Assembly: GCA_026954325.1 (NCBI GenBank)
Contig: JAIXKK010000145.1
Coordinates: forward strand, 260 to 64,259
DNA length: 64,000 nt
Direction of reading: 5' to 3'
DNA from: Bryobacterales bacterium
Lineage (GTDB): Bacteria; Acidobacteriota; Terriglobia; Bryobacterales; Bryobacteraceae
Positions 1 to 64,000 of this stretch are shown here, piece by piece; position 1 is the first letter of the stretch, and each line of letters begins with the position of its first letter. The notes below the pieces were generated by a model, which made no database searches, was not told where the DNA came from, and worked only from the letters and a program-made list of their open reading frames with translations. The position numbers were made by a program, and so were the translations under genes.

Positions 1-112
1 GCCTGTCCGACTATGTACATTCTGTCCCAAATTCGGACACCATTCGTCGCGAAAGAACACGCTGGGCGCGGCCTGTCTTTGGCGCTTGACGTGCCGACAC
101 AGACTCAGCCGC

Positions 113-1510
113 ATGTCCACAGCTACCGTTACCATGGACAAAGTGAGAACTTCCCACACCAAAGCCCGCATCCTCATTGCCGACGACCAGATGGATGTGC
201 TCGAAGCCCTGCGCTTCCTGCTGAAAGCGGAGGGCTACCAGATCGAGCCGGCCACCTCCCCGGCCGGGATACTGGCGGCTTTGGAGGCCCAGGAGTTCGA
301 TCTCGCGCTGATGGATCTGAACTATACCCGCGACACCACTTCGGGCCAGGAAGGGCTGGACCTGCTGCCGCGCATCCAGGCCATGGACGCCGCCTTGCCG
401 GTGGTGGTGATGACGGCGTGGGGGAGCGTTGAGGTGGCGGTGGAGGCGATGCGGCGCGGGGCGCGGGACTTCATCCAGAAGCCCTGGGATAACACGCGCC
501 TGACGGCCATCGTGCGGACTCAGATTGAGCTGAGCCAGGCGCTGCGCAAGAGCCGGCAACTGGAGGCGGAAAACCGCCTGTTGCGGGCGGAGGGCATGCC
601 GGCGCTGATCGCCGAATCGCAGGCCATGCAGCCCGTGTTGCAGATCATCTCGCGAGTGGGGCCGTCGGACGCCAATATTCTGATCACGGGCGAGCCGGGC
701 ACGGGTAAGGAGGTGGCGGCGCGGACGCTGCACGCGGTATCGCAGCGGGCATCGCGGCCGATGGTGACGGTGAACGCCGGTGGCCTGGCGGAAGGGATCT
801 TCGAGAGCGAGTTGTTCGGGCACGTGAAGGGCGCCTTCACGGACGCCAGGATGGACCGGGTGGGCCGGTTCGAACTGGCCGAGGGGGGAACGCTGTTTCT
901 GGATGAGATCGCCAACGTGCCGATGAACCTGCAAACGAGGCTGCTGCGCGTGCTGGAGACGGGAGAGATGGAGAGGGTGGGCTCCTCGAGGACGAGGAAG
1001 GCGGATGTGCGGGTGTTTTCGGCGACCAACGCGCGGCTGCACGAGGAGGTGGCGGCGGGCCGTTTTCGCCAGGACCTGCTGTTCCGGTTGAACACCATCG
1101 AGATCCATCTTCCCCCGCTGCGCGAGCGGCGGGAGGACATTCCGGTTCTGGCCATGCATTTCCTCCGCCAGCACGCCCAGCGCTACCGCAAGCAGTTGAC
1201 CGGTTTCGACGCCGCGGCGATGCAGGCCCTGCTGAGCAACCCGTGGCAGGGCAACGTGCGCGAGTTGAACCACGTGGTCGAGCGGGCCGTGCTCATGGCC
1301 GCGGAGAACGTCATCCGGCCGGTCGACCTCGCCCTCCGTTCCGGGCATGAAGGAGCCCCGCGGCTCGAAGACATGAGCCTCGAGGAGGTCGAATCCTTTC
1401 TCATCCGGAAGGCCCTGTCGCGCTATTCCGGCAACGTAAGCCACGCCGCCAAGGCGCTGGGGCTGAGCCGCTCGGCGTTATACCGCCGGTTGCAGCGCTA
1501 CGGTTTGTGA
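113..1510 (+). CDS. sigma-54-dependent response regulator (NtrC family)
   Basis: Receiver domain (ARILIADDQ...DLALMDLNY). AAA+ sigma54-interaction core (Walker A GEPGTGKE, GAFTDA loop, ESELFGH, LFLDEI). C-terminal Fis-type HTH (AAKALGLSRSALYRRLQRYGL). Start is ambiguous: TTG 86, ATG 113 or ATG 134. Confidence 0.9.
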   Translation: MSTATVTMDKVRTSHTKARILIADDQMDVLEALRFLLKAEGYQIEPATSPAGILAALEAQEFDLALMDLNYTRDTTSGQEGLDLLPRIQAMDAALPVVVMTAWGSVEVAVEAMRRGARDFIQKPWDNTRLTAIVRTQIELSQALRKSRQLEAENRLLRAEGMPALIAESQAMQPVLQIISRVGPSDANILITGEPGTGKEVAARTLHAVSQRASRPMVTVNAGGLAEGIFESELFGHVKGAFTDARMDRVGRFELAEGGTLFLDEIANVPMNLQTRLLRVLETGEMERVGSSRTRKADVRVFSATNARLHEEVAAGRFRQDLLFRLNTIEIHLPPLRERREDIPVLAMHFLRQHAQRYRKQLTGFDAAAMQALLSNPWQGNVRELNHVVERAVLMAAENVIRPVDLALRSGHEGAPRLEDMSLEEVESFLIRKALSRYSGNVSHAAKALGLSRSALYRRLQRYGL

Positions 1511-2847
1511 AGATCCTCGATCCGGTGAGCAGGCGCCTGGCGCAGCACGAATACCGCGTGCTGTTGACCTCCCTCGCCTCGGGATTGCCCGCCGTCATCA
1601 CCTCCCTGGCCATCCTCTGGTATGGCGATAGCTATCCCCCGAAGGTGCAGTGGACACTGACGGTGTTGATCGTGGGGTGCTGGTGGGGGTTCTCCGCGGG
1701 GGTCCGCGAGCGGGTGGCCTCGCCGCTGCGCACCTTGTCGAACCTGCTGGAGGCGATGCGCGAAGGCGACTACTCCATCCGGGCGCGGGGGGCGCGCGGG
1801 GAGGATGCGCTGGCCGAAGTGATGCGGCAGGTGAACGCCATGGGGGCCACCCTGCGCGCGCAGCGCCTGGGAGCCCTCGAAGCCACAACGCTGCTGCGGA
1901 AGGTGATGGAAGAGATCAACGTGGCCGTGTTTGCCTTCGATGCCGAGCACCGGCTGCGCCTCGTGAACCGGGCGGGCGTGCGTTTGCTGGCGCTGCCCGC
2001 GGAGCGGCTTCTCGGGCTCAGGGCCGGCGATCTGGGTCTGGACGATTGCCTCGAGGGCGAGGCCTCCCAGACGAGGCAGCGGACTTTCCCCGGAGGAGCG
2101 GGGCGATGGGCCATCAACCGGGCGAGTTTTCGCGAAGGAGGCCTGCCGCACCAGTTGCTCGTAGTCACCGACCTCACGCGCCCCCTGCGGGAAGAGGAGT
2201 TGCAGGCATGGCAGCGGATTGTGCGCGTGCTGGGACATGAACTCAACAACTCGCTGACGCCGATCAAGTCCATTGCCGGGTCGCTCGAAAGCATGGTTAC
2301 CAAGGATGAACTGCCCGGGGACTGGCAGGAGGACATGAAGCGCGGGCTGGCCATCATCGCGTCGCGCTCGGAGGCGTTGAGCCGCTTCATGGGGGCCTAT
2401 GCGCGCCTCGCCAAGCTCCCCCGCCCGCACTTTGCCACCGTCGAGGTGAAGCCGCTCATCCGCCGCGTGGCGGGCCTGGAGACGCGGATGCGGGTGGCGG
2501 TGGAAGAAGGCCCGCCCATGAGCGTGCAAGGAGACAGCGACCAATTGGAACAGTTGTTGATCAACCTGGTGCGCAACGCGGTAGACGCCGCCAGGGAAAC
2601 GGGCGGACGGGTGCGCGTGCTTTGGAACCGTTTGCCGGGGAACCTCCAGGTGGTGGTGGAAGATGAGGGGCCGGGGCTGTCGAATACCGCGAACCTGTTC
2701 GTTCCGTTCTTTACCACGAAGCCGGGCGGTTCGGGGATCGGCCTGGTGTTGTCGCGGCAGATTGCGGAGGCGCATGGAGGGTCGCTGACGCTTCAGAACC
2801 GGGAGGGCGCGCGGGGGTGCCAGGCGAGGCTGCTGCTGCCGCTCTAG
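1507..2847 (+). CDS. sensor histidine kinase (partner of the NtrC-type regulator)
   Basis: GTGA overlap with the regulator's stop. N-terminal hydrophobic segments. H-box HELNNSLTPI. ATP-binding boxes LINLVRNAVDA, EDEGPGL, GGSGIGL. Confidence 0.88.
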   Translation: MKILDPVSRRLAQHEYRVLLTSLASGLPAVITSLAILWYGDSYPPKVQWTLTVLIVGCWWGFSAGVRERVASPLRTLSNLLEAMREGDYSIRARGARGEDALAEVMRQVNAMGATLRAQRLGALEATTLLRKVMEEINVAVFAFDAEHRLRLVNRAGVRLLALPAERLLGLRAGDLGLDDCLEGEASQTRQRTFPGGAGRWAINRASFREGGLPHQLLVVTDLTRPLREEELQAWQRIVRVLGHELNNSLTPIKSIAGSLESMVTKDELPGDWQEDMKRGLAIIASRSEALSRFMGAYARLAKLPRPHFATVEVKPLIRRVAGLETRMRVAVEEGPPMSVQGDSDQLEQLLINLVRNAVDAARETGGRVRVLWNRLPGNLQVVVEDEGPGLSNTANLFVPFFTTKPGGSGIGLVLSRQIAEAHGGSLTLQNREGARGCQARLLLPL

Positions 2848-2869
2848 GCGGCTAGGAATTCGGCGGCGG

Positions 2870-4078
2870 TCAATATTCGACGCTGGTGACGCGCGTCGAT
2901 TCCAGGCGCACCAGAAAGGGGCAGCCGTCGATGGTTCCTGCCATTTCGGAGGCGGACTCCCTGCTTAGTTCGAAGGTATTCGCTTTTCCCTGGAGCACTT
3001 TCTTGTAGAGTCGGAAGACATCGCGGGCGGCCTTTTCATCCTGCCAATCGGAGGCGTAGAGCAGGACGGACTTGGATCTGTCTTTCTTGTCCTCGAAGAT
3101 GCGGAATTCGGCGCCGCGCCACTTGCGGGCAAGTTTGGCATCGGCTTCACCGCCGTATTGCCGGAACAGGATCTCGTGATCGAACTCGCCGGCCGTGCCT
3201 TCGACGACTCCGGTGTATCCCCTGGTGGAAGCTTTCGGAAGGGGAGGCTTCGTGGGTTGTACCTTGTCGAAGTATTTCTCGGGGTGAATGATCTGCTGGG
3301 AACTGAGCGGGGGATTCTTAAAGACCGCGAGGAAGCCTTCCTTGCCCAGTTTCTGGATCACGGCCTGCTGGAAGGTGAAGCCCTTGGTGTAGGGAAACAG
3401 CAGGGACTCGCGCAGGTAAAGGGGGACGGAATCGAAGACGGGGAAGGCGCCGGAAGAATTGCCGGCCATGCGGCTCATGACGTCGGCCATTTCTGGGGAC
3501 TTGGTGAGGGAGCCACCCATGCGGGACATGATGTATTCGGACATGAGCCAGGTGGCCTGGCCTTCCATGACGGCCTGGCGGGCAAGGGAAGAATCGTCGC
3601 TCTTGCCCTTGAAGATGTACTTTTCGAGGTTGATCTGGGTGTCGGCGAGGGCATGGGCGAGTTCATGCACGAGGACGGGTTTCTGGGTGAGGGTGGCGTT
3701 GGTGTCGAGGACGAAGAGCTTCTTCTTGCGGTAGTCGTAGAAGGCGGCTGCCTGTTCGGTGAGCAGGTCGACGGTGGTTTTCCTGAGATCGAAGCTCTTC
3801 GGCACGAGTCCGAGTTTCTTGAGGGAAAGCTCTTCGGCGTGGAGTTCCTCGGGCTTCACGATTTCCTTCATGCGGTCTTCGAGGAACTGTTTGAGGCCGT
3901 CTTTGGTGATGGTGTCCGAGTCGACTTTTTTCGGGGCCTTCCAGCCGGTGAATTTGGCGAGTTCGGCGAGAATCTCGTCCATTTCCTGGAAGAGTTCGGG
4001 TTTGGCGGTCTGCTCCTGCGCGGATGCGGAGGCAAGCCAGAGAAGGAGCGCGATCAGGATGGGGGTCAGGCGAGGCAA
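2870..4078 (-). CDS. secreted zinc metalloprotease-like protein (HEXXH)
   Basis: HEXXH motif in VLVHELAHALAD. Signal-like LTPILIALLLWLASASAQEQ. The 5' part of the long ORF overlaps the upstream MFS gene and is Arg/Pro-rich junk, so I place the start at TTG 4078, just after AGGAGGA. Family not identified. Confidence 0.65.
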   Translation of the reverse strand: MPRLTPILIALLLWLASASAQEQTAKPELFQEMDEILAELAKFTGWKAPKKVDSDTITKDGLKQFLEDRMKEIVKPEELHAEELSLKKLGLVPKSFDLRKTTVDLLTEQAAAFYDYRKKKLFVLDTNATLTQKPVLVHELAHALADTQINLEKYIFKGKSDDSSLARQAVMEGQATWLMSEYIMSRMGGSLTKSPEMADVMSRMAGNSSGAFPVFDSVPLYLRESLLFPYTKGFTFQQAVIQKLGKEGFLAVFKNPPLSSQQIIHPEKYFDKVQPTKPPLPKASTRGYTGVVEGTAGEFDHEILFRQYGGEADAKLARKWRGAEFRIFEDKKDRSKSVLLYASDWQDEKAARDVFRLYKKVLQGKANTFELSRESASEMAGTIDGCPFLVRLESTRVTSVEY

Positions 4079-5313
4079 ACATCCTCCTGTTGATGGACCC
4101 AGGTTTGGAATGCGGGCATGGCGAAACGGAAAGCGATGCCCCCGGCGAGGCAGAGGATGCCGGCGGCGAAGACCACCGGACGGGGGCCGAAACGCTCGGC
4201 GAGGAAGCCCGCGGCGAGACTGCCGATGGGCAGAAGCCCGGTGACGAACATGGTGTAGAGGGCCATCACGCGGCCCCGGAACTCGTCGGGGATGGTGGTC
4301 TGGATGAGGGAGTTGCCGCTGGCGTTCTGGCGCATGATGCTGAATCCGATGCACATCATCAGGAACATCGAAAGGGAGAACCAGGGCGAGAGCCCGAAGG
4401 CGGCGAGGGAAGCGCCCATGAGGAGAGAACTCGAGAGGATGATGCCCGGCAACTGGCGGATGCCCTTGTGCCGCGCCAGACGAACCACTCCGATGACGGC
4501 TCCGATGCCCATGGCTCCAAGAAGAAATCCCAAACCGGCGGATCCTTTCCGGAAGATATCATCGGCAAAAAACGGCCCGAGCGCGAGTATGGGGGCGTAG
4601 CCGATGTTGAGCAGGCCGCTCATGACCAGCAGCAGGCGCAGTTCGCGGCTTCGCCAGGCGTAGCGGAAGCCTTCGGCAAGGCTGCCGGATCCGGCTTTGC
4701 CGGGCGGATTGTTGACGTTGGGCAGGCGCATGGAGGCGACGCAGGCGAGCATGGCGAGAAAACTGGTGGCGTTGATGAGAAAACACACGGTTTCACCGAA
4801 GGCGGCGACGACGAGGCCCGCGAGGGAGGGGCCGATGATGCGGGAGAGGTTGAATACGGCCGAGTTGAGGGAGATGGCGCTGATGAGATCCTGCCGGCCG
4901 ACCATTTGGATGAATAAGGTTTGGCGTCCCGGGATGTCGAAGGCGCTGATGACGCCCACAACGGCGGCGAGGGCAATGACGTGGTAGGCGGTGACCCGGC
5001 CGGACCATGTGAGGACGGCCAGGATCAGGGCCTGGAGAAGAGCCAGCAATTGCGTGGTGAAAACGATCCATTTGCGCGAGAACCGGTCGGCGGCCATACC
5101 GCCCAGAGGTCCCAGAAGGAGGACGGGGATATAGGTGGCGAAGAGCGTGATGCCGAGGATGGATTCGGAGTGTGTGAGGCGGTAGACAAGCCAGCTTTGG
5201 GCGACGGACTGCATCCAGGTTCCGATTAAGGAGACGGATTGTCCGGCGGTGTAGAGACGGAAATCGCGGTGGCGGAGGGCACGGAAAGAGTCCTGCAACC
5301 CCGATAGACCCAC
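4066..5313 (-). CDS. MFS transporter (EntS/MFS_3-like)
   Basis: About 12 hydrophobic helices. N-terminal FRALRHRDFRLYTAGQSVSLIGTWMQ is typical of this MFS subgroup. Start is uncertain (GTG 5313, TTG 5298 or ATG 5418). Confidence 0.8.
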   Translation of the reverse strand: MGLSGLQDSFRALRHRDFRLYTAGQSVSLIGTWMQSVAQSWLVYRLTHSESILGITLFATYIPVLLLGPLGGMAADRFSRKWIVFTTQLLALLQALILAVLTWSGRVTAYHVIALAAVVGVISAFDIPGRQTLFIQMVGRQDLISAISLNSAVFNLSRIIGPSLAGLVVAAFGETVCFLINATSFLAMLACVASMRLPNVNNPPGKAGSGSLAEGFRYAWRSRELRLLLVMSGLLNIGYAPILALGPFFADDIFRKGSAGLGFLLGAMGIGAVIGVVRLARHKGIRQLPGIILSSSLLMGASLAAFGLSPWFSLSMFLMMCIGFSIMRQNASGNSLIQTTIPDEFRGRVMALYTMFVTGLLPIGSLAAGFLAERFGPRPVVFAAGILCLAGGIAFRFAMPAFQTWVHQQEDVCLA

Positions 5314-5779
5314 ACTGCCGGCGCTGTTGGTTTCGACCTTCAAAGCCCTTGCTTCCAGGATAAACCGTGACGGGTTACAATATGGGATTGGATTCATCGG
5401 GAAGAGGGGAATTATCACCTTGGCAGACGAAAAAGCAACCAGCGGGAAGATTTACAGCGCGGAGTACATCGGCAGCGGCACGTTTATTATCAGCAAGCCG
5501 CCGAGGAAGAAGAAGAAGATCCAGCAGAGCCGCGTGAGGAACCCGCGCCGGGGAAGCAGGAAGTAGCCGGTTGAGTCCTCCGGGCGATCCGGCTCGAGTG
5601 GTAGGACGGACGGGGGTTCTGGCGGGACCGGCAGGGGGTTGGAAAAGCGGGGTGTTTTCGGTGGGACCGGATCTGCCCTCGGACAACCCCACATTAACCG
5701 GCCGCCGTTTGGTTTCCCGCCTGTTCGTTTTTCAACTCATTCTAAACATTCGAGATAAAATTCTCGTTCCGGTGTCACC

Positions 5780-7081
5780 ATGAAAATTACCGCCCTTCAT
5801 CTGCATCCCATCGCGGTGGCGGATCCGCCGTTGCGCAGTTCCTACGGGTTGCATGCGCCCTACGCCATCCGGACTATCGTGGAGATCGAGACCGACGAAG
5901 GAATTCGTGGGATAGCGGAGACTTACGGCGGTGAGCAGCCGCTCAGCGCGCTACGGGCGGCGGAGCCGAAGCTGATCGGGCGGGATGTTTTTCAGTTAAC
6001 GCGGCTGTGGATGGAGTTCGAGGCGCTGGCGGCGGAGGGAGACCGGAGCCAGACATGGATGGTCCCGGGAGAAAATCCCATGGACCAGCATGCGCGGACG
6101 TTTGCCGCCATCGAGTTTGCCTGTCTGGATGCCATCGGGAAAGCTCTGAACCAGCCGGTATGCGATCTGCTGGGCGGGCGGGCGCGCGACGAGGTTGCCT
6201 TTTCCGCCTACCTGTTCTACAAGCACGCGGGCGGCGGCGGATTGGGGGACGATGAGCGGGAGGACGAATACGGGGAGGGTCTGACTCCCGAGGCGATGGT
6301 GCGGCAGGCGAAGGATTTCATCGCCAGGTACGGCTTCCGGGAGATCAAGTTGAAGGGCGGCGTGCTCGACCCCGAAGTGGAGATTGAGACGATCCGGGCG
6401 CTGCGGCGGGAGTTTGGGCCGGCGGCGCCGCTGCGGATTGATCCAAACTGCGCCTGGAGCGTCGATACATCCGTGAAGGTGGGCGAGGCGCTGGCGGAGG
6501 AGCTTTCCAACGGCGGTTATCTCGAGGACCCGTGCGCGACGATTGAGGGGATGGGCGAGGTGCGCCGGCGGCTGCTGGCGCGGGGAATTGACACCCCGCA
6601 GGCGAGCAATGTCGCGGTGACGGCCTTTCAGCACATTCCGGTGGCGCGGAAGCACGATGCGGTGCAGATTGTGTTGTCCGATCCCCACTATTGGGGTGGA
6701 ATGCGGGCGCAACAGCAATTGGACCACTTCTGCCACGTGTTCGGGATGGGGGTGTCGATGCATTCGAACAACCACCTGGGGGTGAGCCTGATGGCCATGA
6801 CGCACGCCGCGGCGGCATGTCCGCATCTGACGTACGCCTGCGATACTCACTATCCGTGGCAGACGGCGCGCGACGAGGTGGTGGCCGGAGGACGCATCCC
6901 GTTTGTGAACGGATGCGTGCGGATTCCTTCGAAGCCGGGGTTAGGCGTGGAATTGGATTACGACCAGTTGGCGCGGCTGAAGGAGCGCTACGAGGCGCTG
7001 CCGTACCGCAAGCGGGATGATGAGGCGGAGATGCGGAAGCGGGTGGACGCGAACTGGAAGCGGGTTCTGCCGCGGTGGTAG
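5780..7081 (+). CDS. enolase-superfamily dehydratase, glucarate dehydratase (GudD)-like
   Basis: Near-collinear with E. coli GudD as I recall it: KLKGGVL...LRIDPNCAWS...YLEDPC...LSDPHYWGG...HSNNHLGVSLMAMTHAAAA...PGLGVELD. Confidence 0.85.
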   Translation: MKITALHLHPIAVADPPLRSSYGLHAPYAIRTIVEIETDEGIRGIAETYGGEQPLSALRAAEPKLIGRDVFQLTRLWMEFEALAAEGDRSQTWMVPGENPMDQHARTFAAIEFACLDAIGKALNQPVCDLLGGRARDEVAFSAYLFYKHAGGGGLGDDEREDEYGEGLTPEAMVRQAKDFIARYGFREIKLKGGVLDPEVEIETIRALRREFGPAAPLRIDPNCAWSVDTSVKVGEALAEELSNGGYLEDPCATIEGMGEVRRRLLARGIDTPQASNVAVTAFQHIPVARKHDAVQIVLSDPHYWGGMRAQQQLDHFCHVFGMGVSMHSNNHLGVSLMAMTHAAAACPHLTYACDTHYPWQTARDEVVAGGRIPFVNGCVRIPSKPGLGVELDYDQLARLKERYEALPYRKRDDEAEMRKRVDANWKRVLPRW

Positions 7082-7089
7082 CGTAGCCC

Positions 7090-7600
7090 CAGGAGGGACC
7101 GGGGCGGCGGTGTCGCGGCTTATAATCTGACCGCGCCTTACCGCACGGAACACCGCCGCGCGGCATTCTTCCATGGGAAAATAACAATCCTCCGGAGCCG
7201 GCCTGGCATCCCGCCCCTCTCACACCAGCCGCTGCCTCCCCATCCCCCCGCCGCCGGATTCCCAGTTTTCCCAGAAATTGCCCCGCTTTCCGAACGTATT
7301 CCCCCGATTGTCGCGAACTCGGACCCATCACCGGCGTCAGACTCCCCTCATGAAAATACGCATGGTGCGCCGCCGTCGCCGCCGACTTCCCCCACTGCCG
7401 CGTGCAATTCAACGCCACCCGCCGCGGCGGCCGCTCGATCAACCGCTCCAGCGCCCCGTCCGCGGAAATCCGAGCGCCTCCCGGGCGAACAGCGCCGCAT
7501 TCACCGCCCACCTAACGCGCGTTCCCTGCTCGGCTTCTTCCAAGGCAGCCGGCGCCGCCGGCCGCACCTCCGGCCGTCGCTCGAGCGTCGCCGGCAGCGC
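7090..7600 (-). pseudogene. phage terminase large-subunit remnant (N-terminal ATPase part, frameshifted and truncated)
   Basis: Minus-strand frames read LFAREALGF, then after a frameshift ALERLIERPPRRVALNCTRQWGKSAATAAHHAYFHEGSLTPVMGPSSRQSGEYVRKAGQFLGKLGI. RQWGKS resembles the T4 gp17-type terminase Walker A (SRQLGKT). There is no intact ORF and the remnant runs into the gudD-like stop. Confidence 0.5.
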
Positions 7601-7704
7601 CCCCCTCCTCGCTCTCCTGTCCCCGCATCACCGGCCCGCTCCAGTCAATCCCCAGCCCGTCCGTTCAACGGCTGGGTTACCCTTTGTGAATAGAGTTCCA
7701 TGTA

Positions 7705-8772
7705 ATGAAACGGATACCATTCCTCGTCTTTCTACTTGCCATGACTGCCGCCGCGCAAGAACCGACCATCGCCATTGTGGGCTTGAGGCATTCCCATGTT
7801 TGGGGACATTTCGGCACGATGCTGGCCGGCAAGCCGGCACGGCTGGTGGGCATTGCGGAAACGATTCCCGGCGTGATTGCGGAGGCCAAGCGCCGGGGCG
7901 CGCCGGATTCGCTGTTCTACACGGACTTCGTGAAGATGCTGGACGAGCGCAAGCCGGCGATGGTATGGGCCTTCGTGGAAAACAACCGGCATCTGGAAGT
8001 GGCGCAGGCATGCGCCCAACGGAAGATTCACGTAATTTTCGAAAAGCCGCTGGCGGCGAGTCTCGCCGATGCGATGCGGATTCGCCGGCTCGCGCTGCAA
8101 CACGGCATTTACGTGATGACGAACTATCAGATGGCGTGGTGGGGCTCCAATTACGCCGCAAAGGAGGTTGCCGATTCGGGCGCGCTGGGGCAGGTGTGGC
8201 GGGTGCGCGGCATTGTGGGGCACGGCGGTCCGGGCGGCGGGCAGGGAGGACTGGGGAAGACGTTTTTCGACTGGCTGACGGACCCCGAGAAGAACGGCGC
8301 CGGCGCGCTGATGGACTTCGGCTGTTACAACGCGCTGTGGAGCCTGTGGTACCTGGGCAAGCCCCTGAGCGTGTACGCGGCCACGAATCAACTGAGGCCC
8401 GGCGAGTTCCCGAAGGTGGAAGACACATCGGCAATGATCCTGCGCTACAAGAACGGCGTGGGGATTTTTGAGGGAAGCTGGGATCTGCCGCGCGGCTTCC
8501 AGGACTTGGAGGTGTTCGGGCGCGAGGGCAGCGTGACCATGGTGAACGGCAAGGTGGAGGTGCGCAAGGGGAAGGGACCGGCGGAAGAAGCGGCCATCGC
8601 GCCGCTGCCGGCGGAGCGCTCCGCGCCCGTTGCCTACATGGCGCACTGCATCCGGATTCACCGCCCGCCCGAGGGACTGGTGGCGATGGACATCAACGTG
8701 GACGTGGTGGAGATTATCGAGGCCGCGAAGCGCTCGGTCAAGGAAGGCAAGGCGATTTCGCTGCCGCAATAG
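7705..8772 (+). CDS. secreted Gfo/Idh/MocA-family oxidoreductase
   Basis: Signal peptide MKRIPFLVFLLAMTAAAQ. Rossmann N-terminus IAIVGLRHSHVWGHF. EKPLA motif (VIFEKPLAAS) typical of the family. Confidence 0.8.
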   Translation: MKRIPFLVFLLAMTAAAQEPTIAIVGLRHSHVWGHFGTMLAGKPARLVGIAETIPGVIAEAKRRGAPDSLFYTDFVKMLDERKPAMVWAFVENNRHLEVAQACAQRKIHVIFEKPLAASLADAMRIRRLALQHGIYVMTNYQMAWWGSNYAAKEVADSGALGQVWRVRGIVGHGGPGGGQGGLGKTFFDWLTDPEKNGAGALMDFGCYNALWSLWYLGKPLSVYAATNQLRPGEFPKVEDTSAMILRYKNGVGIFEGSWDLPRGFQDLEVFGREGSVTMVNGKVEVRKGKGPAEEAAIAPLPAERSAPVAYMAHCIRIHRPPEGLVAMDINVDVVEIIEAAKRSVKEGKAISLPQ

Positions 8773-8786
8773 GGGGAGGAGACCAC

Positions 8787-9988
8787 GCTTGTCCTTTGGC
8801 GCGCGAGCCTGGGTGACGGTGGGCCTGCTGTGGGTGGCCGGGATGTTGAACTATCTCGACCGGCAGGTGATTTTTTCCGTAATTCCGTTGATCCGGCGCG
8901 ATGTGCCGCTTACCGATGTGGAAGTGGGCCTGCTGGGAACGCTGTTTTTCTGGGTGTACGCGGTGTGCAGTCCCGTGGCGGGCTTTCTGGCGGACCGGTT
9001 CGGACGGAAGCGAGTCATCGTGTTCAGCCTTTGCGTGTGGTCGGGGGTGACGTGGCTTACGGGACATGCGCGGACGCGCGAGGAGCTGCTGGCGGCGCGG
9101 GCGTTGATGGGGATCAGCGAGGCCTGCTACCTGCCGGCGGCATTGGCGCTGATTGCGGCCTATCATTCAGGGAGCACGCGATCGAAAGCGACAGGGCTCA
9201 ATTTCAGCGGCATCTACACGGGTATCGTGATCGGCGGCGTGGGCGGCGGATGGATGGGGGAGCACTACGGGTGGCGGTTCGTCTTCACGCTGCTTGGCGT
9301 GGTGGGCGTGGCGTACAGCGCGGTGCTGTTTTTCGCGCTGCGGGAGCCTGCCGGAGCGCGCGAGAACGGGAACGGGATTCCCTTTTGGAAGGCGGCGCGG
9401 CACGTGTGGACGCTCGCCGGGTTCCCGGTGCTGCTGGCTGTATTCGCCGCGGCGTCGGTAGGCAATGCGATCGTCTACACGTGGCTGCCGCTCTACCTTT
9501 ATGAGAGATTCGGAATGACGCTGGCTGAAGCGGGGTTCGCCGCGACGTTCTGGGTGCAGGGGGCGAGTTTTGCCGGGATCCTGGCGGGCGGTTGGCTGGC
9601 GGACCGGTGGGCGCGCACGAGCGGCCGCGGACGCGCGCGGACACAGGCGCTGGGGATGTTGGCCGCCGCTCCGTTCCTGTTCCTGACGGGAGCAACGAGC
9701 CTGGCGCCGCTCCTGGTGGCGGGGTTGGTTGTGTTCGGAGTGGGCCGGGGGATGTTCGACAGCAACGCGATGCCGGTGCTGTGCCAACTGGCGAAGCCTG
9801 AACTGCGGGCGACGGGGTACGGGATTCTCAACATGGCGGGCACGGTGACCAGCGGCATCACCGCGTTGGCGGCGGGGGCGATGAAGTCGCGGATCGGGAT
9901 TGGCGGGTCGCTCGAGGTTGCGGCGGTAATTTTACTGGTTTCGGCGGTGTTTTTGTGGCGGATGGAGGTGGGGGGCACGGAGGAGTGA
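8787..9988 (+). CDS. MFS transporter (sugar-acid/anion permease-like)
   Basis: MLNYLDRQVIFSVIPLIRRD and LADRFGRKRVIV MFS signatures, about 12 helices. Start placed at TTG 8787 after GGAGGAG, because the upstream part of the ORF overlaps the oxidoreductase. Confidence 0.82.
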
Positions 9989-10697
9989 GGCTTTCACTAC
10001 ACTGACGCACGGATGCCGAACGTCTCCATTTATATTGGCGACAGCCATTGTTTTCTTCCCCGCGGCTCCCTTCTTCCTGTTCATGCACGGCAAAGACACT
10101 GTCATCCCGAAGGGTACGGAGATCACTGCCTACGTCAATGGGGAGATCACGTTGGAGCGCCTTCATTTCGAGGGCAGGTAGCAAATCGAGGGCGAATTCC
10201 CGTTCCGCGAACGGAAAGATTAATGCGTGATACAAGATCGACGGTTTGGGGGCGGTACGAGTCTCAGGATGAGCTTCCGCGGCTGAAAGGGTGGCGCTGC
10301 GAACCTGCGTTCGTCACCGTTGAGTTCGATGGAGACCTCTACAGCGCCTGTTTCGGACTGCTGACGCAGAGCCGCCGCAAAAACCGGATTGGCATGAACG
10401 AAGAGGAGCGTCGAGAATACGAGTGCTTGGCCGGAAAGCGCTCCCATAACGGGTCTGTACCTCCGAATGTCTATGGTGAGATCGAACCTTGAAGTGCCGG
10501 CGTGCCTTAGCGACAGCCCATTCATCGCAGCCCCCCTGTTTTGAAGCAAGTCAACGCCTTCCTTGGCGATGATTGCAACCATCACAAGCGCTGCAACAGG
10601 ATCGGCCCACCCGTTGGTTTTAGGATACTGAACTGGTCGCTCACGAGCGTTCACATTCCCATGTATGACCACCGCCTTGCTATGCTGAACTCGTAGT

Positions 10698-10989
10698 GGC
10701 CCGATGGCGAAATCGGCAGACGCAACGGACTTGTCGATTGAGCACCAGTGGAGCGATCTGCTGGCGAATGTTGTCAAACTCGGCGAACGCTTAACAGATC
10801 ACGCTGATGCCAACGCCGAACCAAGCCCGGTGACGGGAAGGTGTAGAGACTAGACGGCAACCATCTCCCGGAGATGAAGGCATAGTCCAGACCACGAACA
10901 GCGGATTAGCTGGCGGCGAAAGCCGAAGTGGGAAGAAAATCCGTTTCACCGCAAGGTGAGTGTCGGTTCAAGTCCGACTCGGGCCACCA
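10698..10989 (+). tRNA. tRNA-Leu(UAA), interrupted by a group I intron; exons 10698-10732 and 10936-10989
   Basis: The joined exons give an 89-nt class II tRNA. Acceptor GGCCCGA/UCGGGCC pairs 7/7 and anticodon stem ACGGA/UCCGU pairs 5/5. The loop is CUUAAAA (anticodon UAA). The variable arm is CACC-GCAA-GGUG and the T arm is GUCGG-UUCAAGU-CCGAC. Discriminator A and CCA are encoded. The 5' half closely resembles E. coli tRNA-Leu(UAA). Confidence 0.88.
10733..10935 (+). ncRNA. group I intron (IC3-like, 203 nt, no ORF) in the tRNA-Leu anticodon loop
   Basis: The intron starts after exon U34 and ends in G (omega-G). A GAG guide lies inside AUUGAGC near the 5' end. Core blocks UGUCAAACUCGGCGAA, GCCAACGCCGAACCAAGC and GAAGGUGUAGAGACUAGACGGCA nearly match the Azoarcus tRNA-Ile and cyanobacterial tRNA-Leu introns as I recall them. 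Confidence 0.82.
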
Positions 10990-11123
10990 CTACCCCACAG
11001 CAATTTGCGGCTGCTGTGATGAAAACGGCGCTTGTTAAAATGCTGGGACATAAAATGCTGGGACACTGGCGCGCGTGTCCGAGTGACCGGGAAGGCGCAT
11101 TCCTGATAGTATTCTCCAACCGC

Positions 11124-12207
11124 ATGAAGAAACTATTGATGCTGTCCGCGCTATATATCGCGCTGGGGTTGGCCCAACGCCCGCCCGCGTACCCGCTGAT
11201 CACGCACGACCCTTACTTCAGCATCTGGTCCACGACTGATGAGTTGAACGGCGGCCCCACGCGACATTGGACTGGCGCGCCGCGGGAAACCGGCTCGTTG
11301 ATCCGCATTGACGGCGCCACCTGCCGGCTCATGGGAAGTGACCTGCCGCGGCGGCTGGTGGAACGAACCGAGCCGCTGCGGCAGGTTTCGGCCCAGGTGC
11401 TGTGATCTGCGCATCGACTGGGGATATCCGTACGTCACGGCGCCGCCGGTTCTGGAGTCTCGCAGGTTGCGGCGGAGAGAGAGGAGACAAGAGCGGCTTT
11501 TGTCGCCAGCGGCGGGCTGCCCGCATCGGACGCATTGGATCCGGAGGCGCCCTCCCGCTTCCGGGTTCCGGCGCTTGCCTATGCATTCGACCTCGGCGAG
11601 GTGACCGCGGCGCCGGCAAGCCGGACGCTGATTGTCGCCTATGACGATGTGTACTCCATCGAATGCTTCCAGCGGCGGCTGCGGCCGTATTGGCGGCGCA
11701 AGGGCGCGACGGCGGAGGACATGTTGCGCGCCGCGCTGCGCGATGAGGCTTCGCTCACCGAACGGTGCGCGCGATTTGGCAAGGAACTGATGACGGACTT
11801 GCGCCAAGCCGGGGGAGCGGACTATGACGCTGGCCTACCGCCAGGCAATCGCGGCGCACAAACTGGTGGCCGATATCGACGGAACCCCTCATCTTTTCCA
11901 AGGAGAATTTCAGCAACGGGTGCATCGGCGCCGTGGACGTCACCTATCCGAGCGCGCCCTGTTTCTGCTGATGAATCCGGAATTGCTGAAAGGCATGATC
12001 CGGCCGGTTCTGGACTATGCAAGCCTGGAGCGCTGGCGTTTTCCGTTCGCGCCACACGACCTCGGCACGTATCCGCAAGCGGACGGGCAGGTCTACGGAG
12101 GCGGGGAGCGCAACGAAGACCGGCAGATGCCCGTGGAGGAATCCGGCAACATGCTGATTCTGACCGCGGATGTGGACGAAGTGGCTTGGGCAAAAGGAAT
12201 AGGATGA
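11124..12207 (+). pseudogene. glutaminase-A-like (DUF4964/DUF5127/DUF4965 family) gene, multiply frameshifted and C-terminally truncated
   Basis: Family-typical segments are spread over three frames. These are MKKLLMLSALYIALGLAQRPPAYPLITHDPYFSIWS...HWTG...IRIDG, then LIVAYDDVYSIECFQRRLRPYWRRKGATAEDML, then YRQAIAAHKLVADIDGTPHLF / KENFSNGCIGAVDVTYPSAP / LFLLMNPELLKG...FPFAPHDLGTYPQADGQVYGG...QMPVEESGNMLIL. The C-terminal domain is missing. Confidence 0.7.
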
Positions 12208-12282
12208 GCCGTCTTGTGACTTCGTGTTCCACTGGCGACAGGGATTCCACAAAATCGGCTATTCTGTGGGCGGACAAAGATT

Positions 12283-13551
12283 GTGTGGACGGGCTTCTAC
12301 GAATTGCTGCCGCCGGAAGGCGGTAAGATCCTGCTGGTCCTGTTCCTGTCGTTCCTTACCGGCTTGGAGCGGGAAGAACACCGGGTCGAGAAGCCGCGAT
12401 CTTTCTTTGGCGGGGTGCGGACATTCCCGCTCATCGGGCTTATCGGATACACCGTGGCTCTTCTCTCCGCGGGCCAGGCGATTCCCGTAGCCGTGGGGCT
12501 GGCAATTGTCGCGGCCTTCCTCCTGATGTCCTACCGGAACAAACTGGCCACGGGACGGCCGGGCATTACGTCAGAGATGTCCGCCCTCGCCACCTACCTG
12601 GTGGGAGCGTTGGTGTATCGCGAGCAATTGTGGATCGCCACCACGCTGACCGTCGCCAGCGTGTTGCTGCTGGAGTTGAAGGCGGCGCTCCAGGGTTTGA
12701 CCAGGCGCATCCCCGGGGAAGAGATTCTCACGTTCACCAAGTTTCTGCTTCTCACTGCGGTCATCTTGCCGGTGCTGCCCAATCAGGCATTCGGCCCGTT
12801 CGAGATCAACCCGTACAAGTCGTGGCTGGTGGTGGTGGCGGTCAGTTCCGTATCCTATGCGAGCTACCTGATTCAGAAGCTGGCCAAACAGCAGGGCGGC
12901 GTCATCCTGGCGTCGCTGCTGGGCGGGGCCTATTCTTCGATGGTGACCACTATCGTGATGGCCAAGCGCGCGGCGCGTGAAGAGCGCCCCCACCTGTTTG
13001 CCGGGGGAATCCTCATCGCTTCCGGCGTCATGTATCTGCGCCTGGCGGGATTGGTGACCTTGTTCAACCGGCAACTGATCACGAGTCTGGGAGGGCCGTT
13101 CCTGGCGCTGGCGGCGATTGGTGTGCTGGGAGGCTGGATATGGACGCGGCTTCCCGATCTCAAATCCGGTGTTGTGGCAAGAGAGTTCACTCCGAAAAAC
13201 CCTCTCGAACTGGGCGCGGCGTTTCTATTCAGCATGCTGTTCCTTGCGATGCTCATCGCCACTCATCTGGTGGTGACCTATTTTGGGAAGACAGGGGTGT
13301 ATCTTCTTGCCGGGTTGATGGGCATGACGGACGTGGACCCGTTCATCATGGGGATAACCGAATCGGCGGGCCGCGGCACGAGCCTGGGTGTAGCCTCCAC
13401 AGCCATTCTTATCGCCGCCGCAAGCAACAACGTGATGAAGGGGGTCTATGCGTTCATGCTGTGCGATCGCAAGACGGGCGTGCAGAGCATTGCGCTGCTC
13501 GCCGCGCTGGCAGTGGCGGGCCTCGCCCCCTTGCTGTGGTTGGCGAGATGA
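12283..13551 (+). CDS. MgtC/SapB-family membrane protein with DUF4010-like C-terminal half
   Basis: N-terminal LLVLFLSFLTGLEREEH (MgtC signature) and a polytopic hydrophobic profile throughout. GTG start. Confidence 0.75.
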   Translation: MWTGFYELLPPEGGKILLVLFLSFLTGLEREEHRVEKPRSFFGGVRTFPLIGLIGYTVALLSAGQAIPVAVGLAIVAAFLLMSYRNKLATGRPGITSEMSALATYLVGALVYREQLWIATTLTVASVLLLELKAALQGLTRRIPGEEILTFTKFLLLTAVILPVLPNQAFGPFEINPYKSWLVVVAVSSVSYASYLIQKLAKQQGGVILASLLGGAYSSMVTTIVMAKRAAREERPHLFAGGILIASGVMYLRLAGLVTLFNRQLITSLGGPFLALAAIGVLGGWIWTRLPDLKSGVVAREFTPKNPLELGAAFLFSMLFLAMLIATHLVVTYFGKTGVYLLAGLMGMTDVDPFIMGITESAGRGTSLGVASTAILIAAASNNVMKGVYAFMLCDRKTGVQSIALLAALAVAGLAPLLWLAR

Positions 13552-13552
13552 A

Positions 13553-15022
13553 TCAGCGGCTGACCTTCAGCACCCACGCGGGTTGCCGCATCAGGTCTTC
13601 CGGCATTTCCGGCAGTTCCACGGAAACGCCGCCTTTCGCCGTCTTGAACTTCAGCGCGGCCGGCGACCCGAGCAGCGTCACGGACTTCACTCCGGCGACG
13701 TTCTTCACATGGAAACTCCGTCCCGGCCAGCGGGGCAGGATGGCATAGACGTTGTTCCCCTTGGAGGTAAAGAAAGCCTCGATGCCCGCCTTGCCGGGCG
13801 CTGGTCTAGCGGCCAGTTTCGTAACGTCGTAGGAAGACTCGAATTCCTGGTTGTAATCGACCTTGGGCGCCTCGCCTTCGCTCCACTGCCGCGTCTCTTT
13901 CCACGGGCGTGTGCCATAGATGGCCTCGCCGTTCACCTTCAGCCAGTCGCCGATTTGAATCAGGCGTTCTTCCATGACGACGGGGATTGTGCCGTCGGCC
14001 GCCGGGCCAATGTCGAGCAACAGGTTTCCGCCGCGGCTCACCAGGTCCACCAGCATGATCACCAGTTCGCGGCCGCTGTGGTAGTGCTCCAGCCTTTCGA
14101 CGCGGTTGTAGCCGTAGCTGAAACCCATGCCGCGGCTCTCTTCCCAAGGGTGATCCATGCCGCTCATGCCGGGCGTGTATTCGGTGGTCCAGTAGCCGCC
14201 GTGCTTGTGCCGGCAGTCCTTTCCCCAGCGATCATTGATCACCACGTCGTCCTTCACCGGCGACTCATTGAAGAGCCAGGCGAGCAGTTCCGGGCTGTGC
14301 CATTCCGAAGAAGGCAGGTCCCATTCGCCGTCGCTGAAGATGATGGAAGGCTTGTAGTGCGTGACCAGGTCTTTGAACTGCGGCGTCATGTGCTCGCGAA
14401 TATAGCGCTGTTTGTCGGAAAGCCAAAGCGGGTTGAACCACTCATAGAGCGAATAGTAGTAGCCCATGCGCAGTCCTTTGCGGCGGACCGATTCGCTGAG
14501 GTCGCCCAGAAGGTCGCGTTTGGGTCCCGTCTCCACCGCATTCCACGGGCGGCCCCAGGTGGCGGAGGCCTCTTTGCTCGGCCAGAGGGCAAAGCCTTCG
14601 TGGTGCTTCGAGGTCAACGCAACGTACTTTGCGCCCGAGCGAGCGAATACATCGGCCCAATGGTCCGGATCGAACAACTCCGCGCGGAATTGCGCGGCGA
14701 AGTCCTGATAGGGATAACCGGCGCCGTACATCTTCTGATGAAACGCCCATGTGCCGGTTTGAATGGCGTTCGCCTTGGGATCCTCTTTGCCGCGCATCAT
14801 GGCATTCCAATACCACTCGGCGTATGCGAGTTTGCCGGGGATCACCGGCGCGTACGCCGGCACGGAATAGACGCCCCAGTGGATGAAAATGCCGAACTTG
14901 GCATCTGTAAACCAGGCGGGCGTGGGGCGGCTGTCGATGGAGTCCCACGTCGGCTGATATTTCTGGGCCGGAAGGCTGAGCGCCGCCAGCGCAAACAGGG
15001 CGAGGAGTTGCTTCATGGGCAT
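13553..15022 (-). CDS. alpha-L-fucosidase (GH29)
   Basis: PTWDSIDSRPTPAWFTDAKFGIFIHWGVYSVPAY, KYVALTSKHHEGFALWPS and the YYSLYEW motif. Signal peptide MKQLLALFALAALSLPAQ. The alternative GTG at 15067 would overlap the upstream stop but adds 15 non-signal residues. Confidence 0.88.
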   Translation of the reverse strand: MPMKQLLALFALAALSLPAQKYQPTWDSIDSRPTPAWFTDAKFGIFIHWGVYSVPAYAPVIPGKLAYAEWYWNAMMRGKEDPKANAIQTGTWAFHQKMYGAGYPYQDFAAQFRAELFDPDHWADVFARSGAKYVALTSKHHEGFALWPSKEASATWGRPWNAVETGPKRDLLGDLSESVRRKGLRMGYYYSLYEWFNPLWLSDKQRYIREHMTPQFKDLVTHYKPSIIFSDGEWDLPSSEWHSPELLAWLFNESPVKDDVVINDRWGKDCRHKHGGYWTTEYTPGMSGMDHPWEESRGMGFSYGYNRVERLEHYHSGRELVIMLVDLVSRGGNLLLDIGPAADGTIPVVMEERLIQIGDWLKVNGEAIYGTRPWKETRQWSEGEAPKVDYNQEFESSYDVTKLAARPAPGKAGIEAFFTSKGNNVYAILPRWPGRSFHVKNVAGVKSVTLLGSPAALKFKTAKGGVSVELPEMPEDLMRQPAWVLKVSR

Positions 15023-15063
15023 GATGCTGTTCTGAAGTTCATCATAACCGTCTCTGCGGCAGT

Positions 15064-17172
15064 TCACCGCCCGAGCGTCTTTGCCAGATACTCGACAATC
15101 ACATTCACCTCGGCATCAGATGCCTGCGCGCCGCGCGCCACCATGTTCTGCACCACCGTCCTCCATTCCTGAGCATTCATACGCTGGCTGGTCACCACTT
15201 CGAGGGAATGGCAGCCCATGCCGCAGGTCTTGTTCACCAGGTCCTTGGCGCCTCCAGGGGGCAGCGTCACAGGGGCATATGCGCCGACTTGCGGCATGCC
15301 TCGCCGGGCGGCGGCGGCCGCGGCCACGGCTTTCGACACCGAAACAGGAAGCGGCTTGCGAGGAACGTCCGGCAGGGCAAAGGCCACCAGCGTGTTGCTG
15401 GTGCCCCCGCCGAGAAAGCCGCCTCCTCCCGCCGCCATCAACGCCACGTACTGCCGGCCGTCGCGGCCCATGTAGGTGAGGGGGCTCGTGTGGCCGCTGG
15501 CCTCGAGCTTCGTCTCCCAGAGCAGTTTGCCTGTCTTCGATGCAAAGGCGTGGAAGCGGGAATCATTCGTTGCTGCGATGAAGACCACGCCGCCCGCGGT
15601 GGCGATGCTCCCACCGAGGCTCAGTGTGCCGGTATCGTGGACGCCGATCGCCTCGAGAGCGTCGATCCTTCCGAGTGGGGACCGCCAGGCGATGTCGCCC
15701 GTGGCGAGGTTTACCGCAACCATCTCTCCGAACGGCGGATTCTGGCAGGGAATATGGGTCTCGCGATTCCAGAAGCGCGCATAAGGACCGTAGGCCGAAG
15801 TGCGCACGTACCCGTCGCCGCGCTTTTCCATGTGTCCCCACTGGGCCACGTTCATCACGTTCACGAACAACATCCCCAGTTCCGGATCCACGGACACTCC
15901 GCCCCAGTTTCCGCCGCCGAGGGTGCTGGGAAAGAAAAGCGCATTGCCCTCGAACGGGAGCGGCGTGTAGGGTTCGCTAATCTTCATGTGATTTGTTTCA
16001 AACAATTCCTTGCAAAATCGTGCATGCTCGGGCGAGCGGTCGTACATCTCTTCGATACGGAACGTGTTCTTCCCGATCGACGGCGGCTTCACGGGAAACG
16101 GCTGGGTCTTCGAGGTGACTTCACCCGGAATCGACGTTTGTGGAACCTTGCGTTCTTCCATCCCGTACACGGGCTCTCCCGTAACCCGATCAAAGACAAA
16201 CAGCAGGCCCATCTTGGTGATCTGCGCCACTGCCGGAATGACTCGCCCGCCGCGGCGGATATCAAACAACGCGGGCGGCGCCGCAAGGTCATAGTCCCAG
16301 ATGTCGTGATGCACCAGTTGCTGATGCCATTTCTTCGCGCCGGTCCGCGCGTCCAGGGCGACCAGCGAGTTCCCGTAAAGGTTATCGCCCACGCGGTCAG
16401 CCCCATAGAAATCAGAGGTGGGCGAACCAAGCGGGGCGTAGACAATCCCGCGCTTGACATCCACCGTGAAGAAGCCCCAGACGTTGGTTCCGGAGCGGTT
16501 CTTCCAGGCGTCTTTGGGCCACGTATCCGCACCCGGTTCGCCCGGATGCGGCACGGTGTGGAAGGTCCAGAGCAGTTTCCCGGTTTTCGCATCCCAGCCG
16601 CGAATATCGCCATACGTCCCTGCCGAGGGAGCGCCTTCGCCGTTGCTGCTTCCCGTGATGACGACATCGCCAAACACGGCCGGCGGTGATTGGAGGGCGT
16701 AGCGGCCGTCCTTCAAACCGTCCAGGACGCCCTTCTTCAAGTCCACGCGGCCCTCGTCCCCGAATCCGGGCGCCGGCTTGCCGGTGGTGACATCCAGCGC
16801 TAGCAGCATGGGGCCGTTGCCCGCAAACACGCGCGGGTGCAGCCCCTTGGCGCCCGGCCAGTAGGCCAGGCCGCGCAAAGCCATCGGCGAGGCGTCGTAT
16901 TTCCACAGGAGTTCGCCGGTCTCCGGTACCAGCGCGTAGACTCCGTCGGGCGCGGTGAAATACATCACGCCGCCGATCAGAATGGGGACGGCTTCCGATC
17001 CGGGTTTGCCCGTACGGAACGTCCAGGCCGGCTTCAGGCGTTCGACGTTGCCGGAATGGATCTGGCGCAAAGGGGAATAGCGCATGGCGCCGGGATCGTT
17101 TCCAAAGGACGGCCATTCGGACTGGGCGAACAGTGCCACCGAGCATAGAATGAGAGCAAGAGATCGAATCAC
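15064..17172 (-). CDS. PQQ-dependent beta-propeller dehydrogenase (glucose/quinate-type) with C-terminal cytochrome-c-like domain
   Basis: Signal peptide, then WPSFGNDPGAMRYSPLRQI...LKPAWTF and repeated propeller W-motifs. The C-terminal about 60 aa carry CGMGCH (CX3CH) followed by a WRTVVQNMVARGA...YLAKTL helix pattern. Confidence 0.82.
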   Translation of the reverse strand: MIRSLALILCSVALFAQSEWPSFGNDPGAMRYSPLRQIHSGNVERLKPAWTFRTGKPGSEAVPILIGGVMYFTAPDGVYALVPETGELLWKYDASPMALRGLAYWPGAKGLHPRVFAGNGPMLLALDVTTGKPAPGFGDEGRVDLKKGVLDGLKDGRYALQSPPAVFGDVVITGSSNGEGAPSAGTYGDIRGWDAKTGKLLWTFHTVPHPGEPGADTWPKDAWKNRSGTNVWGFFTVDVKRGIVYAPLGSPTSDFYGADRVGDNLYGNSLVALDARTGAKKWHQQLVHHDIWDYDLAAPPALFDIRRGGRVIPAVAQITKMGLLFVFDRVTGEPVYGMEERKVPQTSIPGEVTSKTQPFPVKPPSIGKNTFRIEEMYDRSPEHARFCKELFETNHMKISEPYTPLPFEGNALFFPSTLGGGNWGGVSVDPELGMLFVNVMNVAQWGHMEKRGDGYVRTSAYGPYARFWNRETHIPCQNPPFGEMVAVNLATGDIAWRSPLGRIDALEAIGVHDTGTLSLGGSIATAGGVVFIAATNDSRFHAFASKTGKLLWETKLEASGHTSPLTYMGRDGRQYVALMAAGGGGFLGGGTSNTLVAFALPDVPRKPLPVSVSKAVAAAAAARRGMPQVGAYAPVTLPPGGAKDLVNKTCGMGCHSLEVVTSQRMNAQEWRTVVQNMVARGAQASDAEVNVIVEYLAKTLGR

Positions 17173-17217
17173 CCCACTACTCTAACTCTCCCAGGGCATC
17201 TCGGCCATAATCTACCC

Positions 17218-19317
17218 ATGGATGGTCGTAGAGTTCCTTGTTTGACCCTGCTTGCCCTGATTGCGCCGGCCGCCCCCGCGCAACCGCCGCCCGGCACAGT
17301 GGCGCGCTATCGCCTTGCCGGCGTCACCGTCCCGCGCGCCTCGCTGGTGACCGCGTTCACTCTTTCCTTGGGGCCGCGTGAGGGGGAACGGCAATGGGTA
17401 TCTTTAGCAGCCACCAAGGCGAACGGCGAAGAATTCCGCGTGTGGCTGCTGAGCACGGGCGAGGCTTCGCGCGCCGGCGCGGACCGTTATCTGTTTCAAG
17501 AGGGGCGCGATGGCAAGCCCCGGGAATATCGCAATGCGCTGAGCGGCCGCGCCGTGCTTCCTTCGCAAGGCGATTGGGAGATGCTGCCCACACCGGCGAT
17601 CAGCTTTTCCGGGGAGGTCCACTACCTGGGCCATCGCTACAGCCGCGAGTCGATTGAACAGCGCACGCCCGAACCGCCGCCCGCGGCGGACGTGGTGATG
17701 CTCCGGCCCGGCCTGCTGATGGGTCCCGCCAGCAACACCAGGCAGAAGGACGAAACACGCCGCTATGACGGCTCTGACTACGAACTGGTCCGGCTCACTC
17801 GCGAGGATTACCGCCGCATGCGGGACGCCGGAATCACCTGCGTCCGCGTGGACGCGGAACAGGCGCCCTGGGCGGACGAACTCGGGCTCTACTATTGGGG
17901 CGCGGGCAATCGCCTGCCGTTCCCGGAATCGCTCTATCGCAGCCAATACCTCGGACCCGCGCTCTTCCTCGATGAGCCGGCCGTGGGAACGCGCGATCAC
18001 GCGGTGCGGCCGCGTTTCGCCAGGGACGAAGCGTTTCGCAAGTCGATTACGCCGAAGGGTATGTTGGAAGAATTCCGCAAGTACTATGAGCACGCGCTGC
18101 GCGAGGGAGTTCCCCGCTCACTGATCAAAGGTCTGCGCGCGCGGCCGGATGTGGACTTGGGCGATCTCGATTTTCCGCAAACGAACCTCTACACCTGGGA
18201 AACGATGGTCAGCACCGCGGCCTATCAGCTTTCGCGCGATCCGCGCGTGCCCGATGCGATGGTCTTCGAACCGCCCGGCCGCATCGGCACGCGCCGCACG
18301 CTTCCCGAAATGGATATGACTTACGGCGTTCAACTGCCGCCCGACGATCCGAAGGCGCTCGCGGACATCATCTTCGGCTTCCTTCGCGGGGCCGCGCGGC
18401 TCACGGGGAAGCAGTGGGGTATGAGCATCTATGGAGCCTTCGAGCGCGCCGACGCGCCCTGGTGGCTGACGCACGCATATGATATGGGCGCTACGCGATT
18501 CTTCTTCTGGGATAACTATCAACTCGCCTGCGTGCCGTTTGGCGAGGTTCTCACGCTCTCCCGTCATCTGAGCGACTACGCGCGCGCGCATCCCCGTCCG
18601 GATCCCGGCCGGCCGCGGATGGCGGCGCGGACAGTCATCCTGCTGCCTCCGGGCTACGATCTGGGGCACGTGCAGACCGGCAAAGGAAACATGTGGGGCG
18701 TGGGCGAACTCAACCTGGAACGGAAAAACGCCTACGGCATTTCGTATCGCACGGTGATGGCAAACTTCTTCACGGAAATCGAACGCTGTTTCAAACTCGG
18801 CGTTCCTTACGACCTGTTGTGGGATCTGCCCGGCGCGCCGGCCACCGGCTACCGCGAAATCGTCCGGATTCGAGAGGATGGAAAAGTGGAGGTGCGAGAG
18901 GCTGAGAACGTGACGGTTCTCGATCACGCAAGAACTCCGCCGGGAATCAGCGGCGCGCCGCCCAAACTGACGCTGACGCTTTCCTCGCACGCGGCAAACG
19001 GGGTTACGGAGGTAACGGCGCGCGCCAGGGTCGAAGAAACCTCGGCGGCTGTTTACTACACCTACGGAGCGGACAACGAAGGCATCTATCGCAACGCCAT
19101 GGTCGCCTGGGAGTTGTATGGCCCCGAGGAGCAGGATCAGGCGGTCCTTGTGCCCGAACACCTCAAGCCAAACGTAGTGATGGACAAGCAAGGCGGAACA
19201 GTGGAAGTCCGGTTTTCTCTGCGCCGTCCCGGCGCGTACCGGCTGCGGGCGTCGACGGTGGATGTGGCGGGGCGCGCAACCGTCGAATGGATGCCCATCA
19301 CGATAGGAGCACGGTGA
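17218..19317 (+). CDS. secreted hypothetical protein (699 aa)
   Basis: Long uninterrupted ORF with normal composition and a signal-like N-terminus (LTLLALIAPAAPAQ). It abuts the next gene: stop TGA 19315-19317, then GTG 19318. No family recognised. Confidence 0.6.
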   Translation: MDGRRVPCLTLLALIAPAAPAQPPPGTVARYRLAGVTVPRASLVTAFTLSLGPREGERQWVSLAATKANGEEFRVWLLSTGEASRAGADRYLFQEGRDGKPREYRNALSGRAVLPSQGDWEMLPTPAISFSGEVHYLGHRYSRESIEQRTPEPPPAADVVMLRPGLLMGPASNTRQKDETRRYDGSDYELVRLTREDYRRMRDAGITCVRVDAEQAPWADELGLYYWGAGNRLPFPESLYRSQYLGPALFLDEPAVGTRDHAVRPRFARDEAFRKSITPKGMLEEFRKYYEHALREGVPRSLIKGLRARPDVDLGDLDFPQTNLYTWETMVSTAAYQLSRDPRVPDAMVFEPPGRIGTRRTLPEMDMTYGVQLPPDDPKALADIIFGFLRGAARLTGKQWGMSIYGAFERADAPWWLTHAYDMGATRFFFWDNYQLACVPFGEVLTLSRHLSDYARAHPRPDPGRPRMAARTVILLPPGYDLGHVQTGKGNMWGVGELNLERKNAYGISYRTVMANFFTEIERCFKLGVPYDLLWDLPGAPATGYREIVRIREDGKVEVREAENVTVLDHARTPPGISGAPPKLTLTLSSHAANGVTEVTARARVEETSAAVYYTYGADNEGIYRNAMVAWELYGPEEQDQAVLVPEHLKPNVVMDKQGGTVEVRFSLRRPGAYRLRASTVDVAGRATVEWMPITIGAR

Positions 19318-20442
19318 GTGAAACGCAGAAGTTTTCTTGGAAGCGCCCTCGCAGCCTTCGCCGGAGATCCGGCGCGTCTCGATAGCGACGGAATGTTACT
19401 GCTTCACGGCAAGCGCACCTTTGTCCTCGGGCTATATCAACTGCCGCAAGGCGCCGGCGCCTGGCGGCGGGCGGCGGATGCCGGATTCCATGTGGTCCAT
19501 GCGGATCCGAAGCCGGACCAGTTGGCCGAGGCGCGCGCGCACAACATGCATGTCTGGCTCACCGTTGGCTCGAAGCGCAAGCCGGAGGATGAGACGCGCA
19601 TCCGGAAATTCATCGGGCAGTGGAAACAGCATCCGGAAGTTCTGTTTTGGGAGACCGAGGATGAACCTTCGTTCGTGTGGAAAAAGCCAAAAGAATTCCG
19701 CGTGCCGCCAGAGGTCATCCGCGAAACCTATCGCCTGGTCAAATCGGCGGACCCGGCGCGGCCGATCTATCTGAACCACTCGCCCACGAATCTCGTCAGC
19801 ACGCTCGCGCGCTACAACCCCGGCGGCGATTTCATCGCGACAGACATCTACCCGGTCATTCCACACGGAATTCGCGAACAATACGCGCTCTGGCCGGACG
19901 GGCGGCAGGGGGACTTCCTCAATTCCACAATTTCCCAGGTAGGCGCCTACACGGACAAGATGCGGCAGGTGGCGGGCCCGGCGCGGGGCGTATGGGTGGT
20001 GCTGCAAGGGTTTGCCTGGGAGATGTTGCGGGAAAAAGACCCCGATCCGAAAATGATCCTCTATCCGACGAAGGCAGAGACACGGTTCATGGCCTTCCAG
20101 GCGATTGTCCACGGCGCGACCGGGCTGTTGTGGTGGGGCCTTTACCGCACGCCGCTGGAATCGGGGTTGTGGGACAGCATCGCGGCTGTTGCCCGGGAGG
20201 TGAAGGAGCTTTCCGTAGAACTGGCGGCCAGACCGTTACGGGCCAATGTCCAAGTCGAGTATCACGACACCGGCCACAGCCTCGATCACGGCATCGAGTG
20301 GGTGGTGAAGCCATCCCGCAACGGCAGCGTGCTGATGGCGGTCAACGCGGACAGGAATCCGGTGGAAGCCACCATGCGGCTCGGCGCATGGCAGCGCAGG
20401 GAGTTGTTCGAGCCGTTCGGGGTGAGAATATTCCGGCCGTAG
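19318..20442 (+). CDS. putative TIM-barrel glycoside-hydrolase-like protein
   Basis: Signal/TAT-like MKRRSFLGSALAAFA. HPEVLFWETEDEPSF and VVLQGFAWE resemble clan GH-A acid/base and nucleophile strands. Family not assigned. Confidence 0.5.
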   Translation: MKRRSFLGSALAAFAGDPARLDSDGMLLLHGKRTFVLGLYQLPQGAGAWRRAADAGFHVVHADPKPDQLAEARAHNMHVWLTVGSKRKPEDETRIRKFIGQWKQHPEVLFWETEDEPSFVWKKPKEFRVPPEVIRETYRLVKSADPARPIYLNHSPTNLVSTLARYNPGGDFIATDIYPVIPHGIREQYALWPDGRQGDFLNSTISQVGAYTDKMRQVAGPARGVWVVLQGFAWEMLREKDPDPKMILYPTKAETRFMAFQAIVHGATGLLWWGLYRTPLESGLWDSIAAVAREVKELSVELAARPLRANVQVEYHDTGHSLDHGIEWVVKPSRNGSVLMAVNADRNPVEATMRLGAWQRRELFEPFGVRIFRP

Positions 20443-20507
20443 ACTTCCATCGTGGAAAGATGCGCTTTGAGCGGGCCGGCGCCACCCATCCGGTACACTA
20501 AGACCTG

Positions 20508-21422
20508 ATGCGCTGCTCGCAAATCGCCGTCATTGGCGTGCCTCTCGATCTCGGCGCCGGACGCCGCGGCGTGGACATGGGTCCTTCCGCCATTCGTGTC
20601 GCCAATCTCGGCTCGCGTATTGCCGCCCTCGGCTACGAGGTGGAAGACTTGGGCAACGTGGAAGTGAAGCAGGCGGAAAGCATTCCCACCGGCGCATCCA
20701 CTGCCCGCTATCTGCACGAGATTGCTTTCACCTGCAAACGCCTCGCGGCCCTGGTGGAAAAGACGCTCGCATCCGGAAAAATGCCCCTGGTGCTCGGCGG
20801 CGATCATTCCGTCGCCATCGGCGCCGTTTCCGGCCTGTCGCGTCATTACCGGAAGCAGAAGAAATCCACCGGGCTGCTGTGGTTGGATGCCCACGCCGAT
20901 ATGAACACTCCGGAAACATCTCCCAGCGGTAATGTGCATGGCATGCCGCTGGCCTGCATCACAGGCTACGGTCCGCCCGAACTGACGCGGATCTACGGCT
21001 ATGAGCCGAAGGTGGATGCGCGAAACGTGGTGCTGGTGGGCATTCGGGACGTGGACCAACTCGAGAAGCCGCACGTCAGGCAATCCGGCGTGCATGCGTT
21101 CACCATGCGCGACATCGATGAGCGCGGGCTGCGCGCGGTGATGAAAGAAGCCATCGAAATTGCGTGCGCCGGCACGGAGGGCTTTCATCTTTCCTTCGAC
21201 ATGGATGCCGTCGACCCGCAAATCGCGCCCGGCGTCGGCACTCCGGTGCGCGGCGGCATCACCTACCGCGAAGCTCATCTCGCCATGGAGATCGTCAACG
21301 ACTCGGGCCGCATGCTCTCCATGGAAATGGTGGAAGTGAACCCGGTCATCGACGAGCGCAACCGCACCGCCGAGCTTGCGGTAGAGCTGACCATGTCCGC
21401 CCTGGGGAAGAGGATTCTGTGA
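20508..21422 (+). CDS. rocF: arginase
   Basis: GGDHSVAIG, WLDAHADMNTPETSPSGNVHGMPLA and SFDMDAVDPQIAPGVGTPVRGGITYREAH are classic arginase Mn-binding motifs, very close to Bacillus RocF. Confidence 0.92.
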   Translation: MRCSQIAVIGVPLDLGAGRRGVDMGPSAIRVANLGSRIAALGYEVEDLGNVEVKQAESIPTGASTARYLHEIAFTCKRLAALVEKTLASGKMPLVLGGDHSVAIGAVSGLSRHYRKQKKSTGLLWLDAHADMNTPETSPSGNVHGMPLACITGYGPPELTRIYGYEPKVDARNVVLVGIRDVDQLEKPHVRQSGVHAFTMRDIDERGLRAVMKEAIEIACAGTEGFHLSFDMDAVDPQIAPGVGTPVRGGITYREAHLAMEIVNDSGRMLSMEMVEVNPVIDERNRTAELAVELTMSALGKRIL

Positions 21423-22396
21423 AACTACGCGTGGCTGTCATCTACGGCGGGCGAAGCGGCGAGCATGAGATCTCGCTGCGCTCCGCCAAATCCATCATCG
21501 AGGCGCTCGACCCGGATCGGTATCACGTTCTGCACTACCTCATTTCAAAGGAGGGCCGCTGGTCCCCGAAACCCATTCAGCCCGAACCCGGCGCGAATGC
21601 TCACATCGACGTGGTGTTTCCCATCCTCCATGGCACGTTCGGCGAGGACGGCACCGTGCAGGGACTGCTGGAACTCGCCGGGCTTCCTTACGTGGGCGCG
21701 GGCGTGTTCGCCTCGGCCGCCGCCATGGATAAGGACGCCATGAAACGTCTCTGCCGCGAGCGTGGTCTTCCCGTGGTGGAGTGCGTCGTGATGCTCTCCA
21801 ACCAACTCGACCCGGCGCTGCCCTCTCAACATTTCTCCTTTCCCATGTTCGTGAAGCCGGCCAATCTCGGGTCGAGCGTCGGTATTTCGAAGGCCTCCAA
21901 TCCCGAAGAACTCGCCGCCGCTCTTCAACTGGCCGCGCAGTTTGACCGCAAGGTGATTGTCGAGCGCGCCATCGTGGGGAAAGAGCTCGAGTGCGCTGTC
22001 CTCGGCAACGAAGAACCGGAAGCCTCTCTACCCTGCGAGATCCTGCCTTCCAGGGAATTCTACGATTACGAGGATAAGTATCTGCTCGACAAAGCGGAAT
22101 GCATCATCCCCGCGGGTCTTTCCGCCTCGGACACGGCTGAACTGCGGCGAATCGCCGTCGAAGCCTACAAGGCCGTGCAGTGCGAAGGCATGGCGCGCGT
22201 GGATTTTCTTTACGAAGCGGCCACCGGCAAACTCTATCTGAACGAGATCAACACCATCCCCGGCTTCACCTCCATCAGCATGTTCCCCAAGATGTGGGAG
22301 CACAGCGGGCTCCCCATGCCCAAACTGGTGGACAAACTGATCGAACTCGCCCTGGCCCGGCATGAGGCTCGCAAGAATCTGCGGTATTCCCTGTGA
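21419..22396 (+). CDS. ddl: D-alanine--D-alanine ligase
   Basis: GTGA overlap with the arginase stop. VAVIYGGRSGEHEISLRSA, FPILHGTFGEDGTVQGLLE, MFVKPANLGSSVGISK and LNEINTIPGFTSISMFPKMW. Confidence 0.93.
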   Translation: MKLRVAVIYGGRSGEHEISLRSAKSIIEALDPDRYHVLHYLISKEGRWSPKPIQPEPGANAHIDVVFPILHGTFGEDGTVQGLLELAGLPYVGAGVFASAAAMDKDAMKRLCRERGLPVVECVVMLSNQLDPALPSQHFSFPMFVKPANLGSSVGISKASNPEELAAALQLAAQFDRKVIVERAIVGKELECAVLGNEEPEASLPCEILPSREFYDYEDKYLLDKAECIIPAGLSASDTAELRRIAVEAYKAVQCEGMARVDFLYEAATGKLYLNEINTIPGFTSISMFPKMWEHSGLPMPKLVDKLIELALARHEARKNLRYSL

Positions 22397-23841
22397 TGCT
22401 CACGCTGGTTCCAGCTTTACTGTTATTCTTCGCGGCCGATGTCAGCGACCTCGACCATCTCCTCAAGAAGTTCATCGATGTCTACGTAGCGGCCGGCGAG
22501 AATGCGGCCGATCCCGTCAACCCCGAACAGGCCATCTATCAGGGCGCCATTCCCGGCATGCTGCGCCGGCTCGATCCGCATTCCATCTTCTTCGACCCCG
22601 GCCAGTTCGAACAGCTCAAGGAACTCGAGAAAAGCACCAAGAAGGGGTTTGGCAGCGTTGTCTCCGTGCTTCCCGGCCGCGTCATCTTTCTTCAGACGCT
22701 GCCCGGCACTCCGTCCGCGAAATCGGGCATCATGGCCGGCGACGAGATTGTCGCCATCAACAACATTCCCCTTTCGAGCCTCGACATGAATCAACTGGTG
22801 CAGTTGCTCACTGAATCACGCCAGCAGCAGGCTCGCGTCGATGTGCGCCGCGCCGGAAACGCCCGGCTGCTCTCCTTCGTCCTGACCCCGGAGGAAGTCG
22901 AATCGCCGGCCGTGGACCGTGCGTTTCTCCTCAAGCCCGGCGTGGGATACGTGCGCATCACCAGCTTCGAAGCGGAAACCGGACCGCAGCTCCAGCAAGC
23001 CATCGGGAAACTGGGCGGAGATAAACTGAAGGCGCTTGTCCTCGACCTGCGCAACAATCCCGGCGGAATCCTGCCCGCCGCGCTCGACGTCAACAGCCTG
23101 TTTCTCAAGCCCGGAACCAAGATCCTCACCATTCGCGGCCGCTCGAAGGAAACCGAGGAGGTGAAGGTTTCCGGTAAGGCGAAACCATACAATTTTCAAC
23201 TCGCCGTGCTGATCAACGGGCGCACGGCAAGCGCTTCGGAAATCGTCGCCGGAGCCGTTCAGGATCACGACCGCGGCGTTGTGGTGGGCGAGCCGAGTTT
23301 CGGCAAGGGCCTGGTGCAAGGCGTGTATCCTCTCTCCAATTCAACCGGCCTCGCGCTCACCACCGCCTATTACTACACCCCCAGCGGCCGCTCCATCCAG
23401 CATCCTCTTACCGGCGGCCAACTGGATGAAGTGACCCGCGCCAAACAGCCCGAATACAGGACGGACAAAGGCCGCATCGTGCGCGGAGGCGGCGGTATTC
23501 AGCCCGATGAAGTGATCTATCCGGAACCGGTGAGCCGCTTCCGCGCCGTCGTCGACGCCACCGGCATTCTCACAACCTACGCCACCAGCTACCTGCTGAA
23601 GAACAAAGCCGGCGAAGATTTCGAAGTCACTCCGGCGCTGCTCGACGATTTGAGAGTGTTCCTTTCGGAAAGCAAGATCCAGCCGGGTTTGAGCGAATGG
23701 TCGCGGGAGCGGGATTGGATCACATCGCGGCTGAAGCAGGAAATTCTCAATCAGGCGGCCGGTGTGGCCAAGGGGGACGAGGTCGAGTTCCGCCGGGACC
23801 CGGTTGTGCGCGGGGGCCTGCGCCTGTTAGGGATAGAGTAA
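22393..23841 (+). CDS. S41-family C-terminal processing peptidase (PDZ-containing)
   Basis: PDZ segment (PGTPSAKSGIMAGDEIVAINN). Catalytic region LDLRNNPGGIL and INGRTASASEIVAGAVQD...GEPSFGKG. Overlaps the ddl stop. Confidence 0.88.
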   Translation: MMLTLVPALLLFFAADVSDLDHLLKKFIDVYVAAGENAADPVNPEQAIYQGAIPGMLRRLDPHSIFFDPGQFEQLKELEKSTKKGFGSVVSVLPGRVIFLQTLPGTPSAKSGIMAGDEIVAINNIPLSSLDMNQLVQLLTESRQQQARVDVRRAGNARLLSFVLTPEEVESPAVDRAFLLKPGVGYVRITSFEAETGPQLQQAIGKLGGDKLKALVLDLRNNPGGILPAALDVNSLFLKPGTKILTIRGRSKETEEVKVSGKAKPYNFQLAVLINGRTASASEIVAGAVQDHDRGVVVGEPSFGKGLVQGVYPLSNSTGLALTTAYYYTPSGRSIQHPLTGGQLDEVTRAKQPEYRTDKGRIVRGGGGIQPDEVIYPEPVSRFRAVVDATGILTTYATSYLLKNKAGEDFEVTPALLDDLRVFLSESKIQPGLSEWSRERDWITSRLKQEILNQAAGVAKGDEVEFRRDPVVRGGLRLLGIE

Positions 23842-26800
23842 TGCGCCGAAAGCCTGCCATGCTGCTGGTGGTGGCGGCCGTACTGGGATTGATTGCGGCC
23901 GCGCCAAACAAGGAAGATCTCCTCTGGCAATACCGGAATCGCGGGAAAGCCTTCTACGAAAACCCCACCACGCAAGCGCAGGCAGTGGACGAATTCAAGA
24001 AAGCGCTCGACCTTGCGCCCAATTCTATTCGCGAACGTCTCAACTACGGTCTGGCGCTGCTGCGCGCGGGCAGAACGGCGGAGGCCATCACCGAACTCAA
24101 GAAGGTGCGGCAGCAGGATCCCAAGCTGCCGCACACCTGGTTCAATCTCGGCATTGTCTACAAGAAAGCCGGCGAAATGGAACAGGCCGCCGCCATGTTC
24201 GAGCGCATGGGGCAACTGGCGCCGGACGATGCCGTCACCCAATACAACCTCGGCGTCCTCTACAAGCTTCAGGACAAGCTGCCCGCCGCCATGGAGCGCT
24301 TCGAAAATGCCGCGCGATTGGACCCCAGCCTCGCCGCGCCGCGCTTCCAACTCTATAACGTGTACCGCCTTTCCGGAAAGCGCGAGGAAGCGATGAAGCA
24401 ACTGGCGCAATTCCAGGCCCTCAAGAAAGCGCAGGAAATCTCCGGGAACACCGAGGACATGGAGTGGAATGAATACGCCGAAATCTACGATCCCATTGAC
24501 CCGTCCCTCTCCACCTTTGACGCGGCCGATTCCGCCCCGCCCCGATTCACCAGGCGCAAGATCGGCCCGGGCGTTTCCGAAGCGCAGGCGCTGGTCTGGA
24601 ACTTCGATAACGGCGCGCGCGCCGATCTTCTGGTGTGGGGCGCTTTCGGCGGCGGCCGCTTGTATCGCGGCGGCGTCACTTCCGTGCAAGCGCCGCAACT
24701 GGCCCCCGGCCGGGCATTCTTCGCGGGCGATGCCGATAACGACGGCTTCGCCGATCTCTGCATGTTGACCGCCGCCGGCGCGGAATTGCTGTGGAATCGC
24801 AGAGGCTCCCTCGAGAAAGCGCCCCATCCGCTGGCCGAAGGCGCGTTCTCGAAAGCCATCTGGGTGGATTACGATCACGATTACGATCTCGATCTCCTCC
24901 TGCTTGGCAGGAAGACCGTACTCCTGCGCAACCAGGGCGGCGGCGGGTTCGTGGACCGCGGTTCCGCCCTGCCGTTCGTCAACGCGGAAGCCGTGGACGG
25001 CGTTTCCTTCCGCATGATTCCCGATAGCAAGTCGAACGATATCCTGATCGCTTACCGGGACAGATCCGCCGTCCTCTATCGCGACCGGCTGGCAGGGAAG
25101 TTCGAAGCCGTTCCCATGCCGCTGATCCCTCCGGGCGCGGCGCACCTGCGCGTGTGGGACTGGAACCATGACGGCGCGCTTGACCTCGCCTTCACCGCCG
25201 GAGGGAAGTTGCATTTACTGGCCAACCAACACGGCGCATGGAAGGAGCAGGCCGCGCCTGCCGTGGCCGATGCGGCCTTCTGCGACTTCAACAACCTCGC
25301 GGTGACTGAACTTTGCGCCGGCGGCCAGGTCTACCCTTTGATCGGCGCGCCGCGCAAAATGGAAGGCCTCGATACGCCCATCGCCATCGCCGATTTCAAC
25401 GCGGACGGCCGCGCGGATGCCGTCTCCGCCGATCCCTCGGGAACGTGGCTTCACGAAAACGCGACACCGGCCAAGAACCGCTGGTTCAGCGTAAAACTCG
25501 ACGGCGTGAAAAACCTGAAGCTCGGTAGCGGCGCCGAGGTGGAAATCAAAGCCGGCCGCCGCTATCAGAAGAAACTCTATGAAGGCTATCCGCTGCTGTT
25601 CGGCATGCGCGGCTATGCGCTCATCGACACCGTACGCATCACATGGCCGAACGGTCTCATCCAGAACGAACCCAGGCAGGCGGTGGGCCGCATCGCGGAA
25701 TACAAGGAAGCACAGCGCCTGTCTGGCAGTTGCCCCATGATCTACACCTGGAACGGGCGCGAGTTTTCCTTCCTCACCGATGTGCTCGGCGTCGCTCCCC
25801 TGGGCGCGAGTTCCGGAGACGGCAAGTACTTCCCCACCGATCACGACGAGTACGTTTCGATTCCGGGCGAAGCGCTGCGCGCTCGCGACGGGTACTACGA
25901 CCTCCGCATCACCGAGGAACTGGGCGAGGTCACTTATCTCGACCACCTGAAACTGATTGCTCTTGATCATCCGGCGGACGTCGAAATTTACTCGAACGAT
26001 AAATGGAAATCGCCGCCGTACCCCGATTTCCGGCTGTATCAGACTCAGCGCCGCGTCTATCCCTTGCGCGCGAGGGATGGCAAGGGGACGGATGTCCTCG
26101 CCCGCATCCGCGCGCTCGACCGGGTCTATGCGGATACCTTCCGCCGCACGATGAGGAACACCGCGGAAACCCACTCTATCGAACTTGATTTCGGACCTGC
26201 CGCTCCCAATCAAGGGGCGTTCCTCGTCCTCACCGGATGGGTGGATTGGGCCGATGGAAGCACGTTCCTCAAGGAATCCCAGGAGCCGGGGAAAGCTCTC
26301 GTTCCACCGTACCTGCAAGTCCGCGACCGCAACGGCGAATGGCGCACCGTCATCGAAGACATGGGGATCCCATCCGGCAAGACCAAGGCCATCGCTGTCG
26401 ATCTTTCCGGCAAATTCCTGTCCTCCTCGCGCGAAGCGCGGATTGTCACTAACCTGTGCGTCTATTGGGATGAGATCTTCCTTGGCGTCCAAACCGCGCA
26501 GCCGCGCGTTCATATGCGGCCCATCGCCGCCGCCCAGGCGGACCTCGCTTTCCACGGGTTCTCCAAACCCCTCATCCATCCGGAACGCCGCCAGCCGGAA
26601 ATGTTCTTCTACAACCCCGCGGGTTCCACCTCTTCCTGGAATCCCACACCCGGCCGCTACACGCGCTACGGCGATGTGAAGATGCTTCTCGAGAGCGTAG
26701 ATGATATGTTTGTCATCATGGGCTCCGGGGATGAATTGCGCGTCCGATTTTCCGCGGCCACGCCGCCGCCCCAGGGGTGGAAGCGTGATTTCCTCCTTTA

Positions 26801-26996
26801 TGTGGATGGATGGGCCAAGGACAGCGACGCGAACACCGCCTTCTCCCAATCAGTGGAGCCGCTGCCGTTCCACGGCATGACTCAATATCCTTACGCCGCG
26901 CCGGAGCGCTACCCCGAGGATACGGCGCACAAGGCTTATCAGGATTCCTATAACACGCGCCCCGCGCTGCGGCTGTTGCGATCGATAGCACCATGA
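23841..26996 (+). CDS. TPR + FG-GAP/VCBS + ASPIC/UnbV-like large secreted protein
   Basis: TAATG overlap with the upstream stop. Signal MRRKPAMLLVVAAVLGLIAA and several TPR units. FG-GAP-type Ca-loop motifs (GDADNDGFADL, DYDHDYDLDLLL, DWNHDGALDLAF, DFNADGRADAV). UnbV-like NRWFSVKLDGVKNLKLGSGAEVEIKAG...ITWPNG. Confidence 0.8.
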   Translation: MRRKPAMLLVVAAVLGLIAAAPNKEDLLWQYRNRGKAFYENPTTQAQAVDEFKKALDLAPNSIRERLNYGLALLRAGRTAEAITELKKVRQQDPKLPHTWFNLGIVYKKAGEMEQAAAMFERMGQLAPDDAVTQYNLGVLYKLQDKLPAAMERFENAARLDPSLAAPRFQLYNVYRLSGKREEAMKQLAQFQALKKAQEISGNTEDMEWNEYAEIYDPIDPSLSTFDAADSAPPRFTRRKIGPGVSEAQALVWNFDNGARADLLVWGAFGGGRLYRGGVTSVQAPQLAPGRAFFAGDADNDGFADLCMLTAAGAELLWNRRGSLEKAPHPLAEGAFSKAIWVDYDHDYDLDLLLLGRKTVLLRNQGGGGFVDRGSALPFVNAEAVDGVSFRMIPDSKSNDILIAYRDRSAVLYRDRLAGKFEAVPMPLIPPGAAHLRVWDWNHDGALDLAFTAGGKLHLLANQHGAWKEQAAPAVADAAFCDFNNLAVTELCAGGQVYPLIGAPRKMEGLDTPIAIADFNADGRADAVSADPSGTWLHENATPAKNRWFSVKLDGVKNLKLGSGAEVEIKAGRRYQKKLYEGYPLLFGMRGYALIDTVRITWPNGLIQNEPRQAVGRIAEYKEAQRLSGSCPMIYTWNGREFSFLTDVLGVAPLGASSGDGKYFPTDHDEYVSIPGEALRARDGYYDLRITEELGEVTYLDHLKLIALDHPADVEIYSNDKWKSPPYPDFRLYQTQRRVYPLRARDGKGTDVLARIRALDRVYADTFRRTMRNTAETHSIELDFGPAAPNQGAFLVLTGWVDWADGSTFLKESQEPGKALVPPYLQVRDRNGEWRTVIEDMGIPSGKTKAIAVDLSGKFLSSSREARIVTNLCVYWDEIFLGVQTAQPRVHMRPIAAAQADLAFHGFSKPLIHPERRQPEMFFYNPAGSTSSWNPTPGRYTRYGDVKMLLESVDDMFVIMGSGDELRVRFSAATPPPQGWKRDFLLYVDGWAKDSDANTAFSQSVEPLPFHGMTQYPYAAPERYPEDTAHKAYQDSYNTRPALRLLRSIAP

Positions 26997-29725
26997 ATTC
27001 ACGCTGGTTCCCCGCACTCACCGTCCTCCTGCTGCTCAACGTGGCTTACGTCGCCGCGCTGCCATCAGCCACCATCTTTTATGTAGCTAACGTGCTGCTT
27101 CATCTCGTGCTCGGCGTGGTCTTCATAGGCCTGCTGCTCTGGCGCTCCCGCCCGGCTGCATTGCGCTTCAGCGGCGCGGCGTTGACCGGACTGTACCTCA
27201 TGGCGCGCGGCGCCACCACCGATCAGCGCTGGTGGCTCTATGCCCACGTCGTGCTCGGCTTTGCCGCCATGGTGTGGCTGTGGTTCGCCCTCCGGAAGCT
27301 GATGCCGAATCCCGGCCGCGCCATACCGGTGTGCCTCGCGATTCTCGCCCTCGCCGCCGGCTCGCGTCTCCTGCCGCGGCGCGCTCCGCAAACAATAAAC
27401 ACGGGCGAGGCGCCGGTCACCATGCAGGGCGAAGGCGAAGGTCCCAGCGGCCATTTCTGGCCGTCCTCCTCGCGCACCAATGTAGGGCTGGTCCCCTCCA
27501 CATACTTCATGGATTCCGAGCACTGTGGTTCCTGTCACAAGGACGTTTACGAGCAGTGGAAAGGGTCCATGCACCACTTCGCCAGCTTCAATAATCAGTT
27601 CTACCGCAAGTCGATTGAATACATGCAGTCGGTTCAGGGGACCACCAAGCCAAGCCGCTGGTGCGCCGGGTGCCATGACCATGCCCTGTTCTTCAACGGC
27701 AGGTGGGAGAAGCCCATCAAGGATCAAATCGACACCCCCGAGGCGCATATCGGCCTTTCCTGTGTCTCCTGCCACTCCATCGTCAAGGTGCACAACACGA
27801 TGGGGAATGCCGCCTTCACGCTCGATTACAACTGGCTGCACAAGATTGCCGCGAGCAAGAATCCTTATATCCAGCACTTTGAGAAGTTCGTCACCTATCT
27901 CAACCCGGAACCGCACCGCCGCACCTTCCTCAAGCCCCTCCACCGCGATTCCGCCGAATTCTGCTCCTCCTGTCACAAGGTTCACCTGGATGTGCCGGTG
28001 AACAACTACCGTTGGGTTCGCGGATTCAACGACTACGACAACTGGCAGGCGAGCGGCATTTCCGGGCGCGGCGCGCGCTCTTTCTACTACCCCCCAAAAA
28101 GCCTCACCTGCACGAACTGTCACATGCCGGAAGTGAAATCGAACGATCCCGGCAACCGCGCCGGCATGGTGCATAACCACCGTTTCCCCGGCGCGAACAC
28201 CGCGGTGCCCTACGTCAACGAGGACGAAGAGCAGTTGGCGGCGACGCGGGATTTCCTCGAATCCGGCTTCATCTCGGTGGACATCTTCTCCGCAAGCCCG
28301 GTGGAGACGTCGCCGCGTGAAGTGCAGATGGTGCGCCGCGCCGGAGAAGCCACGCCGGCGGCCTTAACCACCTTCGCCGTGGGTGAGGAGGCCGAAGCCA
28401 GCGGTCCTGTCCTGCTGCGGGAAGTGGGCCGGGTCGCCGCCCCGCTCGACAAAGCGGGAGTGAAGCTTCAGCCGGGCGAAACCGTGCGCGTCGACGTCGT
28501 CGTGCGCACGAAAAGGATCGGCCATTTCTTTCCAGGCGGCACCGTCGACGCCTTCGACATCTGGCTGGAACTCGACGGCAAGGACGCCGCCGGACGGCAG
28601 ATCTTCTGGAGCGGCTGTGTCGAAGACGAAGGCCGCGGACCGGTGGAAAAAGGCGCCCACTTCTACCGCTCCCTGCAACTCGATGGCGACGGCAACCACA
28701 TCAACAAGCGCAACGCCTGGCAGACGCGCAGCGTGCTGTACGTCCGCATGATCCCGCCGGGCGCGGCCGATACGGCGCATTACCGCGTCCATATTCCGAA
28801 AGACGCCAGGGGCCCCATCACGCTGAAGGCGAAATTGAACTACCGCAAGTTTTCCTGGTATTACACGCAATTCGCCTATGCCGGACAGCCGAAGCCCGGG
28901 CAGGATGCGAGCCTGGTCAACCTCGAACACGACAGCCGCGAATTCACCTTTGAGCCGGCGAACATTCCTTCCAATGTTTCCGGCAAGATCAAGGACCGCA
29001 TTCCTGACCTGCCCATCATCGTCCTCGCCAAAGCCGAGGCGAAACTCGATCTCGCCGCCCCAGGCGAGAAAACCGAGTGGAGGCAGGTGATCCGCGGCGA
29101 AGACTACGAGCGCTGGAATGACTGGGGCATCGGCATGTTACTGCAGGGCGACCTCAAGGGGGCCGAGTACGCGTTCCATAAGGTGATGGAAGCCAAACCG
29201 GACTACGCCGACGGACCTCTGAATGTGGCCCGCGCCCTCATCCAGGAAGGCGAAACCGGCGCGGCGAAGCCTCTCCTCGAGAGGGCGCGCTCCATCAATC
29301 CCAAACTGGCGCGCATCCATTTCTTCCAGGCCATGGTGGAGAAGTCCGATGGCGACTATGACGCCGCCATTGCGCATCTGGGCGAAGCCGCCGCGCGGTA
29401 TCCGGAAGACCGCGTGGTGCTGAACCAGCTTGGCCGCTTATATTTCCTCAAGCGGCAGTATGCCCAGGCCGTGCGGGCCCTGGAAAGCGTGTTGCGCATA
29501 GACCCCGAAGACCTTCAGGCGCACTACAGCCTGATGCTGTGTTACCGTGGCCTGAATGATCCGGCAAAGGCGGACCTCCACGCCAGGCTGTTCCAGCGGT
29601 TCAAAGCCAACGAGTCCGCCCAGACCATCACCGCCAAGCCTCGCCGGTTGAATCCCGAGGACAACAACGAAAGGCAGATGATTCACGATCACGAAAGCGT
29701 GCCCTTGAAGGTGTCCGGAACATGA
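26993..29725 (+). CDS. membrane-anchored pentaheme c-type cytochrome with C-terminal TPR domain
   Basis: ATGA overlap. About 4 N-terminal TM helices. Five CXXCH motifs (CGSCH, CAGCH, CVSCH, CSSCH, CTNCH). C-terminal TPR repeats (GAEYAFHKVMEAKPDYADG..., YDAAIAHLGEAAARYPED...). Confidence 0.85.
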   Translation: MNSRWFPALTVLLLLNVAYVAALPSATIFYVANVLLHLVLGVVFIGLLLWRSRPAALRFSGAALTGLYLMARGATTDQRWWLYAHVVLGFAAMVWLWFALRKLMPNPGRAIPVCLAILALAAGSRLLPRRAPQTINTGEAPVTMQGEGEGPSGHFWPSSSRTNVGLVPSTYFMDSEHCGSCHKDVYEQWKGSMHHFASFNNQFYRKSIEYMQSVQGTTKPSRWCAGCHDHALFFNGRWEKPIKDQIDTPEAHIGLSCVSCHSIVKVHNTMGNAAFTLDYNWLHKIAASKNPYIQHFEKFVTYLNPEPHRRTFLKPLHRDSAEFCSSCHKVHLDVPVNNYRWVRGFNDYDNWQASGISGRGARSFYYPPKSLTCTNCHMPEVKSNDPGNRAGMVHNHRFPGANTAVPYVNEDEEQLAATRDFLESGFISVDIFSASPVETSPREVQMVRRAGEATPAALTTFAVGEEAEASGPVLLREVGRVAAPLDKAGVKLQPGETVRVDVVVRTKRIGHFFPGGTVDAFDIWLELDGKDAAGRQIFWSGCVEDEGRGPVEKGAHFYRSLQLDGDGNHINKRNAWQTRSVLYVRMIPPGAADTAHYRVHIPKDARGPITLKAKLNYRKFSWYYTQFAYAGQPKPGQDASLVNLEHDSREFTFEPANIPSNVSGKIKDRIPDLPIIVLAKAEAKLDLAAPGEKTEWRQVIRGEDYERWNDWGIGMLLQGDLKGAEYAFHKVMEAKPDYADGPLNVARALIQEGETGAAKPLLERARSINPKLARIHFFQAMVEKSDGDYDAAIAHLGEAAARYPEDRVVLNQLGRLYFLKRQYAQAVRALESVLRIDPEDLQAHYSLMLCYRGLNDPAKADLHARLFQRFKANESAQTITAKPRRLNPEDNNERQMIHDHESVPLKVSGT

Positions 29726-31341
29726 AACCCGCCGCCTGTTTTTTCTTCGCCGCCGGCCTGCTCAGCGCCCAGGTGAAATTCACGGACATCACCCGCCAGG
29801 CGGGCATCCGCTTTGTGCACAACAACGGGAATTCCGGAAAGAAGTGGCTGCCGGAGACGCTCGGCTCGGGATGCGCCTTCCTCGATGTGGATGGCGACGG
29901 ATGGCAGGATATCCTGCTGATCAACGGCAAAGGGTGGACGGCGAAGTCCCCCAGGACCACACACAAGCTATACCGCAACAACCGCAACGGCACTTTCACC
30001 GACATCACCGCGGGCAGCGGCCTCGACGTGGAAATGTACGGCATGGGGGCCGCCGTTGCCGATTACGACAACGACGGCCGCGATGATGTCTACATCACCG
30101 CGCTTGAAGGCGACCGCCTCTTTCACAACGAGGGCAATGGAAAGTTTCGTGACGTTACCAAACCCTCCGGCATCAGCAATACCGGCTTTGGAACCAGCGC
30201 CGCGTGGTTCGATTACGACCGCGACGGCAAGATCGATCTGGTGGTTGCCAATTACGTTGAGTGGAGCCCGAAGCAGGATCTGTGGTGCTCCCTCGATGGC
30301 GCCACGAAATCCTACTGCACGCCGGAATCCTACAAGGGCGTTGCTCCGAAGCTCTTTCACAACCTCGGCAACGGCAGGTTCGAAGACGTAAGCCGGAAGG
30401 CCGGCATCGCCGGCCCCGGAAGCAAATCGCTCGGAATCGCGGTAATAGACTTCGATTCCGACGGCTGGCCCGATCTGTTCATCGCCAACGACACCCAGCC
30501 GAACAAGCTCTACCGCAACAACCGCAATGGCACGTTTACCGAGACGGGATTGACGGCCGGCGTGGCTTTCGGAGAAGACGGAATCGCCCGCGGGGCCATG
30601 GGCACGGACGCGGCCGATTATGACGGCTCCGGCCGGCCCCATCTTCTGGTGGGTAACTTCGCCAATCAGATGCTCGGCCTGTACCACAACGAAGGCAACG
30701 GACTATTCGTGGATGAAGCGCCCCGTTCCACCGTGGGCCGCTCCAGCCTGCTCAGCCTCACCTTCGCCGCCTTCTTCTTCGATTTCGACCTTGATGGCCT
30801 GCTCGACATCTTCTGCGCCAACGGCCATCTGGACCCCGAGATTGAACGCGTGCAGCCGAAGGTGAAATACCGCCAGCCGCCACTGCTTTTCCGCAACCTG
30901 GGGAAGGGCCGGTTCGCCGATGTATCGGGCGGCGTGGGGCCGGATTTCTCGAAACCCATGGTGGCTCGCGGAGCCGCCTATGCCGACATCGACCATGACG
31001 GCGACCTCGATGTTCTCATCACGGACAACGCGGGTCCGGCCGTGCTGCTGCGCAACGACGGCGGAAGCAGGAATCACTGGCTGCGCGTGAAACTCACGGG
31101 CACGAAATCCAACCGCGACGGAATCGGGGCGGCCGTGCGTGTCAAGACCGCCGCGGGCGCCCAGGTCCAGACGGTGCACAGCGGCTCGAGTTACTGCTCG
31201 CAAAGTGAACTCGCCCTCACCTTCGGTCTCGGGCAGGATGCCCGTGTCAACCAGGTGGAGATCGCCTGGCCCAGCGGCGCCGTGCAGCGGATCGCATCGC
31301 CAAAAACAGACCAGGTACTCGAAGTCATCGAATCCCGATGA
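29722..31341 (+). CDS. CRTAC1-family FG-GAP repeat / ASPIC-UnbV protein
   Basis: ATGA overlap. Seven FG-GAP-like loops (DVDGDGWQDILL, DYDNDGRDDVYI, DYDRDGKIDLVV, DFDSDGWPDLFI, DYDGSGRPHLLV, DFDLDGLLDIF, DIDHDGDLDVLI). UnbV/ASPIC C-terminus NHWLRVKLTGTKSNRDGIGAAVRV...GSSYCSQSE...EIAWPSG. Confidence 0.88.
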   Translation: MKPAACFFFAAGLLSAQVKFTDITRQAGIRFVHNNGNSGKKWLPETLGSGCAFLDVDGDGWQDILLINGKGWTAKSPRTTHKLYRNNRNGTFTDITAGSGLDVEMYGMGAAVADYDNDGRDDVYITALEGDRLFHNEGNGKFRDVTKPSGISNTGFGTSAAWFDYDRDGKIDLVVANYVEWSPKQDLWCSLDGATKSYCTPESYKGVAPKLFHNLGNGRFEDVSRKAGIAGPGSKSLGIAVIDFDSDGWPDLFIANDTQPNKLYRNNRNGTFTETGLTAGVAFGEDGIARGAMGTDAADYDGSGRPHLLVGNFANQMLGLYHNEGNGLFVDEAPRSTVGRSSLLSLTFAAFFFDFDLDGLLDIFCANGHLDPEIERVQPKVKYRQPPLLFRNLGKGRFADVSGGVGPDFSKPMVARGAAYADIDHDGDLDVLITDNAGPAVLLRNDGGSRNHWLRVKLTGTKSNRDGIGAAVRVKTAAGAQVQTVHSGSSYCSQSELALTFGLGQDARVNQVEIAWPSGAVQRIASPKTDQVLEVIESR

Positions 31342-31354
31342 GAGAATAAAATCC

Positions 31355-32290
31355 ATGCGAGTCGTCCTGGAAATCTTGGATGGCCCCTTGTTGGGCCGCA
31401 CCGTCGAACTGAATCCAGGCCAGTCGGTGTCCGTCGGCCGGACGGCCAAGTCCCAACTGATGCTTCCGCACGATAGTTTCCTATCCGGTATGCATTTCCA
31501 GATTGAATGCACCGAAACCGGCGCCATGGTGAAGGACTGCAACAGCAGCAATGGAACCTGGGTGAACGGGAACAAGATCCTGAACCAGCAACTTACGGAT
31601 GGCGACCAGGTGGCCGCCGGGCAAACACGATTCAAGATTCATCTCGAGGAAGCGCCGCAAACTCCCGAGGAGCAACGCCGTACTTCCACCGTTCTGTTCG
31701 CCGCGCCGAAGATCGAAGAATTGCAGGCCTTGGCGGCACAACAGAAAGTGGAGGTCTCCACCCTCACACCCGTGCAGCAGGCCGTCGTCAAGTACCTGCA
31801 GCTGCGTCCCGCCCCGCTCTACGCCATCCTTAACTCCAACATCGACGAACGCGTCCCTCACCTGCTCATCACCTCGGGCGAAGTCTACCAATTCCTCTCT
31901 GAAGGCCTGACTCTCGGCGACCAGATGCCCCCGGGTGTCTATCTCGTCTACCTGCCGGCCACCTCGCCCCTGCTCTCCAGGCTGGTGGCGGAAGGATGGG
32001 GCAAGCACTGGACGCTGTTCTTCACCTGCAACCACCCCTTCGGCGAGGTGAGGCAGCATTTACGGCAATTCCTCATCATGCAGACAGAAGAGGGCAAGCG
32101 ATTCTTCTTTCGTTACTACGACCCGCGCCTGCTGCAATATCTGCTGCCCTCCTGCTCGCCGCGCGAGATCACACAACTCTTCGGCCCCATCCAAAGTTTC
32201 CTTATGGAGGACGCGAACGATCCGGCGAATCTGCTGGAAATGATGGTCTCGCCGCAGGGCTTGATGGGTAAGGTTGTCAAACTGGGGTAA
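31355..32290 (+). CDS. FHA-domain protein fused to a DUF4123-like domain
   Basis: N-terminal FHA (GRTVELNPGQSVSVGRTAKSQLMLPHDSFLSGMHFQIE...DCNSSNGTWVNGNKI). C-terminal PLYAILNSNIDERVPHLL...WGKHWTLFF...FFFRYYDPRLLQYLLP...FGPIQSF matches the DUF4123 pattern as I recall it. Confidence 0.75.
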   Translation: MRVVLEILDGPLLGRTVELNPGQSVSVGRTAKSQLMLPHDSFLSGMHFQIECTETGAMVKDCNSSNGTWVNGNKILNQQLTDGDQVAAGQTRFKIHLEEAPQTPEEQRRTSTVLFAAPKIEELQALAAQQKVEVSTLTPVQQAVVKYLQLRPAPLYAILNSNIDERVPHLLITSGEVYQFLSEGLTLGDQMPPGVYLVYLPATSPLLSRLVAEGWGKHWTLFFTCNHPFGEVRQHLRQFLIMQTEEGKRFFFRYYDPRLLQYLLPSCSPREITQLFGPIQSFLMEDANDPANLLEMMVSPQGLMGKVVKLG

Positions 32291-32298
32291 CGCCCGCT

Positions 32299-32670
32299 CT
32301 ACTGTTTTTCGTAAACGGCGACACTGCCGGGTAGGGCCGCGCCCCTTTCATCGAAACTGACGGAGTTCATTGTGAGCGTGCGGCCATCGGCGGAGATGTT
32401 GTAGGTTGTTTTGCTTGCCAGAACGGGGTTGCGCTTGCCTGTGACTTCGATCGAACGGTCACTGATCGCCTTCGCCGTGCTCTCCATGCCGCTGAGCAAA
32501 CCACGGCCGGACCATGTGTATGGCTTGCCGTCGAACGTCATCACGCCAGTGGCTTCTGAATAGGGGTTGGTAAACCTCAGCGAATCGGCGCCCGCCTGCT
32601 CGAAACGAATGATCGCGGGATCGCTCCGGCGCCTTTGTCTGTGCCAAGCCCCGTGGCCCCGGCCCGGCAA
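32299..32670 (-). CDS. small beta-rich hypothetical protein, possibly N-terminally truncated
   Basis: The C-terminal 95 aa look like a real beta-sandwich or lipocalin-like domain (VMTFDGKPYTWSG...YNISADGRTLTMNSVSF). There is no signal peptide and the N-terminus is Arg-rich. TTG start only. Confidence 0.35.
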   Translation of the reverse strand: MPGRGHGAWHRQRRRSDPAIIRFEQAGADSLRFTNPYSEATGVMTFDGKPYTWSGRGLLSGMESTAKAISDRSIEVTGKRNPVLASKTTYNISADGRTLTMNSVSFDERGAALPGSVAVYEKQ

Positions 32671-32729
32671 ACCATCTTGACCCGGTATCGCGGGAAAGGC
32701 GAGTATGGAAAAGTGCCGTGAGCTAATCG

Positions 32730-33305
32730 ATGATTCCTCAATACAAAGCCCTTCTTGCGTTCCTCATCATCACTGCCGCCGCAACCGCCACCTTCCTCTG
32801 GGTGACACGAAATACCGCCAACAAAGAACGGCTGAACCCGGAGGCCGTCTCGAAACTCAGGAGCCGTTTCGCAATCACTTGCGCGCTGCTGCTGATCGCC
32901 GCCCTCGCTCTCACGCTTCCTCATTTACCTTACCCGCGTGGCTCCGAAATTCCGGACAAAGTGGTCTTTGTCGCGGCGAAGCAATTCGCGTTCGGGCTTT
33001 CGGAAGCCCCCATCGCCAGTGACGCACAGTGGGAGGCGGCCAGCCAGGGACCCGCTGTCCGTATCCCCGCCAACCGGTTGGTGGAATTCCGCGTCACCAG
33101 TCTTGACGTCAACCATGGTTTTGGCGTTTACAGCCCTGGCGGAACCCTCCTCGCGCAGACGCAGGCCATGCCGGGCTATGTCAACCGCCTGCGGTTGCGC
33201 CTCCAGAACCCCGGACGCTATCCGGTGCTCTGCCTGGAACTATGCGGGATGGAGCATCATAGCATGCGCGGCATATTCGAAGTCTTTGCAACGGGTAAGG
33301 AGTGA
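32730..33305 (+). CDS. heme-copper oxidase subunit II (CuA cupredoxin)
   Basis: Two N-terminal TM helices. Cupredoxin with the CuA ligand pattern DVNHGF...CLELCGMEHHSM (H...CxExCGxxHxxM). Confidence 0.85.
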   Translation: MIPQYKALLAFLIITAAATATFLWVTRNTANKERLNPEAVSKLRSRFAITCALLLIAALALTLPHLPYPRGSEIPDKVVFVAAKQFAFGLSEAPIASDAQWEAASQGPAVRIPANRLVEFRVTSLDVNHGFGVYSPGGTLLAQTQAMPGYVNRLRLRLQNPGRYPVLCLELCGMEHHSMRGIFEVFATGKE

Positions 33306-33309
33306 TCCC

Positions 33310-34785
33310 ATGTCTTCACCTACCTCCGCGAGCAGCGCCGCCACGCCCCGCCTTCGCAGAAACACGATGCTGTGGGCGCTCCTCGCCATGGCGCTCTTCC
33401 TGGTATCCACCTTGCTCGGATTGTTCCTCCGCTTGTTTCAAGGCAACTCGTTCCCGGCAGTGGAGCCCGTTTGGTTCTATTCGGCTCTCACGCTTCACGC
33501 CTTGATCATGGTAGGCGCGTGGTTCCTGGGCAGCATGGCCGGAGTCCACTACCTTCTTTCCCGTTACGTACGTCCGAGTTCCGCCATCTCCGAACTCGCC
33601 ATGGGCGGCAGCGTGGTTGGCGTAGTTCTGATTTCCATCAGCACGCTGCTGGGCAAGTTCGGCGTGGGCTGGTACTTCCTGTTCCCCTTGCCGCTCTATC
33701 CGAACGGCGCCTGGAGTCCATGGGCCACCATCGTATTCTTCGCGGGTCTGGCCATTCTTGCCGTTTTCTGGCTTGCATGGGTGCTCGATCTGCTTCGCGC
33801 CATCGCGCGCCGTTACTCTCTCTCGATGGCGCTGGGATGGCATATCCTGCGCGGAGCAAAGGAACCGGAGGTCCCGCCGCTGGTTCTGATCACCACGGTG
33901 AGCCTGGTGGTTGTCACCGCGGCATTGGTGGCCGCCGCCCTTGTCCTGGCGCTGTTCGTCCTGCATGGGTCCGGCCGCGCGAACGTGGATGCCCTGCTGA
34001 TGAAGAACCTCACGTTCCTGTTCGGGCACATCATTGTCAACATCACTCTCTACCTGGGAGTGGCCATCCTCTATGAACTGCTGCCGGCGTTCGCGGGCAG
34101 GCCGTGGAAGACGTCCTGGCTGGTTGCCTTTGCCTGGAACGCCGTCCTGTTGCTGGTCCTGTTTGCCTATCTCCACCACCTCTATATGGACTTCGCGCAG
34201 CCGCGCTGGGTGCAGGTGGTGGGCCAAACCGCTTCTTACTTTCTATCCTTGCCGGCCGCCGCGGTCTCCGTCTTTGGCTCTCTCGCGCTCATCTACCGCT
34301 CTGGCTTTCGATGGACAATGGCTTCCAGGCTCCTGGTCTGTGGCGTCCTCGGCTGGGTGATCGGCGGCATCGCGGCGGTTGTTGACGCCACCGTGGCGGT
34401 CAATTCCGTCTTCCATAACACTCTTTGGGTTCCGGCCCACTTCCATACCTATTATTTGATGGGTGTTGTTCTGATGGTTCTCGCGTTCTTCGATCATCTG
34501 AGCCGGGAACTGACCGGCTCGGACACGGATGTTCCAGCAGCCGGTTGGATTCTGAGTCTGCTGCTGCTGGGCGGCTACGGATTCCTGGCAATGTTCTACT
34601 ACGGAGGCGCGACGAGTGTTCCACGGCGGTTTGCCACCTATCCCGAGGAGACGCTCCAGGGCGTGATCCAGGCGCGAGTCGCAGCGGCGTTCGTCGTGCT
34701 GTTGCTCGCCGCGCTGGTGATCTATCTGTCGCGGATGGCGGCGCGTTGTCTGCGCGCGTTCGCGCTTTGCAGGAACGCCTCATGA
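33310..34785 (+). CDS. heme-copper oxidase catalytic subunit I, B-family-like, lacking the cross-link Tyr
   Basis: Collinear with T. thermophilus ba3 subunit I as recalled: LTLHALIMV (low-spin heme His), FGHIIVNITLY against GHPIVY (CuB His present, Tyr replaced by Asn), YLHHLY (CuB His-His) and HNTLWVPAHFH (heme ligands). Confidence 0.85.
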   Translation: MSSPTSASSAATPRLRRNTMLWALLAMALFLVSTLLGLFLRLFQGNSFPAVEPVWFYSALTLHALIMVGAWFLGSMAGVHYLLSRYVRPSSAISELAMGGSVVGVVLISISTLLGKFGVGWYFLFPLPLYPNGAWSPWATIVFFAGLAILAVFWLAWVLDLLRAIARRYSLSMALGWHILRGAKEPEVPPLVLITTVSLVVVTAALVAAALVLALFVLHGSGRANVDALLMKNLTFLFGHIIVNITLYLGVAILYELLPAFAGRPWKTSWLVAFAWNAVLLLVLFAYLHHLYMDFAQPRWVQVVGQTASYFLSLPAAAVSVFGSLALIYRSGFRWTMASRLLVCGVLGWVIGGIAAVVDATVAVNSVFHNTLWVPAHFHTYYLMGVVLMVLAFFDHLSRELTGSDTDVPAAGWILSLLLLGGYGFLAMFYYGGATSVPRRFATYPEETLQGVIQARVAAAFVVLLLAALVIYLSRMAARCLRAFALCRNAS

Positions 34786-35567
34786 CTTTCCCGCGTATTG
34801 CGGCATGTCTGGCAGCCGGCGCCGCGGCGTTGTGGGGGCAATCGCCGGCGGGCAGCCTCAACCAGCCTCCCAACGAGGATCTGTATCTCTACCATTCCGT
34901 GCCGGACATCCTGGTGCGGCCGGCGGGAAAGCCTGCCATGCCATTGTCCGAATTGTGGCGCGAGCGGCCGCTGCTCATCACCATGGTGTTTACCCGCTGC
35001 GCCGGCGTCTGCTATCCGTTTCTTCGCTCGCTTCGCACGGCAACGGAGTCGGCAGGCAAACCGCCATCGGGCTACGGCATCCTCGTTCTCAGCTTCGATT
35101 CCCGCGACACGGCGTCCGACATGAAGGCCGCCGCTGCCGGCATCGGCGCCCGCGCGGATGAGGGCTGGATCTTCGCGACGGCGGCCGAGGAGAGCGTCAG
35201 GCGTCTGGCGGAGGCAACCGGGTTCTGGTTCCGTTGGGACGGCGAGCGGCGCCAGTTTGATCATCCCGCGGTGCTGCTGGCCGTGAAGCATGGCCGCCTG
35301 GTGCGCCTCTTTACGGGAGGGCGCATCCCGGCGGAGTCTCTAGGCGCCATACTGCGCGATCTGGCCGGCGGCTTCGTGCCTTCCTATCCTCTGGCGGATA
35401 AGACTTCCTTCCGATGCTTCCAGTACAACGCCGCCACCGGAAGCTATTCGCTCGATTGGGGCGCAGTGCTGCTGGTTCTTCCGGGCGCCGCTGCGTTCCT
35501 CGCCGCGCTGCTCACGTTCCGCCCCTGGCGGCGGAAATGCGCCCGCGCCCCGTTCCAGGCGGCCTGA
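34782..35567 (+). CDS. SCO1/SenC-like thioredoxin-fold copper chaperone with C-terminal TM anchor
   Basis: ATGA overlap with subunit I. Signal-like N-terminus. FTRCAGVCYPF (CxxxC) plus a downstream FDHPAVLLAV His. C-terminal helix VLLVLPGAAAFLAALLTF. Confidence 0.7.
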   Translation: MTFPRIAACLAAGAAALWGQSPAGSLNQPPNEDLYLYHSVPDILVRPAGKPAMPLSELWRERPLLITMVFTRCAGVCYPFLRSLRTATESAGKPPSGYGILVLSFDSRDTASDMKAAAAGIGARADEGWIFATAAEESVRRLAEATGFWFRWDGERRQFDHPAVLLAVKHGRLVRLFTGGRIPAESLGAILRDLAGGFVPSYPLADKTSFRCFQYNAATGSYSLDWGAVLLVLPGAAAFLAALLTFRPWRRKCARAPFQAA

Positions 35568-35575
35568 ACGCCGCG

Positions 35576-35875
35576 CTACGGGTCGAGCAAGCCGCGCACC
35601 ACAAAGACCGGCATCTGGCCCCGCGTTTTCGTATCATCGGGGCAATACTTCGTCGCCGTGCACCCGTCCATGATGCCGGGTTGCTTCCGCGGGAGCGCGC
35701 AGGCATGAATCTTCCCGGCCAACTGCTGTTCGCGAGCGATCATCAGGACACGCGACAAGTCGATGCCGGCCAGTCCCGGCACACGTGTGTTTCCGGAGGT
35801 TATATTATTTGTCACGTCACCGGCGCCGGCGTCCACGTGTCCGGACGGTACTTTTGCCGCGTGACGCGGCGTCAT
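35576..35875 (-). CDS. small hypothetical protein coupled to the DUF362 gene
   Basis: ATG 35875 overlaps the DUF362 stop (ATGA). The C-terminus KYCPDDTKTRGQMPVFVVRGL resembles SLH-like TRGQMA-FL-R motifs. Weak. Confidence 0.35.
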   Translation of the reverse strand: MTPRHAAKVPSGHVDAGAGDVTNNITSGNTRVPGLAGIDLSRVLMIAREQQLAGKIHACALPRKQPGIMDGCTATKYCPDDTKTRGQMPVFVVRGLLDP

Positions 35876-36993
35876 GCGCCGGGAAACTTGAACACCACGT
35901 CCTTGATCTTCTCACCCGCCACTTCGATGTTGTTGAGATCCGTGGTTCCCACGCCCAGGGACTCCGCAAGCGTCAGGGAATTGTCGCAGCGCTGGAACGG
36001 GGCTGTTCCCTTCGGGGCCCGCGGATCATAGCCCATGACGGCGGTTGCCACGGAGTCCGTCGTGACCGGATTCGTGCCGAGAATCATAACGCCCGGTTTG
36101 ACATGCGCCAGTTCGCGGCGGATCCAGGGTCCCTCGCCGCCGGACATGGTCTCGACGCCGTCGACGAAGGAGATGTCGATGGGGCGAGCAACCGTGAGTT
36201 CCGCGACGATACGAGGCATCCGGTAGGTGGATTCGCGATCGGAACCGGGGTTGATTTCGGGAGGGGCGCAGGATGCCGGCTGCCGTTTTCCGAAGTGGCA
36301 GACCTCGGCCCGTCCTTTTGTGGGACGTTCGTTCGGCTCATCCTTCCCGGCATCATCTCCGTAAATGGAGGCGGGGGTGATGCCGAAAATGTTCTTCATG
36401 GCCAGAGTGACGCCGCAGGTCTCATGATTCTTCAACTTCGCCATGGACATGAAGACATCGGTGTCGGCATAGGCGTGATTCAGTTGATAGGCGGGGAAGA
36501 TCAAGCCTCCGCCGCGCACGGGGAAGCGGTGATACTGCTTACCCTTCCCAAGGCCGTTGGTGTTTTCGAACTCGACATTCGGCGCCGCCGCCAGTAACTG
36601 CCGCACGTTCCAGCCGGAATCAAGGAGGTAGTCTTCGAGCGGACCCGCGGTGGCCCAGGCGCTCTCGGTGAAGCGGATGCGTTTTGCTCCGGCGCGATGC
36701 AACACGTAGGCCATCGCCGATACGGTTTTTGGATGGGAGTAATGGGTGAGGCCGAGGGCCTTGCCCTGGAAACGCAGTCCCGGACTGCCGGTGAGATTCA
36801 GCTTCACGGTGACCGTCTTGTTCTTTACCAGCCGGCCTGCTCCGCCGATCTGATCGAACATTTTCGTGAATGCCGCAACCAGGTCTTCGTTATAGGAAGG
36901 AACCTTGGCAATGGAAACCGGAGCGGTGGGGGCGCTCTTGGCCGCCAGGATGGGGGCGGCCGCGGCCAGTGCAAGCAGTTCGCGGCGTGTCAT
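35872..36993 (-). CDS. TAT-signal DUF362-domain protein
   Basis: Twin-arginine signal MTRRELLALAAAAPILAA. Body (VTVKLNLTG..., KLKNHETCGVTLAMKNIFG) fits the DUF362 family as recalled. Confidence 0.7.
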   Translation of the reverse strand: MTRRELLALAAAAPILAAKSAPTAPVSIAKVPSYNEDLVAAFTKMFDQIGGAGRLVKNKTVTVKLNLTGSPGLRFQGKALGLTHYSHPKTVSAMAYVLHRAGAKRIRFTESAWATAGPLEDYLLDSGWNVRQLLAAAPNVEFENTNGLGKGKQYHRFPVRGGGLIFPAYQLNHAYADTDVFMSMAKLKNHETCGVTLAMKNIFGITPASIYGDDAGKDEPNERPTKGRAEVCHFGKRQPASCAPPEINPGSDRESTYRMPRIVAELTVARPIDISFVDGVETMSGGEGPWIRRELAHVKPGVMILGTNPVTTDSVATAVMGYDPRAPKGTAPFQRCDNSLTLAESLGVGTTDLNNIEVAGEKIKDVVFKFPGA

Positions 36994-37001
36994 GGCTCCA
37001 T

Positions 37002-37029
37002 CTTAACGCAACAGGCTTAACGCAACAGG
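37002..37029. repeat. perfect 14-nt tandem direct repeat (CTTAACGCAACAGG x2) just upstream of the DUF362 start
   Basis: Read directly: units at 37002-37015 and 37016-37029, lying 9-36 nt from the start codon at 36993. Confidence 0.9.
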
Positions 37030-37078
37030 CGCTTGCCGCTCGAAAATCCGCATCTCTTATGACTCAACCGCAAACTTC

Positions 37079-37110
37079 GGCTATGCGCCGTCTGGCCACG
37101 GCGCATAGCC
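37079..37110. promoter_or_regulatory. perfect 12-bp inverted repeat (GGCTATGCGCCG-N8-CGGCGCATAGCC) in a divergent intergenic region
   Basis: Read directly. Both flanking genes start here rather than end, so a terminator role is unlikely. It could be an operator or a structured RNA element. Confidence 0.5.
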
Positions 37111-37326
37111 CTTTGATCTGATCCACTCCGGCGCTTCCTCCCAAAGGAGCCCTTCCCTGTATTTGCTTCCACCTTGATCGCGCCAGCGGTTGCAGGCAAT
37201 TCGATGAGTACGGTCTTCCCCTCCTAATTGAAGTGGCGGGTTCCATCCCCGGCAGGAACCTTCAGATCATGTCAAGCCGGTGCTCGCCGCCGGTGAAAAA
37301 GCGGGACAATCTGAGAAAAGTTCCTT

Positions 37327-37914
37327 ATGTCCGCGCTACCGTCCATTTTCACTGACCTCTTCGTTCTCAAGGTGCCGCTTTCGGAGAAAATCCTGCGCGC
37401 CTTGATTGTCTATGTCGCCCTCATCGTGCTGCTGCGCATCTTCGGGAAGCGCGAACTGGCGCAACTCAACCCGTTTGACCTGGTGGTGCTGCTGACGCTG
37501 TCGAACACGGTGCAGAATGCCATCATTGGAGACGACAATACGCTGCTTGGCGGCATCGTGGGAGCGGTCACGCTGCTCGGCGCCAATTACCTGATTGTGC
37601 GGTTCATGCTCGGCCACCGCCGCCTGGATGAGTTGCTGGCCGGCCGCCCCGCCGTTCTGCTGGAACATGGAAGGATCCTGCGGCGCGCGCTGGCCAGGGA
37701 AATGATGAGTGTTCATGATCTGGAGGCGGCGGCGCGGCGGCAGGGTTTCCGCTCGTTGAGCGAGGTGGAGCAATGCACTCTGGAGCCGACGGGCGTCTTG
37801 AGTTTCACGGGCAAGCAACCGCTCCTCGAGGACCGGCGCCAGGCGGAACTGGTGGCGAGGCTGGATCGCCTGGGGGCGGAACTGGCCGAGATCAAGGCAC
37901 GGCTCGGGCCCTGA
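37327..37914 (+). CDS. DUF421 (YetF-like) membrane protein
   Basis: LRIFGKRELAQLNPFDLVVLLTLSNTVQNAIIGDDNTLLGG is the characteristic DUF421 core. Confidence 0.8.
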   Translation: MSALPSIFTDLFVLKVPLSEKILRALIVYVALIVLLRIFGKRELAQLNPFDLVVLLTLSNTVQNAIIGDDNTLLGGIVGAVTLLGANYLIVRFMLGHRRLDELLAGRPAVLLEHGRILRRALAREMMSVHDLEAAARRQGFRSLSEVEQCTLEPTGVLSFTGKQPLLEDRRQAELVARLDRLGAELAEIKARLGP

Positions 37915-37922
37915 TCACTCGT

Positions 37923-39146
37923 CTAGGACGGGGCCTTCCCGTAGTCCTTGATCTTCAGGGTGACGCCGCCGCGCAGGGCCGATTGATGGGCGACGATTCC
38001 GGGGACGGTGTAGGCGATGGCCTCCCAGACGTTGACCGCCGGCATGCGGTCTTCCGTCACCGCGCCGACGAATTCGTGGGTGAGGAAGGTGTGTGATCCG
38101 CCATGGCCGCTCGGCACGCGCAGAGGCTCAGGGAGCATTTCGAAGTGGTTGGGCTGCTTGAAGGCGGCGATCTTCACATCGCCCTCCGGATAGCCGTTGG
38201 CGTCGAGCACCGTTTTACCCTCTTTGCTGATGGTGACCTGTGTGTCCGGGGAGCGCTCGGGCCGGGCCATGATATAAGACATGCGGTCGCCGTAGAAACC
38301 GGCGCGCTCGGTGCCGCCCGCGGCCACGTGCCAGAAAACGCTGACGCGGCTCGAATGGCCGCTGGATGTTTTGAAAAAGGCGGTCGTGTTCCAGAACGGA
38401 TTCCCGTACTGGTTGGTCCGCAGAACCTCATGCTGATCGCCCCAGCCGATGGCGGTGACCTCGGCCAGGCGTTCGCCGGTGACGGGAATCACCATGCCGG
38501 TGCAGTGGGTCGGATAGTGCATGGGAGGCAGGCCGTGGCGCCAGGTGGGAAAGCCGCGATCGTCGTACATGAGGGGGATGAGCCCTTCATGGTGGTATTC
38601 GGCTTCGGTGTAGAAGATGGATCCGAACCGGCCCTCGCGCGCCCACTGGCGGGCGGTGATGATCTCCGGGCGATAGTAGCTGGTCTCCGCCATCATGTAC
38701 TTGAGGCCGGTGCTTTTCACCGTATCGAGGAGCCGCTCGAGTTCTTCGATGGACATGCCCGCGGGCACGGCGCTGATGACATGCTTGCCCGCCTTGAGCG
38801 ATTCGATATCCATCCACACGTGCAGCGGCAGAGGGGTAAACACGGCGACGGCGTCGAGTTCCGGATGCTTCAGCATTTCGCGAAAGTTCTTATAGGTGTT
38901 GCCGCACTTGTAGACCTCCGAGAGGCGCTGCAAACGGTCCGGGCGGATGTCGCACACCGCGGTCACTTTGCACTTGGGATGGAGATGCCACTGGAATGAC
39001 GAGCCGAAGCCGCCTCCGACTACGCCGATGCGCAGCGTTTTCGGGGCGCTGCGTTCTCCGATGAGGGTTTGGGAGGCGGCGCTGGGGGCGGCGGCCGCCG
39101 CCGCGGACCCTGCCAGGAAATTGCGGCGGGTGAAGTGTGAATCCAT
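37923..39146 (-). CDS. TAT-signal Gfo/Idh/MocA-family oxidoreductase
   Basis: MDSHFTRRNFLAGSAAAAAA (TAT signal) preceded by AAAGGAG. Rossmann LRIGVVGGGFG. The upstream 97 codons of the ORF are Pro/Arg-rich and overlap the next gene. Confidence 0.82.
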   Translation of the reverse strand: MDSHFTRRNFLAGSAAAAAAPSAASQTLIGERSAPKTLRIGVVGGGFGSSFQWHLHPKCKVTAVCDIRPDRLQRLSEVYKCGNTYKNFREMLKHPELDAVAVFTPLPLHVWMDIESLKAGKHVISAVPAGMSIEELERLLDTVKSTGLKYMMAETSYYRPEIITARQWAREGRFGSIFYTEAEYHHEGLIPLMYDDRGFPTWRHGLPPMHYPTHCTGMVIPVTGERLAEVTAIGWGDQHEVLRTNQYGNPFWNTTAFFKTSSGHSSRVSVFWHVAAGGTERAGFYGDRMSYIMARPERSPDTQVTISKEGKTVLDANGYPEGDVKIAAFKQPNHFEMLPEPLRVPSGHGGSHTFLTHEFVGAVTEDRMPAVNVWEAIAYTVPGIVAHQSALRGGVTLKIKDYGKAPS

Positions 39147-39159
39147 GGGGTAGCTCCTT

Positions 39160-40626
39160 TTAAGGTTGTTGGCCGGCCGGAAGCGCCGCCATTTCCTGCA
39201 ACAATCGAACCGCTTCGTCCGCGAGCACGTCCGCGGCCTCGGCGGAGAACGGCGTGGCCTCGGTTTCGTAGCCGCCTTCAGCGAAGGCCTGCGCGGTGGG
39301 GATGTAGCCGAAGCCTCCGTTTGAATACCCGGAGACGAAGGTGTGGGGGTAGGGCGAGCGGGCGGCGATGTCCATTGCTGTTTCGGTAAAAGGCTCGCCG
39401 GGTACGGAGACCAGGGCGATCGATGGGCCGATGACAATGGACATCACTTCCCAGGGGATAGTCTCGCGTCCAAAATAGTTGCGCGCATATTCGGCGCGCC
39501 ATCCGGCTTGTGTGGCTTTGGCGGTGGCGGCGCGGATTTCTTCGGGCGAGCCTTCCCGCCGCAAGCGGTTCATCTCGGCGCGCAGGGCCGCCGCCTGGGC
39601 TTCCAATTGCTCCGGAGGGCCGAATTTCCTGACGGGCAGGGCAATGGGGCGCTGCACGACGCTGAGTTGCTGAGGACCCGGGTCCACGGGCACATCCTCA
39701 TAGAGCGCGATGGGCGCTCCGGAGGGCTGCACACCGGCCAGGCGCTCACTACGCGGCAGTGTTTCCAGGTTCCAGGCGACCCGCGCGGCTTCAAGACCGA
39801 GGATGGTTCCCAATTTGCGGTAGACGGCGCAATCGCCCGTGAAACCGCGGCGCGGAGTGAGGTTTGCGCATGCCCCCTGAAGGAAGAGGCACATTCCGCC
39901 GAGTTCGCGTTCCACCACCTGGCGCGCCGGGCCGGGAAAATCCGGCGTGAACAGTTGCGTCTGCCATCCCATCGTGGTGCCGTGACAGGCGTAATGGAGC
40001 AAGGTGGCGACGGGGCGTTCGTCGAGGTCATCGAAGCGAACCACGCCGACGGCGTGATTGGCCGGGCCGCCCCAGTTGCGCCCTACCACGACGCCGTGCA
40101 CGGCATCGTGAAAGCGGCGGTTGACGTTGATGTCGCAAGAACCTTGGCCCGCCGCGGCGCGGACGGGTTTCAGGTTTTGCTGAGCCTGCCAGACCGCGGA
40201 GGCGATGCGCTGGGGGAGGGATTCGAGGTAGCCGAGCGCCATATCGAGCCCCTCGCTGATGGTGGCGAGGCGGAACGTATTCGGGCCCGAATGCGTGTGA
40301 CTGCAGGAGAAGCGGATCCGCCGGCGGGGAAAGCCGGTGAGGTCCGTGATGGCGGCAAGGATGCGCTCTGTCCACTCGCGGTCAAAACCGATGGCGTCGG
40401 CTTCGACAATGGCGGCACTCTCCTCTCCCGACTCGAGTACGAGAGCGGTGGCGTAGAACGGCATATCGGCTCCGAGCCCGCGCTGATGGGTCTGCGCTCC
40501 CCATCCGCCCTGCGGGGCGCCAGGGGCTGGGGTGATGTCGCATCGTCCGGTTCCGGCGTGGAGTTGAGTGGATGGCGGAATGGAGAACCTCCCTATCAAG
40601 ATATGATGTCTGTGGCAATTTTGCAC
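39160..40626 (-). CDS. neutral/alkaline ceramidase-like N-terminal-domain hydrolase
   Basis: AGTGRCDITPAPGAPQGGWG...MPFYATALVLESGE...FSCSHTHSGP pattern. The start is uncertain. ATG 40626 leaves only 23 nt to the divergent gene, and TTG 40599 is also possible. Confidence 0.65.
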   Translation of the reverse strand: MQNCHRHHILIGRFSIPPSTQLHAGTGRCDITPAPGAPQGGWGAQTHQRGLGADMPFYATALVLESGEESAAIVEADAIGFDREWTERILAAITDLTGFPRRRIRFSCSHTHSGPNTFRLATISEGLDMALGYLESLPQRIASAVWQAQQNLKPVRAAAGQGSCDINVNRRFHDAVHGVVVGRNWGGPANHAVGVVRFDDLDERPVATLLHYACHGTTMGWQTQLFTPDFPGPARQVVERELGGMCLFLQGACANLTPRRGFTGDCAVYRKLGTILGLEAARVAWNLETLPRSERLAGVQPSGAPIALYEDVPVDPGPQQLSVVQRPIALPVRKFGPPEQLEAQAAALRAEMNRLRREGSPEEIRAATAKATQAGWRAEYARNYFGRETIPWEVMSIVIGPSIALVSVPGEPFTETAMDIAARSPYPHTFVSGYSNGGFGYIPTAQAFAEGGYETEATPFSAEAADVLADEAVRLLQEMAALPAGQQP

Positions 40627-40649
40627 TTTGTCGCGGTAGGAAGGATCCG

Positions 40650-42020
40650 ATGGCTATCGACTCGCGCCGGGAAGCGCTGCTCCGGCACACGTTCATCGAC
40701 TTCATGCAGACTGCGGAATTCCTCCGCCATCCGCTCATTTTCGAGCGCGCCGAGGGTCTTCATTATTGGGACATCGAGGGGCGCCGGTACTTCGACGCCA
40801 TTGGAGGCATTTTCGTGGCGTGTCTCGGCCACGGGCATCCGCGTGTCCTAGAGGCGCTGCGCGAGCAGGCCGGGCGGATGGCGTTCGCCCCCCCGCTGCA
40901 CGGGATATCGGACATCACGCTCGATTTTATCGAACGGCTCGGCGGCGTTGCACCCGGCAATCTGAAGTTCGTCAAGCCGTTCAGCGGCGGCTCGGAATCG
41001 ACGGAAGCGGCGATGAAGTTCGCGCGGCAGTATTTCAAGCAGACGGGCCGGCCGGGAAAGTATAAGTTCATCAGCCGGTATCACGGCTATCACGGCGGCA
41101 CGGGAGCGGCGATGGCGGCGAGCGGCACGGGGCCGCGCAAGACGAAGTTCGAGCCGCACATGGGCGGATTCCTGAAAGTGTTTCCTCCGAACCATTACCG
41201 GCGCTATTTTTCCGATTGGGACGAGTGCAACCGCTTTGCGGCGCGGGCGCTGGAAGACGTGATCATTCACGAGGATCCGGATACGGTGGCGGGGTTCCTG
41301 GTGGAGCCGGTGGGGAATACGGGCGGCATCATCACGCCGACGGTGGAATATTTCCGGATGATCCGCGAGATCTGCGATCGCCATGACGTGATGCTGATCT
41401 TCGATGAGGTGATCACGGGATTCGGCAAGACGGGTTCGATGTTCGCCGCGCAGACGCTTGGGGTGACGCCCGACATCATCTGCTGCGGGAAGGGACTCTC
41501 GAACGGGGTGTTTCCGATTGGGGCGATGATCGCTCGCGAGGACATGGCGGATGCGTTTTACGGCTCCGCGGAACAGAACCTGCAATTCGCGCACGGCCAC
41601 ACGTTCGCGGGCAATCCGCTGGCGGCGGCGGTGGGGATGGCGGTGATCGGGACCATTGTGGAAGAGCAACTGGACCTGCGCGCGCGCCGCATGGGCGATT
41701 ATCTGGCGTCGCGGCTGGAGCGGCTGAAGGAATACGGCGTGGTTCGGGAGGTGCGAGGGCGCGGGATCCTGCGGGGGGTGGAACTGGTGAAGGATACGAA
41801 CTCGATGGCGCCGTATCCTGAATTGGGGACTGCGCTGAAGCGCATCGCGGTGGAACAGGGCGTCATCCTTCGCGTGGATCCTTCCTGGTTTGCCGTGTCG
41901 CCGGCGCTGGTGGCTTCACAAGCCGATATCGACGAGATGTGCGATTTGATTGAGCAGTGCCTGGCGCAAGCCCTCGATGCCGTGCAGGTTCGGGCTGTCT
42001 CTTCCCGAGGCGGGGAATGA
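40650..42020 (+). CDS. class III (omega) aminotransferase, PLP-dependent
   Basis: YWDIEGRRYFDAIGGIFVACLGHGHP, GGSESTEAAMKFAR, LIFDEVITGFGKTGSMFA and CCGKGLSNG (PLP Lys). Confidence 0.9.
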   Translation: MAIDSRREALLRHTFIDFMQTAEFLRHPLIFERAEGLHYWDIEGRRYFDAIGGIFVACLGHGHPRVLEALREQAGRMAFAPPLHGISDITLDFIERLGGVAPGNLKFVKPFSGGSESTEAAMKFARQYFKQTGRPGKYKFISRYHGYHGGTGAAMAASGTGPRKTKFEPHMGGFLKVFPPNHYRRYFSDWDECNRFAARALEDVIIHEDPDTVAGFLVEPVGNTGGIITPTVEYFRMIREICDRHDVMLIFDEVITGFGKTGSMFAAQTLGVTPDIICCGKGLSNGVFPIGAMIAREDMADAFYGSAEQNLQFAHGHTFAGNPLAAAVGMAVIGTIVEEQLDLRARRMGDYLASRLERLKEYGVVREVRGRGILRGVELVKDTNSMAPYPELGTALKRIAVEQGVILRVDPSWFAVSPALVASQADIDEMCDLIEQCLAQALDAVQVRAVSSRGGE

Positions 42021-43783
42021 GGGTATTGGCTCTTTTTCTATCTCTGGCGGTTCAATTGCTTCCGCGGCAACTGTTCCGGGAGCGATGCGCGTCCTGCCAT
42101 GGGGAAGAGGCTCGGGGCAGCGCCAAGGGTCCGGGGCTTGCGATGAATCCGCGGGTGGCGAGGCAATCCGTGGAACAACTGCGGGCGTACCTGGAGCGCG
42201 GTAACGCGGGCGCCGGGATGCCCTCGTTTTCCGATCTGCCGCCGGCGGACCTGCTCACGCTCGCCAGGTACTTGCGCCGAATCAATGTGGAAACCATCGC
42301 CGGCCCGGTGACGTCCCCGGTGGCCGCCCGCAAGATCACGCCGCGCCCGCCGCGGGCGGGGGACTGGATCACTTACAACGGGGATCTGTCCGGTAACCGG
42401 TACAGTCCACTGAAGCAGATCACGGCCGCGAACGTCTCTTCGCTGAAACTGAAGTGGGTGTTTCCGATGGCGCATTTCGGGTTGGAGGTGACCCCGCTGG
42501 CGGCCGATGGGGTGCTGTATGTGACGGGGCCCAACCAGGTGTTCGCGCTCGATGCGCTCACGGGGAGTTCACTGTGGGAGTATTCGCGCCCGCTGAGTCC
42601 GGGAATGCTGGGCGATGCGAAACTCGGCACGAACCGCGGCGTTGCCCTGTTGCGCGACAAGGTGTTCTTCGTCACTGACAACGCCCATCTGCTGGCGCTC
42701 GAGCGCGCCACGGGCAGGCTGCTTTGGGAAACCGCGATGGCTCCTGCTTCCGGCGAGCGGCATCACTACGGGGGAACGATGGCTCCGCTGATCGTCCACG
42801 ATACGGTGATCGCGGGCGTGGCGGGCGCTGACGAAGGCATCCGGGGATTCATTGCGGCCTTTCACGCGGACTCGGGTGCGCTGGCCTGGCGGCGCTGGAC
42901 CGTGCCGCGAAGCGGGGAGCCCGGCATCGAAAGCTGGCAAGGTAAGGAGCCGGTGACGGGAGGCGGGTCCACCTGGCTTACGGGATCGTACGAGGCGGCG
43001 ACAGACACCCTTTACTGGGCTACGGGCAATCCCTGGCCCGACGGGGACGACCGGGAGCGTCCCGGCGATAATCTTTACACCAACTGCGTTCTCGCGCTGA
43101 ATGCGAGGACGGGGGACCTGAAATGGCACTATCAGTTCACGCCGCACGACGTGAAGGATCGCGACGCCACCGAGCCTAACGTGCTGGTGGACACGGTCTA
43201 TCGCGGCAAGCCCTCGAAGCTTCTGCTGCACGCCGATCGCAACGGCTTCTTCTATGTGATCGAGCGCGACAGCGGCAAGCTGCTTCTGGCCAGGCCGTTT
43301 CTGCGGCGGGTGGATTGGGCGGAGAGGATCGGCGCCGATGGGAGGCCGGTAGTGAAGGATCCGCGCGGCTGCCCGTCGGACGCCGCCAACTGGGATGCGG
43401 CGGCGTTTTCGCCCCTCACGCGCCTGTACTATGTGCTCGCGCTCGAGGAGTGCACCGGCAAGCCCACGGGCTATCCGGAGCAGACCGGGCAGCGTTTCCT
43501 GCGGGCTCTGGACATCGAGACGGGGAATATCGCGTGGGAGATTCCGCAACCGGGCCCGGCGCGCGCCAAGACGTGGTCCGGCGTGCTGGCCACGGCCGGC
43601 GGACTCGTGTTCTACGGCCGGCCGAATGGGGGCTTTGCGGCCGTGGACCAGCGCAATGGGAAGCCGCTGTGGGAATTTCCGGCGAATGTTCGGATGAAGG
43701 CTTCGCCCATGACCTTCACTTACGGCGGCAGGCAGTATATCGCGGTGGCCGCGGGGCCGAATATTCTTTGCTTCGGGCTTTGA
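42017..43783 (+). CDS. PQQ-dependent alcohol-dehydrogenase-like propeller with N-terminal cytochrome c domain
   Basis: ATGA overlap with the aminotransferase. CASCHG heme motif plus MPSF (Met ligand region). Then WITYNGDLSGNRYSPLKQI and repeated propeller motifs. Confidence 0.82.
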   Translation: MRVLALFLSLAVQLLPRQLFRERCASCHGEEARGSAKGPGLAMNPRVARQSVEQLRAYLERGNAGAGMPSFSDLPPADLLTLARYLRRINVETIAGPVTSPVAARKITPRPPRAGDWITYNGDLSGNRYSPLKQITAANVSSLKLKWVFPMAHFGLEVTPLAADGVLYVTGPNQVFALDALTGSSLWEYSRPLSPGMLGDAKLGTNRGVALLRDKVFFVTDNAHLLALERATGRLLWETAMAPASGERHHYGGTMAPLIVHDTVIAGVAGADEGIRGFIAAFHADSGALAWRRWTVPRSGEPGIESWQGKEPVTGGGSTWLTGSYEAATDTLYWATGNPWPDGDDRERPGDNLYTNCVLALNARTGDLKWHYQFTPHDVKDRDATEPNVLVDTVYRGKPSKLLLHADRNGFFYVIERDSGKLLLARPFLRRVDWAERIGADGRPVVKDPRGCPSDAANWDAAAFSPLTRLYYVLALEECTGKPTGYPEQTGQRFLRALDIETGNIAWEIPQPGPARAKTWSGVLATAGGLVFYGRPNGGFAAVDQRNGKPLWEFPANVRMKASPMTFTYGGRQYIAVAAGPNILCFGL

Positions 43784-43786
43784 GGG

Positions 43787-44800
43787 TTAGCGGCGCGAGA
43801 GAATCACGGCCTCGGGCGATTGTTCGAGCCGGTGGATCTCATTCCGCGTGAAGCCGCAGTTGCGGTACATCTGGTCGTATTCCGCGAAGGTGTACGCATC
43901 GCCCTCCGCGGTGGTGGCGAGCATGATCATGGCGAACGTCGCCGCATCGGGCGGGGTGACGCGGTCCTCGTTCGGGACGAATTCGAGCGTGACGGCGACG
44001 CCGTCCGGCTTGAGCGCGCCATGCACTTTCCGCATCAGCGTCTCGATGACAGAGGGATTGAAGTGATGGTGGAAGTTGGTGATGAGGACGACGTCGTAAT
44101 CCCCGCCGAACTCCACTTCAAACGCGCTGCCCTCGATGGCGTGCCAGCGGTTCGCCACGCCCGCGCTCACCGCGTGTTCCCGGGCGATGTCGAGCACGGA
44201 GGGCCAGTCCACCGCGTGGATGGAAGCATTGGGATTGGCGCGCGCGATGGTGATGCCAAACAGCCCGTGGCCTGCCGCCAGGTCAAGCACCTTCACCGGC
44301 GCTCCCTCGTTTGCTTTGAGCAGCCCCGCAATCCAATTCGCCGGCGGCATCATCATCGCCACCATGGAGCGCGCGAAGTCCCGCCAGATCGGGTTTTCAC
44401 GCGACATCGTGCCGCCCTCCCCGTTGAGCACGGTTCCGCCCTTGCGCACGACGGGCGTCAAGTCGTGGAAAGCCTCCTTGACGGTGGGGCCCGCCAGCAT
44501 CGCCGTGATTCCGCCCAGGTAGGCCGGTGAGCGGCGATCGAGGAAAACGGCGCTGTCGGGGGTCAGCCCGTAGTGGTTGTTGTCCTTGGTGAGGAACTGG
44601 TGGACGCTCAGGTAGTCGCAGAGAACGCGTACGCCCTTGGATGAAGCATGGCAGTGTTCGCTGAGCGCCGCCGCGGTATTGTGGCCAGCGGCAATCGCGG
44701 TGAACAGGCCCAGATCAACGGCGCATTTGATGGCGGCTGTTTGCTGATGGCCACTGAGGGCTTGCAGAAATCGAGTGGGTGCGGGTGGTTGTATAGGCAT
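43787..44800 (-). CDS. SAM-dependent O-methyltransferase (class I, with N-terminal dimerisation/winged-helix part)
   Basis: VLDLAAGHGLFG (SAM motif I), DVVLITNFHHHF, and an N-terminal LFTAIA...LSEHC region typical of the Methyltransf_2 family. Confidence 0.8.
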   Translation of the reverse strand: MPIQPPAPTRFLQALSGHQQTAAIKCAVDLGLFTAIAAGHNTAAALSEHCHASSKGVRVLCDYLSVHQFLTKDNNHYGLTPDSAVFLDRRSPAYLGGITAMLAGPTVKEAFHDLTPVVRKGGTVLNGEGGTMSRENPIWRDFARSMVAMMMPPANWIAGLLKANEGAPVKVLDLAAGHGLFGITIARANPNASIHAVDWPSVLDIAREHAVSAGVANRWHAIEGSAFEVEFGGDYDVVLITNFHHHFNPSVIETLMRKVHGALKPDGVAVTLEFVPNEDRVTPPDAATFAMIMLATTAEGDAYTFAEYDQMYRNCGFTRNEIHRLEQSPEAVILSRR

Positions 44801-44867
44801 AGGTCCCAGATATATTCACGTAGCCTAACACGGCGGCTGCCCGCGCGGGGGCCCCCGCAATATCCCA

Positions 44868-46301
44868 TTAATAGATAGTGCCGCCGGCGGTGAGAGCGGG
44901 CTGGCGGATCTCAATGCAGCCCTTGCCGGTGGGGAGTACCTTGCCGGGGTTGAGGAGGCAGGCGGGGTCGAAGAGTTTCTTGAAACCGGCGATGAGGTCG
45001 AGCGTATCCTCTGAGAACAGGCGGCTCATCAACTCCATCTTCTCCATTCCGACGCCGTGTTCTCCGGTGATGGAGCCGCCCACCTCGATGCAGTATTCGA
45101 GGATTTCCTCGCCCGCCGATTGGGCTTTCTCGAGGTCGCCGGGTTTGTGGATATCGAAGAGAATGATGGGGTGCATGTTGCCGTCGCCGGCATGGAAGAT
45201 GTTGCTGATGGTGAGGCCGTATTTTTCGCCGATGCGCTGAATTTCGCGCAGGGTGGGGGCCACTTTGGTGCGGGGCACAACGCCGTCCTGCACGTAGTAG
45301 GAAGGACTGACGCGGCCGACGGCTCCGAAGGCGTTCTTGCGGCCCTTCCAGAGCAGATCGCGCTCCTCGGCGGAGCGGGCGACGCGGAATTCGCGCGCCT
45401 TCGAATTGTGGCACACGGCGCGGATCTGCTCCAGTTGCTCCTCGACGGCTTCGGTGAGCCCTTCGAGTTCGATGAGAAGGACGGCGGCGGCGTCGAGCGG
45501 ATAGCCGGCGTGAGTGGCCTCTTCGACCATGCGCAGCATGACGCCGTCGAGCATCTCGACGGCCACGGGGGTGATGCCGCGGGCGGTGATTTCGGCCACG
45601 GTATCGGCGCAGTGATCGACGGTATCGTAGATGGCGAGACAGGTTTTCACGAGTTCGGGCTGGCGCATGAGGCGGACGATGATCTTGGTGACGAGCGCCA
45701 TGGTGCCTTCCGAGCCGACCAGGAGGCCGAGGATATCGAAGCCGGGGACATCCTGCTCCATGCCGCCGGCGGTGATTACCGTGCCGTCAGGAAGGACAGC
45801 CTCGATGCCGAGGACGTGATTGGTGGTGACGCCGTAGGCGAGAGTGTGGGGTCCGCCGGCGTTTTCGGCGACATTGCCCCCGATGGTGCAGGCGCGCTGG
45901 CTGGAGGGATCGGGGGCGTAGAAATATTTTTGGGACTGGACCGCCAGGGTGATGTCGAGGTTGACGACGCCGGGTTGGAGGACGGCGCGCTCGTTGGCGA
46001 GGTCGATTTCGAGGATGCGGTCCATGCGGGCAAAACCCACCATGACGCCGCCCGCGCGGGGAATGGCTCCTCCGCTGAGGCCGGTGCCGGCGCCCCGGCC
46101 GACGAAGGGGATGTCGTACTCGGCGGTGACTTTGACGATGGCGGCGACATCCCCGGTGGAGCGGGGGAAGACCACCATCTCGGGGCGCGCCTTGTCGACG
46201 CCGCCGTCGTATTCGTAGAGGGTCAGGTCCTCGGGCCGGTCCAGAAAACCCCGGGCGCCGACGATTTGGATGAGCTTCCGGCGGGCTTCGGGGGGAATCA
46301 T
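44868..46301 (-). CDS. glcD: FAD-linked oxidase, glycolate oxidase subunit GlcD-like
   Basis: VVFPRSTGDVAAIVK...PFVGRGAGTGLSGGA (FAD_binding_4). C-terminal HAGDGNMHP...GGSITGEHGVG...LLNPGK. Confidence 0.88.
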   Translation of the reverse strand: MIPPEARRKLIQIVGARGFLDRPEDLTLYEYDGGVDKARPEMVVFPRSTGDVAAIVKVTAEYDIPFVGRGAGTGLSGGAIPRAGGVMVGFARMDRILEIDLANERAVLQPGVVNLDITLAVQSQKYFYAPDPSSQRACTIGGNVAENAGGPHTLAYGVTTNHVLGIEAVLPDGTVITAGGMEQDVPGFDILGLLVGSEGTMALVTKIIVRLMRQPELVKTCLAIYDTVDHCADTVAEITARGITPVAVEMLDGVMLRMVEEATHAGYPLDAAAVLLIELEGLTEAVEEQLEQIRAVCHNSKAREFRVARSAEERDLLWKGRKNAFGAVGRVSPSYYVQDGVVPRTKVAPTLREIQRIGEKYGLTISNIFHAGDGNMHPIILFDIHKPGDLEKAQSAGEEILEYCIEVGGSITGEHGVGMEKMELMSRLFSEDTLDLIAGFKKLFDPACLLNPGKVLPTGKGCIEIRQPALTAGGTIY

Positions 46302-46323
46302 GTCGTCCGTATCATTTTTCGTA

Positions 46324-46845
46324 TCAGAGGAGGCTCTGAACCTGCTGGATTACCCTGTCATCCATCCAGTTTTCCGGCCCGATGAACTTCGCCACCACCT
46401 TGCCGCCGCTGTTGATGATGTAAGTTTCGGGGTATTTGAAGGTGCCGTAGCTGGAACTGACATTGGCTTCCGGGTCGCGGGCGGTGACGAAACTGATGCC
46501 GGAGCGCTTGACGAACTGCTGGTAGGTAGCGGCGTTCTTATCCACGCTGACGCCGAGCACGACGACGCCCTTGGAGCGCATCTGTTCCTGGAAGGCGTTG
46601 AGCGAAGGGAGTTCCTGAATGCAGGGCGGGCACCAGGTGGCCCAGAAGTTGAGGACCAGGAGTTTGCCGCCGAAATCCGAGCGGGTCATGGTCTTGCCGT
46701 TGTCGGCGACGATTTGGAAGTCGGGGGCATTGTCTCCGGAGACAACGATGCGCTGCTCGAGTGTGCCGCCGGCGACGGCAATGAGCGCTACCAGGAGCGC
46801 CACGATCAGCCCTTTCAAGAGGAGGTCGGCTTTGCGAGTGGACAT
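46324..46845 (-). CDS. TlpA-like periplasmic thiol:disulfide oxidoreductase
   Basis: N-terminal anchor helix. LLVLNFWATWCPPCIQELP (WCxxC) redoxin motif. Confidence 0.88.
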   Translation of the reverse strand: MSTRKADLLLKGLIVALLVALIAVAGGTLEQRIVVSGDNAPDFQIVADNGKTMTRSDFGGKLLVLNFWATWCPPCIQELPSLNAFQEQMRSKGVVVLGVSVDKNAATYQQFVKRSGISFVTARDPEANVSSSYGTFKYPETYIINSGGKVVAKFIGPENWMDDRVIQQVQSLL

Positions 46846-46908
46846 GGGAACTCAATACAATTTTAAAGTATCCCGAGGCATCGGGACAGCATCCAATCGG
46901 GTGGAACG

Positions 46909-47328
46909 ATGAAGATTACCCGCCGGGCCGAGTTCTCGGCCTCCCACAGTTGCTCGAACCCGGCATTGCCCGCCGCGGAGAACCGGGCTATTTATGGTGA
47001 AGCGGCGAACCCGCATGGGCATGGTCACAACTACCTGCTGGAAGTGACTCTGGATGGGATGCCGGATCCGGTTACGGGAATGGTGATGGATCTGAAGCGG
47101 CTGAAGGAGGTAATGGAGGAGGAAGTGATAGCCCCGATGGACCACCGGTTTCTGAATCACGAAGTGCCTCCTTTCGACCGTGTTGTTCCGACGGCGGAGA
47201 ACCTGGCAATGGAGATCTGGCGGCGTCTCGAGCCCAGGCTGCGGACTCCGAATGCGCGGTTGGACAGCGTACGGATCTATGAAACCGAGGACTTGTGGGT
47301 GGAATACCGCGGCGAGGGCGGGCGTTAG
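46909..47328 (+). CDS. 6-pyruvoyl-tetrahydropterin synthase / QueD-family protein, paralog 1 (no Cys before HGH)
   Basis: FSASH...YGEAANPHGHGHNYLLEV...DHRFLN pattern. The usual catalytic Cys position upstream of HGH is Ala. Confidence 0.85.
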   Translation: MKITRRAEFSASHSCSNPALPAAENRAIYGEAANPHGHGHNYLLEVTLDGMPDPVTGMVMDLKRLKEVMEEEVIAPMDHRFLNHEVPPFDRVVPTAENLAMEIWRRLEPRLRTPNARLDSVRIYETEDLWVEYRGEGGR

Positions 47329-47339
47329 AGAGGCGAGAT

Positions 47340-47783
47340 ATGGTTCGCGTCGGCAAACGATACCGCTTTAGCGCGTCTCACCGTCTCCACTCGCCGGCGC
47401 TTTCGGCCGGGGAAAACCGGGAGTTATACGGCAAGTGCAACAACCCGTATGGACATGGGCACGACTACCTGCTGGAAGTGGTGGTGTCCGGGGTTCCGGA
47501 CGCGGTGACGGGTCTCGTCGCGCCGTTGAGGCGCCTGGACGAGTATGTGAGGCGCGAAGTGATTTCGGAGTTCGATCACAAATACATGAACGAAGAGATC
47601 GAGGCGTTCCGGGATCTGCCGCCGACTACGGAAAATGTCGCCAGGGTGGTATGGGAGAGGCTGGCCCGGGGGTGGCGCGCGGCTTTGCCGGCGGGCGTTT
47701 CTCTCGACAGCGTGAGGATCCACGAGACGCGAAGGAACATTGTAGAGCTTGGCGGGGATATGAAGGAGGCGGTCACGGGATGA
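47340..47783 (+). CDS. 6-pyruvoyl-tetrahydropterin synthase-family protein, paralog 2 (Cys retained)
   Basis: FSASHRLHS...[18 protein letters not shown]...DHKYMN, very like the animal PTPS GKCNNPNGHGHNY motif. Confidence 0.87.
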
Positions 47784-48391
47784 AGAACAAAGCGCTGGTG
47801 AAGGTGATCGAGCCGAAGAAGAAGGGGCGCTCCTTTGCGCCCCAGATCGAGCACATCCTTGCGGAACTGGGAGAGGATGTGACGCGGGAAGGGCTGATAC
47901 GGACGCCGGAGAGAGCCGACAAAGCCCTCCGTTTTCTGACGAGCGGCTACTCGATGAATCTCGACGGGATTATCAACGGGGCGCTGTTCGACGTGGAGTA
48001 TGACGAAATGGTGCTGGTGCGGGACATCGAGTTCTACAGCATGTGCGAGCACCACATGCTGCCGTTCTTCGGGAAGGTGCACGTGGCGTACCTGCCGAAG
48101 GACAAAGTAATCGGCCTGAGCAAGATACCGCGAATCGTGGACATGTATGCCCGGCGGTTGCAAGTGCAGGAGCGGCTGACGAAGGAAGTGGCGGAGGCGC
48201 TACAGGATGTATTGAAGCCGCGGGGGGTGGCCGTGGTCTGCCAGGCACGGCACTTTTGCATGATGATGCGCGGGGTGGAGAAGCAGCATTCCGGGACAAC
48301 CACCAGTGCGATGTTAGGGGCGTTTCGGACGCAGAAGGAGACGCGGGACGAGTTCCTTTCGCTGTTGTCTCACAGGATGACCGGCTTTTGA
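47780..48391 (+). CDS. folE: GTP cyclohydrolase I
   Basis: ATGA overlap with paralog 2. [42 protein letters not shown] and RLQVQERLT. Confidence 0.93.
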
Positions 48392-48436
48392 GGGCTGACG
48401 GGCGTGGCCGGCGTTTGAGAGCGGAGTTTCTCGCGT

Positions 48437-48465
48437 TTGACATCTCCTCGCCCCCAAATTAAACT
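48437..48465 (+). promoter_or_regulatory. sigma-70-type promoter candidate for rpmH (TTGACA-17 nt-TAAACT)
   Basis: TTGACA at 48437-48442, a 17-nt spacer, and TAAACT at 48460-48465, about 80 nt upstream of the rpmH ATG. A CCCCAAA...TTTGGGG inverted repeat straddles the -10. Confidence 0.55.
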
Positions 48466-48546
48466 ATTGTTTTTGGGGATCTCCCACAGACAGGAGCAGT
48501 GCGCCTTCGACACACTTCGATTATCGATGGCGTACAGTGCAAGTAA

Positions 48547-48720
48547 ATGCCTAAACGTACTTTTCAGCCGAACAATCGCCGCCGGGCGAAGACTCACGGA
48601 TTCCGCGCCCGCATGGCGAGCAAGGACGGGCAGCAGGTTCTGGCGCGGCGCCGCGCCAAAGGCCGCTGGAAACTTACCGTCAGTGACGAACGCGTGGTTC
48701 GCTACGCAAAGATGAAATAA
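48547..48720 (+). CDS. rpmH: 50S ribosomal protein L34
   Basis: Hand translation gives [57 protein letters not shown]. Canonical L34 core with a tail about 11 aa longer than usual. Below the ORF-track cutoff. Confidence 0.93.
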
Positions 48721-48770
48721 CTCTGCCTCCGAACGCGCGGCAATCGTACTCTTTCCCCAAGAAACATCGT

Positions 48771-49091
48771 TTGCTTCGTTCGAGCGAATTTCGCCGGGTT
48801 TATGATCAAGGTTCCCGCTTTTCCAGTCCGTTATTTACGGCATTTCTATGGCCGAATCCGGAGGCGGCGGGTCCCCGGGTGGGGTTCACCACTCCCAGGG
48901 CGCTCGGACGGGCCGTGCGGAGGAATCGTATGAAGCGGCGGCTGAGAGCGGCGGTGCGGCTGGAGCTTCTTCCCAGGCTGGGGCCGGGGTGGGACATCGT
49001 CATCAATCCTCGTAAAGCACTTCATGACGCGGACTGGCAGACCATCCTGCGTGAAGTGAACAGACTGGTATCGCGATGCGGGAACTCCTGA
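48771..49091 (+). CDS. rnpA: ribonuclease P protein component
   Basis: [13 protein letters not shown]...[22 protein letters not shown] (RNR motif), in the position after rpmH. Confidence 0.9.
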
Positions 49092-49285
49092 TCGCTTTGT
49101 TGCGTTTCTACAAGCGGTGGATCTCTCCTCTTCTGCCTTCCGCTTGCCGTTTTGCTCCCACCTGTTCGGAATACATGATGCAGGCAGTGGAAAAACATGG
49201 GGCTGCGCGCGGCGTCTGGTTAGGCTTGAAGCGGCTGGGTAAGTGCCATCCGTTTCATCAAGGGGGCTATGATCCCGTTCGCTAG
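49076..49285 (+). CDS. yidD: membrane protein insertion efficiency factor YidD
   Basis: [31 protein letters not shown]...[16 protein letters not shown]. Confidence 0.92.
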
Positions 49286-49303
49286 CGTGACCGAATTAGA
49301 ATA

Positions 49304-51085
49304 ATGGCCAATTCCAGCAAAGATCCGGATCCATCGAACAAGCCATCAGCATCCAAGCAGGGCGGGCGGAAGGAACTTTCGATGGAGATGCGACTGCTCC
49401 TGACGTTCATTCTCATGGGCGCGGTGCTGTTTCTCACTCCCTACCTCATGAAGACGACGGCTCCTCCGCCGCCGGCAAAGAAAACCGAACCGGCGGACGC
49501 CCGGCAAGCGGCGCCGAAAGAGGCTTCCGGGGAGGTCAGGCAAAGCCCGCCGGCGGCGCCGTCACAACCGCCGCCCGCCGCGGCGCCGTCACAACCGCCG
49601 CCGGGCCAGGTGGTTGCCGAGCGGCAGGATGACGCCATCATCCTGGAGACCGATCTCTACCGGGTGCAGTTTTCCAATCGCGGCGCGGTGGTCCGCGGTT
49701 GGGTACTGAAGAAATACCGCGACAACGCGGGGAAGCCCGTGGAACTGGTGAACCCCGTGGGAGGAACGCAGCTTGGATTCCCGTTCTCCGTGCAGTTGAA
49801 GGGCGCGCAGGTAAGTCCCGGGCCTAATTCTGTTCTGTATGTGGCGAAACGCTCCGGCGACGGCCTTACGCTCTCGTTCGAGTACTCTGCCGGCAAGCTC
49901 TATGTGAAGAAGACGTTCGCCTTCGAGAAGAATCGTTATCGCGTCCAGTTTTCGAGTGAGATCAGCGACCAGGGACGGACCATTCCTCACCTTGTGGCGT
50001 GGCGCGGCGGTTTCGGCGATTTTTCGGTCAGCAACACCCTTTCGACGCAACACACGACTTATTTCGACACCACCGACAACAAACTGATCGTGAACGACGT
50101 GGGGAAGGCGAAGAACGGGCCATTGACGGTGAGCGGCAGGTTCAACTTCGCCGGCATCGAGGACACCTATTTCGCCGCGGTGGTGTTGCCGCCGGCGGGT
50201 TCCACCCTGGAGGTGGAAACGCTGAGCGATAAACTGCCGTTCGTGGCGGAACAGAACAAGGAAGAGCCGCATATCGGGGTGGCGCTCGGCGGGGAAGGAG
50301 TGAACCAGGCGCTGCTGTTCGTGGGGCCGAAGGACATCGATGTACTTCGCTCGCTCGATCCGAAGTTGGAGCAGATGGTGGACTTCGGGTGGTTCTGGTT
50401 CCTCGCCAAGCCCCTGTTTGCGTCTCTGAACTACGTCAACGACAAGTTCATTCACAACTACGGCTGGGCGATCGTAGTGGTCACCATTCTGATCAACATG
50501 CTGCTGATGCCGCTGAAAATTTCCAACATCAAATCGATGAAGAAGATGTCGCAACTTCAGCCGCAAATTCAGGCGATCCAGGCCAAATACAGCAACATGC
50601 CGATGCGCGATCCGCGCCGCCAGCAGCAGCAGCAGGAGACGATGGATCTGTACAAAAAGCATGGGGTTAATCCGCTGGGCGGATGTGTTCCGATGGCGCT
50701 CCAGATGCCGTTCTTCTTTGCTTTCTACAAAGTGCTCATGGTCGCCATTGAATTGCGCGGCGCGCACTGGCTGTGGGTGACCGATCTTTCCCAACCCGAG
50801 CATCTGGCGATTCGCATTTTGCCGGTGGCCACCATCGCCACGCAGTTTCTCATGCAGAGGATGACGCCGAGCACCACCGCCGACCCGCAACAGCAGCGCA
50901 TCATGCAGTTCATGCCGCTGATGTTCATCTTCATTTTCTACAGTGTGGCCAGCGGACTGGTGTTATATTGGTTGACTGGCAACCTGGTCGGCATTGCCCA
51001 GCAGTATTTCTTCAACAAGACGATGGGCGTGGGTGCTCCGGCCGCGGTTACAGTGGCGCCGCCAAAGAAAAGCGGCAAAAAATAG
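49304..51085 (+). CDS. yidC: membrane protein insertase YidC
   Basis: Large periplasmic domain followed by the conserved core GWAIVVVTILINMLLMPL...MKKMSQLQPQIQAIQAKY...NPLGGCVPMALQMPFFFAFY...YWLTGNLVGIAQQ. Confidence 0.93.
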   Translation: MANSSKDPDPSNKPSASKQGGRKELSMEMRLLLTFILMGAVLFLTPYLMKTTAPPPPAKKTEPADARQAAPKEASGEVRQSPPAAPSQPPPAAAPSQPPPGQVVAERQDDAIILETDLYRVQFSNRGAVVRGWVLKKYRDNAGKPVELVNPVGGTQLGFPFSVQLKGAQVSPGPNSVLYVAKRSGDGLTLSFEYSAGKLYVKKTFAFEKNRYRVQFSSEISDQGRTIPHLVAWRGGFGDFSVSNTLSTQHTTYFDTTDNKLIVNDVGKAKNGPLTVSGRFNFAGIEDTYFAAVVLPPAGSTLEVETLSDKLPFVAEQNKEEPHIGVALGGEGVNQALLFVGPKDIDVLRSLDPKLEQMVDFGWFWFLAKPLFASLNYVNDKFIHNYGWAIVVVTILINMLLMPLKISNIKSMKKMSQLQPQIQAIQAKYSNMPMRDPRRQQQQQETMDLYKKHGVNPLGGCVPMALQMPFFFAFYKVLMVAIELRGAHWLWVTDLSQPEHLAIRILPVATIATQFLMQRMTPSTTADPQQQRIMQFMPLMFIFIFYSVASGLVLYWLTGNLVGIAQQYFFNKTMGVGAPAAVTVAPPKKSGKK

Positions 51086-51094
51086 CCCTTTGGA

Positions 51095-51736
51095 ATGAAC
51101 GTGGCAGAGCCCTTTTATACACTTGATGAACACGGTCCCCGCATCGAGGAGTTTCTGGGAAAAATCGTCGATCTGGGCGGATTTGAACTCGATTTTGAAG
51201 TAGCGTCGGGAGAGAATCCGCATCCCGACATCGAAGATCCGGAACTGGTGGTCCGATTTTTCGGGCCGGACGTGGAACTGCTTCTGGCGAACAAAGCGGA
51301 ACTGTTGCTGGCGCTCGAGTACCTGACGATGGAAATGCTGCGGATGCCATCGGACCATCACGAAAGACTCTGCTTCGACGCCAACGATTACCGTATGCTG
51401 CGCATTGCCGAATTGCGGCTGAGCGCGACTACCGCCGCTGAAAAAGTGAAGCGCAGCAAACTCCCCTTCCGCTTCAGCCCCATGAGCAGCCGGGAGCGCC
51501 GGATTATACACCTGGCTCTGCGCAATGAGCCGGAAGTGCGAAGCGAATCCTCCGGGATGGGCCCGTTCCGCCAGGTGGTGATTTACCCCGCCGGCATGCC
51601 GGCGCCCCCGGAACCGCCGCATCAACCCTATGAACGGCGCGACCGGGACCGGGGCAGGGACCGCGATCGTAGCGGCCCGCCGCGCCGCGGTCCGGGCGGC
51701 GGCCGGGATCGTGGCCCGGGCCGGGGCCGCCGATAG
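51095..51736 (+). CDS. jag: Jag-family RNA-binding protein (KH + R3H)
   Basis: Position after yidC. R3H motif SSRERRIIHLALR. Low-complexity RDRDRGRDRDR tail. Confidence 0.85.
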   Translation: MNVAEPFYTLDEHGPRIEEFLGKIVDLGGFELDFEVASGENPHPDIEDPELVVRFFGPDVELLLANKAELLLALEYLTMEMLRMPSDHHERLCFDANDYRMLRIAELRLSATTAAEKVKRSKLPFRFSPMSSRERRIIHLALRNEPEVRSESSGMGPFRQVVIYPAGMPAPPEPPHQPYERRDRDRGRDRDRSGPPRRGPGGGRDRGPGRGRR

Positions 51737-51742
51737 TCTTGC

Positions 51743-53095
51743 TTGCGGCTTAACGACACCATCGCCGCCATTTCCACCCCCCCAGGCCGAGGCGGGATCG
51801 GGGTAGTGCGTCTATCGGGGCCCGGCGCGGCGGCAATCGCCGCGAATGTGCTGGATCTCCCGGCAACCACGGAATGGACCGGGTGGCGTAGCTTCCTCGC
51901 CGTGCTTCCCGACGAGCAGGGGGCGGCGGTGGATCACGTAGTGGTGACATTCTTCGCGAAACCACGCTCTTACACGGCTGAGGATGTGGTGGAGATCGCC
52001 TGTCACGGCTCGCCCGTGGTGTTGCGGCATTGCCTGGAGCGGGCCTGCCGGGCCGGCGCGCGTCTCGCCGAACCGGGCGAGTTCACGCTGCGCGCGTTCC
52101 TGAACGGCCGGATTGACTTGCCGCGGGCTGAAGCGGTGCGGGACCTGATCGAGGCCACCACGCTTTTTCAGGCGCGCGTGGCGGCGCGGCAGATGGAAGG
52201 CGCCGTGTCGCGGAGACTGGCTCCGTGGAAGAGCCGGTTGGTTGAATTGATCGCCCTGCTCGAGGCCGGCATCGATTTCGCGGACAACGACGTGGAGTTC
52301 GCCTCGAGCGGCGAGATTCTGAGCCGTTTGGCGCCGCTGCTGGCGGGACTCGAGAAACTCGCCGCCAGCTTCGCCTATGGGAAACTGGTGCATTCCGGAT
52401 TCACGCTCGCCATCGTGGGGCGCCCGAATGTGGGCAAGAGCAGCCTGTTCAATCGCCTGTTGGAGCAGGACCGCGCCATTGTTACGGAGATTCCGGGCAC
52501 GACGCGGGATACGGTTTCCGAATCGGCGTCTCTGTTTGGCATCCCCGTGAAGTTTCTGGATACGGCTGGAATCCGGCAGGCCCGGGACGTGGTGGAAAAT
52601 CTGGGCATCGAGCGAAGCTACCAGGCGATGGCGGACGCCGACTTGACCCTGGTGGTTCTGGATTTCTCCGCTCCTCTCACCGAAGCGGATACTGTGCTGC
52701 TGGCGAGGGCACGGGAGAGCGGGCGGGTTCTGACGGTGGCGAACAAGGGCGACCTGCCACGCCGCCTTTCCCTCGAGGAAGCCCATACCGTGGTTTCAGC
52801 GCTTACCGGAGAGGGGCTGGAGACGCTGCGGCGGAGCATTGGGGAGGCCTTGGGCCTCAGCGGCGAATTGGCGCCGGAATCGGGCTTTATTACGAGTCTG
52901 AGACATGAGCAGTTGCTTCGCGAGAGCGTGGAGGCCCTGGGCAACGCCCGCACCGCCGTGGAGTTGGGGATTCCCCACGAGATGCTGCTGCTCGATCTCT
53001 ACGCCGCGCTGCGGCCCATTGACGCCATCACGGGCGCCACTACGGCGGATGACATCCTGAACCGGATCTTTTCCACGTTCTGCATAGGGAAATGA
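51743..53095 (+). CDS. mnmE: tRNA modification GTPase MnmE
   Basis: [23 protein letters not shown]-domain [12 protein letters not shown]...DTAG...NKGD and the C-terminal CIGK. Confidence 0.94.
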
Positions 53096-53099
53096 GCGG

Positions 53100-53540
53100 T
53101 CACGGGGCGAGTTGCCTGCGCACGGAATCGAGCACGCCGTTGATGAACGGGATGGACTCCTCGCCGGCGAAGCGGCGCGCCAATTCGAGCGCTTCATCGA
53201 TCACCACGGCCGGGGGAGTGCTGCGCTCCATTATTTCGTAGACGGCCAACCGGAGGATGTTACGGTCAACCGCGGGCATCCGCTCGATGCGCCAGTTCGC
53301 GCTATGGCTGCTGATCTGCTCATCAATCCGCGCCGCGTGTCCCACCGTGCCCCGCACCAGCTCTTCCATAAAGGGATCATCCTCGCGCGGCGCATCCCCG
53401 GCGCCGGTTTCATGCTCGGACTCCCAACTATAGAGCGTTTCGTAATAGTTATCCACGGCGTCGCGAACCGGTAGTTTGCGCACGTCGAGCTGATAAAGAA
53501 TCTGTAAGGCTCGCTGCCTGGACCGGTGACGCGATGGCAT
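53100..53540 (-). CDS. nusB: transcription antitermination factor NusB
   Basis: SRQRALQILYQLDV...NWRIERMPAVDRNILRLAVYEI...AVVIDEALELARRF...FINGVLD. Confidence 0.92.
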   Translation of the reverse strand: MPSRHRSRQRALQILYQLDVRKLPVRDAVDNYYETLYSWESEHETGAGDAPREDDPFMEELVRGTVGHAARIDEQISSHSANWRIERMPAVDRNILRLAVYEIMERSTPPAVVIDEALELARRFAGEESIPFINGVLDSVRRQLAP

Positions 53541-53548
53541 TCGGTTGG

Positions 53549-54028
53549 CTACTTCATACCGCGAAGTTTTCGCATGAGGTTGGCCATCTCGATAGCGGTC
53601 ATGGCGGCATCGAACCCCTTGTTGCCGTGTTTTGCGCCCGCGCGGTCCGCGGCCTGTTCGACGGTGTTCGTGGTGAGCACGGCAAAGGCGACAGGCACTC
53701 CGGATTGCATGGCCACCTGTCCCAACCCCTTGGCGGCTTCGCCGGCGACATAGTCGAAGTGGGGGGTGTCGCCGCGAATGACTGCGCCCAGGCAGATGAT
53801 GCCGTCATAGCGGTTGGAGTTGGCCAACTCCCGCGCGGTCACCGGCATTTCCCACGAGCCGGGAACCCAAACCACGGTGATGTCATCTTCCGATGCGCCG
53901 GTCCGGCGCAGGGCATCGAGAGCGCCGGCGAGCAGGCGCTCCGTGATAATGCTGTTGAAACGCCCGGCTACGACGGCAAACCGTAGTCCTTTGGCGTCCA
54001 GATGTCCTTCAATGACGGAATGCGGCAT
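53549..54028 (-). CDS. ribH: 6,7-dimethyl-8-ribityllumazine synthase
   Basis: [21 protein letters not shown]...[11 protein letters not shown]...[21 protein letters not shown]...[10 protein letters not shown]. Confidence 0.94.
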
Positions 54029-54095
54029 TCTGTTTCCGTGGGGTGTGGCTGCTCACCTATGGGATAATTGAGCTTACACCAGATCATTCTACCGC

Positions 54096-55910
54096 ATGGA
54101 CCCAGCCTTCATCCGTAACTTTTCCATCATTGCCCACATTGATCACGGCAAGTCGACTCTTGCCGATCGTCTACTTGAAGCCACGGCGGCGTTGAGCGAA
54201 CGCGAGATGATGGAGCAGGTTCTCGATTCGATGGATCTGGAACGCGAGCGCGGCATCACGATCAAGGCGCACGCCGTGAGACTGAATTATCGCGCCGAGG
54301 ACGGCGTTCTCTACCAGCTCAACCTCATTGACACTCCCGGCCACGTCGATTTCAGCTACGAGGTTTCGCGCAGCCTGCAGGCGTGCGAAGGCGCTCTGCT
54401 GGTGGTGGACGCCTCGCAGGGCGTGGAAGCCCAGACGCTTGCCAATACGTACCTGGCGCTGCACCACAATCTGGAGATCATCCCGGTGATCAACAAGATT
54501 GACCTGCCATCGGCCGAGCCGGACCGCATCAAGGAGCAGATCGAGCAGGTGATCGGGCTCGATTCCTCGGGGGCGATCCTGGCGAGCGCCAAGCAGGGCG
54601 CCGGCATTCACGAGCTGCTGGAAGCGATCGTGCACCTGGTGCCTCAGCCCAAGGGCGATCCGGATGCGCCGCTGCGCGCCCTGATCTTCGATTCCTGGTT
54701 TGATCCCTACCGCGGCGTGATCATCCTTTTCCGCGTGATGGATGGCCGGATCCGCGTGGGGCAGCGGATTCGACTGATGTCCGCGGGGAAGGTCAGCGAA
54801 GTGGAGGCGCTCGGCTACCAGTCGCCTAAGCCTGTTCCGTTGCAGGAACTCTCCGCGGGCGAGGTCGGGTATGTGTTCGCCAATATCAAGACGGTTTCCG
54901 ACGCGCGCATCGGGGATACGATCACGGATGCCGAGAATCCCGCCGCCGAGGCGCTCCCCGGATTCGAGGAGATCAAGCCGATGGTGTTCGCGGGGCTCTA
55001 TCCGGTGGAGTCGCACGAGCATGGCCTGCTGCGCGATGCGCTCGAAAAGCTTCGTCTCAACGACAGCGCGTTCAACTTCGAGCCGGAAAACTCGGCGGCG
55101 CTGGGGTTCGGGTTCCGCTGCGGGTTTCTAGGCCTGCTGCATTTGGAGATTGTGCAGGAGCGGCTGGAGCGCGAGTTCAATATCGACCTTATCACCACGG
55201 CTCCGGGCGTCCGCTACCGGGTGACGAAGCTCGACGGCGAGGTGGTGGAGGTGGACAACCCCACGCGCTGGCCCGTGCAGGCCGAGATCAGGCAGATTGA
55301 AGAACCCATTATCGACGCCACCGTGATTACACGCGAGGAATATCTGGGGGAGATCCTGAAGCTGCTTGAAGAAAAGCGGGGGGAGCAGAAGAAATTCGAG
55401 TACATCGGCACGGGCCGCGTAATGCTGAATTACGAGCTTCCGCTGAATGAAATCGTGCTTGACTTCTATGACCGGTTGAAATCCGCCTCGCGCGGCTACG
55501 CCTCTCTCGACTACCACCTGGCGGGCTACCGCGTGTCGCCGATGGTGAAACTGGACGTGCTGGTGGCGGGCGACCCCGTGGACGCGCTGTCGATGATCGT
55601 GCACCGCGACTTCGCGTATGACCGCGGCAAGGCGCTGATTGAACGGCTGCGCAAGCTGATTCCCCGGCAGATGTTCGAAGTGGCGCTGCAGGCGGCGATC
55701 GGGAACAAGATCGTGGCGCGGGAAAACATTCCCGCGATTCGCAAGAACGTGCTCGCCAAGTGTTACGGCGGCGACATTACGCGCAAGAAGAAGCTGCTGG
55801 AAAAACAGAAGGAAGGAAAGCGGCGGATGAAGCGCGTGGGCCGGGTGGACATTCCACAGGAGGCGTTCCTGGCGGTGCTTCAGGTGACGAAGAAGGAATC
55901 CGAGGATTAG
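54096..55910 (+). CDS. lepA: elongation factor 4 (LepA)
   Basis: [38 protein letters not shown] and the LepA-specific C-terminus [25 protein letters not shown]. Confidence 0.96.
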
Positions 55911-55915
55911 GCGCC

Positions 55916-57103
55916 ATGCGAGTCTCCCTTGCTTCGATTTCGGTTTCCGGGTTCAAATCGATTGCGGAGGAGCAGACAATTGAGGTACGTCCGCTGACGA
56001 TCCTGGCCGGGGCCAACAGTTCGGGCAAGTCGAGCATGATGCAGCCGCTTCTGCTCATGAAGCAGACTATTCTGGCGCCGTTCGATCCTGGTGGGTTGTT
56101 GCTCAACGGGCCGAATCTTGGTGTTCGGTCCGGATTGGAAATTATGGCTCTTGGCAGGGCGATCCGGCGCCGGGATTGGTTCCAGGTCCGGCTGGAACTT
56201 ACAGATCAAAGTCGAATGGATCTGCAATTCGGTGATCTGTACGAATCGCAGATCACGGTGAAGATGTCTTCGTTCCAACCTGTGGAGAAACCGGAAGGAA
56301 CGATTCTGAAGTATCACCGGTGCTTGCCCGTCCATGTGGTGGAGGGCTCAGAGGGCGAGGGTCTGTTCTATCAGCCGAAGCCGGCGCGACACTCTGCAAG
56401 CCTATTAGGGAGAATGATTCACCTTCCGGGATTGCGAGGCCGCCTGGACGGATTGTACGGAATCGCGGGTGTGAGCGGGACGATTGAGGGTACTTTTGAA
56501 CATTATGTGGGCCGGTTGGTCAATCAGTGGCAGGAGGGAGACAGCCAAAGGTTGAGGGCTCTGGGGCTTGCCCTCGAATTCATAGGCCTCGCGCGCTCCG
56601 TGGAAGCAAAGATGTCTGGCAACGAGATTGAATTGTTCGTCAGCCGTAGACTGTCCGGGGAAGGTGACGTGGTTCCCTTGCGAAATGTGGGTCTTGGAGT
56701 GTCGCAAGTTCTGCCCATCCTGGTTGCGCTGCTTCACTCTGAGGAGGGCGACGTGTTGTACATCGAACAGCCGGAACTCCATCTCCACCCATTGGCCCAA
56801 ATCCGCTTGACAAAGCTGATCGCTGATGCCGCCAACCGTGGTGTGCGGATCGTGGCCGAGACACATTCTTCGTTGATGCTCCGCGAGGTCCAGACCATGA
56901 TCGCTCAGGGTGACTTGTCTCCGGAGATTGTCCGGCTGCACTGGTTTCAACGGGATCCGGGAAGCGGAGAGACAGCCGTCACCACAGCGGAACTCGACGA
57001 GAACGGCGCATTCGGCGATTGGCCTGAAGACTTTGACGCGATTGCCATTGATTCGGAGAAGCGCTATCTCGATGCCGTGGAAGCGCGGAGCAAGTATTCG
57101 TGA
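55916..57103 (+). CDS. ABC/SMC-type AAA ATPase (AAA_15/21-like with DUF3696-like C-terminus)
   Basis: VSGFKSI...LTILAGANSSGKSS (Walker A). NVGLGVSQVLPILVALL (signature-like). VLYIEQPELHLHP (Walker B/D-loop). AETHSS (H-loop). Tail ELDENGAFGDWPEDFD. Visibly lower GC than its neighbours. Confidence 0.8.
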   Translation: MRVSLASISVSGFKSIAEEQTIEVRPLTILAGANSSGKSSMMQPLLLMKQTILAPFDPGGLLLNGPNLGVRSGLEIMALGRAIRRRDWFQVRLELTDQSRMDLQFGDLYESQITVKMSSFQPVEKPEGTILKYHRCLPVHVVEGSEGEGLFYQPKPARHSASLLGRMIHLPGLRGRLDGLYGIAGVSGTIEGTFEHYVGRLVNQWQEGDSQRLRALGLALEFIGLARSVEAKMSGNEIELFVSRRLSGEGDVVPLRNVGLGVSQVLPILVALLHSEEGDVLYIEQPELHLHPLAQIRLTKLIADAANRGVRIVAETHSSLMLREVQTMIAQGDLSPEIVRLHWFQRDPGSGETAVTTAELDENGAFGDWPEDFDAIAIDSEKRYLDAVEARSKYS

Positions 57104-57567
57104 GTGAAAGAAAATCCAAGCGCCTTGTTATCGACGCCTGTGTCGCTCGCGCCGCCGGCGACAAGGAGCAGGGAATTTCATCGAAGTGCCGGCGCTTCCT
57201 TGACGAGACTTTGAGGATCTGTGATCGCATGGTGATGACTCCCAAACTCCGGCAGGAATGGAACAAACATCAATCGCTGTTTGCAACCAAATGGAGAGCC
57301 AGCATGATTGCCAGGAAAAAGATGGTTCCCATCCAGGATTCGGGAGATGTGACCTTGCTCATCGAAGTTCAGGATGCGGCTGAATCCGGTGCAGGGCGAC
57401 GGGAGATGACCAAGGATATCCACTTGATGGAAGCGGCGCTTGCCACGGATCACATTGTCGTCACTATCGAGCGCGATTCATTCGCGAGGTTTGAGCGGAT
57501 CAAGGCTAAGGTCCCTCGCCTCGCCGGTGTTCAAGTGTTCAATCCAACCTCCGGGAAGCCGCTGTAG
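57100..57567 (+). CDS. small PIN-like protein (inferred) coupled to the ATPase
   Basis: GTGA overlap with the ATPase stop. The acidic quartet is spaced as in VapC-type PIN domains: D12 (LVIDACV), E36 (LDETL), D106 (KDIHLMEAALA) and D126 (VVTIERDSF). The assignment rests on the motif pattern only. Confidence 0.55.
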   Translation: MSERKSKRLVIDACVARAAGDKEQGISSKCRRFLDETLRICDRMVMTPKLRQEWNKHQSLFATKWRASMIARKKMVPIQDSGDVTLLIEVQDAAESGAGRREMTKDIHLMEAALATDHIVVTIERDSFARFERIKAKVPRLAGVQVFNPTSGKPL

Positions 57568-57594
57568 ACACATGTGTCATCATATTCATTTCTC

Positions 57595-58725
57595 ATGGAA
57601 ACATTGAAGCCCGGTAGTCCCGAGGAACTGGCCGCCATGCTGGGCGAGGCCGGCTCGGCCGGGAGAGCGGTCGAATTATCAGGCAACGGGAGCAAGGGCA
57701 GGGCGGGAGGCTCCGTCGCGGCCGCTCAGACGCGCATTTCGCTTTCCGGTCTGGATCAGGTTCTGATGTACGAACCGCGCGATCTTACGGTGAGCGTGGG
57801 AGCCGGCATGCCGTATTCGCGCTTCACCGAAATGCTCGCCAAGGACGGCTATATGGTTCCGCTCGATCCGCCGTTTGCCTCAGAGGCGACAGTGGGAGGG
57901 GTGGTGGCGTCGAACTCGAGCGGGCCGCGGCGGCGTTTGTTCGGCACGGCGCGCGACCTGGTGATCGGCATGAAGTTCGCCACCATCGAGGGGAAACTGG
58001 TGCAGTCGGGCGGGATGGTGGTGAAGAACGTGGCCGGACTCGACATGGGGAAACTGCTGATCGGGTCGCTGGGCACGCTGGGCGCCATCGCCGTGCTCAA
58101 CTTCAAGCTGATCCCGCTGCCCGCTGCTTCGCGCACGTTTCTCTTCGAGTACGCCGGCCTCAACGAGGCGATCGCCCTTCGCGACCGCATCCTGCACGGT
58201 GTTTTGCAGCCCGTGGCGATCGATCTCTTGAATCCGCCCGCGACGCGGGGACTGGGGCGCAAGGGTTGGCTTGTGGCGATTGGCGTCAGCGGCAACGAGG
58301 CCGTGCTGCGCCGCTATGCGCGGGAACTGGCGGAGGGCGAGGCGGTGGAAGGAGAGGCGGAGCGCGTGTTCTGGGACTATGTTCGCGAGTTCACGCCACG
58401 GTTCCTGGCGGCGCGCGCGGATGGAGTGATGGTGCGGAGTTCGCTCACGCTGTCCGCGATGGAAGCGGCGCTGCAAGGGCTGCCCGGCGCGGTGGTGGCA
58501 AGGGCGGGGAATGGTGTCTGTTACTCCCATTGCGAGAGTGTCCGGGAGGCGCAAGGAGCGCTCGGGACGGGGCGGGCCGTGATGGAGTATGGGCCGGTTT
58601 CGCGCGATGCATCGCTCGTCATGTGGCCGCAAATTGACTCCGGCTTCCCGGTCATGCAAAGAATCAAACAGATGCTCGATCCGAAGAGTCTCCTGAATCC
58701 CGGAAGGTTCTATGGCCGCTTCTGA
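57595..58725 (+). CDS. glcE: glycolate oxidase FAD-binding subunit GlcE-like
   Basis: METLKPGSPEELAAML...VELSGNGSK...FAD_binding_4 pattern (VVKNVAGLDMGKLLIGSLGTLG). Followed by an overlapping glcF. The alternative GTG 57574 is unlikely. Confidence 0.82.
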   Translation: METLKPGSPEELAAMLGEAGSAGRAVELSGNGSKGRAGGSVAAAQTRISLSGLDQVLMYEPRDLTVSVGAGMPYSRFTEMLAKDGYMVPLDPPFASEATVGGVVASNSSGPRRRLFGTARDLVIGMKFATIEGKLVQSGGMVVKNVAGLDMGKLLIGSLGTLGAIAVLNFKLIPLPAASRTFLFEYAGLNEAIALRDRILHGVLQPVAIDLLNPPATRGLGRKGWLVAIGVSGNEAVLRRYARELAEGEAVEGEAERVFWDYVREFTPRFLAARADGVMVRSSLTLSAMEAALQGLPGAVVARAGNGVCYSHCESVREAQGALGTGRAVMEYGPVSRDASLVMWPQIDSGFPVMQRIKQMLDPKSLLNPGRFYGRF

Positions 58726-60010
58726 ATTGCCGGTTCTCCGGGATCTGGACAAGCCGCAACAGAAGGATTTGGACCGCTGCGTGCATTGCGGCCTGTGTCT
58801 CAACTCCTGCCCCACGTACCGGGTGCTGGGAGTCGAGATGGATTCGCCGCGAGGGCGCATCTACCAGATGGTGCAGGTACACAACGGCGCGGAGATCAGC
58901 GCCTCCTACCAGCAGCACCTGGACCTGTGCCTGGCGTGCCGGGGCTGCGAAACGGCGTGCCCATCCGGCGTACAGTACGGCCGGTTGATCGAGGCGGCGC
59001 GCGCGGAAATTGAAAACAGAGTGCAACGTCCGTTTCTGACGCGGTTGCTGCGGCGGTTCGTTTTCGGAAGCCTGCTGCCTTCGCCGGCGCTATTGAAAAT
59101 GGCGGCGGCGGGCATGTACGTCTATCAGAATTTCGGGCTGCAAGCACTCGCACGCGGTCTGGGCATCCTGAAGTTGATGGGGAAGATGGGGGAACTCGAG
59201 AAACTTGCGCCGCCGGCGGAGTTTCCTACTTTCTTTTCGGCGTATGGGAAGGTGTTTCCGGCGGAAGGCAAGCGCAGGCACAAGGTTGCCCTGCTCGGCG
59301 GATGCATTGCGAACATCAGCTTTGCCCGGCTGAATGAAGCCACCGTGCGCGTGCTTCAGAAGAATGGATGCGAAGTCCACGTGCCGCGGGGGCAGACATG
59401 CTGCGGGGCGCTGCACGTGCACTCAGGCATTCGCGAGGACGCGCGGCGGCTGGCGCGCCGGAACATCGATGCGCTGCTTGGCGAAGGCTTCGACGCGATC
59501 CTCACGAACTCGGCGGGCTGCGGTTCAACCCTGAAGGAATACAACGAACTGCTGGAACACGATGAGGCGTACAAGGCCGGGGCGGAGAAGTTCTCGAGGC
59601 TGGTGAAGGATATCAACGAGTTCCTTGCCGCCATCGGTCTCAATCCGCGCATGGGCAATCTGCCGCTGAGGGTGACCTATCAGGATTCCTGCCATCTGGC
59701 GCACGGGCAGAAGGTGCGCGCGGCTCCGCGGCAGTTGTTGAAGGCCGTGCCCGGGCTGGAGTTTCAGGAGATGCCGCTCTCCGATTTGTGCTGCGGCTCG
59801 GCGGGCATCTATAACGTGCTGCAAACCGGGATGTCGATGCAGGTTCTGGGACGCAAGATGGAACTGGCGAATTCCGTGCCGGCGAATGTCATTGCAACGG
59901 CGAATACGGGCTGCATGCTGCAACTACGCGCCGGAGTGGCGATGCACGGCAAGGGGCAACGCGTGGCGCACGTGATCGAAATCCTGGACGAGGCCTACCG
60001 GAAAGCATGA
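58712..60010 (+). CDS. glcF: glycolate oxidase iron-sulfur subunit GlcF-like
   Basis: Two 4Fe-4S motifs (CVHCGLCLNSCP, CLACRGCETACP) and two CCG domains (CCG...SAGCGS; CCGSAG...NTGCMLQL). Confidence 0.9.
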   Translation: MAASELPVLRDLDKPQQKDLDRCVHCGLCLNSCPTYRVLGVEMDSPRGRIYQMVQVHNGAEISASYQQHLDLCLACRGCETACPSGVQYGRLIEAARAEIENRVQRPFLTRLLRRFVFGSLLPSPALLKMAAAGMYVYQNFGLQALARGLGILKLMGKMGELEKLAPPAEFPTFFSAYGKVFPAEGKRRHKVALLGGCIANISFARLNEATVRVLQKNGCEVHVPRGQTCCGALHVHSGIREDARRLARRNIDALLGEGFDAILTNSAGCGSTLKEYNELLEHDEAYKAGAEKFSRLVKDINEFLAAIGLNPRMGNLPLRVTYQDSCHLAHGQKVRAAPRQLLKAVPGLEFQEMPLSDLCCGSAGIYNVLQTGMSMQVLGRKMELANSVPANVIATANTGCMLQLRAGVAMHGKGQRVAHVIEILDEAYRKA

Positions 60011-60039
60011 CGAAATTTCTGCTTCTGCCGGCGGCCGCG

Positions 60040-60290
60040 GCGGCGCAAACGCCGGAGCCGCCGCGGGCAAAGAGGCAAAAAGCAGTCTGGGCGGGCAGGC
60101 CGAAGACTTCTCCTACTTCCACAAGCAGATCCCGGGATTCTTTTGATGCCTTGGCGGAGGGAACGCCGCCAAAGGCTTCACCGCCGGGAATCACACGGCG
60201 GAGTTCGACGTGGACGAGGACGCGGCGATGTCGGGGGTGAAGACGGGCGCCGCCTTGCTGACGGCGGCTTTGGGCGGCGGCGGTTACACC
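60040..60290 (+). pseudogene. C-terminal remnant of an M20D-type amidohydrolase with an in-frame stop
   Basis: The frame reads SLGGQAEDFSYFHKQIPGFF, TGA (60144-60146), then LGGGNAAKGFTAGNHTAEFDVDEDAAMSGVKTGAALLTAAL. This is the typical M20D tail (EDFS-F...PG-F-LG...H...FD-DE-AL-G). The N-terminal roughly 300 aa are absent because glcF ends at 60010. Confidence 0.5.
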
Positions 60291-61408
60291 AATACCGTAA
60301 AGGCTGTTTCGGTACGCTCCACCGGGCGATATAGGGTATCACGTTCGACTGGTTCGCGGCCGGCCGCCTGGATTAACCGAAGCAGGTCGCCGCGCCGGAG
60401 CGATTGTGAAGTGGTGGCCCCGGCATCGTGGTAGATCTTTTCTTCCACCACCGTGCCGTCGATGTCGTCCGCCCCGAAGCGCTGGGCGACCTGGGCGATG
60501 CGCGGCGTCATCATGACCCAATAGGACTTGATGTGCGGGATGTTGTCGAGCATGAGGCGCGACACGGCGATATTCTTCAGGTCATCGAAGCCCGTGGTTT
60601 TCGCGATGTGCTGGAGCGGCGTGTTATCGGGATGGAAGGCGAGCGGAATGAACGTGACAAAGCCGTGCGTCTCGTCCTGCAGGGAACGAAGTTTTACGAG
60701 ATGGTCCATGCGATCGTCAGCCGTTTCGATGTGGCCGTAGAGCATGGTGCAATTCGACTTGAGCCCCGCCTGGTGGGCGATGCGGGCCACGTTGAGCCAC
60801 TCGTTGCCGTCGATTTTGTGATCGCAAATGATGCGGCGCACGCGTTCGCTGAAGATTTCGGCTCCTCCGCCGGGCATGGAATCCATGCCGGCCTCGCGGA
60901 GGCGCTCGAGGGTTTCACGGATGCCGATCTTCTGGCGCTGGGCGAGGTAGGAGATTTCCACCATCGTGAACGCCTTGAGGTGGACCCGCGGATAGCGCTG
61001 TTTGAGGCCGCGCAGCATCTGGCAAAACCAATCGAGCGTGAGTTCGGGGTGCAGGCCGCCGACGATGTGGAACTCGGTTGCCGCTTCGGAATAGCCCTTG
61101 CCGGCCACTTCCCACACCTGTTCCAACGACATCGTGTAGGCTTTGGGATCGCGAGCCTTCTTGCCGAAAGCGCACAGCCGGCAGGAAGCGACGCACACAT
61201 CGGTGGGGTTGATGTGGCGGTTCACATTGAAGAACGTGGTGTTGCCATGCAGACGCTCGCGCACGATATTGGCCATGTGGCCAATCGCCAGGATGTCCCG
61301 CGAGCGGTAAAGGGCCATGCCGTCCTCGAAGGTGAGCCGTTCGCCGGTCCGCACTTTTTCGAGGATGGGAAGCAAACGCTGATCTTCAAAATTGGGTTCC
61401 AGTTGCAT
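60284..61408 (-). CDS. radical SAM menaquinone (futalosine pathway) enzyme, MqnE/MqnC family
   Basis: RTGERLTFEDGMALY...FFNVNRHINPTDVCVASCRLCAF (CxxxCxxC). TIM-barrel radical SAM body. The adjacent UbiA-type prenyltransferase fits the futalosine context. I cannot separate MqnE from MqnC by eye. Confidence 0.8.
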   Translation of the reverse strand: MQLEPNFEDQRLLPILEKVRTGERLTFEDGMALYRSRDILAIGHMANIVRERLHGNTTFFNVNRHINPTDVCVASCRLCAFGKKARDPKAYTMSLEQVWEVAGKGYSEAATEFHIVGGLHPELTLDWFCQMLRGLKQRYPRVHLKAFTMVEISYLAQRQKIGIRETLERLREAGMDSMPGGGAEIFSERVRRIICDHKIDGNEWLNVARIAHQAGLKSNCTMLYGHIETADDRMDHLVKLRSLQDETHGFVTFIPLAFHPDNTPLQHIAKTTGFDDLKNIAVSRLMLDNIPHIKSYWVMMTPRIAQVAQRFGADDIDGTVVEEKIYHDAGATTSQSLRRGDLLRLIQAAGREPVERDTLYRPVERTETAFTVLV

Positions 61409-61424
61409 TCAGGTTGATTCCGGG

Positions 61425-62315
61425 TCAGGCGCCGCGTTGGAAGAAGACGATATCCGCGGCCCAAAACACAAAGAATAGCATGCTGACCCAGCCATTCACG
61501 GTGAAGAAGGCGGCGTTGACGCGCGAAAGATCGTTCGGTTTGACAAGCCCGTGCTCGTAGAGGAGGAGAGCGGCGACGATGGCGGCGCCCAGCCAGCTTG
61601 CGGCGCCGAGGCGGAAACCCACCACGAGCGCGGCGAGGCAGAACAGCATGGTTGCGTGGAAGAACCGCGACACCCGGAGCGCTCCCGCGATGCCGAAACG
61701 GCGGGGAATGCTGAACAGGCCGGATTGGCGGTCGAACTCGTAATCCTGACAGGAATAGATGATGTCGAAGCCCGCGGTCCAGAGGGTGACGGCGGCGGTG
61801 AGCCAGAGGATTCTCGCGTCCAGGGACCCGCGGATGGCGATCCAGGCGGCGGCGGGGGCGATGCCGAGCGAGAACCCAAGCACGACATGCGAGAGGGAAG
61901 TGAAGCGCTTGGTGAAAGAATAGAAGAAGATGACGCCGAGCGCGAGCGGAGCCAGTTTCAGGCACAGCGGATTGAGCGCGGCTGCCGCCGCGAAGAATGC
62001 CGCCGAGGAGACGGCGGTGAAGCCCCAGGTGAACTTGCGGCTGAGCAGCCCGGCTGGTATGTGGCGCGCTTTCGTGCGCGGATTGCGCGCGTCCGCTTCG
62101 GCGTCCAGCAGGCGGTTGAACGCCATCGCCGCCGAGCGCGCCCCGACCATGGCGAGCACAATCCAGGCGAGTTTGAGCGGGAGTCCGGCGAGCCGGTATC
62201 CATCCTCGCGCCAGGCGAGCAGGGCGCCGGTGAGCGCGAAAGGCAGGGCGAAAATGGAGTGCTCGAATTTGATCATGTCGAGCGTCAGGCGGACCCGGTG
62301 GAGGAAAGAGGACAT
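61425..62315 (-). CDS. UbiA-family aromatic prenyltransferase (MqnP/UbiA-like)
   Basis: NRLLDAEADARNPRTKARHIPAG (first Asp-rich motif), a second motif region YSCQDYEFD, and 8-9 TM helices. Confidence 0.85.
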   Translation of the reverse strand: MSSFLHRVRLTLDMIKFEHSIFALPFALTGALLAWREDGYRLAGLPLKLAWIVLAMVGARSAAMAFNRLLDAEADARNPRTKARHIPAGLLSRKFTWGFTAVSSAAFFAAAAALNPLCLKLAPLALGVIFFYSFTKRFTSLSHVVLGFSLGIAPAAAWIAIRGSLDARILWLTAAVTLWTAGFDIIYSCQDYEFDRQSGLFSIPRRFGIAGALRVSRFFHATMLFCLAALVVGFRLGAASWLGAAIVAALLLYEHGLVKPNDLSRVNAAFFTVNGWVSMLFFVFWAADIVFFQRGA

Positions 62316-62353
62316 TTCAGAGTTTTACCCGAGGGCTGTTACCATTTTATTTC

Positions 62354-62809
62354 ATGCCGCGGCTTGCTCTCATTGCGATGATTGGATGGATATGGATGAC
62401 GGGATGTAACCGGCAGGGTTCCTCGGGAGACGCGATTTCTCTGAAGCCGGTGACGCTGCCCGGCGGACAGCAGGTGATGGCGGAGGTGATGCTGCGGCCG
62501 GAGGATATGATGCGGGGCATGATGTACCGCTCGTCGCTGGCTCCCGATCGCGGGTTACTGTTCGTGCACGGGCGTCCGGGCAAGTACACCTACTGGATGC
62601 ACAACGTGCGTGTTCCGCTGGATATCATCTGGATGGACAGCGGGCGCCGGATTGTGGAGATGTCGCTCAATACGCCGCCGTGTCTGGAGCAGGACCCGGT
62701 GAAGTGCCCGCAGTATGGGGGCAAGGAGGATGCACAGTTCGTTCTGGAACTGGCTGGTGGAATGGCGGCGAAATACGGCTTAGCCGTCGGGCAGATCGTG
62801 AGTTTCTAA
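62354..62809 (+). CDS. DUF192-domain protein (lipoprotein-like signal)
   Basis: LIAMIGWIWMTGC lipobox-like. MMRGMMYRSSLAPDRGLLFV...TYWMHNVRVPLDIIWMDS matches the DUF192 pattern. Confidence 0.78.
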   Translation: MPRLALIAMIGWIWMTGCNRQGSSGDAISLKPVTLPGGQQVMAEVMLRPEDMMRGMMYRSSLAPDRGLLFVHGRPGKYTYWMHNVRVPLDIIWMDSGRRIVEMSLNTPPCLEQDPVKCPQYGGKEDAQFVLELAGGMAAKYGLAVGQIVSF

Positions 62810-62818
62810 GGCAGGTTC

Positions 62819-63565
62819 ATGGATCAGGAACAGATTCGACAATTGCTCGAGCAGGTGCGCTCGGGCGCGCTGGACGTGGACGCCGCCATGGCGCGAATGA
62901 AGCACATGCCGTTTGAAGATCTGGGATTCGCCAAGGTGGATCATCACCGGGCTCTGCGGCAGGGGGCGCCCGAGGTGATCTTCGGGAAGGGCAAGAGTCC
63001 GGCGCACGTGCTGGCGATCGCGGAGAAACTGCTGGAGCGCGGCGCGAACCTGCTGGTGACGCGCGCCGATGAGGCAGCCGCCGAACGGCTTACCGAACGC
63101 TTTCCGGAAGGGGAGCATTTCCCGTTGAGCGGCGCATTTCGTGTGTGGCGGGACCGCGCGATGCGCGGGAAGGGGAAGATTGCCATAGTGTGCGCGGGAA
63201 CCAGTGATATTCCAGTGGCCGAGGAGGCGCGGGTGACAGCGGAGGTGATGGGAAACGAAGTCGAGTCCATTTACGATGTCGGGGTGGCGGGGATTCATCG
63301 CCTGTTGTATAACCTGGACCGGCTGTCGGAGTCGAAGGTTTGTGTCTGCGTGGCGGGGATGGAGGGGGCGCTGCCGAGCGCTTTAGGGGGCTTGGTGGGG
63401 TGTCCGGTGATTGCCGTGCCGACGTCGGTGGGTTATGGGGCGAGCTTTCACGGGCTGGCGGCTCTGCTCGGCATGCTCAATAGCTGCGCGAGCAATGTGA
63501 CGGTGGTGAACATTGACAACGGGTTCGGCGGGGGGTACGTCGCCAGCCTGATCAACCGCGCGTGA
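62819..63565 (+). CDS. larB: nickel-pincer cofactor biosynthesis protein LarB (AIR-carboxylase-like)
   Basis: N-terminal [28 protein letters not shown]. PurE-like [17 protein letters not shown]...[16 protein letters not shown]...VPTSVGYG. Confidence 0.85.
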
Positions 63566-63578
63566 GAGGGGGGACGGA

Positions 63579-63896
63579 ATGGAACGCGTCTGTTTTATCC
63601 TGCAAGTGAAAAAAGACCGGTTAGAGGAATACCGCGAACGGCACAGGACGGTGTGGCCGGAGATGCTGGAGGCGCTGCGGGAAACGGGTTGGACGAACTA
63701 CAGCCTGTTCCTGCGGGAGGACGGGCTGCTGGTGGGATACCTGGAGACGCCGGATTTTGAAGCGGCGCTCCGCGGGATGGCCTCGCGCGAGGTGAATGAG
63801 CGGTGGCAGCGCTGGATGGTGGATTTCTTCGAACTGGGGGGCCGGCACGCGGACCGGTCGATGAAGCGGCTCGATGAGGTGTTCCACCTGGACTGA
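63579..63896 (+). CDS. rhaM: L-rhamnose mutarotase
   Basis: FILQVKKDRLEEYRERHRTVWPEMLEALRETGWTNYSLFLREDGLLVGYLE...RWQ, a characteristic 105-aa RhaM fold sequence. Confidence 0.88.
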   Translation: MERVCFILQVKKDRLEEYRERHRTVWPEMLEALRETGWTNYSLFLREDGLLVGYLETPDFEAALRGMASREVNERWQRWMVDFFELGGRHADRSMKRLDEVFHLD

Positions 63897-63900
63897 TATT

Positions 63901-64000
63901 CAGGCGCCGGCCGCGGCGCGCTTCGGTTTTGGGGCCAAGGGTAGAGCCTTCAGTTTGTTGAGAAAATCGCGGCGGTCCACCAGGTAGCACATCCTCGGCG
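63901..64000 (-). CDS. 3' end of an unidentified gene running off the window
   Basis: The minus frame reads ...MCYLVDRRDFLNKLKALPLAPKPKRAAAGA followed by stop (TGA at 63901-63903). Only 33 codons are visible. Confidence 0.3.

Follow-up and report, generated by a model that had tools for sequence, protein, structure and literature searches.

In the window, by which we mean the whole 64-kb stretch of DNA analysed here, positions 10698–10989 of the plus strand hold a tRNA-Leu(UAA) gene split into a 35-nt exon, a 203-nt intron and a 54-nt exon, and we consider it highly probable, judging from the sequence and its homologues, that this locus is a genuine group I intron maintained by selection within a functional tRNA gene. 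The boundaries, the intact cloverleaf of the spliced product, the homology to the intron family and the conservation of the core helices are established directly. The 5′ exon (10698–10732, plus strand) comprises the 5′ strand of the acceptor stem, the D arm, the 5′ strand of the anticodon stem and C32 U33 U34, ending in ...GGACUU. The IC3-type group I intron (10733–10935, plus strand) has G as its first base and G10935 as its last, and was assigned from the Rfam model RF00028, a homologue profile, covariation and stop codons in all frames. The 3′ exon (10936–10989, plus strand) starts with AAAAUCCGU and contributes A35 A36, the 3′ strand of the anticodon stem, the variable arm, the T arm, the 3′ strand of the acceptor stem and A73, followed by an encoded CCA (10987–10989). 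Both exons were read from the sequence and from ARAGORN with introns allowed, which reported an 89-nt tRNA-Leu(taa) interrupted at linear position 35/36, i.e. U34/A35, by a 203-nt intron (gactt, intron, aaaat). Splicing in silico gave a full class II cloverleaf with the acceptor stem paired 7/7, the anticodon stem 5/5, discriminator A73 and a variable arm of CACC-GCAA-GGUG. Thus the tRNA identity and the exon and intron lengths given in the first-pass annotation were exact to the base, and the flawless class II tRNA it described, with these stems, a GCAA variable-arm loop and CCA, is the one drawn by ARAGORN. The intron has stop codons in every one of the six frames and is therefore ORF-less, again as claimed earlier.

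The intron could be folded helix by helix into a P1–P9 structure, with all elements on the plus strand. P1 (10730–10742) pairs the exon CUU and the first intron base G1 (10730–10733) with UGAG (10739–10742), the GAG guide at 10740–10742 facing the exon CUU and the U10732.G10740 wobble marking the 5′ splice site; it was 100% paired in the covariation analysis, and the pair at position −1 was U.G in 72 of the aligned homologues and C–G in 10. The insertion between U34 and A35, the exon-final U, the U.G pair of P1 and the GAG guide had all been read correctly beforehand, as had the terminal intron G, which is the omega G10935 just 5′ of the 3′ splice site, in a column invariant across the 98-sequence alignment. 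P2 (10745–10764; CCAGUGGA/UCUGCUGG), with its loop L2 GCGA (10753–10756), was obtained from the fold and from compensatory changes in close relatives. The 5′ strand of P3, GUUGUC (10770–10775), pairs with GGCAAC (10856–10861) and crosses P7 to give the core pseudoknot; P3 was 99.5% paired, with double-sided changes in five of its six pairs. P4 (10780–10819) is formed by UCGGCG (10780–10785) and CGCCGA (10814–10819) and was 99.5% paired, the outermost potential P4 pair in the window being C.A. Within P4 lies a reduced P5 (10788–10811; GC/GC, internal loop UUAA/AU, CAG/CUG), drawn from the minimum free energy (MFE) fold; with 2+3 bp that are invariant in relatives and carry no covariation support, it is the least supported part of the structure. 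P6/P6a (10821–10841; CC..CCCG-GUGA-CGGG..GG) was 100% and 95.7% paired and shows a G–C to A–U swap in relatives.

P7 consists of GACUA (10848–10852) and UAGUC (10883–10887) and was 100% paired, three of its five pairs having double-sided changes; GACUA/UAGUC, GAGCA/UGCUC, GAGUG/CACUC, GACUG/CAGUC and GACUU/AAGUC all occurred in the alignment. J8/7, AAGGCA, just precedes the 3′ strand of P7, and both J8/7 and P7 are identical to those of the Azoarcus seed. P8 (10862–10876; CAUCUC-CCG-GAGAUG), placed by the fold and by homologue comparison, is unusually short and has no CCUAA...AUGG receptor-like motif; it was 86% paired across the alignment, with compensatory changes. In the P9 domain (10892–10931), CCAC/GUGG encloses P9a CAGC/GCUG and P9b CGGC-GAAA-GCCG (L9b GAAA at 10918–10921), and the three helices, which show compensatory changes, were 96.7%, 89.7% and 99.5% paired respectively. 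The single-sequence MFE fold recovered P2, P3, P4, P6, P8 and P9, with a modest z score of −2.42. The intron thus has the P2, the simple P5 without P5abc and the sequence-homologous J3/4, J6/7, P7 and J8/7 of the IC3 subgroup, to which all bacterial tRNA introns belong in GISSD, as reported by Williams (2020). The three P3–P8 core blocks quoted in the first-pass annotation are present, and the core is of the Azoarcus-like IC3 kind.

Standard detectors passed over this gene. ARAGORN in its default mode, which does not allow introns, reported zero tRNAs across the whole 64-kb window, and Rfam at its gathering threshold reported nothing at the locus or in the window. This silence is a problem of sensitivity rather than absence of the gene. 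At a permissive threshold, a search of 10600–11100 (501 nt) with RF00028 (Intron_gpI) gave 40.3 bits (E = 6.4e-9), the alignment running from 10723 to 10905 and over model positions 1–253, i.e. the whole model; the score lies below the curated gathering cut-off of 50 bits, a criterion that is operational, not biological. The RF00028 signal proposed earlier as a check was accordingly found, although below the gathering cut-off. The 12 Rfam seed sequences include no bacterial one according to Williams (2020; bioRxiv 10.1101/2020.01.27.920355), where a threshold of 18–20 bits was used, and such low thresholds are needed because the seed, as described there, is without bacterial sequences. Homology and pairing were assessed with nhmmer and explicit pair counting. 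A profile HMM built from 97 homologues with the window left out (other tRNA-Leu introns, drawn from among the matches listed in the scan below, and a plasmid copy) made one match in the 64 kb, at 10728–10938, end to end, with a score of 110 bits (E = 2.6e-33).

The homologues came from a scan of species-representative genomes with a pattern combining the D arm/anticodon stem and the P7-adjacent block, AGACGCNNNNGACTY N{98,128} GGTGTAGAGA, which was purposely biased away from cyanobacteria and returned at least 120 matches. ARAGORN in intron mode proved unreliable on the homologous loci, where it frequently misplaced the intron and called the tRNA Ser, Phe or ‘Stop’, and splice sites were therefore mapped from the complement of the anticodon stem. 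Among the matches listed, 98 genes could be mapped cleanly, with the window and the plasmid copy included: 87 were tRNA-Leu(UAA) with U at −1, 10 were tRNA-Leu(CAA) with C at −1 and one failed to re-type as a tRNA after splicing in silico. The window intron was the shortest of these mapped introns (203 nt; range 203–267). A further 25 loci fell outside the strict mapping rule. Twelve of them were inspected by eye, and 11 turned out to be tRNA-Leu genes split at the U34/A35 site that had failed for trivial reasons, mostly because 27:43 is mismatched in them, and the twelfth was a truncated copy; several of the remaining failures were interrupted by contig ends.

The 98 sequences were aligned with MAFFT and scored against the window-derived P1–P9 structure, with P7 treated as a pseudoknot. 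Standard pairs occupied 92.4% of cells, compared with 31–47% when the 3′ partners were slid by 1–3 columns, and double-sided changes were seen in 36 of the 53 pairs; none of 500 shuffles matched the observed values on any measure. P4, P6, P9, P9a and P9b were 90–100% paired across the 98 sequences. The P1–P9 covariation suggested beforehand as a check was thus borne out, and the P3/P7 core, whose absence would have spoken against the assignment, is clearly present in the values for these two helices given above.

Closer relatives were collected by scanning metagenomes with the 30-nt end of the window's 5′ exon, which gave 15 contigs. Ten carried the same tRNA with introns of 204–209 nt that were 80–93% identical to the window intron, one had the gene cut by the contig end, and four (L123, L130, L131 and L135) carried an uninterrupted tRNA-Leu(UAA) from other organisms. 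The metagenomes of the relatives came from soil and peat. In the acceptor stem, the relatives have GCCCCGA/UCGGGGC and the window GGCCCGA/UCGGGCC, a compensatory swap of the 2:71 pair. The subfamily core (P3, P4, P7, J6/7 and J8/7) was invariant, and substitutions fell in the loops L1, L5, L6, L8 and L9a or else were compensatory, in P2 and P6; standard pairs made up 97.1% of cells, compared with 25–46% in the slid controls. As far as sequence comparison can tell, substitutions of this pattern point to purifying selection acting on ribozyme and tRNA alike, and they speak against a decaying pseudogene. Synteny between the window and these relatives was not found beyond the gene and ~25 nt upstream, the flanking genes being different. 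At two other Bryobacterales loci, identity to the window was 83% for the tRNA-Leu(UAA) and 65% for the intron, a divergence from which it follows that several lineages of split tRNA-Leu(UAA) coexist in Bryobacterales.

The host was identified from LepA (54096–55910), whose sequence matched that of a protein named ‘MAG: Bryobacterales bacterium’ at 100% identity, the next matches (99–86% identity) being nearly all from Bryobacterales, Bryobacteraceae or Solibacter. The host is therefore an acidobacterium (Bryobacterales, Acidobacteriota), in line with the earlier impression of a non-cyanobacterial genome. On the upstream side, the neighbours of the tRNA gene encode a sugar-acid dehydratase, a GFO/IDH/MocA oxidoreductase and an MFS transporter; on the downstream side there are DUF4964/DUF5127 gene fragments, MgtC/DUF4010, an alpha-L-fucosidase and a PQQ-dependent dehydrogenase. 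No integrase or endonuclease gene was found among these neighbours. A genomic island at the tRNA was considered and rejected, the downstream region being without integrase or phage-like genes. Three ORFs of the window had no exact counterpart among recorded proteins, a megablast search of 20 kb of the window against plasmids gave no match, and a simple scan around the gene found no promoter of sigma-70 consensus and no intrinsic terminator. The ORF at 10220–10777 on the minus strand, which overlaps the tRNA gene, had zero family matches, and the DUF4964 match starts well downstream, so that ORFs called over the tRNA gene are spurious, which the first-pass annotation had already suspected.

By analogy with the introns of Anabaena tRNA-Leu and Azoarcus tRNA-Ile, splicing would follow the standard two-step, guanosine-initiated transesterification expected from homology. 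A single precursor RNA would be transcribed, and its intron would fold into P1–P9. The guide UGAG would pair with the exon CUU and G1 and present the U(−1).G wobble, and an exogenous guanosine bound in P7 would attack the 5′ splice site. By homology with Azoarcus, the guanosine-binding site is predicted to lie in P7 (GACUA/UAGUC), completed by J8/7 and J6/7, two joiners that are both identical to those of Azoarcus. In the second step, G10935 (omega G) would take the guanosine site and the 3′-OH of U34 would attack the 3′ splice site, so that ligation of U34 to A35 would create the UAA anticodon. We likewise infer transcription, catalytic activity and aminoacylation of the product.

How the intron relates to known systems is best seen from its nearest counterparts. 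With the classical cyanobacterial and plastid Leu.3Ug introns, such as that of Anabaena/Nostoc, it shares the host tRNA, the site CUU/intron/AAAA, the U(−1).G pair, the terminal G, the P1–P9 IC3 architecture and the lack of an ORF, but the host of the window intron is an acidobacterium. The Anabaena intron is also longer (250 nt compared with 203 nt; PMC2729099), and the P7-adjacent block of the window is GUGUAGAGACUA, as in the proteobacterial seeds, whereas the one cyanobacterial seed compared has GUGCAGAGACUA. The intron of the Azoarcus sp. BH72 pre-tRNA-Ile(CAU) (IC3, seed Aol6.Ile2.5Ug) is, at ~205 nt, near the window intron in size, and its core is near-verbatim the same in GUC AAA(U/C)UCGGCGAA, CAACGCCGA(G/A)CCAAG, GAAGGUGUAGAGACUAGACGGCA and GAAGGCAUAGUCCAG. 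It differs in residing in another tRNA, inserted after anticodon-loop position 5, in having L2 GAAA and a P8 with CCUAAG...UAUGG in place of the GCGA loop and plain P8 of the window, and in a P9 domain that is a single hairpin rather than the three-way junction of the window.

The Leu.3Cg introns of Proteobacteria, in tRNA-Leu(CAA), occupy the same site and have a nearly identical P9 tail, CCAGACCACGAAC...GGCGGCGAAAGCCGAAGUGGGAAG, but have the anticodon CAA and a C–G pair at the splice site instead of UAA and U.G, and P7 was GAGCA/UGCUC in nine of the 10 examples among the matches listed, compared with GACUA/UAGUC in the window. At least 10 examples of this type were found, in Bordetella, Achromobacter, Steroidobacteraceae, an unclassified gammaproteobacterium, an unclassified proteobacterium and an acidobacterial MAG; Williams (2020) counts 72 Leu.3Cg introns, from Proteobacteria in every case. 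A further counterpart is found on enterobacterial resistance plasmids (e.g. pCTX-M3, NC_004464.2, ~61.82–62.12 kb), where a split tRNA-Leu(UAA) adjoins aac(3)-IId/tmrB. Its intron lies in the same gene at the same site and is ~69% identical to the window intron, but is 213 nt long, with L2 GAAA and a receptor-type P8. The plasmid intron was 95% identical to alphaproteobacterial chromosomal copies, and the plasmid-type split tRNA-Leu on mobile resistance DNA was present in 636 of 5,426 complete E. coli genomes.

The same split gene was found in more than 100 species-representative genomes from at least six phyla, among the matches listed. Judged by their record titles, the first 120 matches listed included about 79 Alphaproteobacteria, 2 Betaproteobacteria, ~11 Gammaproteobacteria, 13 Acidobacteriota, 2 Planctomycetota and one each of Bacteroidota, Binatia and Bdellovibrionota. 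A tRNA-Leu(UAA) intron has reportedly been described in a gamma-proteobacterium as well, by Vepritskiy et al. in J Bacteriol in 2002. Genes for tRNA and rRNA harbour most bacterial group I introns (Hausner et al. 2014; PMC3984707), and Williams (2020; bioRxiv 10.1101/2020.01.27.920355) reports 5,292 intron-split tRNA genes of 21 tRNA/site types in 80,413 bacterial genomes, with Leu.3Ug (CUU/intron/AAAA) among the four classical types. The earlier view of such introns as no more than sporadic finds beyond the cyanobacteria is therefore outdated, given the at least six phyla among the matches listed and the 5,292 cases in that preprint. The window intron belongs to Leu.3Ug, a widespread and already catalogued class.

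With these data the alternatives to a functional split gene can be weighed. The least improbable, although still quite unlikely, is that the intron is an inactive relic, a decaying insertion that disables the gene while UUA/UUG are decoded by another tRNA-Leu gene elsewhere. The RF00028 score below the gathering cut-off, the reduced P5 and P8 and the C.A at the end of P4 could be read in this way, as could the four uninterrupted tRNA-Leu(UAA) genes with the same 30-nt 5′ half, and our view covers the 64-kb window, so a second, intact tRNA-Leu(UAA) gene may lie elsewhere. However, nine relatives at 80–93% identity retain every core helix and joining segment intact and without variation, and substitutions avoid the core or compensate, in the intron and the acceptor stem of the tRNA alike. 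Nor can the GCGA loop and the reduced P8 be counted as private lesions, because the whole subfamily has them.

Recent acquisition of the intron, or of the whole split gene, from a cyanobacterium or plastid is very improbable. The insertion site and tRNA species do match the classical cyanobacterial/plastid intron, but more than 100 non-cyanobacterial species have a tRNA-Leu gene split in this way, the 13 Acidobacteriota among the first 120 matches listed included, and the window intron belongs to a distinct subfamily that has diversified to 80–93% identity in soil and peat metagenomes. Compared with seed introns of Leu, Arg, Ile, fMet, Lys, Thr and Ser tRNAs, it was 75–82% identical over aligned positions, with the cyanobacterial Leu seed (75%) among the lowest and the proteobacterial Arg, Ile, Lys and Thr introns at 77–82%; the similarity to all seeds being nearly equal, there is no evidence for a cyanobacterial origin, and a sequence of ~200 nt would fit vertical descent and ancient transfer alike. 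We give equally little credence to an actively mobile intron now spreading by homing among tRNA-Leu alleles. Conservation limited to the gene and its immediate upstream nucleotides, with flanks that differ, would suit such spread, as would the low identity of the tRNA (83%) and the intron (65%) to those of other Bryobacterales, yet intron divergence follows exon divergence within the subfamily, and loss of synteny is expected at such sequence distance. Moreover, with 203 nt and stops in six frames there is no space for a homing endonuclease, and the neighbours are without an integrase or endonuclease gene. The first-pass statement that the intron is not actively homing is thus reasonable, since it has no room for an endonuclease gene, and a selection-maintained intron in a functional gene remains the reading that we prefer.

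The breadth of hosts is compatible with a U34/A35 tRNA-Leu intron that may have been long resident in several phyla rather than a cyanobacterial speciality. New here are the acidobacterial lineage and the compact structural variant, and the picture of bacterial tRNA introns is unchanged. The main value of the result lies in correcting annotation, as tRNA finders without an intron mode and the Rfam gathering cut-off overlook the gene, and gene callers may lay spurious ORFs over it; under such standard settings the MAG would therefore seem to be without tRNA-Leu(UAA). An identical blind spot leaves the intron-split tRNA-Leu unannotated in ~12% of complete E. coli genomes.

The compact variant itself concerns the contact between L2 and P8. 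L2 was GAAA in all 97 other homologues among the matches listed, and the P8 of 88 of these 97, with lengths of 23–46 nt, opens with (C/U)CUA(A/C), a sequence of the same family as CCUAAG...UAUGG, the GAAA-receptor motif of Azoarcus. In the window and its eight aligned relatives, L2 is always GCGA and P8 a plain hairpin of 15 nt that lacks this receptor, so that the clamp of L2 GAAA with an 11-nt-receptor-like P8, which is typical of IC3 introns but does not define them, is absent from the window intron. We infer from these sequences that the L2–P8 clamp was replaced or lost in this lineage. A GNGA loop that docks on C-U:A-G helical steps would be in keeping with the rules that Costa and Michel are said to have formulated. 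We tentatively suggest, at somewhat less than even likelihood, that in the Bryobacterales subfamily (203–209 nt) evolution may have minimised an IC3 ribozyme, either by docking GCGA on a bare 6-bp P8 with tandem C-U:A-G steps or by giving up the clamp altogether. If this is true and splicing is efficient, the subfamily would be an example from nature of tertiary-contact swapping and would provide a new model ribozyme of compact size.

An intact tRNA-Leu(UAA) gene split at U34/A35 by a group I intron was found on the resistance plasmid pCTX-M3 (homologous locus L001, 3994-4290, corresponding to NC_004464.2 ~61823-62119), and likewise in H1-H28. The plasmid intron is 213 nt long and scored 36.8 bits against RF00028, the Rfam group I intron model. 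The split gene lies in an unannotated gap adjoining a tmrB-like AAA ATPase gene and aac(3)-IId, and the region is flanked by IS26 and ISCfr1. Approximately 1,260 PLSDB plasmids carried a match to the split tRNA-Leu(UAA), at ~70% identity to the window. The pCTX-M3-type gene was present at ≥99% identity in 636 of the 5,426 complete E. coli genomes, with 589 placements on plasmids and 82 on chromosomes, and no annotated feature lay under the copies among the matches listed. Since the pCTX-M3 copy shares 95% identity with copies on the chromosomes of Enterovirga aerilata and of a Bradyrhizobiaceae MAG, the sequences hint at an alphaproteobacterial origin of the aac(3)-II module. Our literature search found no paper naming tmrB together with a group I intron.

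The intron-split tRNA-Leu(UAA) of a Terriglobales MAG (L016, ~5994-6390) has lost the 3' strand of its acceptor stem directly past the T loop (…GGTTCAAGTCCCTTTTGGAACC…), suggesting a truncation or insertion at the 3' end of the tRNA. At locus L008, a second, truncated split tRNA-Leu copy on the same contig (6137-6265, minus strand) keeps a 5' exon that matches the pCTX-M3 type exactly and the beginning of the intron, beyond which the sequence is unrelated.

In at least ten tRNA-Leu(CAA) genes (L007, L012, L026, L028, L074, L092, L097, L098, L102 and L120) the intron follows C34, so that the 5' splice site of these ten is a Watson-Crick C-G pair rather than a U.G wobble, and a covarying P7 (GAGCA/UGCUC) was seen in nine of them. 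The hosts are Bordetella tumbae, Achromobacter, Steroidobacteraceae, an unclassified gammaproteobacterium, an unclassified proteobacterium and an acidobacterial MAG. These introns fit the predicted 'Leu.3Cg' class of Williams (bioRxiv 10.1101/2020.01.27.920355).

Directly 3' of the window's own split tRNA, two separate plus-strand ORFs (10956-12326) encode DUF4964 and, of DUF5127, no more than the C-terminal third, a pattern resembling a glutaminase-A-like glycoside-hydrolase gene that has been broken or truncated. The interval between the tRNA and the DUF4964 ORF holds two tandem direct copies of AAAATGCTGGGACA (11037-11065, period 15), which could be a regulator-binding site. Two PQQ-dehydrogenase-like genes lie at 15064-17172 (minus strand) and 41957-43783 (plus strand). 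The latter scores highest against the NCBIfam model 'acido-empty-quinoprotein group A', at 435 bits where the cut-off is 650, in keeping with the acidobacterial host.

Uninterrupted counterparts were found on four metagenome contigs (L123, L130, L131 and L135), whose tRNA-Leu(UAA) genes have neither an intron nor an encoded CCA and all share the 30-nt 5'-exon end of the window's gene. They would be natural intron-less comparators for the window's tRNA-Leu(UAA).

Follow-up and report, generated by a model that had tools for sequence, protein, structure and literature searches.

The window, a 64-kb stretch of DNA from a soil acidobacterium of the order Bryobacterales, carries a three-gene operon encoding, in this order, a cupredoxin-type subunit II, a haem-copper catalytic subunit I, and a SCO/SenC-like copper chaperone (Table 1). 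The ATG of subunit I at 33310 has AAGGAG 8 nt 5' of it, and the ATG of the SCO-like gene (34782) lies inside CTCATGACT, so that it overlaps the TGA of subunit I (ATGA); the preliminary description had noted a CxxxC protein coupled in this manner, and both the overlap and the motif (C73-x3-C77) are reproduced here. Across 80 loci drawn from a scan of GTDB species genomes, the order subunit II-subunit I-SenC, with the SCO-like gene downstream of subunit I, is conserved in 73. Coupled in translation, the three genes recur as a conserved module in many phyla. The next gene in the window encodes a DUF362 protein and runs on the other strand; a search for promoters and terminators flanking the operon returned nothing exceeding the shuffled expectation.

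Table 1. Genes, motifs, and key residues of the operon, with positions in the 64-kb window.
Feature	Positions	Strand	Assignment	Remark
norS-like gene	32730-33305	+	subunit II, 191 aa	Pfam COX2, E=2.8e-8
CuA motif	33231-33266	+	CLELCGMEHHSM, C-x3-C-x3-H-x2-M	sole CuA-like motif in the window
norY-like gene	33310-34785	+	catalytic subunit I, 491 aa, haem-copper oxidase fold	Pfam COX1, E=1.8e-50
His63 (LTLH)	33496-33498	+	low-spin haem ligand	ba3 H72 by alignment
His240	34027-34029	+	first non-haem metal ligand (CuB/FeB site)	ba3 H233; His in 40/40 clade representatives
Asn244 (GHIIVN)	34039-34041	+	replaces the cross-linked Tyr	ba3 Y237
Tyr248	34051-34053	+	family-specific Tyr, one helical turn below Asn244	ba3 counterpart Leu241
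Tyr255-Glu256	34072-34077	+	Tyr255 equivalent to ba3 K-channel Tyr248	Glu256 conserved in part of the clade
His289-His290	34174-34179	+	second and third non-haem metal ligands	ba3 H282/H283
His377, His379 (HFH)	34438-34446	+	high-spin and low-spin haem ligands, respectively	ba3 H384 and H386
senC-like gene	34782-35567	+	SCO-family copper chaperone, 261 aa	Pfam SCO1-SenC, E=6.3e-5

Subunit II consists of two N-terminal transmembrane segments and a cupredoxin domain with a complete set of CuA ligands: H129 (in DVNHGF), C168, C172, H176, and M179. The full CuA site reported earlier for this subunit was recovered with the same ligands and coordinates in a protein that matches Pfam COX2, and of the 83 homologous genes compared, 82 retain the motif. 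The SCO-like protein contains H161 in addition to the C73-x3-C77 pair, and it ends in an extension whose features (C212, W226-G227, and a transmembrane anchor) are conserved among the 75 homologues measured.

In a MAFFT alignment, the six metal-binding His residues of subunit I pair one-to-one with ba3 H72, H233, H282, H283, H384, and H386, so that each of the six ligands first read from the DNA now has a counterpart in a characterised enzyme. The AF2 model of this subunit (pLDDT 82, pTM 0.86) was compared with known structures using Foldseek, which returned Thermus thermophilus ba3 as the best match and O2 reductases as all of the top 50; the TM-score to ba3 (0.75) is similar to, or slightly below, those to A-family oxidases (0.78-0.81). 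The fold of the catalytic subunit is B-family-like; its two haem sites are both present, and three His residues make up the non-haem metal site.

The residue that sets this active site apart is Asn244, which lies opposite the cross-linked Tyr in four independent alignments. HMMER places it opposite the Tyr of GHPEVY in mammalian A-family CcO subunit I chains and opposite the Tyr of GHPIVY in T. thermophilus ba3, and MAFFT, with the ba3 numbering verified (H233/Y237), places it at Y237. The preliminary description had matched GHIIVN to the ba3 motif and had allowed that a better alignment might restore a Tyr at the cross-link site; the match is reproduced by both programs, and all four alignments return Asn. 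In the fourth comparison, the GHxxxN/Y spacing is ungapped in every homologue aligned. Asn occupies the Tyr position in 17/17 homologues of a first set, in all 40 full-length representatives of a distant set, and in at least 347/360 closer homologues. Since Asn is invariant in a clade whose members share 30-55% identity, the substitution is not a matter of chance. Nor does a Tyr appear at the alternative helix VII site of the cbb3 enzymes, whose numbering we take to be Y251/H257 in P. stutzeri: the corresponding HH-6 position of subunit I is Val283, in agreement with the earlier reading, and there is no Tyr at H+4 either.

Around this site, the proton-conducting residues of ba3 are preserved in part. 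Tyr255 occupies a position that is Tyr in 38 of the 40 representatives, and the adjacent Glu256 position is Glu in 16/40. The MAFFT alignment replaces ba3 K-channel Ser309, Thr312, Thr315, and Tyr244 by Ala, Val, Phe, and Val, respectively; the residue opposite Ser309 is Ala316, and Ala or Val is found there in 26/40 clade representatives. No Glu is invariant across the clade, Glu187 being conserved in the close subclade only. Tyr248, by comparison with its Leu counterpart in ba3, is a hallmark of the family: it is Tyr in 36/40 representatives and accompanies the Asn in all motif-positive homologues, and any role that we give it is putative.

Among the families of Tyr-less haem-copper enzymes, these features resemble those of sNOR. 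This family corresponds to NorS/NorY, encoded by norSY-senC-orf1 in ammonia-oxidising bacteria, and occurs also in Ruegeria/'Silicibacter' pomeroyi, Deinococcus, and Geobacillus (Stein et al. 2007, Hemp & Gennis 2008, Murali et al. 2024). An appendix table (PMC8756737, after Hemp & Gennis 2008) gives Asn as the active-site residue for both sNOR and CuANOR/bNOR and enters 'Silicibacter' as an sNOR host, and sNOR is described as having a CuA-containing cupredoxin subunit II and as missing ba3 K-channel Ser309, with a conserved Glu elsewhere (PMC11214002). The window enzyme shares with sNOR the Asn at the cross-link site, the three His at the non-haem metal, the CuA subunit II, and the absence of Ser309 (Ala316), as published (PMC11214002), and its gene order is that of ammonia-oxidiser norS-norY-senC. 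Subunit I is 37.5% identical to the R. pomeroyi megaplasmid enzyme (GHVFIN) and 26.9% identical to ba3, for which the comparison with solved structures gave 23-24%. In a neighbor-joining tree (no bootstrap), the Asn clade is monophyletic and holds both the window protein and the R. pomeroyi enzyme, and the Tyr-bearing oxidases and Thermus ba3 fall separately; Tyr-bearing oxidases (FGHPVVY) appear among the search matches only below ~166 bits. A tree of the kind proposed as a check on the initial reading, in this distance-based form, sets subunit I apart from the Tyr-bearing O2 reductases. One branch originates from Cytobacillus (Bacillaceae) in a cluster look-up.

The window operon also differs from the described sNOR loci in several respects. 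It lies in a Bryobacterales host with N-oxide genes not nearby, and its SenC-like protein is longer, owing to the conserved C-terminal Cys/Trp-Gly extension and transmembrane anchor. No orf1 lies downstream of the senC-like gene, and a tblastn search with R. pomeroyi orf1 matched neither the window nor any of the other loci; orf1 seems to be lineage-specific rather than universal. That the SenC-like extension is a fused orf1 is ruled out, as it has no convincing similarity to the R. pomeroyi protein. The type members of the family are the NorY proteins of ammonia oxidisers, NE0684 and others; Nitrosomonas and Nitrosospira sequences were found neither among the listed matches to the window protein and its Burkholderiales and Ruegeria homologues, nor in the 80 scanned loci, nor in the cluster look-up. 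With the Ruegeria enzyme as anchor, together with published descriptions and the distance tree without bootstrap, and with ammonia-oxidiser NorY and Bacillus bNOR compared by description only, it appears very probable that the operon enzyme is a member of sNOR. This supports the preliminary description of a CuA-bearing, Tyr-less NOR-type enzyme and supplies the subfamily that it had left unassigned, on the strength of Asn244, the tree, the gene order, and the loss of Ser309. The sNOR family is already described; the window holds a clean and typical further example, which leaves existing knowledge unchanged.

The possibility that the enzyme belongs to another Tyr-less family, or is a misread B-family or cbb3 oxidase, is very small. 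One argument for it comes from bNOR, with which it shares the Asn (PMC8756737 table): the published active site of bNOR/CuANOR from Bacillus (Calidifontibacillus) azotoformans, which we compared by description, likewise has Asn for Tyr and a CuA partner subunit. However, bNOR is confined to Bacillales, keeps a K-channel closely similar to that of the B family, and is no close relative of sNOR, the likeness being convergent (PMC11214002); the Bryobacterales host and the replacement of ba3 Ser309, Thr312, Thr315, and Tyr244 in the window protein rule it out. The eNOR of Rhodothermus marinus, which is biochemically verified (PMC11214002), resembles the window enzyme in its B-family-like origin, its CuA subunit, and its lack of the Tyr, but it has an active-site Gln, a nearby Glu, and a B-type K-channel, and Gln at the Tyr position (PMC8756737 table) is incompatible with Asn244. 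The three His and the CuA site exclude gNOR, in which one CuB His has given way to Asp and the CuA ligands are missing from subunit II, and Asn244 together with His63/His379 excludes nNOR, with its cNOR-like Glu site and His/Met low-spin haem. The cNOR and qNOR enzymes (NorB) share the proposed reaction, 2 NO to N2O, and the absent Tyr cofactor, whereas they are C-family relatives with a Glu-ligated FeB, take electrons through a cytochrome c subunit or from quinol, and have no CuA; the CuA subunit here rules them out, and no NorB occurred among PDB matches at E<=1 or among the top 50 fold matches.

The same reasoning applies to the oxidases proper. The ba3 oxidase of T. thermophilus (PDB 1EHK and others) is the solved structure with the highest identity and matches in its six His, its CuA subunit II, and its equivalent of K-channel Tyr248; it differs in having Tyr237 in place of the Asn, in that the window subunit II has two transmembrane helices, and in that no subunit IIa was found. 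A B-family O2 reductase, with H-x3-Y in helix VI, is excluded by the GHIIVN reading. Homologues are named 'cbb3-type cytochrome c oxidase subunit I' at NCBI, but Val283 at HH-6 and the CuA partner rule out a cbb3 oxidase, no ccoO or ccoP genes occur in the window, and cbb3 chains are absent from the PDB sequence matches at E<=1; the NCBI label is a naming artefact. Asn244, the three-His metal site, the bis-His low-spin haem, the CuA subunit II, the acidobacterial host, and the loss of Ser309, Thr312, and Thr315 together depart from the defining residues of every one of these families.

The genomic context of the module varies with lineage. Pfam scans of ~33 of the larger proteins in the 64-kb window revealed no nir, nos, or nar genes; FNT and NsrR-type genes are likewise absent from it, and it has a single COX1 gene. 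In three acidobacterial and other relatives (L083, L086, L088) the module likewise stands alone. Relatives at ~49% identity, by contrast, show links to N-oxide metabolism. In a Rhodocyclaceae MAG, the cluster lies among nirS, a cupredoxin gene, nosR, nirF/N, nirDLGH, and an FNT transporter gene; nirS occurs within 6 kb of the cluster in three genomes, six loci have FNT directly downstream of it, and three have Rrf2 in the vicinity. The R. pomeroyi enzyme gene is preceded by an Rrf2 regulator, and after it come the SCO gene, orf1, and a gene for a formate/nitrite transporter. The suggestion that nir/nos genes be sought thus has a divided outcome: nirS and nosR do flank the cluster in some proteobacterial relatives, but the window has none. 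The number of homologues scored at E<=1e-5 exceeds 1000, and relatives are encoded in at least 560 of the scanned GTDB species genomes. KEGG labels these genes coxA.

We propose that the operon encodes a two-subunit, sNOR-type NorS/NorY enzyme that, with a dedicated SenC-like chaperone, reduces NO (probability about 0.6), and we put the chance that NO reduction is its physiological role somewhat above even. In the literature that could be searched, no sNOR proved to have been purified or assayed, and NO reduction itself is what we infer. [quoted passage not shown] In the proposed scheme, CuA would be reduced by a periplasmic cytochrome c or cupredoxin, and electrons would pass from CuA through the low-spin haem (His63/His379) to a binuclear centre composed of a high-spin haem on His377 and a metal on His240/289/290, which would perform 2 NO + 2 e- + 2 H+ -> N2O + H2O. 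Without the Tyr there would be no fourth electron for clean O2 cleavage, which points to the two-electron NO reaction. Protons may arrive by a modified K-type path that keeps Tyr255 and has lost ba3 Ser309, Thr312, and Thr315, possibly with help from residues specific to the family (Tyr248, Lys232-Asn233, and, where the clade carries it, Glu256); proton uptake by such a path could make turnover electrogenic. SenC would load copper into CuA, and the non-haem metal could be Fe or Cu; a copper chaperone of its own would suit an all-copper enzyme just as well as one in which only CuA needs assembly. The acidobacterial enzyme more likely serves stand-alone NO removal (detoxification or partial denitrification) than a local denitrification island. 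The absence of N-oxide genes from the window and the solitary module of its relatives speak against the NO reductase reading.

This isolation of the module would also suit a terminal oxidase, conceivably a high-affinity one, that reduces O2 without the canonical His-Tyr cross-link and might use Tyr248 or another aromatic residue as proton or electron donor. In N. europaea, the sNOR genes are induced 2.7- to 10.8-fold under O2 limitation, and the authors propose a high-affinity terminal oxidase (bioRxiv 10.1101/765727); in addition, among solved structures ba3 is the closest in sequence (23-24% identity), the top 50 fold matches are O2 reductases without exception, Tyr248 is widely conserved, and a copper chaperone lies within the operon. 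On the other hand, every characterised O2-reducing haem-copper oxidase carries the cross-linked Tyr (PMC11214002), the Tyr-bearing relatives of this Asn-invariant clade sit on separate branches, and nirS/nosR islands surround the proteobacterial relatives. Helix geometry further suggests that a Tyr 8 residues past the CuB His would sit some two turns off, out of reach of a covalent bond. We thus consider an O2 reductase unlikely, if still worth weighing; a more specific version, in which an Asn244...Tyr248 pair permits O2 reduction without a covalent His-Tyr and makes this a new high-affinity oxidase or a bifunctional O2/NO reductase of soil Acidobacteriota, is more speculative still.

A comparably doubtful alternative is that the enzyme acts on another small molecule (peroxide, other reactive oxygen or nitrogen species, or N2O), serves in sensing, or turns over NO as a side activity. 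Haem-copper sites have been adapted to new chemistry, as proposed for an NO dismutase and a putative N2O reductase (PMC11214002), the literature search returned no assay of the family, and the acidobacterial context is uninformative; however, the active site is as published for the experimentally supported bNOR (PMC11214002), and the cluster recurs beside nirS, nitrite transporters, and Rrf2 regulators. Furthermore, the electron-input chain is complete (CuA and low-spin haem), which favours a respiratory-type reductase over a sensor. Finally, the loss of a residue held essential to oxidase chemistry might be read as the mark of a decaying, non-functional oxidase, but all three reading frames are unbroken, with coupled translation and a strong Shine-Dalgarno sequence, every metal ligand is conserved, and the breadth of the family described above is accompanied by strong purifying conservation, so that a pseudogene is effectively refuted by the conservation data.

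The role of sNOR, in NO or in O2 reduction, is disputed, and either answer would have consequences. An oxidase that works through Asn244/Tyr248 would break the rule that O2-reducing haem-copper enzymes require a cross-linked Tyr. If sNOR reduces NO, as we favour, it would represent an unannotated N2O route in abundant soil bacteria, including Bryobacterales, Vicinamibacterales, other Acidobacteriota, Planctomycetota, and others; because annotation pipelines label these genes cytochrome oxidase (NCBI 'cbb3-type', KEGG coxA), denitrification inventories miss them.

Positions 32730-35567 carry three genes in one direction on the forward strand, encoding a norS-like subunit II, a norY-like subunit I and a senC-like SCO chaperone. 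The N terminus of subunit II contains two hydrophobic segments, and the ATG of the subunit I gene at 33310 lies 4 nt beyond the preceding stop codon, with AAGGAG 8 nt upstream. The coordinates in the preliminary description were all correct; the full CuA site that it assigned to subunit II is present with five ligands, and the SCO-like CxxxC protein that it noted is indeed coupled through an ATGA overlap, its ATG overlapping the subunit I TGA within CTCATGACT.

Coordinates of the oxidase operon and neighboring features
Feature	Position	Strand	Description
Gene 1, subunit II	32730-33305	+	191 aa; cupredoxin domain, Pfam COX2 match
CuA ligands of gene 1	33231-33266 (last four)		H129 (DVNHGF), C168, C172, H176, M179; last four in CLELCGMEHHSM; complete set
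Gene 2, subunit I	33310-34785	+	491 aa; Pfam COX1, E=1.8e-50
Gene 3, SenC-like	34782-35567	+	261 aa; C73-x3-C77, H161; SCO1-SenC barely over Pfam cut-off
Three translationally coupled genes	23697-31341	+	ATGA overlaps (26993-26996, 29722-29725); close upstream of the oxidase operon
FHA domain + DUF4123 protein	31139-32290	+	directly upstream of the operon
PQQ-dependent dehydrogenase	15064-17172	-	
PQQ-dependent dehydrogenase	41957-43783	+	N-terminal cytochrome c domain

HMMER comparisons with PDB sequences pair FGHIIVN of subunit I, without gaps, with FGHPIVY of Thermus thermophilus ba3 and with FGHPEVY of mammalian A-family cytochrome c oxidase chains. In a MAFFT alignment in which the ba3 numbering was verified (H233, Y237, H282/283, H384/386), H63, H240, N244, H289, H290, H377 and H379 correspond to ba3 H72, H233, Y237, H282, H283, H384 and H386, so that all six metal His ligands recognized earlier map onto ba3 ligands. 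The two methods agree in placing Asn244 opposite the cross-linked Tyr, as first proposed; judged from these alignments, the Asn at the cross-link position is genuine. The alternative Tyr of cbb3 enzymes, which lies six residues ahead of the HH pair (Y251/H257 in P. stutzeri), is replaced by Val283, in agreement with the earlier failure to find a Tyr in helix VII. An AlphaFold2 model of subunit I from 17 homologues was confident (pLDDT 82, pTM 0.86). In Foldseek, ba3 was its first match by E-value and its PDB chain of highest identity (23-24%), at a TM-score (~0.75) similar to or slightly lower than those of A-family oxidases (0.78-0.81); the top 50 matches included no NorB-type chain. The protein also falls far under every cut-off of the NCBIfam oxidase equivalogs.

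Comparison of homologues indicates that the Asn substitution marks a large, coherent clade. Of the candidates scored, more than 1000 are subunit I homologues at E<=1e-5, the nearest being Bryobacterales MAG proteins (99% and 90% identity); near-identical MAGs are JADLBG01, JABAQT01 and JADLBD01. When GTDB was scanned with a single genome for each species, at least 560 encoding loci turned up, in Acidobacteriota, Planctomycetota, Kryptonia, Calditrichota, Fervidibacter, Bdellovibrionota, Myxococcota, Beta- and Gammaproteobacteria and others. An alignment of 17 sequences shows Asn244 without exception. The residue is also present in the full-length representatives (40/40) of clusters that were built at 50% identity and group with the window protein, and in at least 347 of the 360 proteins that homology searches returned, the rest resembling regex mis-hits. 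Tyr-bearing (FGHPVVY) sequences appear only under ~166 bits and form a separate branch of a neighbor-joining tree, with ba3 likewise apart. Other hallmarks of the Asn clade are Tyr248, four residues past Asn244 (36/40 representatives), HHLYMDF (Tyr292, Asp294) and Lys232-Asn233.

The residue at the Tyr position is N in sNOR (Betaproteobacteria, Silicibacter, Deinococcus, Geobacillus) and in CuANOR/bNOR, Q in eNOR, D in gNOR and E in cNOR/qNOR (PMC8756737 appendix table, after Hemp & Gennis 2008). The active-site structures of sNOR and bNOR are alike by convergence, and bNOR is restricted to Bacillales; the B-type K-channel is retained in bNOR and eNOR, while sNOR lacks ba3 Ser309 and carries a Glu elsewhere; nNOR combines a cNOR-like site with His/Met ligation of the low-spin heme; and in gNOR a CuB His is lost, as is the CuA site (Murali et al. 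2024, PMC11214002). In the window protein, ba3 Ser309, Thr312, Thr315 and Tyr244 are replaced by Ala316, Val319, Phe322 and Val251, leaving ba3 Tyr248 (Tyr255) as the sole K-channel residue kept of those compared; both low-spin heme ligands and all three non-heme metal ligands are His, and CuA is present. Compared by published descriptions, the K-channel losses, His ligand set and CuA site rule out bNOR, eNOR, gNOR and nNOR, and sNOR fits.

Gene order points the same way. The ammonia-oxidizer cluster is norSY-senC-orf1, in which norS encodes subunit II and norY subunit I; the window shares the norS-norY-senC order but lacks orf1, and the order is common to the window and 73/80 loci among the matches listed. 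A plasmid tblastn search found a megaplasmid locus of Ruegeria pomeroyi DSS-3 (genus formerly Silicibacter), whose norSY-senC part lies in SPO_RS20760-20745. Genes follow one another there as Rrf2 regulator, CuA subunit II, catalytic subunit I (GHVFIN; 37.5% identity to the window protein, within the Asn clade), SCO, the hypothetical orf1, a formate/nitrite transporter (FNT) and cytochrome c. Anchored on this sequence and the published descriptions, we assign the window enzyme to sNOR with a probability of roughly 0.9; Asn244, clade, gene order and the loss of ba3 Ser309 together support the initial reading of a Tyr-less, CuA-bearing NOR-type enzyme and narrow it to an sNOR-type NorS/NorY/SenC module. 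A variant without SenC occurs on a Thermomicrobium (T. roseum) megaplasmid (L082, 4312-8106), ordered subunit II, subunit I (GHTLVN), FNT and a "cytochrome c oxidase assembly protein", which we presume may be CtaG-like. In proteobacterial relatives the CuA domain of subunit II can be preceded, within one polypeptide, by a cytochrome c domain (CAACH) at the N terminus (L062 4329-6008; L087 9010-9984); an in-frame CxxCH occurs in subunit II at 19/83 loci, and the window gene has none.

The SenC-like proteins keep the SCO copper ligands (R-C-x-G-x-C-x-P, SFD, His161) in 75 homologues (L002-L088), which also conserve a family-specific C-terminal extension (Tyr202, Cys212, Gly220, Trp226-Gly227, Pro234). 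This extension falls outside the Pfam SCO1-SenC model, ends in a transmembrane anchor (223-248) and does not resemble R. pomeroyi orf1; several homologues are undetected by Pfam. CuA assembly is the simplest predicted role.

The complete chain from CuA through low-spin heme to high-spin heme and three-His metal predicts a functional reductase that takes its electrons from the periplasmic side. Absence of the Tyr cofactor would leave the fourth electron for O2 cleavage missing; two-electron reduction of 2 NO to N2O needs no such cofactor, and bNOR, with the same published active-site structure, ranks among experimentally supported NO reductases (PMC11214002). Genomic context supports an N-oxide role for part of the family. 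One example is a Rhodocyclaceae MAG (L087, JAWKYW010000002.1) with an enzyme that shares 49% identity with the window protein; its stretch 5836-21425 runs nirS, EB_dh-like, cupredoxin, cytochrome c::subunit II, subunit I, SenC-like, FNT, GAF/BTAD regulator, nosR, nirS, cytochrome c, nirF/N and nirDLGH; denitrification islands also surround L058, L060 and L065. Among the matches listed, nirS lies within 6 kb of the cluster in three genomes, FNT directly follows SenC at six loci and an Rrf2 regulator is adjacent at three.

Several points counsel caution. The modules of acidobacterial relatives are solitary, in unrelated neighborhoods, and genes of the nir, nos, nar, FNT and Rrf2 kinds are all absent from the 64-kb window, as judged from searches that included Pfam scans of ~33 of the larger proteins. 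The neighbors of the operon include a pentaheme cytochrome/TPR/ASPIC cluster, comprising a TPR + FG-GAP protein, a 910-aa membrane-anchored cytochrome (five CxxCH, C-terminal TPRs, weak Cytochrome_C554 and MtrC-like matches) and an ASPIC/UnbV FG-GAP protein, together with a DUF362 protein and the FHA-DUF4123 protein, which likely starts at Met73 of its ORF and has no evident connection to the oxidase. The PQQ dehydrogenases lie farther away; speculatively, they could donate electrons in the periplasm to a pool of cytochrome c on which CuA enzymes draw. The searchable literature yielded no biochemical characterization of any sNOR, and in the N. europaea transcriptome sNOR rises under O2 limitation, and the authors argue for a high-affinity oxidase (bioRxiv 10.1101/765727). 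We consider it improbable that the enzyme reduces O2 in the absence of a cross-link by means of its conserved Asn-Tyr248 pair. Weighing both sides, we hold sNOR membership firmly but favor NO reduction as the physiological role by a modest degree.

The sNOR family has been described since 2007-2008, with 344 members counted in GTDB genomes (2024 survey, PMC11214002), and the module in this Bryobacterales acidobacterium is a further member. Its value is chiefly for annotation and ecology, since databases name these genes cbb3-type or coxA: NCBI calls Asn-type subunit I (proteins P0001, P0004, P0011 and P0123, loci L081 and L082) "cbb3-type cytochrome c oxidase subunit I". These proteins are not cbb3-type and probably not oxidases either, and the label is a systematic misnomer that conceals a candidate NO reductase, in a family that is a candidate source of N2O.

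Follow-up and report, generated by a model that had tools for sequence, protein, structure and literature searches.

Among the systems described thus far, HEC-03 (Hma-embedded candidate 03) from Pseudomonas cichorii, encoded by two genes (WP_025259138 and WP_025259137), pairs a DUF3696 ABC ATPase with a VapC-like PIN protein; it protected E. coli against phages, both genes being needed, and was apparently toxic, so that induction was avoided (Payne et al. 2024, bioRxiv 10.1101/2024.01.29.577857). Menshen, comprising NsnA, NsnB and NsnC (Millman et al. 2022; PMC12065111), combines in NsnB and NsnC a similar ATPase with a PIN-fold domain, and in AF3 models of this system two DUF3696 tails flank the PIN-fold domain (PMC12065111). 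A comparable principle is seen in PARIS (AriA-AriB) and Septu (PtuA-PtuB), where an ABC ATPase oligomer binds a separate nuclease subunit and controls its activity. We describe here a two-gene cassette which, judged by sequence comparison, is a divergent and hitherto unannotated relative of HEC-03, from which the ATPase plus PIN design is already known. A preceding sequence-only reading of the locus had not recognized this combination as a named system and had given HNH or TOPRIM nucleases as the partners of such ATPases; neither point survives the comparison, since HEC-03 has the same architecture and protects E. coli, and since both HEC-03 and Menshen NsnC have a PIN domain.

The cassette is located in a stretch of 64,000 nt (hereafter 'the window') between lepA and glcE, as evident from the list of open reading frames and the sequence itself. 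Gene 1 (55916..57103, + strand; ATG start at 55916, TGA stop at 57103; 395 aa) follows the lepA stop, which ends at 55910, after a spacer of 5 nt, and gene 2 (57100..57567, + strand; 155 aa) begins at 57100 with a GTG located within a 4-nt GTGA overlap of the two genes and ends with a TAG stop at 57567, leaving 27 nt to the glcE ATG at 57595. The GC content of the cassette is 56.2% and thus the minimum of the window at this size, where the mean is 62.2% (s.d. 2.1%, 1,652-nt sliding windows); 0.24% of the sliding windows are equally low, and all of these overlap the cassette itself. Likewise, GC3 is 65%, compared with 78-81% for lepA, glcE, glcF and mnmE. The reading frames, the spacings, the overlap and the drop in GC content had all been perceived correctly in the sequence-only reading; of its three hand counts of G+C in 60-nt lines, 34/60 and 29/60 were reproduced, while the third, given as 43/60, is 42/60. 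A Shine-Dalgarno-like GAGGA read from the sequence (55902..55906, + strand), 9 nt upstream of the gene 1 ATG, lies within the final codons of lepA, which suggests co-transcription and coupling of gene 1 with lepA, and a second such motif, GGAG (57087..57090, + strand), is found 9 nt upstream of the gene 2 GTG within the end of gene 1. No promoter or terminator signals above chance were detected between 53900 and 60300, no Rfam families between 53000 and 60500, no meaningful direct or inverted repeats around the cassette, no integrase or transposase adjoining it, and no tRNA in the window.

Evidence on the origin of the cassette is provided by a relative whose nucleotide identity is about 87-90% (L096; contig WBZY01001890.1). 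In this genome the lepA stop is followed, after 6 nt, by the glcE ATG, that is, the site is empty: in blastn alignments, positions 53000-55911 of the window match positions 2086-4995 of the L096 contig (89.6% identity) and positions 57594-60000 match 5000-7406 (86.8% identity). Since lepA directly adjoins glcE in L096, the cassette constitutes a presence/absence difference of 1,682 bp (55912..57593), as defined by blastn, the junction sequence and the open reading frames of L096. Taken together, the dip in GC and GC3, the empty site and the fact that the genomic contexts of all other loci differ make it clear that the cassette is a horizontally acquired insertion between two housekeeping genes, and the early suggestion of horizontal acquisition is thereby borne out. 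In sister strains (L089-L091), a T at position 57220 (+ strand) is deleted, which shifts the frame of the PIN gene after codon 40 (DNA alignment, and three-frame translation of L089), while the ATPase gene is kept intact; in the window and in L009 the allele of the PIN gene is unbroken. Comparison with a sister strain yields a dN/dS of 0.078 for the ATPase, which lies within the range of the neighbouring genes (0.018-0.115) and hence indicates purifying selection, and a dN/dS of 0.39 for gene 2, the latter being derived from few changes. Other copies in Bryobacteraceae (L081 and L086) are split or truncated.

Gene 1 encodes an ABC ATPase of the SMC/Rad50/PtuA-head type which is devoid of a coiled coil and possesses a DUF3696-type C-terminal helix. 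The protein contains (i) a Walker A motif (GANSSGKSS, residues 32-40), (ii) a signature-like motif (G-L-G-V-S-Q, 259-264), (iii) a Walker B motif (Y-I-E-Q-P-E, 282-287, within LYIEQPELHLHP at residues 281-292) in which E-Q replaces D-E, and (iv) an H-loop (ETHS, 315-318), so that all nucleotide-binding motifs are present; R174, located in LPGLRG, is assigned to the putative Q-loop position by analogy with NsnB. The tail reads HWF..R...G.T...L..GAFGDWPEDF, with WP at 369-370, and is followed by a helix (373-394). Consistently, Pfam assigns AAA_21 (2.2e-23) and AAA_15 (7.9e-23), with DUF3696 (7e-4) under its cut-off; PADLOC identifies NsnB as best match (1.1e-52; 177.9 bits), ahead of the model labelled HEC-03B, which in PADLOC denotes the HEC-03 ATPase (8.4e-35; 118.7 bits), and AriA (3.5e-26); and the AF2 model (pLDDT 88, pTM 0.89) finds its best Foldseek matches in Rad50, SMC and PtuA (∼1e-12). 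The ATPase class and the DUF3696-like tail, both of which had been recognized at sight along with the positions of the motifs, are thus supported. When compared with the family norm of about 440 aa, however, gene 1 is short: it lacks ∼34 residues of insert 1 and, as judged from motif conservation over 65 homologues, carries changes at near-invariant positions (D257N, N176R/P177L and R293L).

The AF2 model of gene 2 (pLDDT 91.4, pTM 0.85) confidently points to a stand-alone PIN-fold protein, as had been surmised, with the five-stranded parallel α/β/α topology b1-a-a-b2-a-a-b3-a-a-b4-a-b5. Most of the top 50 Foldseek matches in the PDB are VapC, PIN, HARP, Nob1 or NYN proteins, with a few unrelated Rossmann-type enzymes near the bottom, and the best match is 7vwo_A (E 2.3e-4, TM 0.64/0.69); no solved structure close in sequence to either gene 1 or gene 2 was found. 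The acidic residues originally proposed for the active site were D12, E36, D106 and D126. Alignment of 181 relatives retains D12 (conserved in 173, N in 7) and D106 (181), located in LVIDACV from residue 9 and in KDIHLMEAALATDHIVVTIERDSF from residue 105, respectively, but reveals E36 and D126 to be variable; conserved instead are E53 (180) and position 124 (D in 171, E in 7, N in 3), the latter being E in the window copy, along with D117. Of the putative catalytic residues, D12 follows b1 in the model, E53 lies in the helix behind b2, D106 opens the helix that leads into b4, and E124 comes after b4. The PIN domain makes up the whole of gene 2 and of its relatives (155-200 aa). With 155 aa the window copy falls short of the family norm of about 180 aa; it lacks W146 and the conserved C-terminal segment of ∼25 residues (VWVNP...WL..GA) present in most relatives. 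Gene 2 has no above-threshold match in Pfam, PADLOC or PHROG, and no PADLOC model matches even at E<=1, so that the search of defence models, which recognized gene 1, was without result for its partner. Curated PIN-clan models yield sub-threshold matches to gene 2 or its family, namely DUF4411 (0.038) and TIGR00028 (0.013, covering residues 74-137 of gene 2), and RNase_Zc3h12a (0.039) is matched, likewise sub-threshold, by 4 of 35 family members.

HEC-03 and the cassette both consist of two genes with the ATPase first and with overlapping stop and start (322707-324092 and 324079-324552 in the case of HEC-03), and the HEC-03 ATPase resembles that of the cassette in having GxNSSGKSS, GFGVSQ (G-L-G-V-S-Q in gene 1), E-Q-P-E-x-H-L-H-P, an (E/S)HS H-loop and the DUF3696 tail. 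With blastp, gene 1 matches HEC-03A (WP_025259138) in two segments (8e-19 and 2e-6), with EQPE and GxGVSQ common to both proteins, and a hidden Markov model of the cassette-family ATPase aligns over its full length with a HEC-03A-like protein from Aeromonas (155 bits). By sequence comparison, gene 1 is clearly homologous to the HEC-03 ATPase. For the PIN proteins the relationship appears to be remote and emerges from profile-profile comparison only: hhalign of the PIN family against the HEC-03B family yields a probability of 94.5% (E 7.9e-8, 109 columns, 15% identity) and brings the catalytic D, E and D into register, while the family profile reaches only E 0.013 against a single HEC-03B sequence, and the PADLOC model of the HEC-03 PIN misses gene 2. 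Both PIN families are stand-alone proteins of ∼160-180 aa which share a D-E-D-D tetrad (D/E5, E52, D110 and D129 in the HEC-03B family) and an N-terminal motif, V(I/V)D(A/T)xVAxAA(G/N)G. The two systems differ in that most PIN proteins of the cassette family carry the additional C-terminal motif WVNP...WL..GA, and in that the listed HEC-03B homologues are from Pseudomonadota whereas the cassette family is found in cyanobacteria, Acidobacteriota, Chloroflexota and Planctomycetota. Moreover, the loci examined here are not embedded in Hma systems as is HEC-03.

The high PADLOC score for NsnB raises the question of whether the cassette might instead be a Menshen system from which NsnA and the C-terminal effector domain of NsnC have been lost. 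Gene 1 indeed resembles NsnB: both have the DUF3696 tail, an arginine where the Q-loop glutamine would be, GxG instead of SGG, and no D-E in Walker B. The downstream partner of gene 1, like NsnC, starts with a PIN-fold domain, a domain which in NsnC the DUF3696 tails are predicted to clamp. Walker B is E-Q in gene 1, as in HEC-03A, and E-N in NsnB; the gene directly upstream of the ATPase, where Menshen has NsnA (ParB-DUF262 plus ParBDB), is lepA; gene 2 has none of the effector domains (BECR, Toprim or PLD) in which NsnC ends; and the PIN family has kept its catalytic tetrad, while the inPINs of Menshen are without catalytic residues. No NsnA or DUF262 gene adjoins the pair in any of 95 loci, DUF262 is absent from the annotated loci L001-L007 and from the top families among 128 flanking ORFs of 36 diverse loci, and a stand-alone partner of ∼180 aa is maintained throughout more than 2,000 clusters; for comparison, a true Menshen locus (L104) exhibits the order DUF262-DUF3696-318 aa. 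In addition, the PIN family shares no sequence similarity with the one real, plasmid-derived NsnC compared. For the present cassette, such an origin is therefore extremely improbable. As a description of the family, a Menshen remnant is ruled out by the lack of NsnA, the lack of a C-terminal effector and the kept active-site tetrad.

PARIS and Septu are likely to be mechanistic analogues of the cassette, but their effectors are of the Toprim/DUF4435 (AriB) or HNH (PtuB) type and not PIN proteins (in Gabija, the Toprim nuclease is the C-terminus of GajA), and the ATPases of PARIS and Septu are without a DUF3696 tail; no homologues of AriB or PtuB are encoded in the cassette, of which only the ATPase resembles AriA, PtuA and GajA. 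With VapBC, gene 2 shares the VapC-like PIN fold and the acidic tetrad, VapC toxins being the nearest solved structures. Its sequence similarity to VapC families is, however, sub-threshold, and in place of a VapB-type antitoxin its partner is the 395-aa ABC ATPase encoded upstream.

That the two genes belong together is apparent from their linkage elsewhere. An ATPase of the same family is located directly upstream of the PIN gene and on the same strand in 88/88 loci, and directly upstream also in 7/7 more distant loci from viral contigs, that is, in all 95 related loci fetched; ATPase stop and PIN start overlap or are <=10 nt apart in 86 of 92. The pair, whose co-conservation had been left as a question by the sequence-only reading, is thus strictly kept. 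Neither all-against-all clustering of flanking ORFs nor scans of 128 neighbours with Pfam and PADLOC revealed a conserved third component; the flanks consist mostly of housekeeping genes and contain few defence matches. In cyanobacteria, the order GT2-ATPase-PIN-rpsB-tsf is kept across Nostocales, Coleofasciculaceae and Oscillatoria, and in Microcoleus and Floridaenema the pair lies beside a divergent HSP70-like gene, so that the recurrent neighbours GT2, rpsB, tsf and HSP70-like represent lineage-specific synteny, while contexts outside cyanobacteria vary. TPR proteins adjoin or are fused in only a few loci (L004, L005, L006 and L075), and only a weak TPR-like similarity connects the genes that precede the ATPase in L001 (584 aa) and L005 (593 aa). 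At 50% identity the PIN family falls into at least 2,326 clusters, and a pattern-limited scan of 185,579 species genomes identified 254 loci. Viral contigs rarely carry the pair (7 loci), and no plasmid copy was detected by tblastn with gene 2 alone as query. On a Tolypothrix plasmid, a DUF3696-tailed ATPase has an HD-domain protein as its partner.

Homology to HEC-03, the strict linkage, the folds of both proteins, the kept tetrad, the AF3 models of Menshen, the lack of a conserved third gene, the acquisition of the cassette and the selection acting on its ATPase jointly lead us to favor, with a probability of roughly 60%, a reading of the cassette as a self-contained module of the HEC-03 type that was acquired horizontally and is composed of a DUF3696-tailed ABC ATPase and a putative, catalytically competent PIN nuclease. 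We infer its anti-phage role from homology, and complex formation, trigger and RNA target are modelled on HEC-03, the predicted NsnB4-NsnC2 complex of Menshen, PARIS and Septu. In this reading, genes 1 and 2 are co-transcribed and translationally coupled, being carried along within the transcription unit of lepA and glcE. By the analogy, the ATPase would form head-to-head dimers or tetramers whose C-terminal helices keep the PIN protein inactive. The replacement of D-E by E-Q in Walker B suggests a slowly hydrolysing, ATP-latched switch. A trigger arising from infection or stress might be sensed via the variable insert regions of the ATPase or, in some relatives, by the adjacent or fused TPR protein, and would alter the nucleotide state such that the PIN nuclease is released or activated; the latter may then cut RNA in the manner of VapC-type PIN proteins, probably tRNA, rRNA or mRNA, whereupon growth would stop and the infection would be aborted.

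Several observations do not fit easily with a defence module. The mostly non-defence flanks, together with the VapC-like fold with its intact tetrad, the tight coupling of the genes, the apparent toxicity of HEC-03 and the situation in the sister strains, where the toxin gene is frameshifted while the putative neutraliser remains intact and under purifying selection, would also be expected of a chromosomal toxin-antitoxin-like or addiction module, in which the ATPase neutralises a PIN toxin in the service of post-segregational or selfish persistence, or of growth arrest under stress, with no dedicated anti-phage role. We consider this unlikely: HEC-03, the only homologue that has been tested, protects against phages and requires both genes, the known antitoxins of VapC are small DNA-binding proteins encoded upstream and not ABC ATPases of 400 aa, and dependence of the partner on ATP would rather be expected of a sensor or switch. 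The two readings are, moreover, not strictly exclusive, as toxin-antitoxin function overlaps with defence by abortive infection. The reduced state of the copy in the window, the frameshift in the sister strains and the dN/dS of gene 2 likewise speak against a defence module, and the shortness of both proteins, the substitutions in the ATPase, the loss of the conserved PIN C-terminus, the sister-strain frameshift and the split or truncated copies L081 and L086 might be taken to mean that the cassette is here a decaying, non-functional remnant. It may be heading towards decay; that it has already ceased to function is improbable, given that both frames are intact in the window and in L009, no catalytic or nucleotide-binding motif is missing, the dN/dS of the ATPase is similar to that of its housekeeping neighbours, and both proteins yield confident AF2 models.

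The conserved cyanobacterial synteny is atypical of mobile defence genes; the rarity on viral contigs and the lack of a plasmid copy in the gene 2 search also count against defence. Along with the size of the family, its almost entirely chromosomal location, the HSP70-like neighbour and the position directly downstream of lepA, the synteny with rpsB and tsf would agree with a housekeeping or stress function in the surveillance of RNA or translation, for example ATP-gated cleavage of ribosomal or tRNA substrates, of which a copy would have been transferred laterally to the present genome. Yet the distribution is patchy in the pattern-limited scan, close relatives differ in whether they have the cassette, the PIN gene has become a pseudogene in sister strains, contexts vary outside cyanobacteria, the translation-related neighbours may be coincidental, and the homology is to a validated defence system, all of which renders such a function hardly probable. 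The substitution of D12 by N in relatives, the remoteness of the homology to the HEC-03 PIN and the failure of its PADLOC model also weigh against defence. Finally, the synteny of the pair spans several cyanobacterial orders, and the PIN protein is without a Pfam or PADLOC model. We regard it as rather unlikely that the family, instead of being one more mobile defence pair, represents an anciently and vertically kept cyanobacterial module for ATP-gated RNA cleavage tied to translation or stress, or else the ancestral core of Menshen with an active PIN held by DUF3696 tails; in the latter case, Menshen would have evolved through inactivation of the PIN and gain of NsnA and a new effector.

The DUF3696-tailed ATPases provide a natural comparison set for the control of different effectors, including a PIN that is active, the combination of inactive PIN and nuclease seen in Menshen, an HD-domain protein and, in some relatives, fused or adjacent TPR domains. 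Current defence finders miss the ATPase-PIN family because its PIN partner is without a model. If the HEC-03-type module proposed here is active, ATPase-gated PIN immunity would extend beyond a few Pseudomonadota to cyanobacteria, Acidobacteriota, Chloroflexota, Planctomycetota and other environmental phyla.

The cassette located between lepA and glcE is a divergent, hitherto unannotated ATPase-PIN gene pair of the HEC-03 type, the architecture of which is already known. The sequence-only reading had recognized no named system of this kind, a view which is not borne out: HEC-03 from Pseudomonas cichorii consists of two overlapping genes, the first for a DUF3696 ABC ATPase and the second for a VapC-like PIN protein of 157 residues. 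In E. coli it made several phages plate less well, provided that both genes were present, and it was left uninduced owing to apparent toxicity (Payne et al. 2024, bioRxiv 10.1101/2024.01.29.577857). Gene 1 is homologous to the HEC-03 ATPase, the PADLOC model of which (8.4e-35) is among its best matches together with NsnB, the ATPase of the Menshen system (1.1e-52), PDC-M55A and AriA. The families of gene 2 and of the HEC-03 PIN protein, HEC-03B, appear to be remote homologues by profile-profile comparison (hhalign 94.5%, E 8e-8; catalytic D, E, D aligned) which have in common the N-terminal motif V-(I/V)-D-x-x-V-A-x-A-A-(G/N)-G and the same acidic tetrad. Walker B carries E-Q in both the HEC-03 ATPase (HEC-03A) and the gene 1 family, whereas E-N is found in NsnB. 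Menshen is a relative by way of NsnB and of NsnC, whose N-terminal PIN-fold domain is set between two DUF3696 tails in AF3 models (PMC12065111). The PIN-like domains of NsnC are inactive while the acidic positions of the gene 2 family are kept, and identity with Menshen was rejected as two of its defining features are missing: NsnA is absent (none of the 95 ATPase-PIN loci compared carries a DUF262/NsnA gene), and gene 2 does not encode an inactive PIN domain joined to an effector. In PARIS and Septu, which are analogues in mechanism, the nucleases are of other kinds.

Gene 1 (55916-57103, forward strand; ATG start, TGA stop, 395 aa) matches AAA_21 and AAA_15 in Pfam and, weakly and below cut-off, DUF3696. 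Its AlphaFold model (pLDDT 88, pTM 0.89), closed by a long C-terminal helix (residues 373-394), resembles Rad50/SMC heads and the PtuA of Septu or retrons (~1e-12). Walker A (GANSSGKS), the GxGVSQ signature and the ETHS H-loop are invariant in 65 ATPase homologues, as is an arginine that we take to occupy the Q-loop position. Walker B reads Y-(L/I)-E-Q-P-E, with E invariant and Q present in 58 of the 65, so that E-Q takes the place of the catalytic D-E dyad. Gene 2 (57100-57567, forward strand; GTG start, TAG stop, 155 aa) has no match above threshold in Pfam, NCBIfam, PADLOC or PHROGs. The PIN fold proposed for it earlier is corroborated by a confident AlphaFold model (pLDDT 91.4) and by the closest solved structures, almost all of which are VapC toxins, archaeal PIN proteins, HARP RNase P and Nob1. 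In a diverse set of 181 family members, the canonical acidic residues of PIN domains are conserved (D12 in 173, E53 in 180, D106 in all; at position 124, 171 members have D and 7 have E), with D117 present in 172; D12 and D106 had been named before along with E36 and D126, both of which turned out to be variable. Since these canonical positions are kept in the family, gene 2 probably encodes an active PIN nuclease.

The positions previously assigned to both reading frames proved exact. The two genes overlap by GTGA. A gap of 5 nt separates gene 1 from the end of lepA at 55910, and one of 27 nt lies between gene 2 and the glcE ATG at 57595. Each start codon has, 9 nt ahead of it on the forward strand, a Shine-Dalgarno-like sequence, GAGGA (55902-55906) for gene 1 and GGAG (57087-57090) for gene 2, and no promoter or terminator signal above chance was found around the cassette. 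Hence, co-transcription with lepA and glcE-glcF is the simplest reading.

The proposed dip in GC content is indeed real and strong: the cassette (56.2%; window mean 62.2%, sd 2.1% for same-size windows) is the lowest-GC stretch of its size within the 64 kb, and its GC3 is 65% versus 78-81% in adjoining genes. Hand counts of 34 and 29 G+C were reproduced, while a third, given as 43, is 42. The second lowest-GC stretch (49750-51400, ~52-56%) lies inside a 593-aa ORF (49304-51085), by synteny the counterpart of yidC in the sister strain L089. In L096, a relative sharing 87-90% nucleotide identity, lepA and glcE are contiguous with only 6 nt between them (4994-5001, equivalent to the window junction 55911/57594: lepA stop, GAGAGC, glcE ATG), and window positions 55912-57593 (1,682 bp), and with them the cassette, are absent. 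Other family loci, including those of other Bryobacteraceae, lie in unrelated genomic contexts, and identity of the nearest ATPase relatives falls from 97% within the species group to at most 48%. Together with the GC3 difference, these observations support the earlier proposal of horizontal acquisition, as an insertion into the intergenic spacer of a pre-existing operon. Searches for repeats, a tRNA, an integrase or a transposase that would mark the insertion site found none, and no target-site duplication or mobility gene accounts for the entry of the 1,682 bp at the junction equivalent to L096.

By comparison of sequences, the window cassette is reduced relative to its family: insert 1 of the ATPase is ~34 residues short, several near-invariant ATPase positions are changed (D257N, N176R/P177L, R293L), and the PIN protein lacks a conserved C-terminal segment of ~25 residues. 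The copy may be decaying. Sister strains (L089, L090, L091; GCA_009612875.1 and several Logan assemblies) share the order lepA-ATPase-PIN-glcE with a 97% identical, intact ATPase, and a 1-nt deletion (window T57220) frameshifts their PIN gene after codon 40 (L089 9185-9651, equivalent to window 57100-57567; likewise in L090 and L091). Because the ATPase is intact there and its dN/dS of 0.078 between window and sister strain lies inside the 0.018-0.115 span of adjacent genes, it is judged to be under purifying selection. The PIN gene (dN/dS 0.39, from few changes) seems to be dispensable, or selected against, in some members of the population, which fits the expectation for a toxic effector. 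Its dS between window and L089 is 0.063, several-fold below that of gene 1 and flanking genes (0.21-0.39), which could reflect the small number of sites and chance, a recent recombination event or nucleotide-level constraint. Two Bryobacteraceae MAGs carry copies that look degraded, with the ATPase split into two ORFs (L081 4914-6444) or truncated to 327 aa (L086 4776-6423) and C-terminally truncated PIN proteins of 149 and 144 aa, respectively.

The gene 2 family comprises 2,326 cluster representatives (E<=1e-3) without annotation, nearly all of them stand-alone proteins of 170-200 aa. A pattern-limited scan of one genome per species yielded 254 loci, mostly from cyanobacteria and otherwise from Acidobacteriota, Chloroflexota, Planctomycetota, Verrucomicrobiota, Poribacteria, Thiotrichaceae and Polyangia. 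Co-conservation of the pair was confirmed: in 88 of 88 loci, the gene immediately 5' of PIN, in the same orientation, encodes a same-family ATPase with 44-48% identity to gene 1, and an ATPase is likewise placed in all 7 of the more distant loci that come from viral contigs; ATPase stop and PIN start overlap or lie at most 10 nt apart in 86 of 92. No conserved third gene was found among the flanking genes. A TPR protein precedes the ATPase in a few loci (L005 2829-4610, L006 2015-4585), and in others a long TPR-repeat protein is fused to its N-terminus (848 and 936 aa; L004 3453-5999 and, from Poribacteria, L075 3189-5999); such modules may be added sensors or adaptors. An HEC-03-type pair (469-aa DUF3696 ATPase, 177-aa PIN matching the HEC-03B family at 99.6% by hhalign) resides on a conjugative, pAsa9-like plasmid of Aeromonas salmonicida (L105 3071-5699; NZ_CP085535.1), followed by an RNA ligase family gene and near AbiEii and Hok/Gef genes. 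Another effector pairing occurs on a Tolypothrix sp. PCC 7910 plasmid (L106 3437-5158; NZ_CP050441.1), where a DUF3696-tailed ATPase with Walker B E-H is followed by a 187-aa HD-domain protein in place of PIN, a combination of which we found no description in the literature surveyed.

In the mechanism favoured here, an ATPase oligomer would hold the PIN protein via its C-terminal helices, the E-Q Walker B would make for an ATP-latched, slowly hydrolysing switch, and variable ATPase inserts, or TPR modules in some relatives, would sense a trigger, whereupon PIN, released or activated, would cut RNA and growth would stop. A toxin-antitoxin-like role of the pair seems rather unlikely, and a housekeeping role more so. 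Both are nevertheless candidates, because the flanking genes are mostly housekeeping, the pair is rare on viral contigs, with no plasmid copy found in a single-sequence search, and its cyanobacterial neighbourhoods are conserved (L024, L029, L032, L035, L049, L051, L053, L054, L058, L059, L064, L080; ~3500-9000 in each): Nostocales, Coleofasciculaceae and Oscillatoria share the order family-2 glycosyltransferase, ATPase, PIN, rpsB, tsf, and in Microcoleus, Floridaenema and Argonema a divergent HSP70-like gene lies ~75 nt upstream. Defence gene pairs are seldom so stable in their surroundings. The interest of this HEC-03-type cassette lies in a large family invisible to current tools, in its clean empty-site and pseudogene polymorphisms, and in this synteny.
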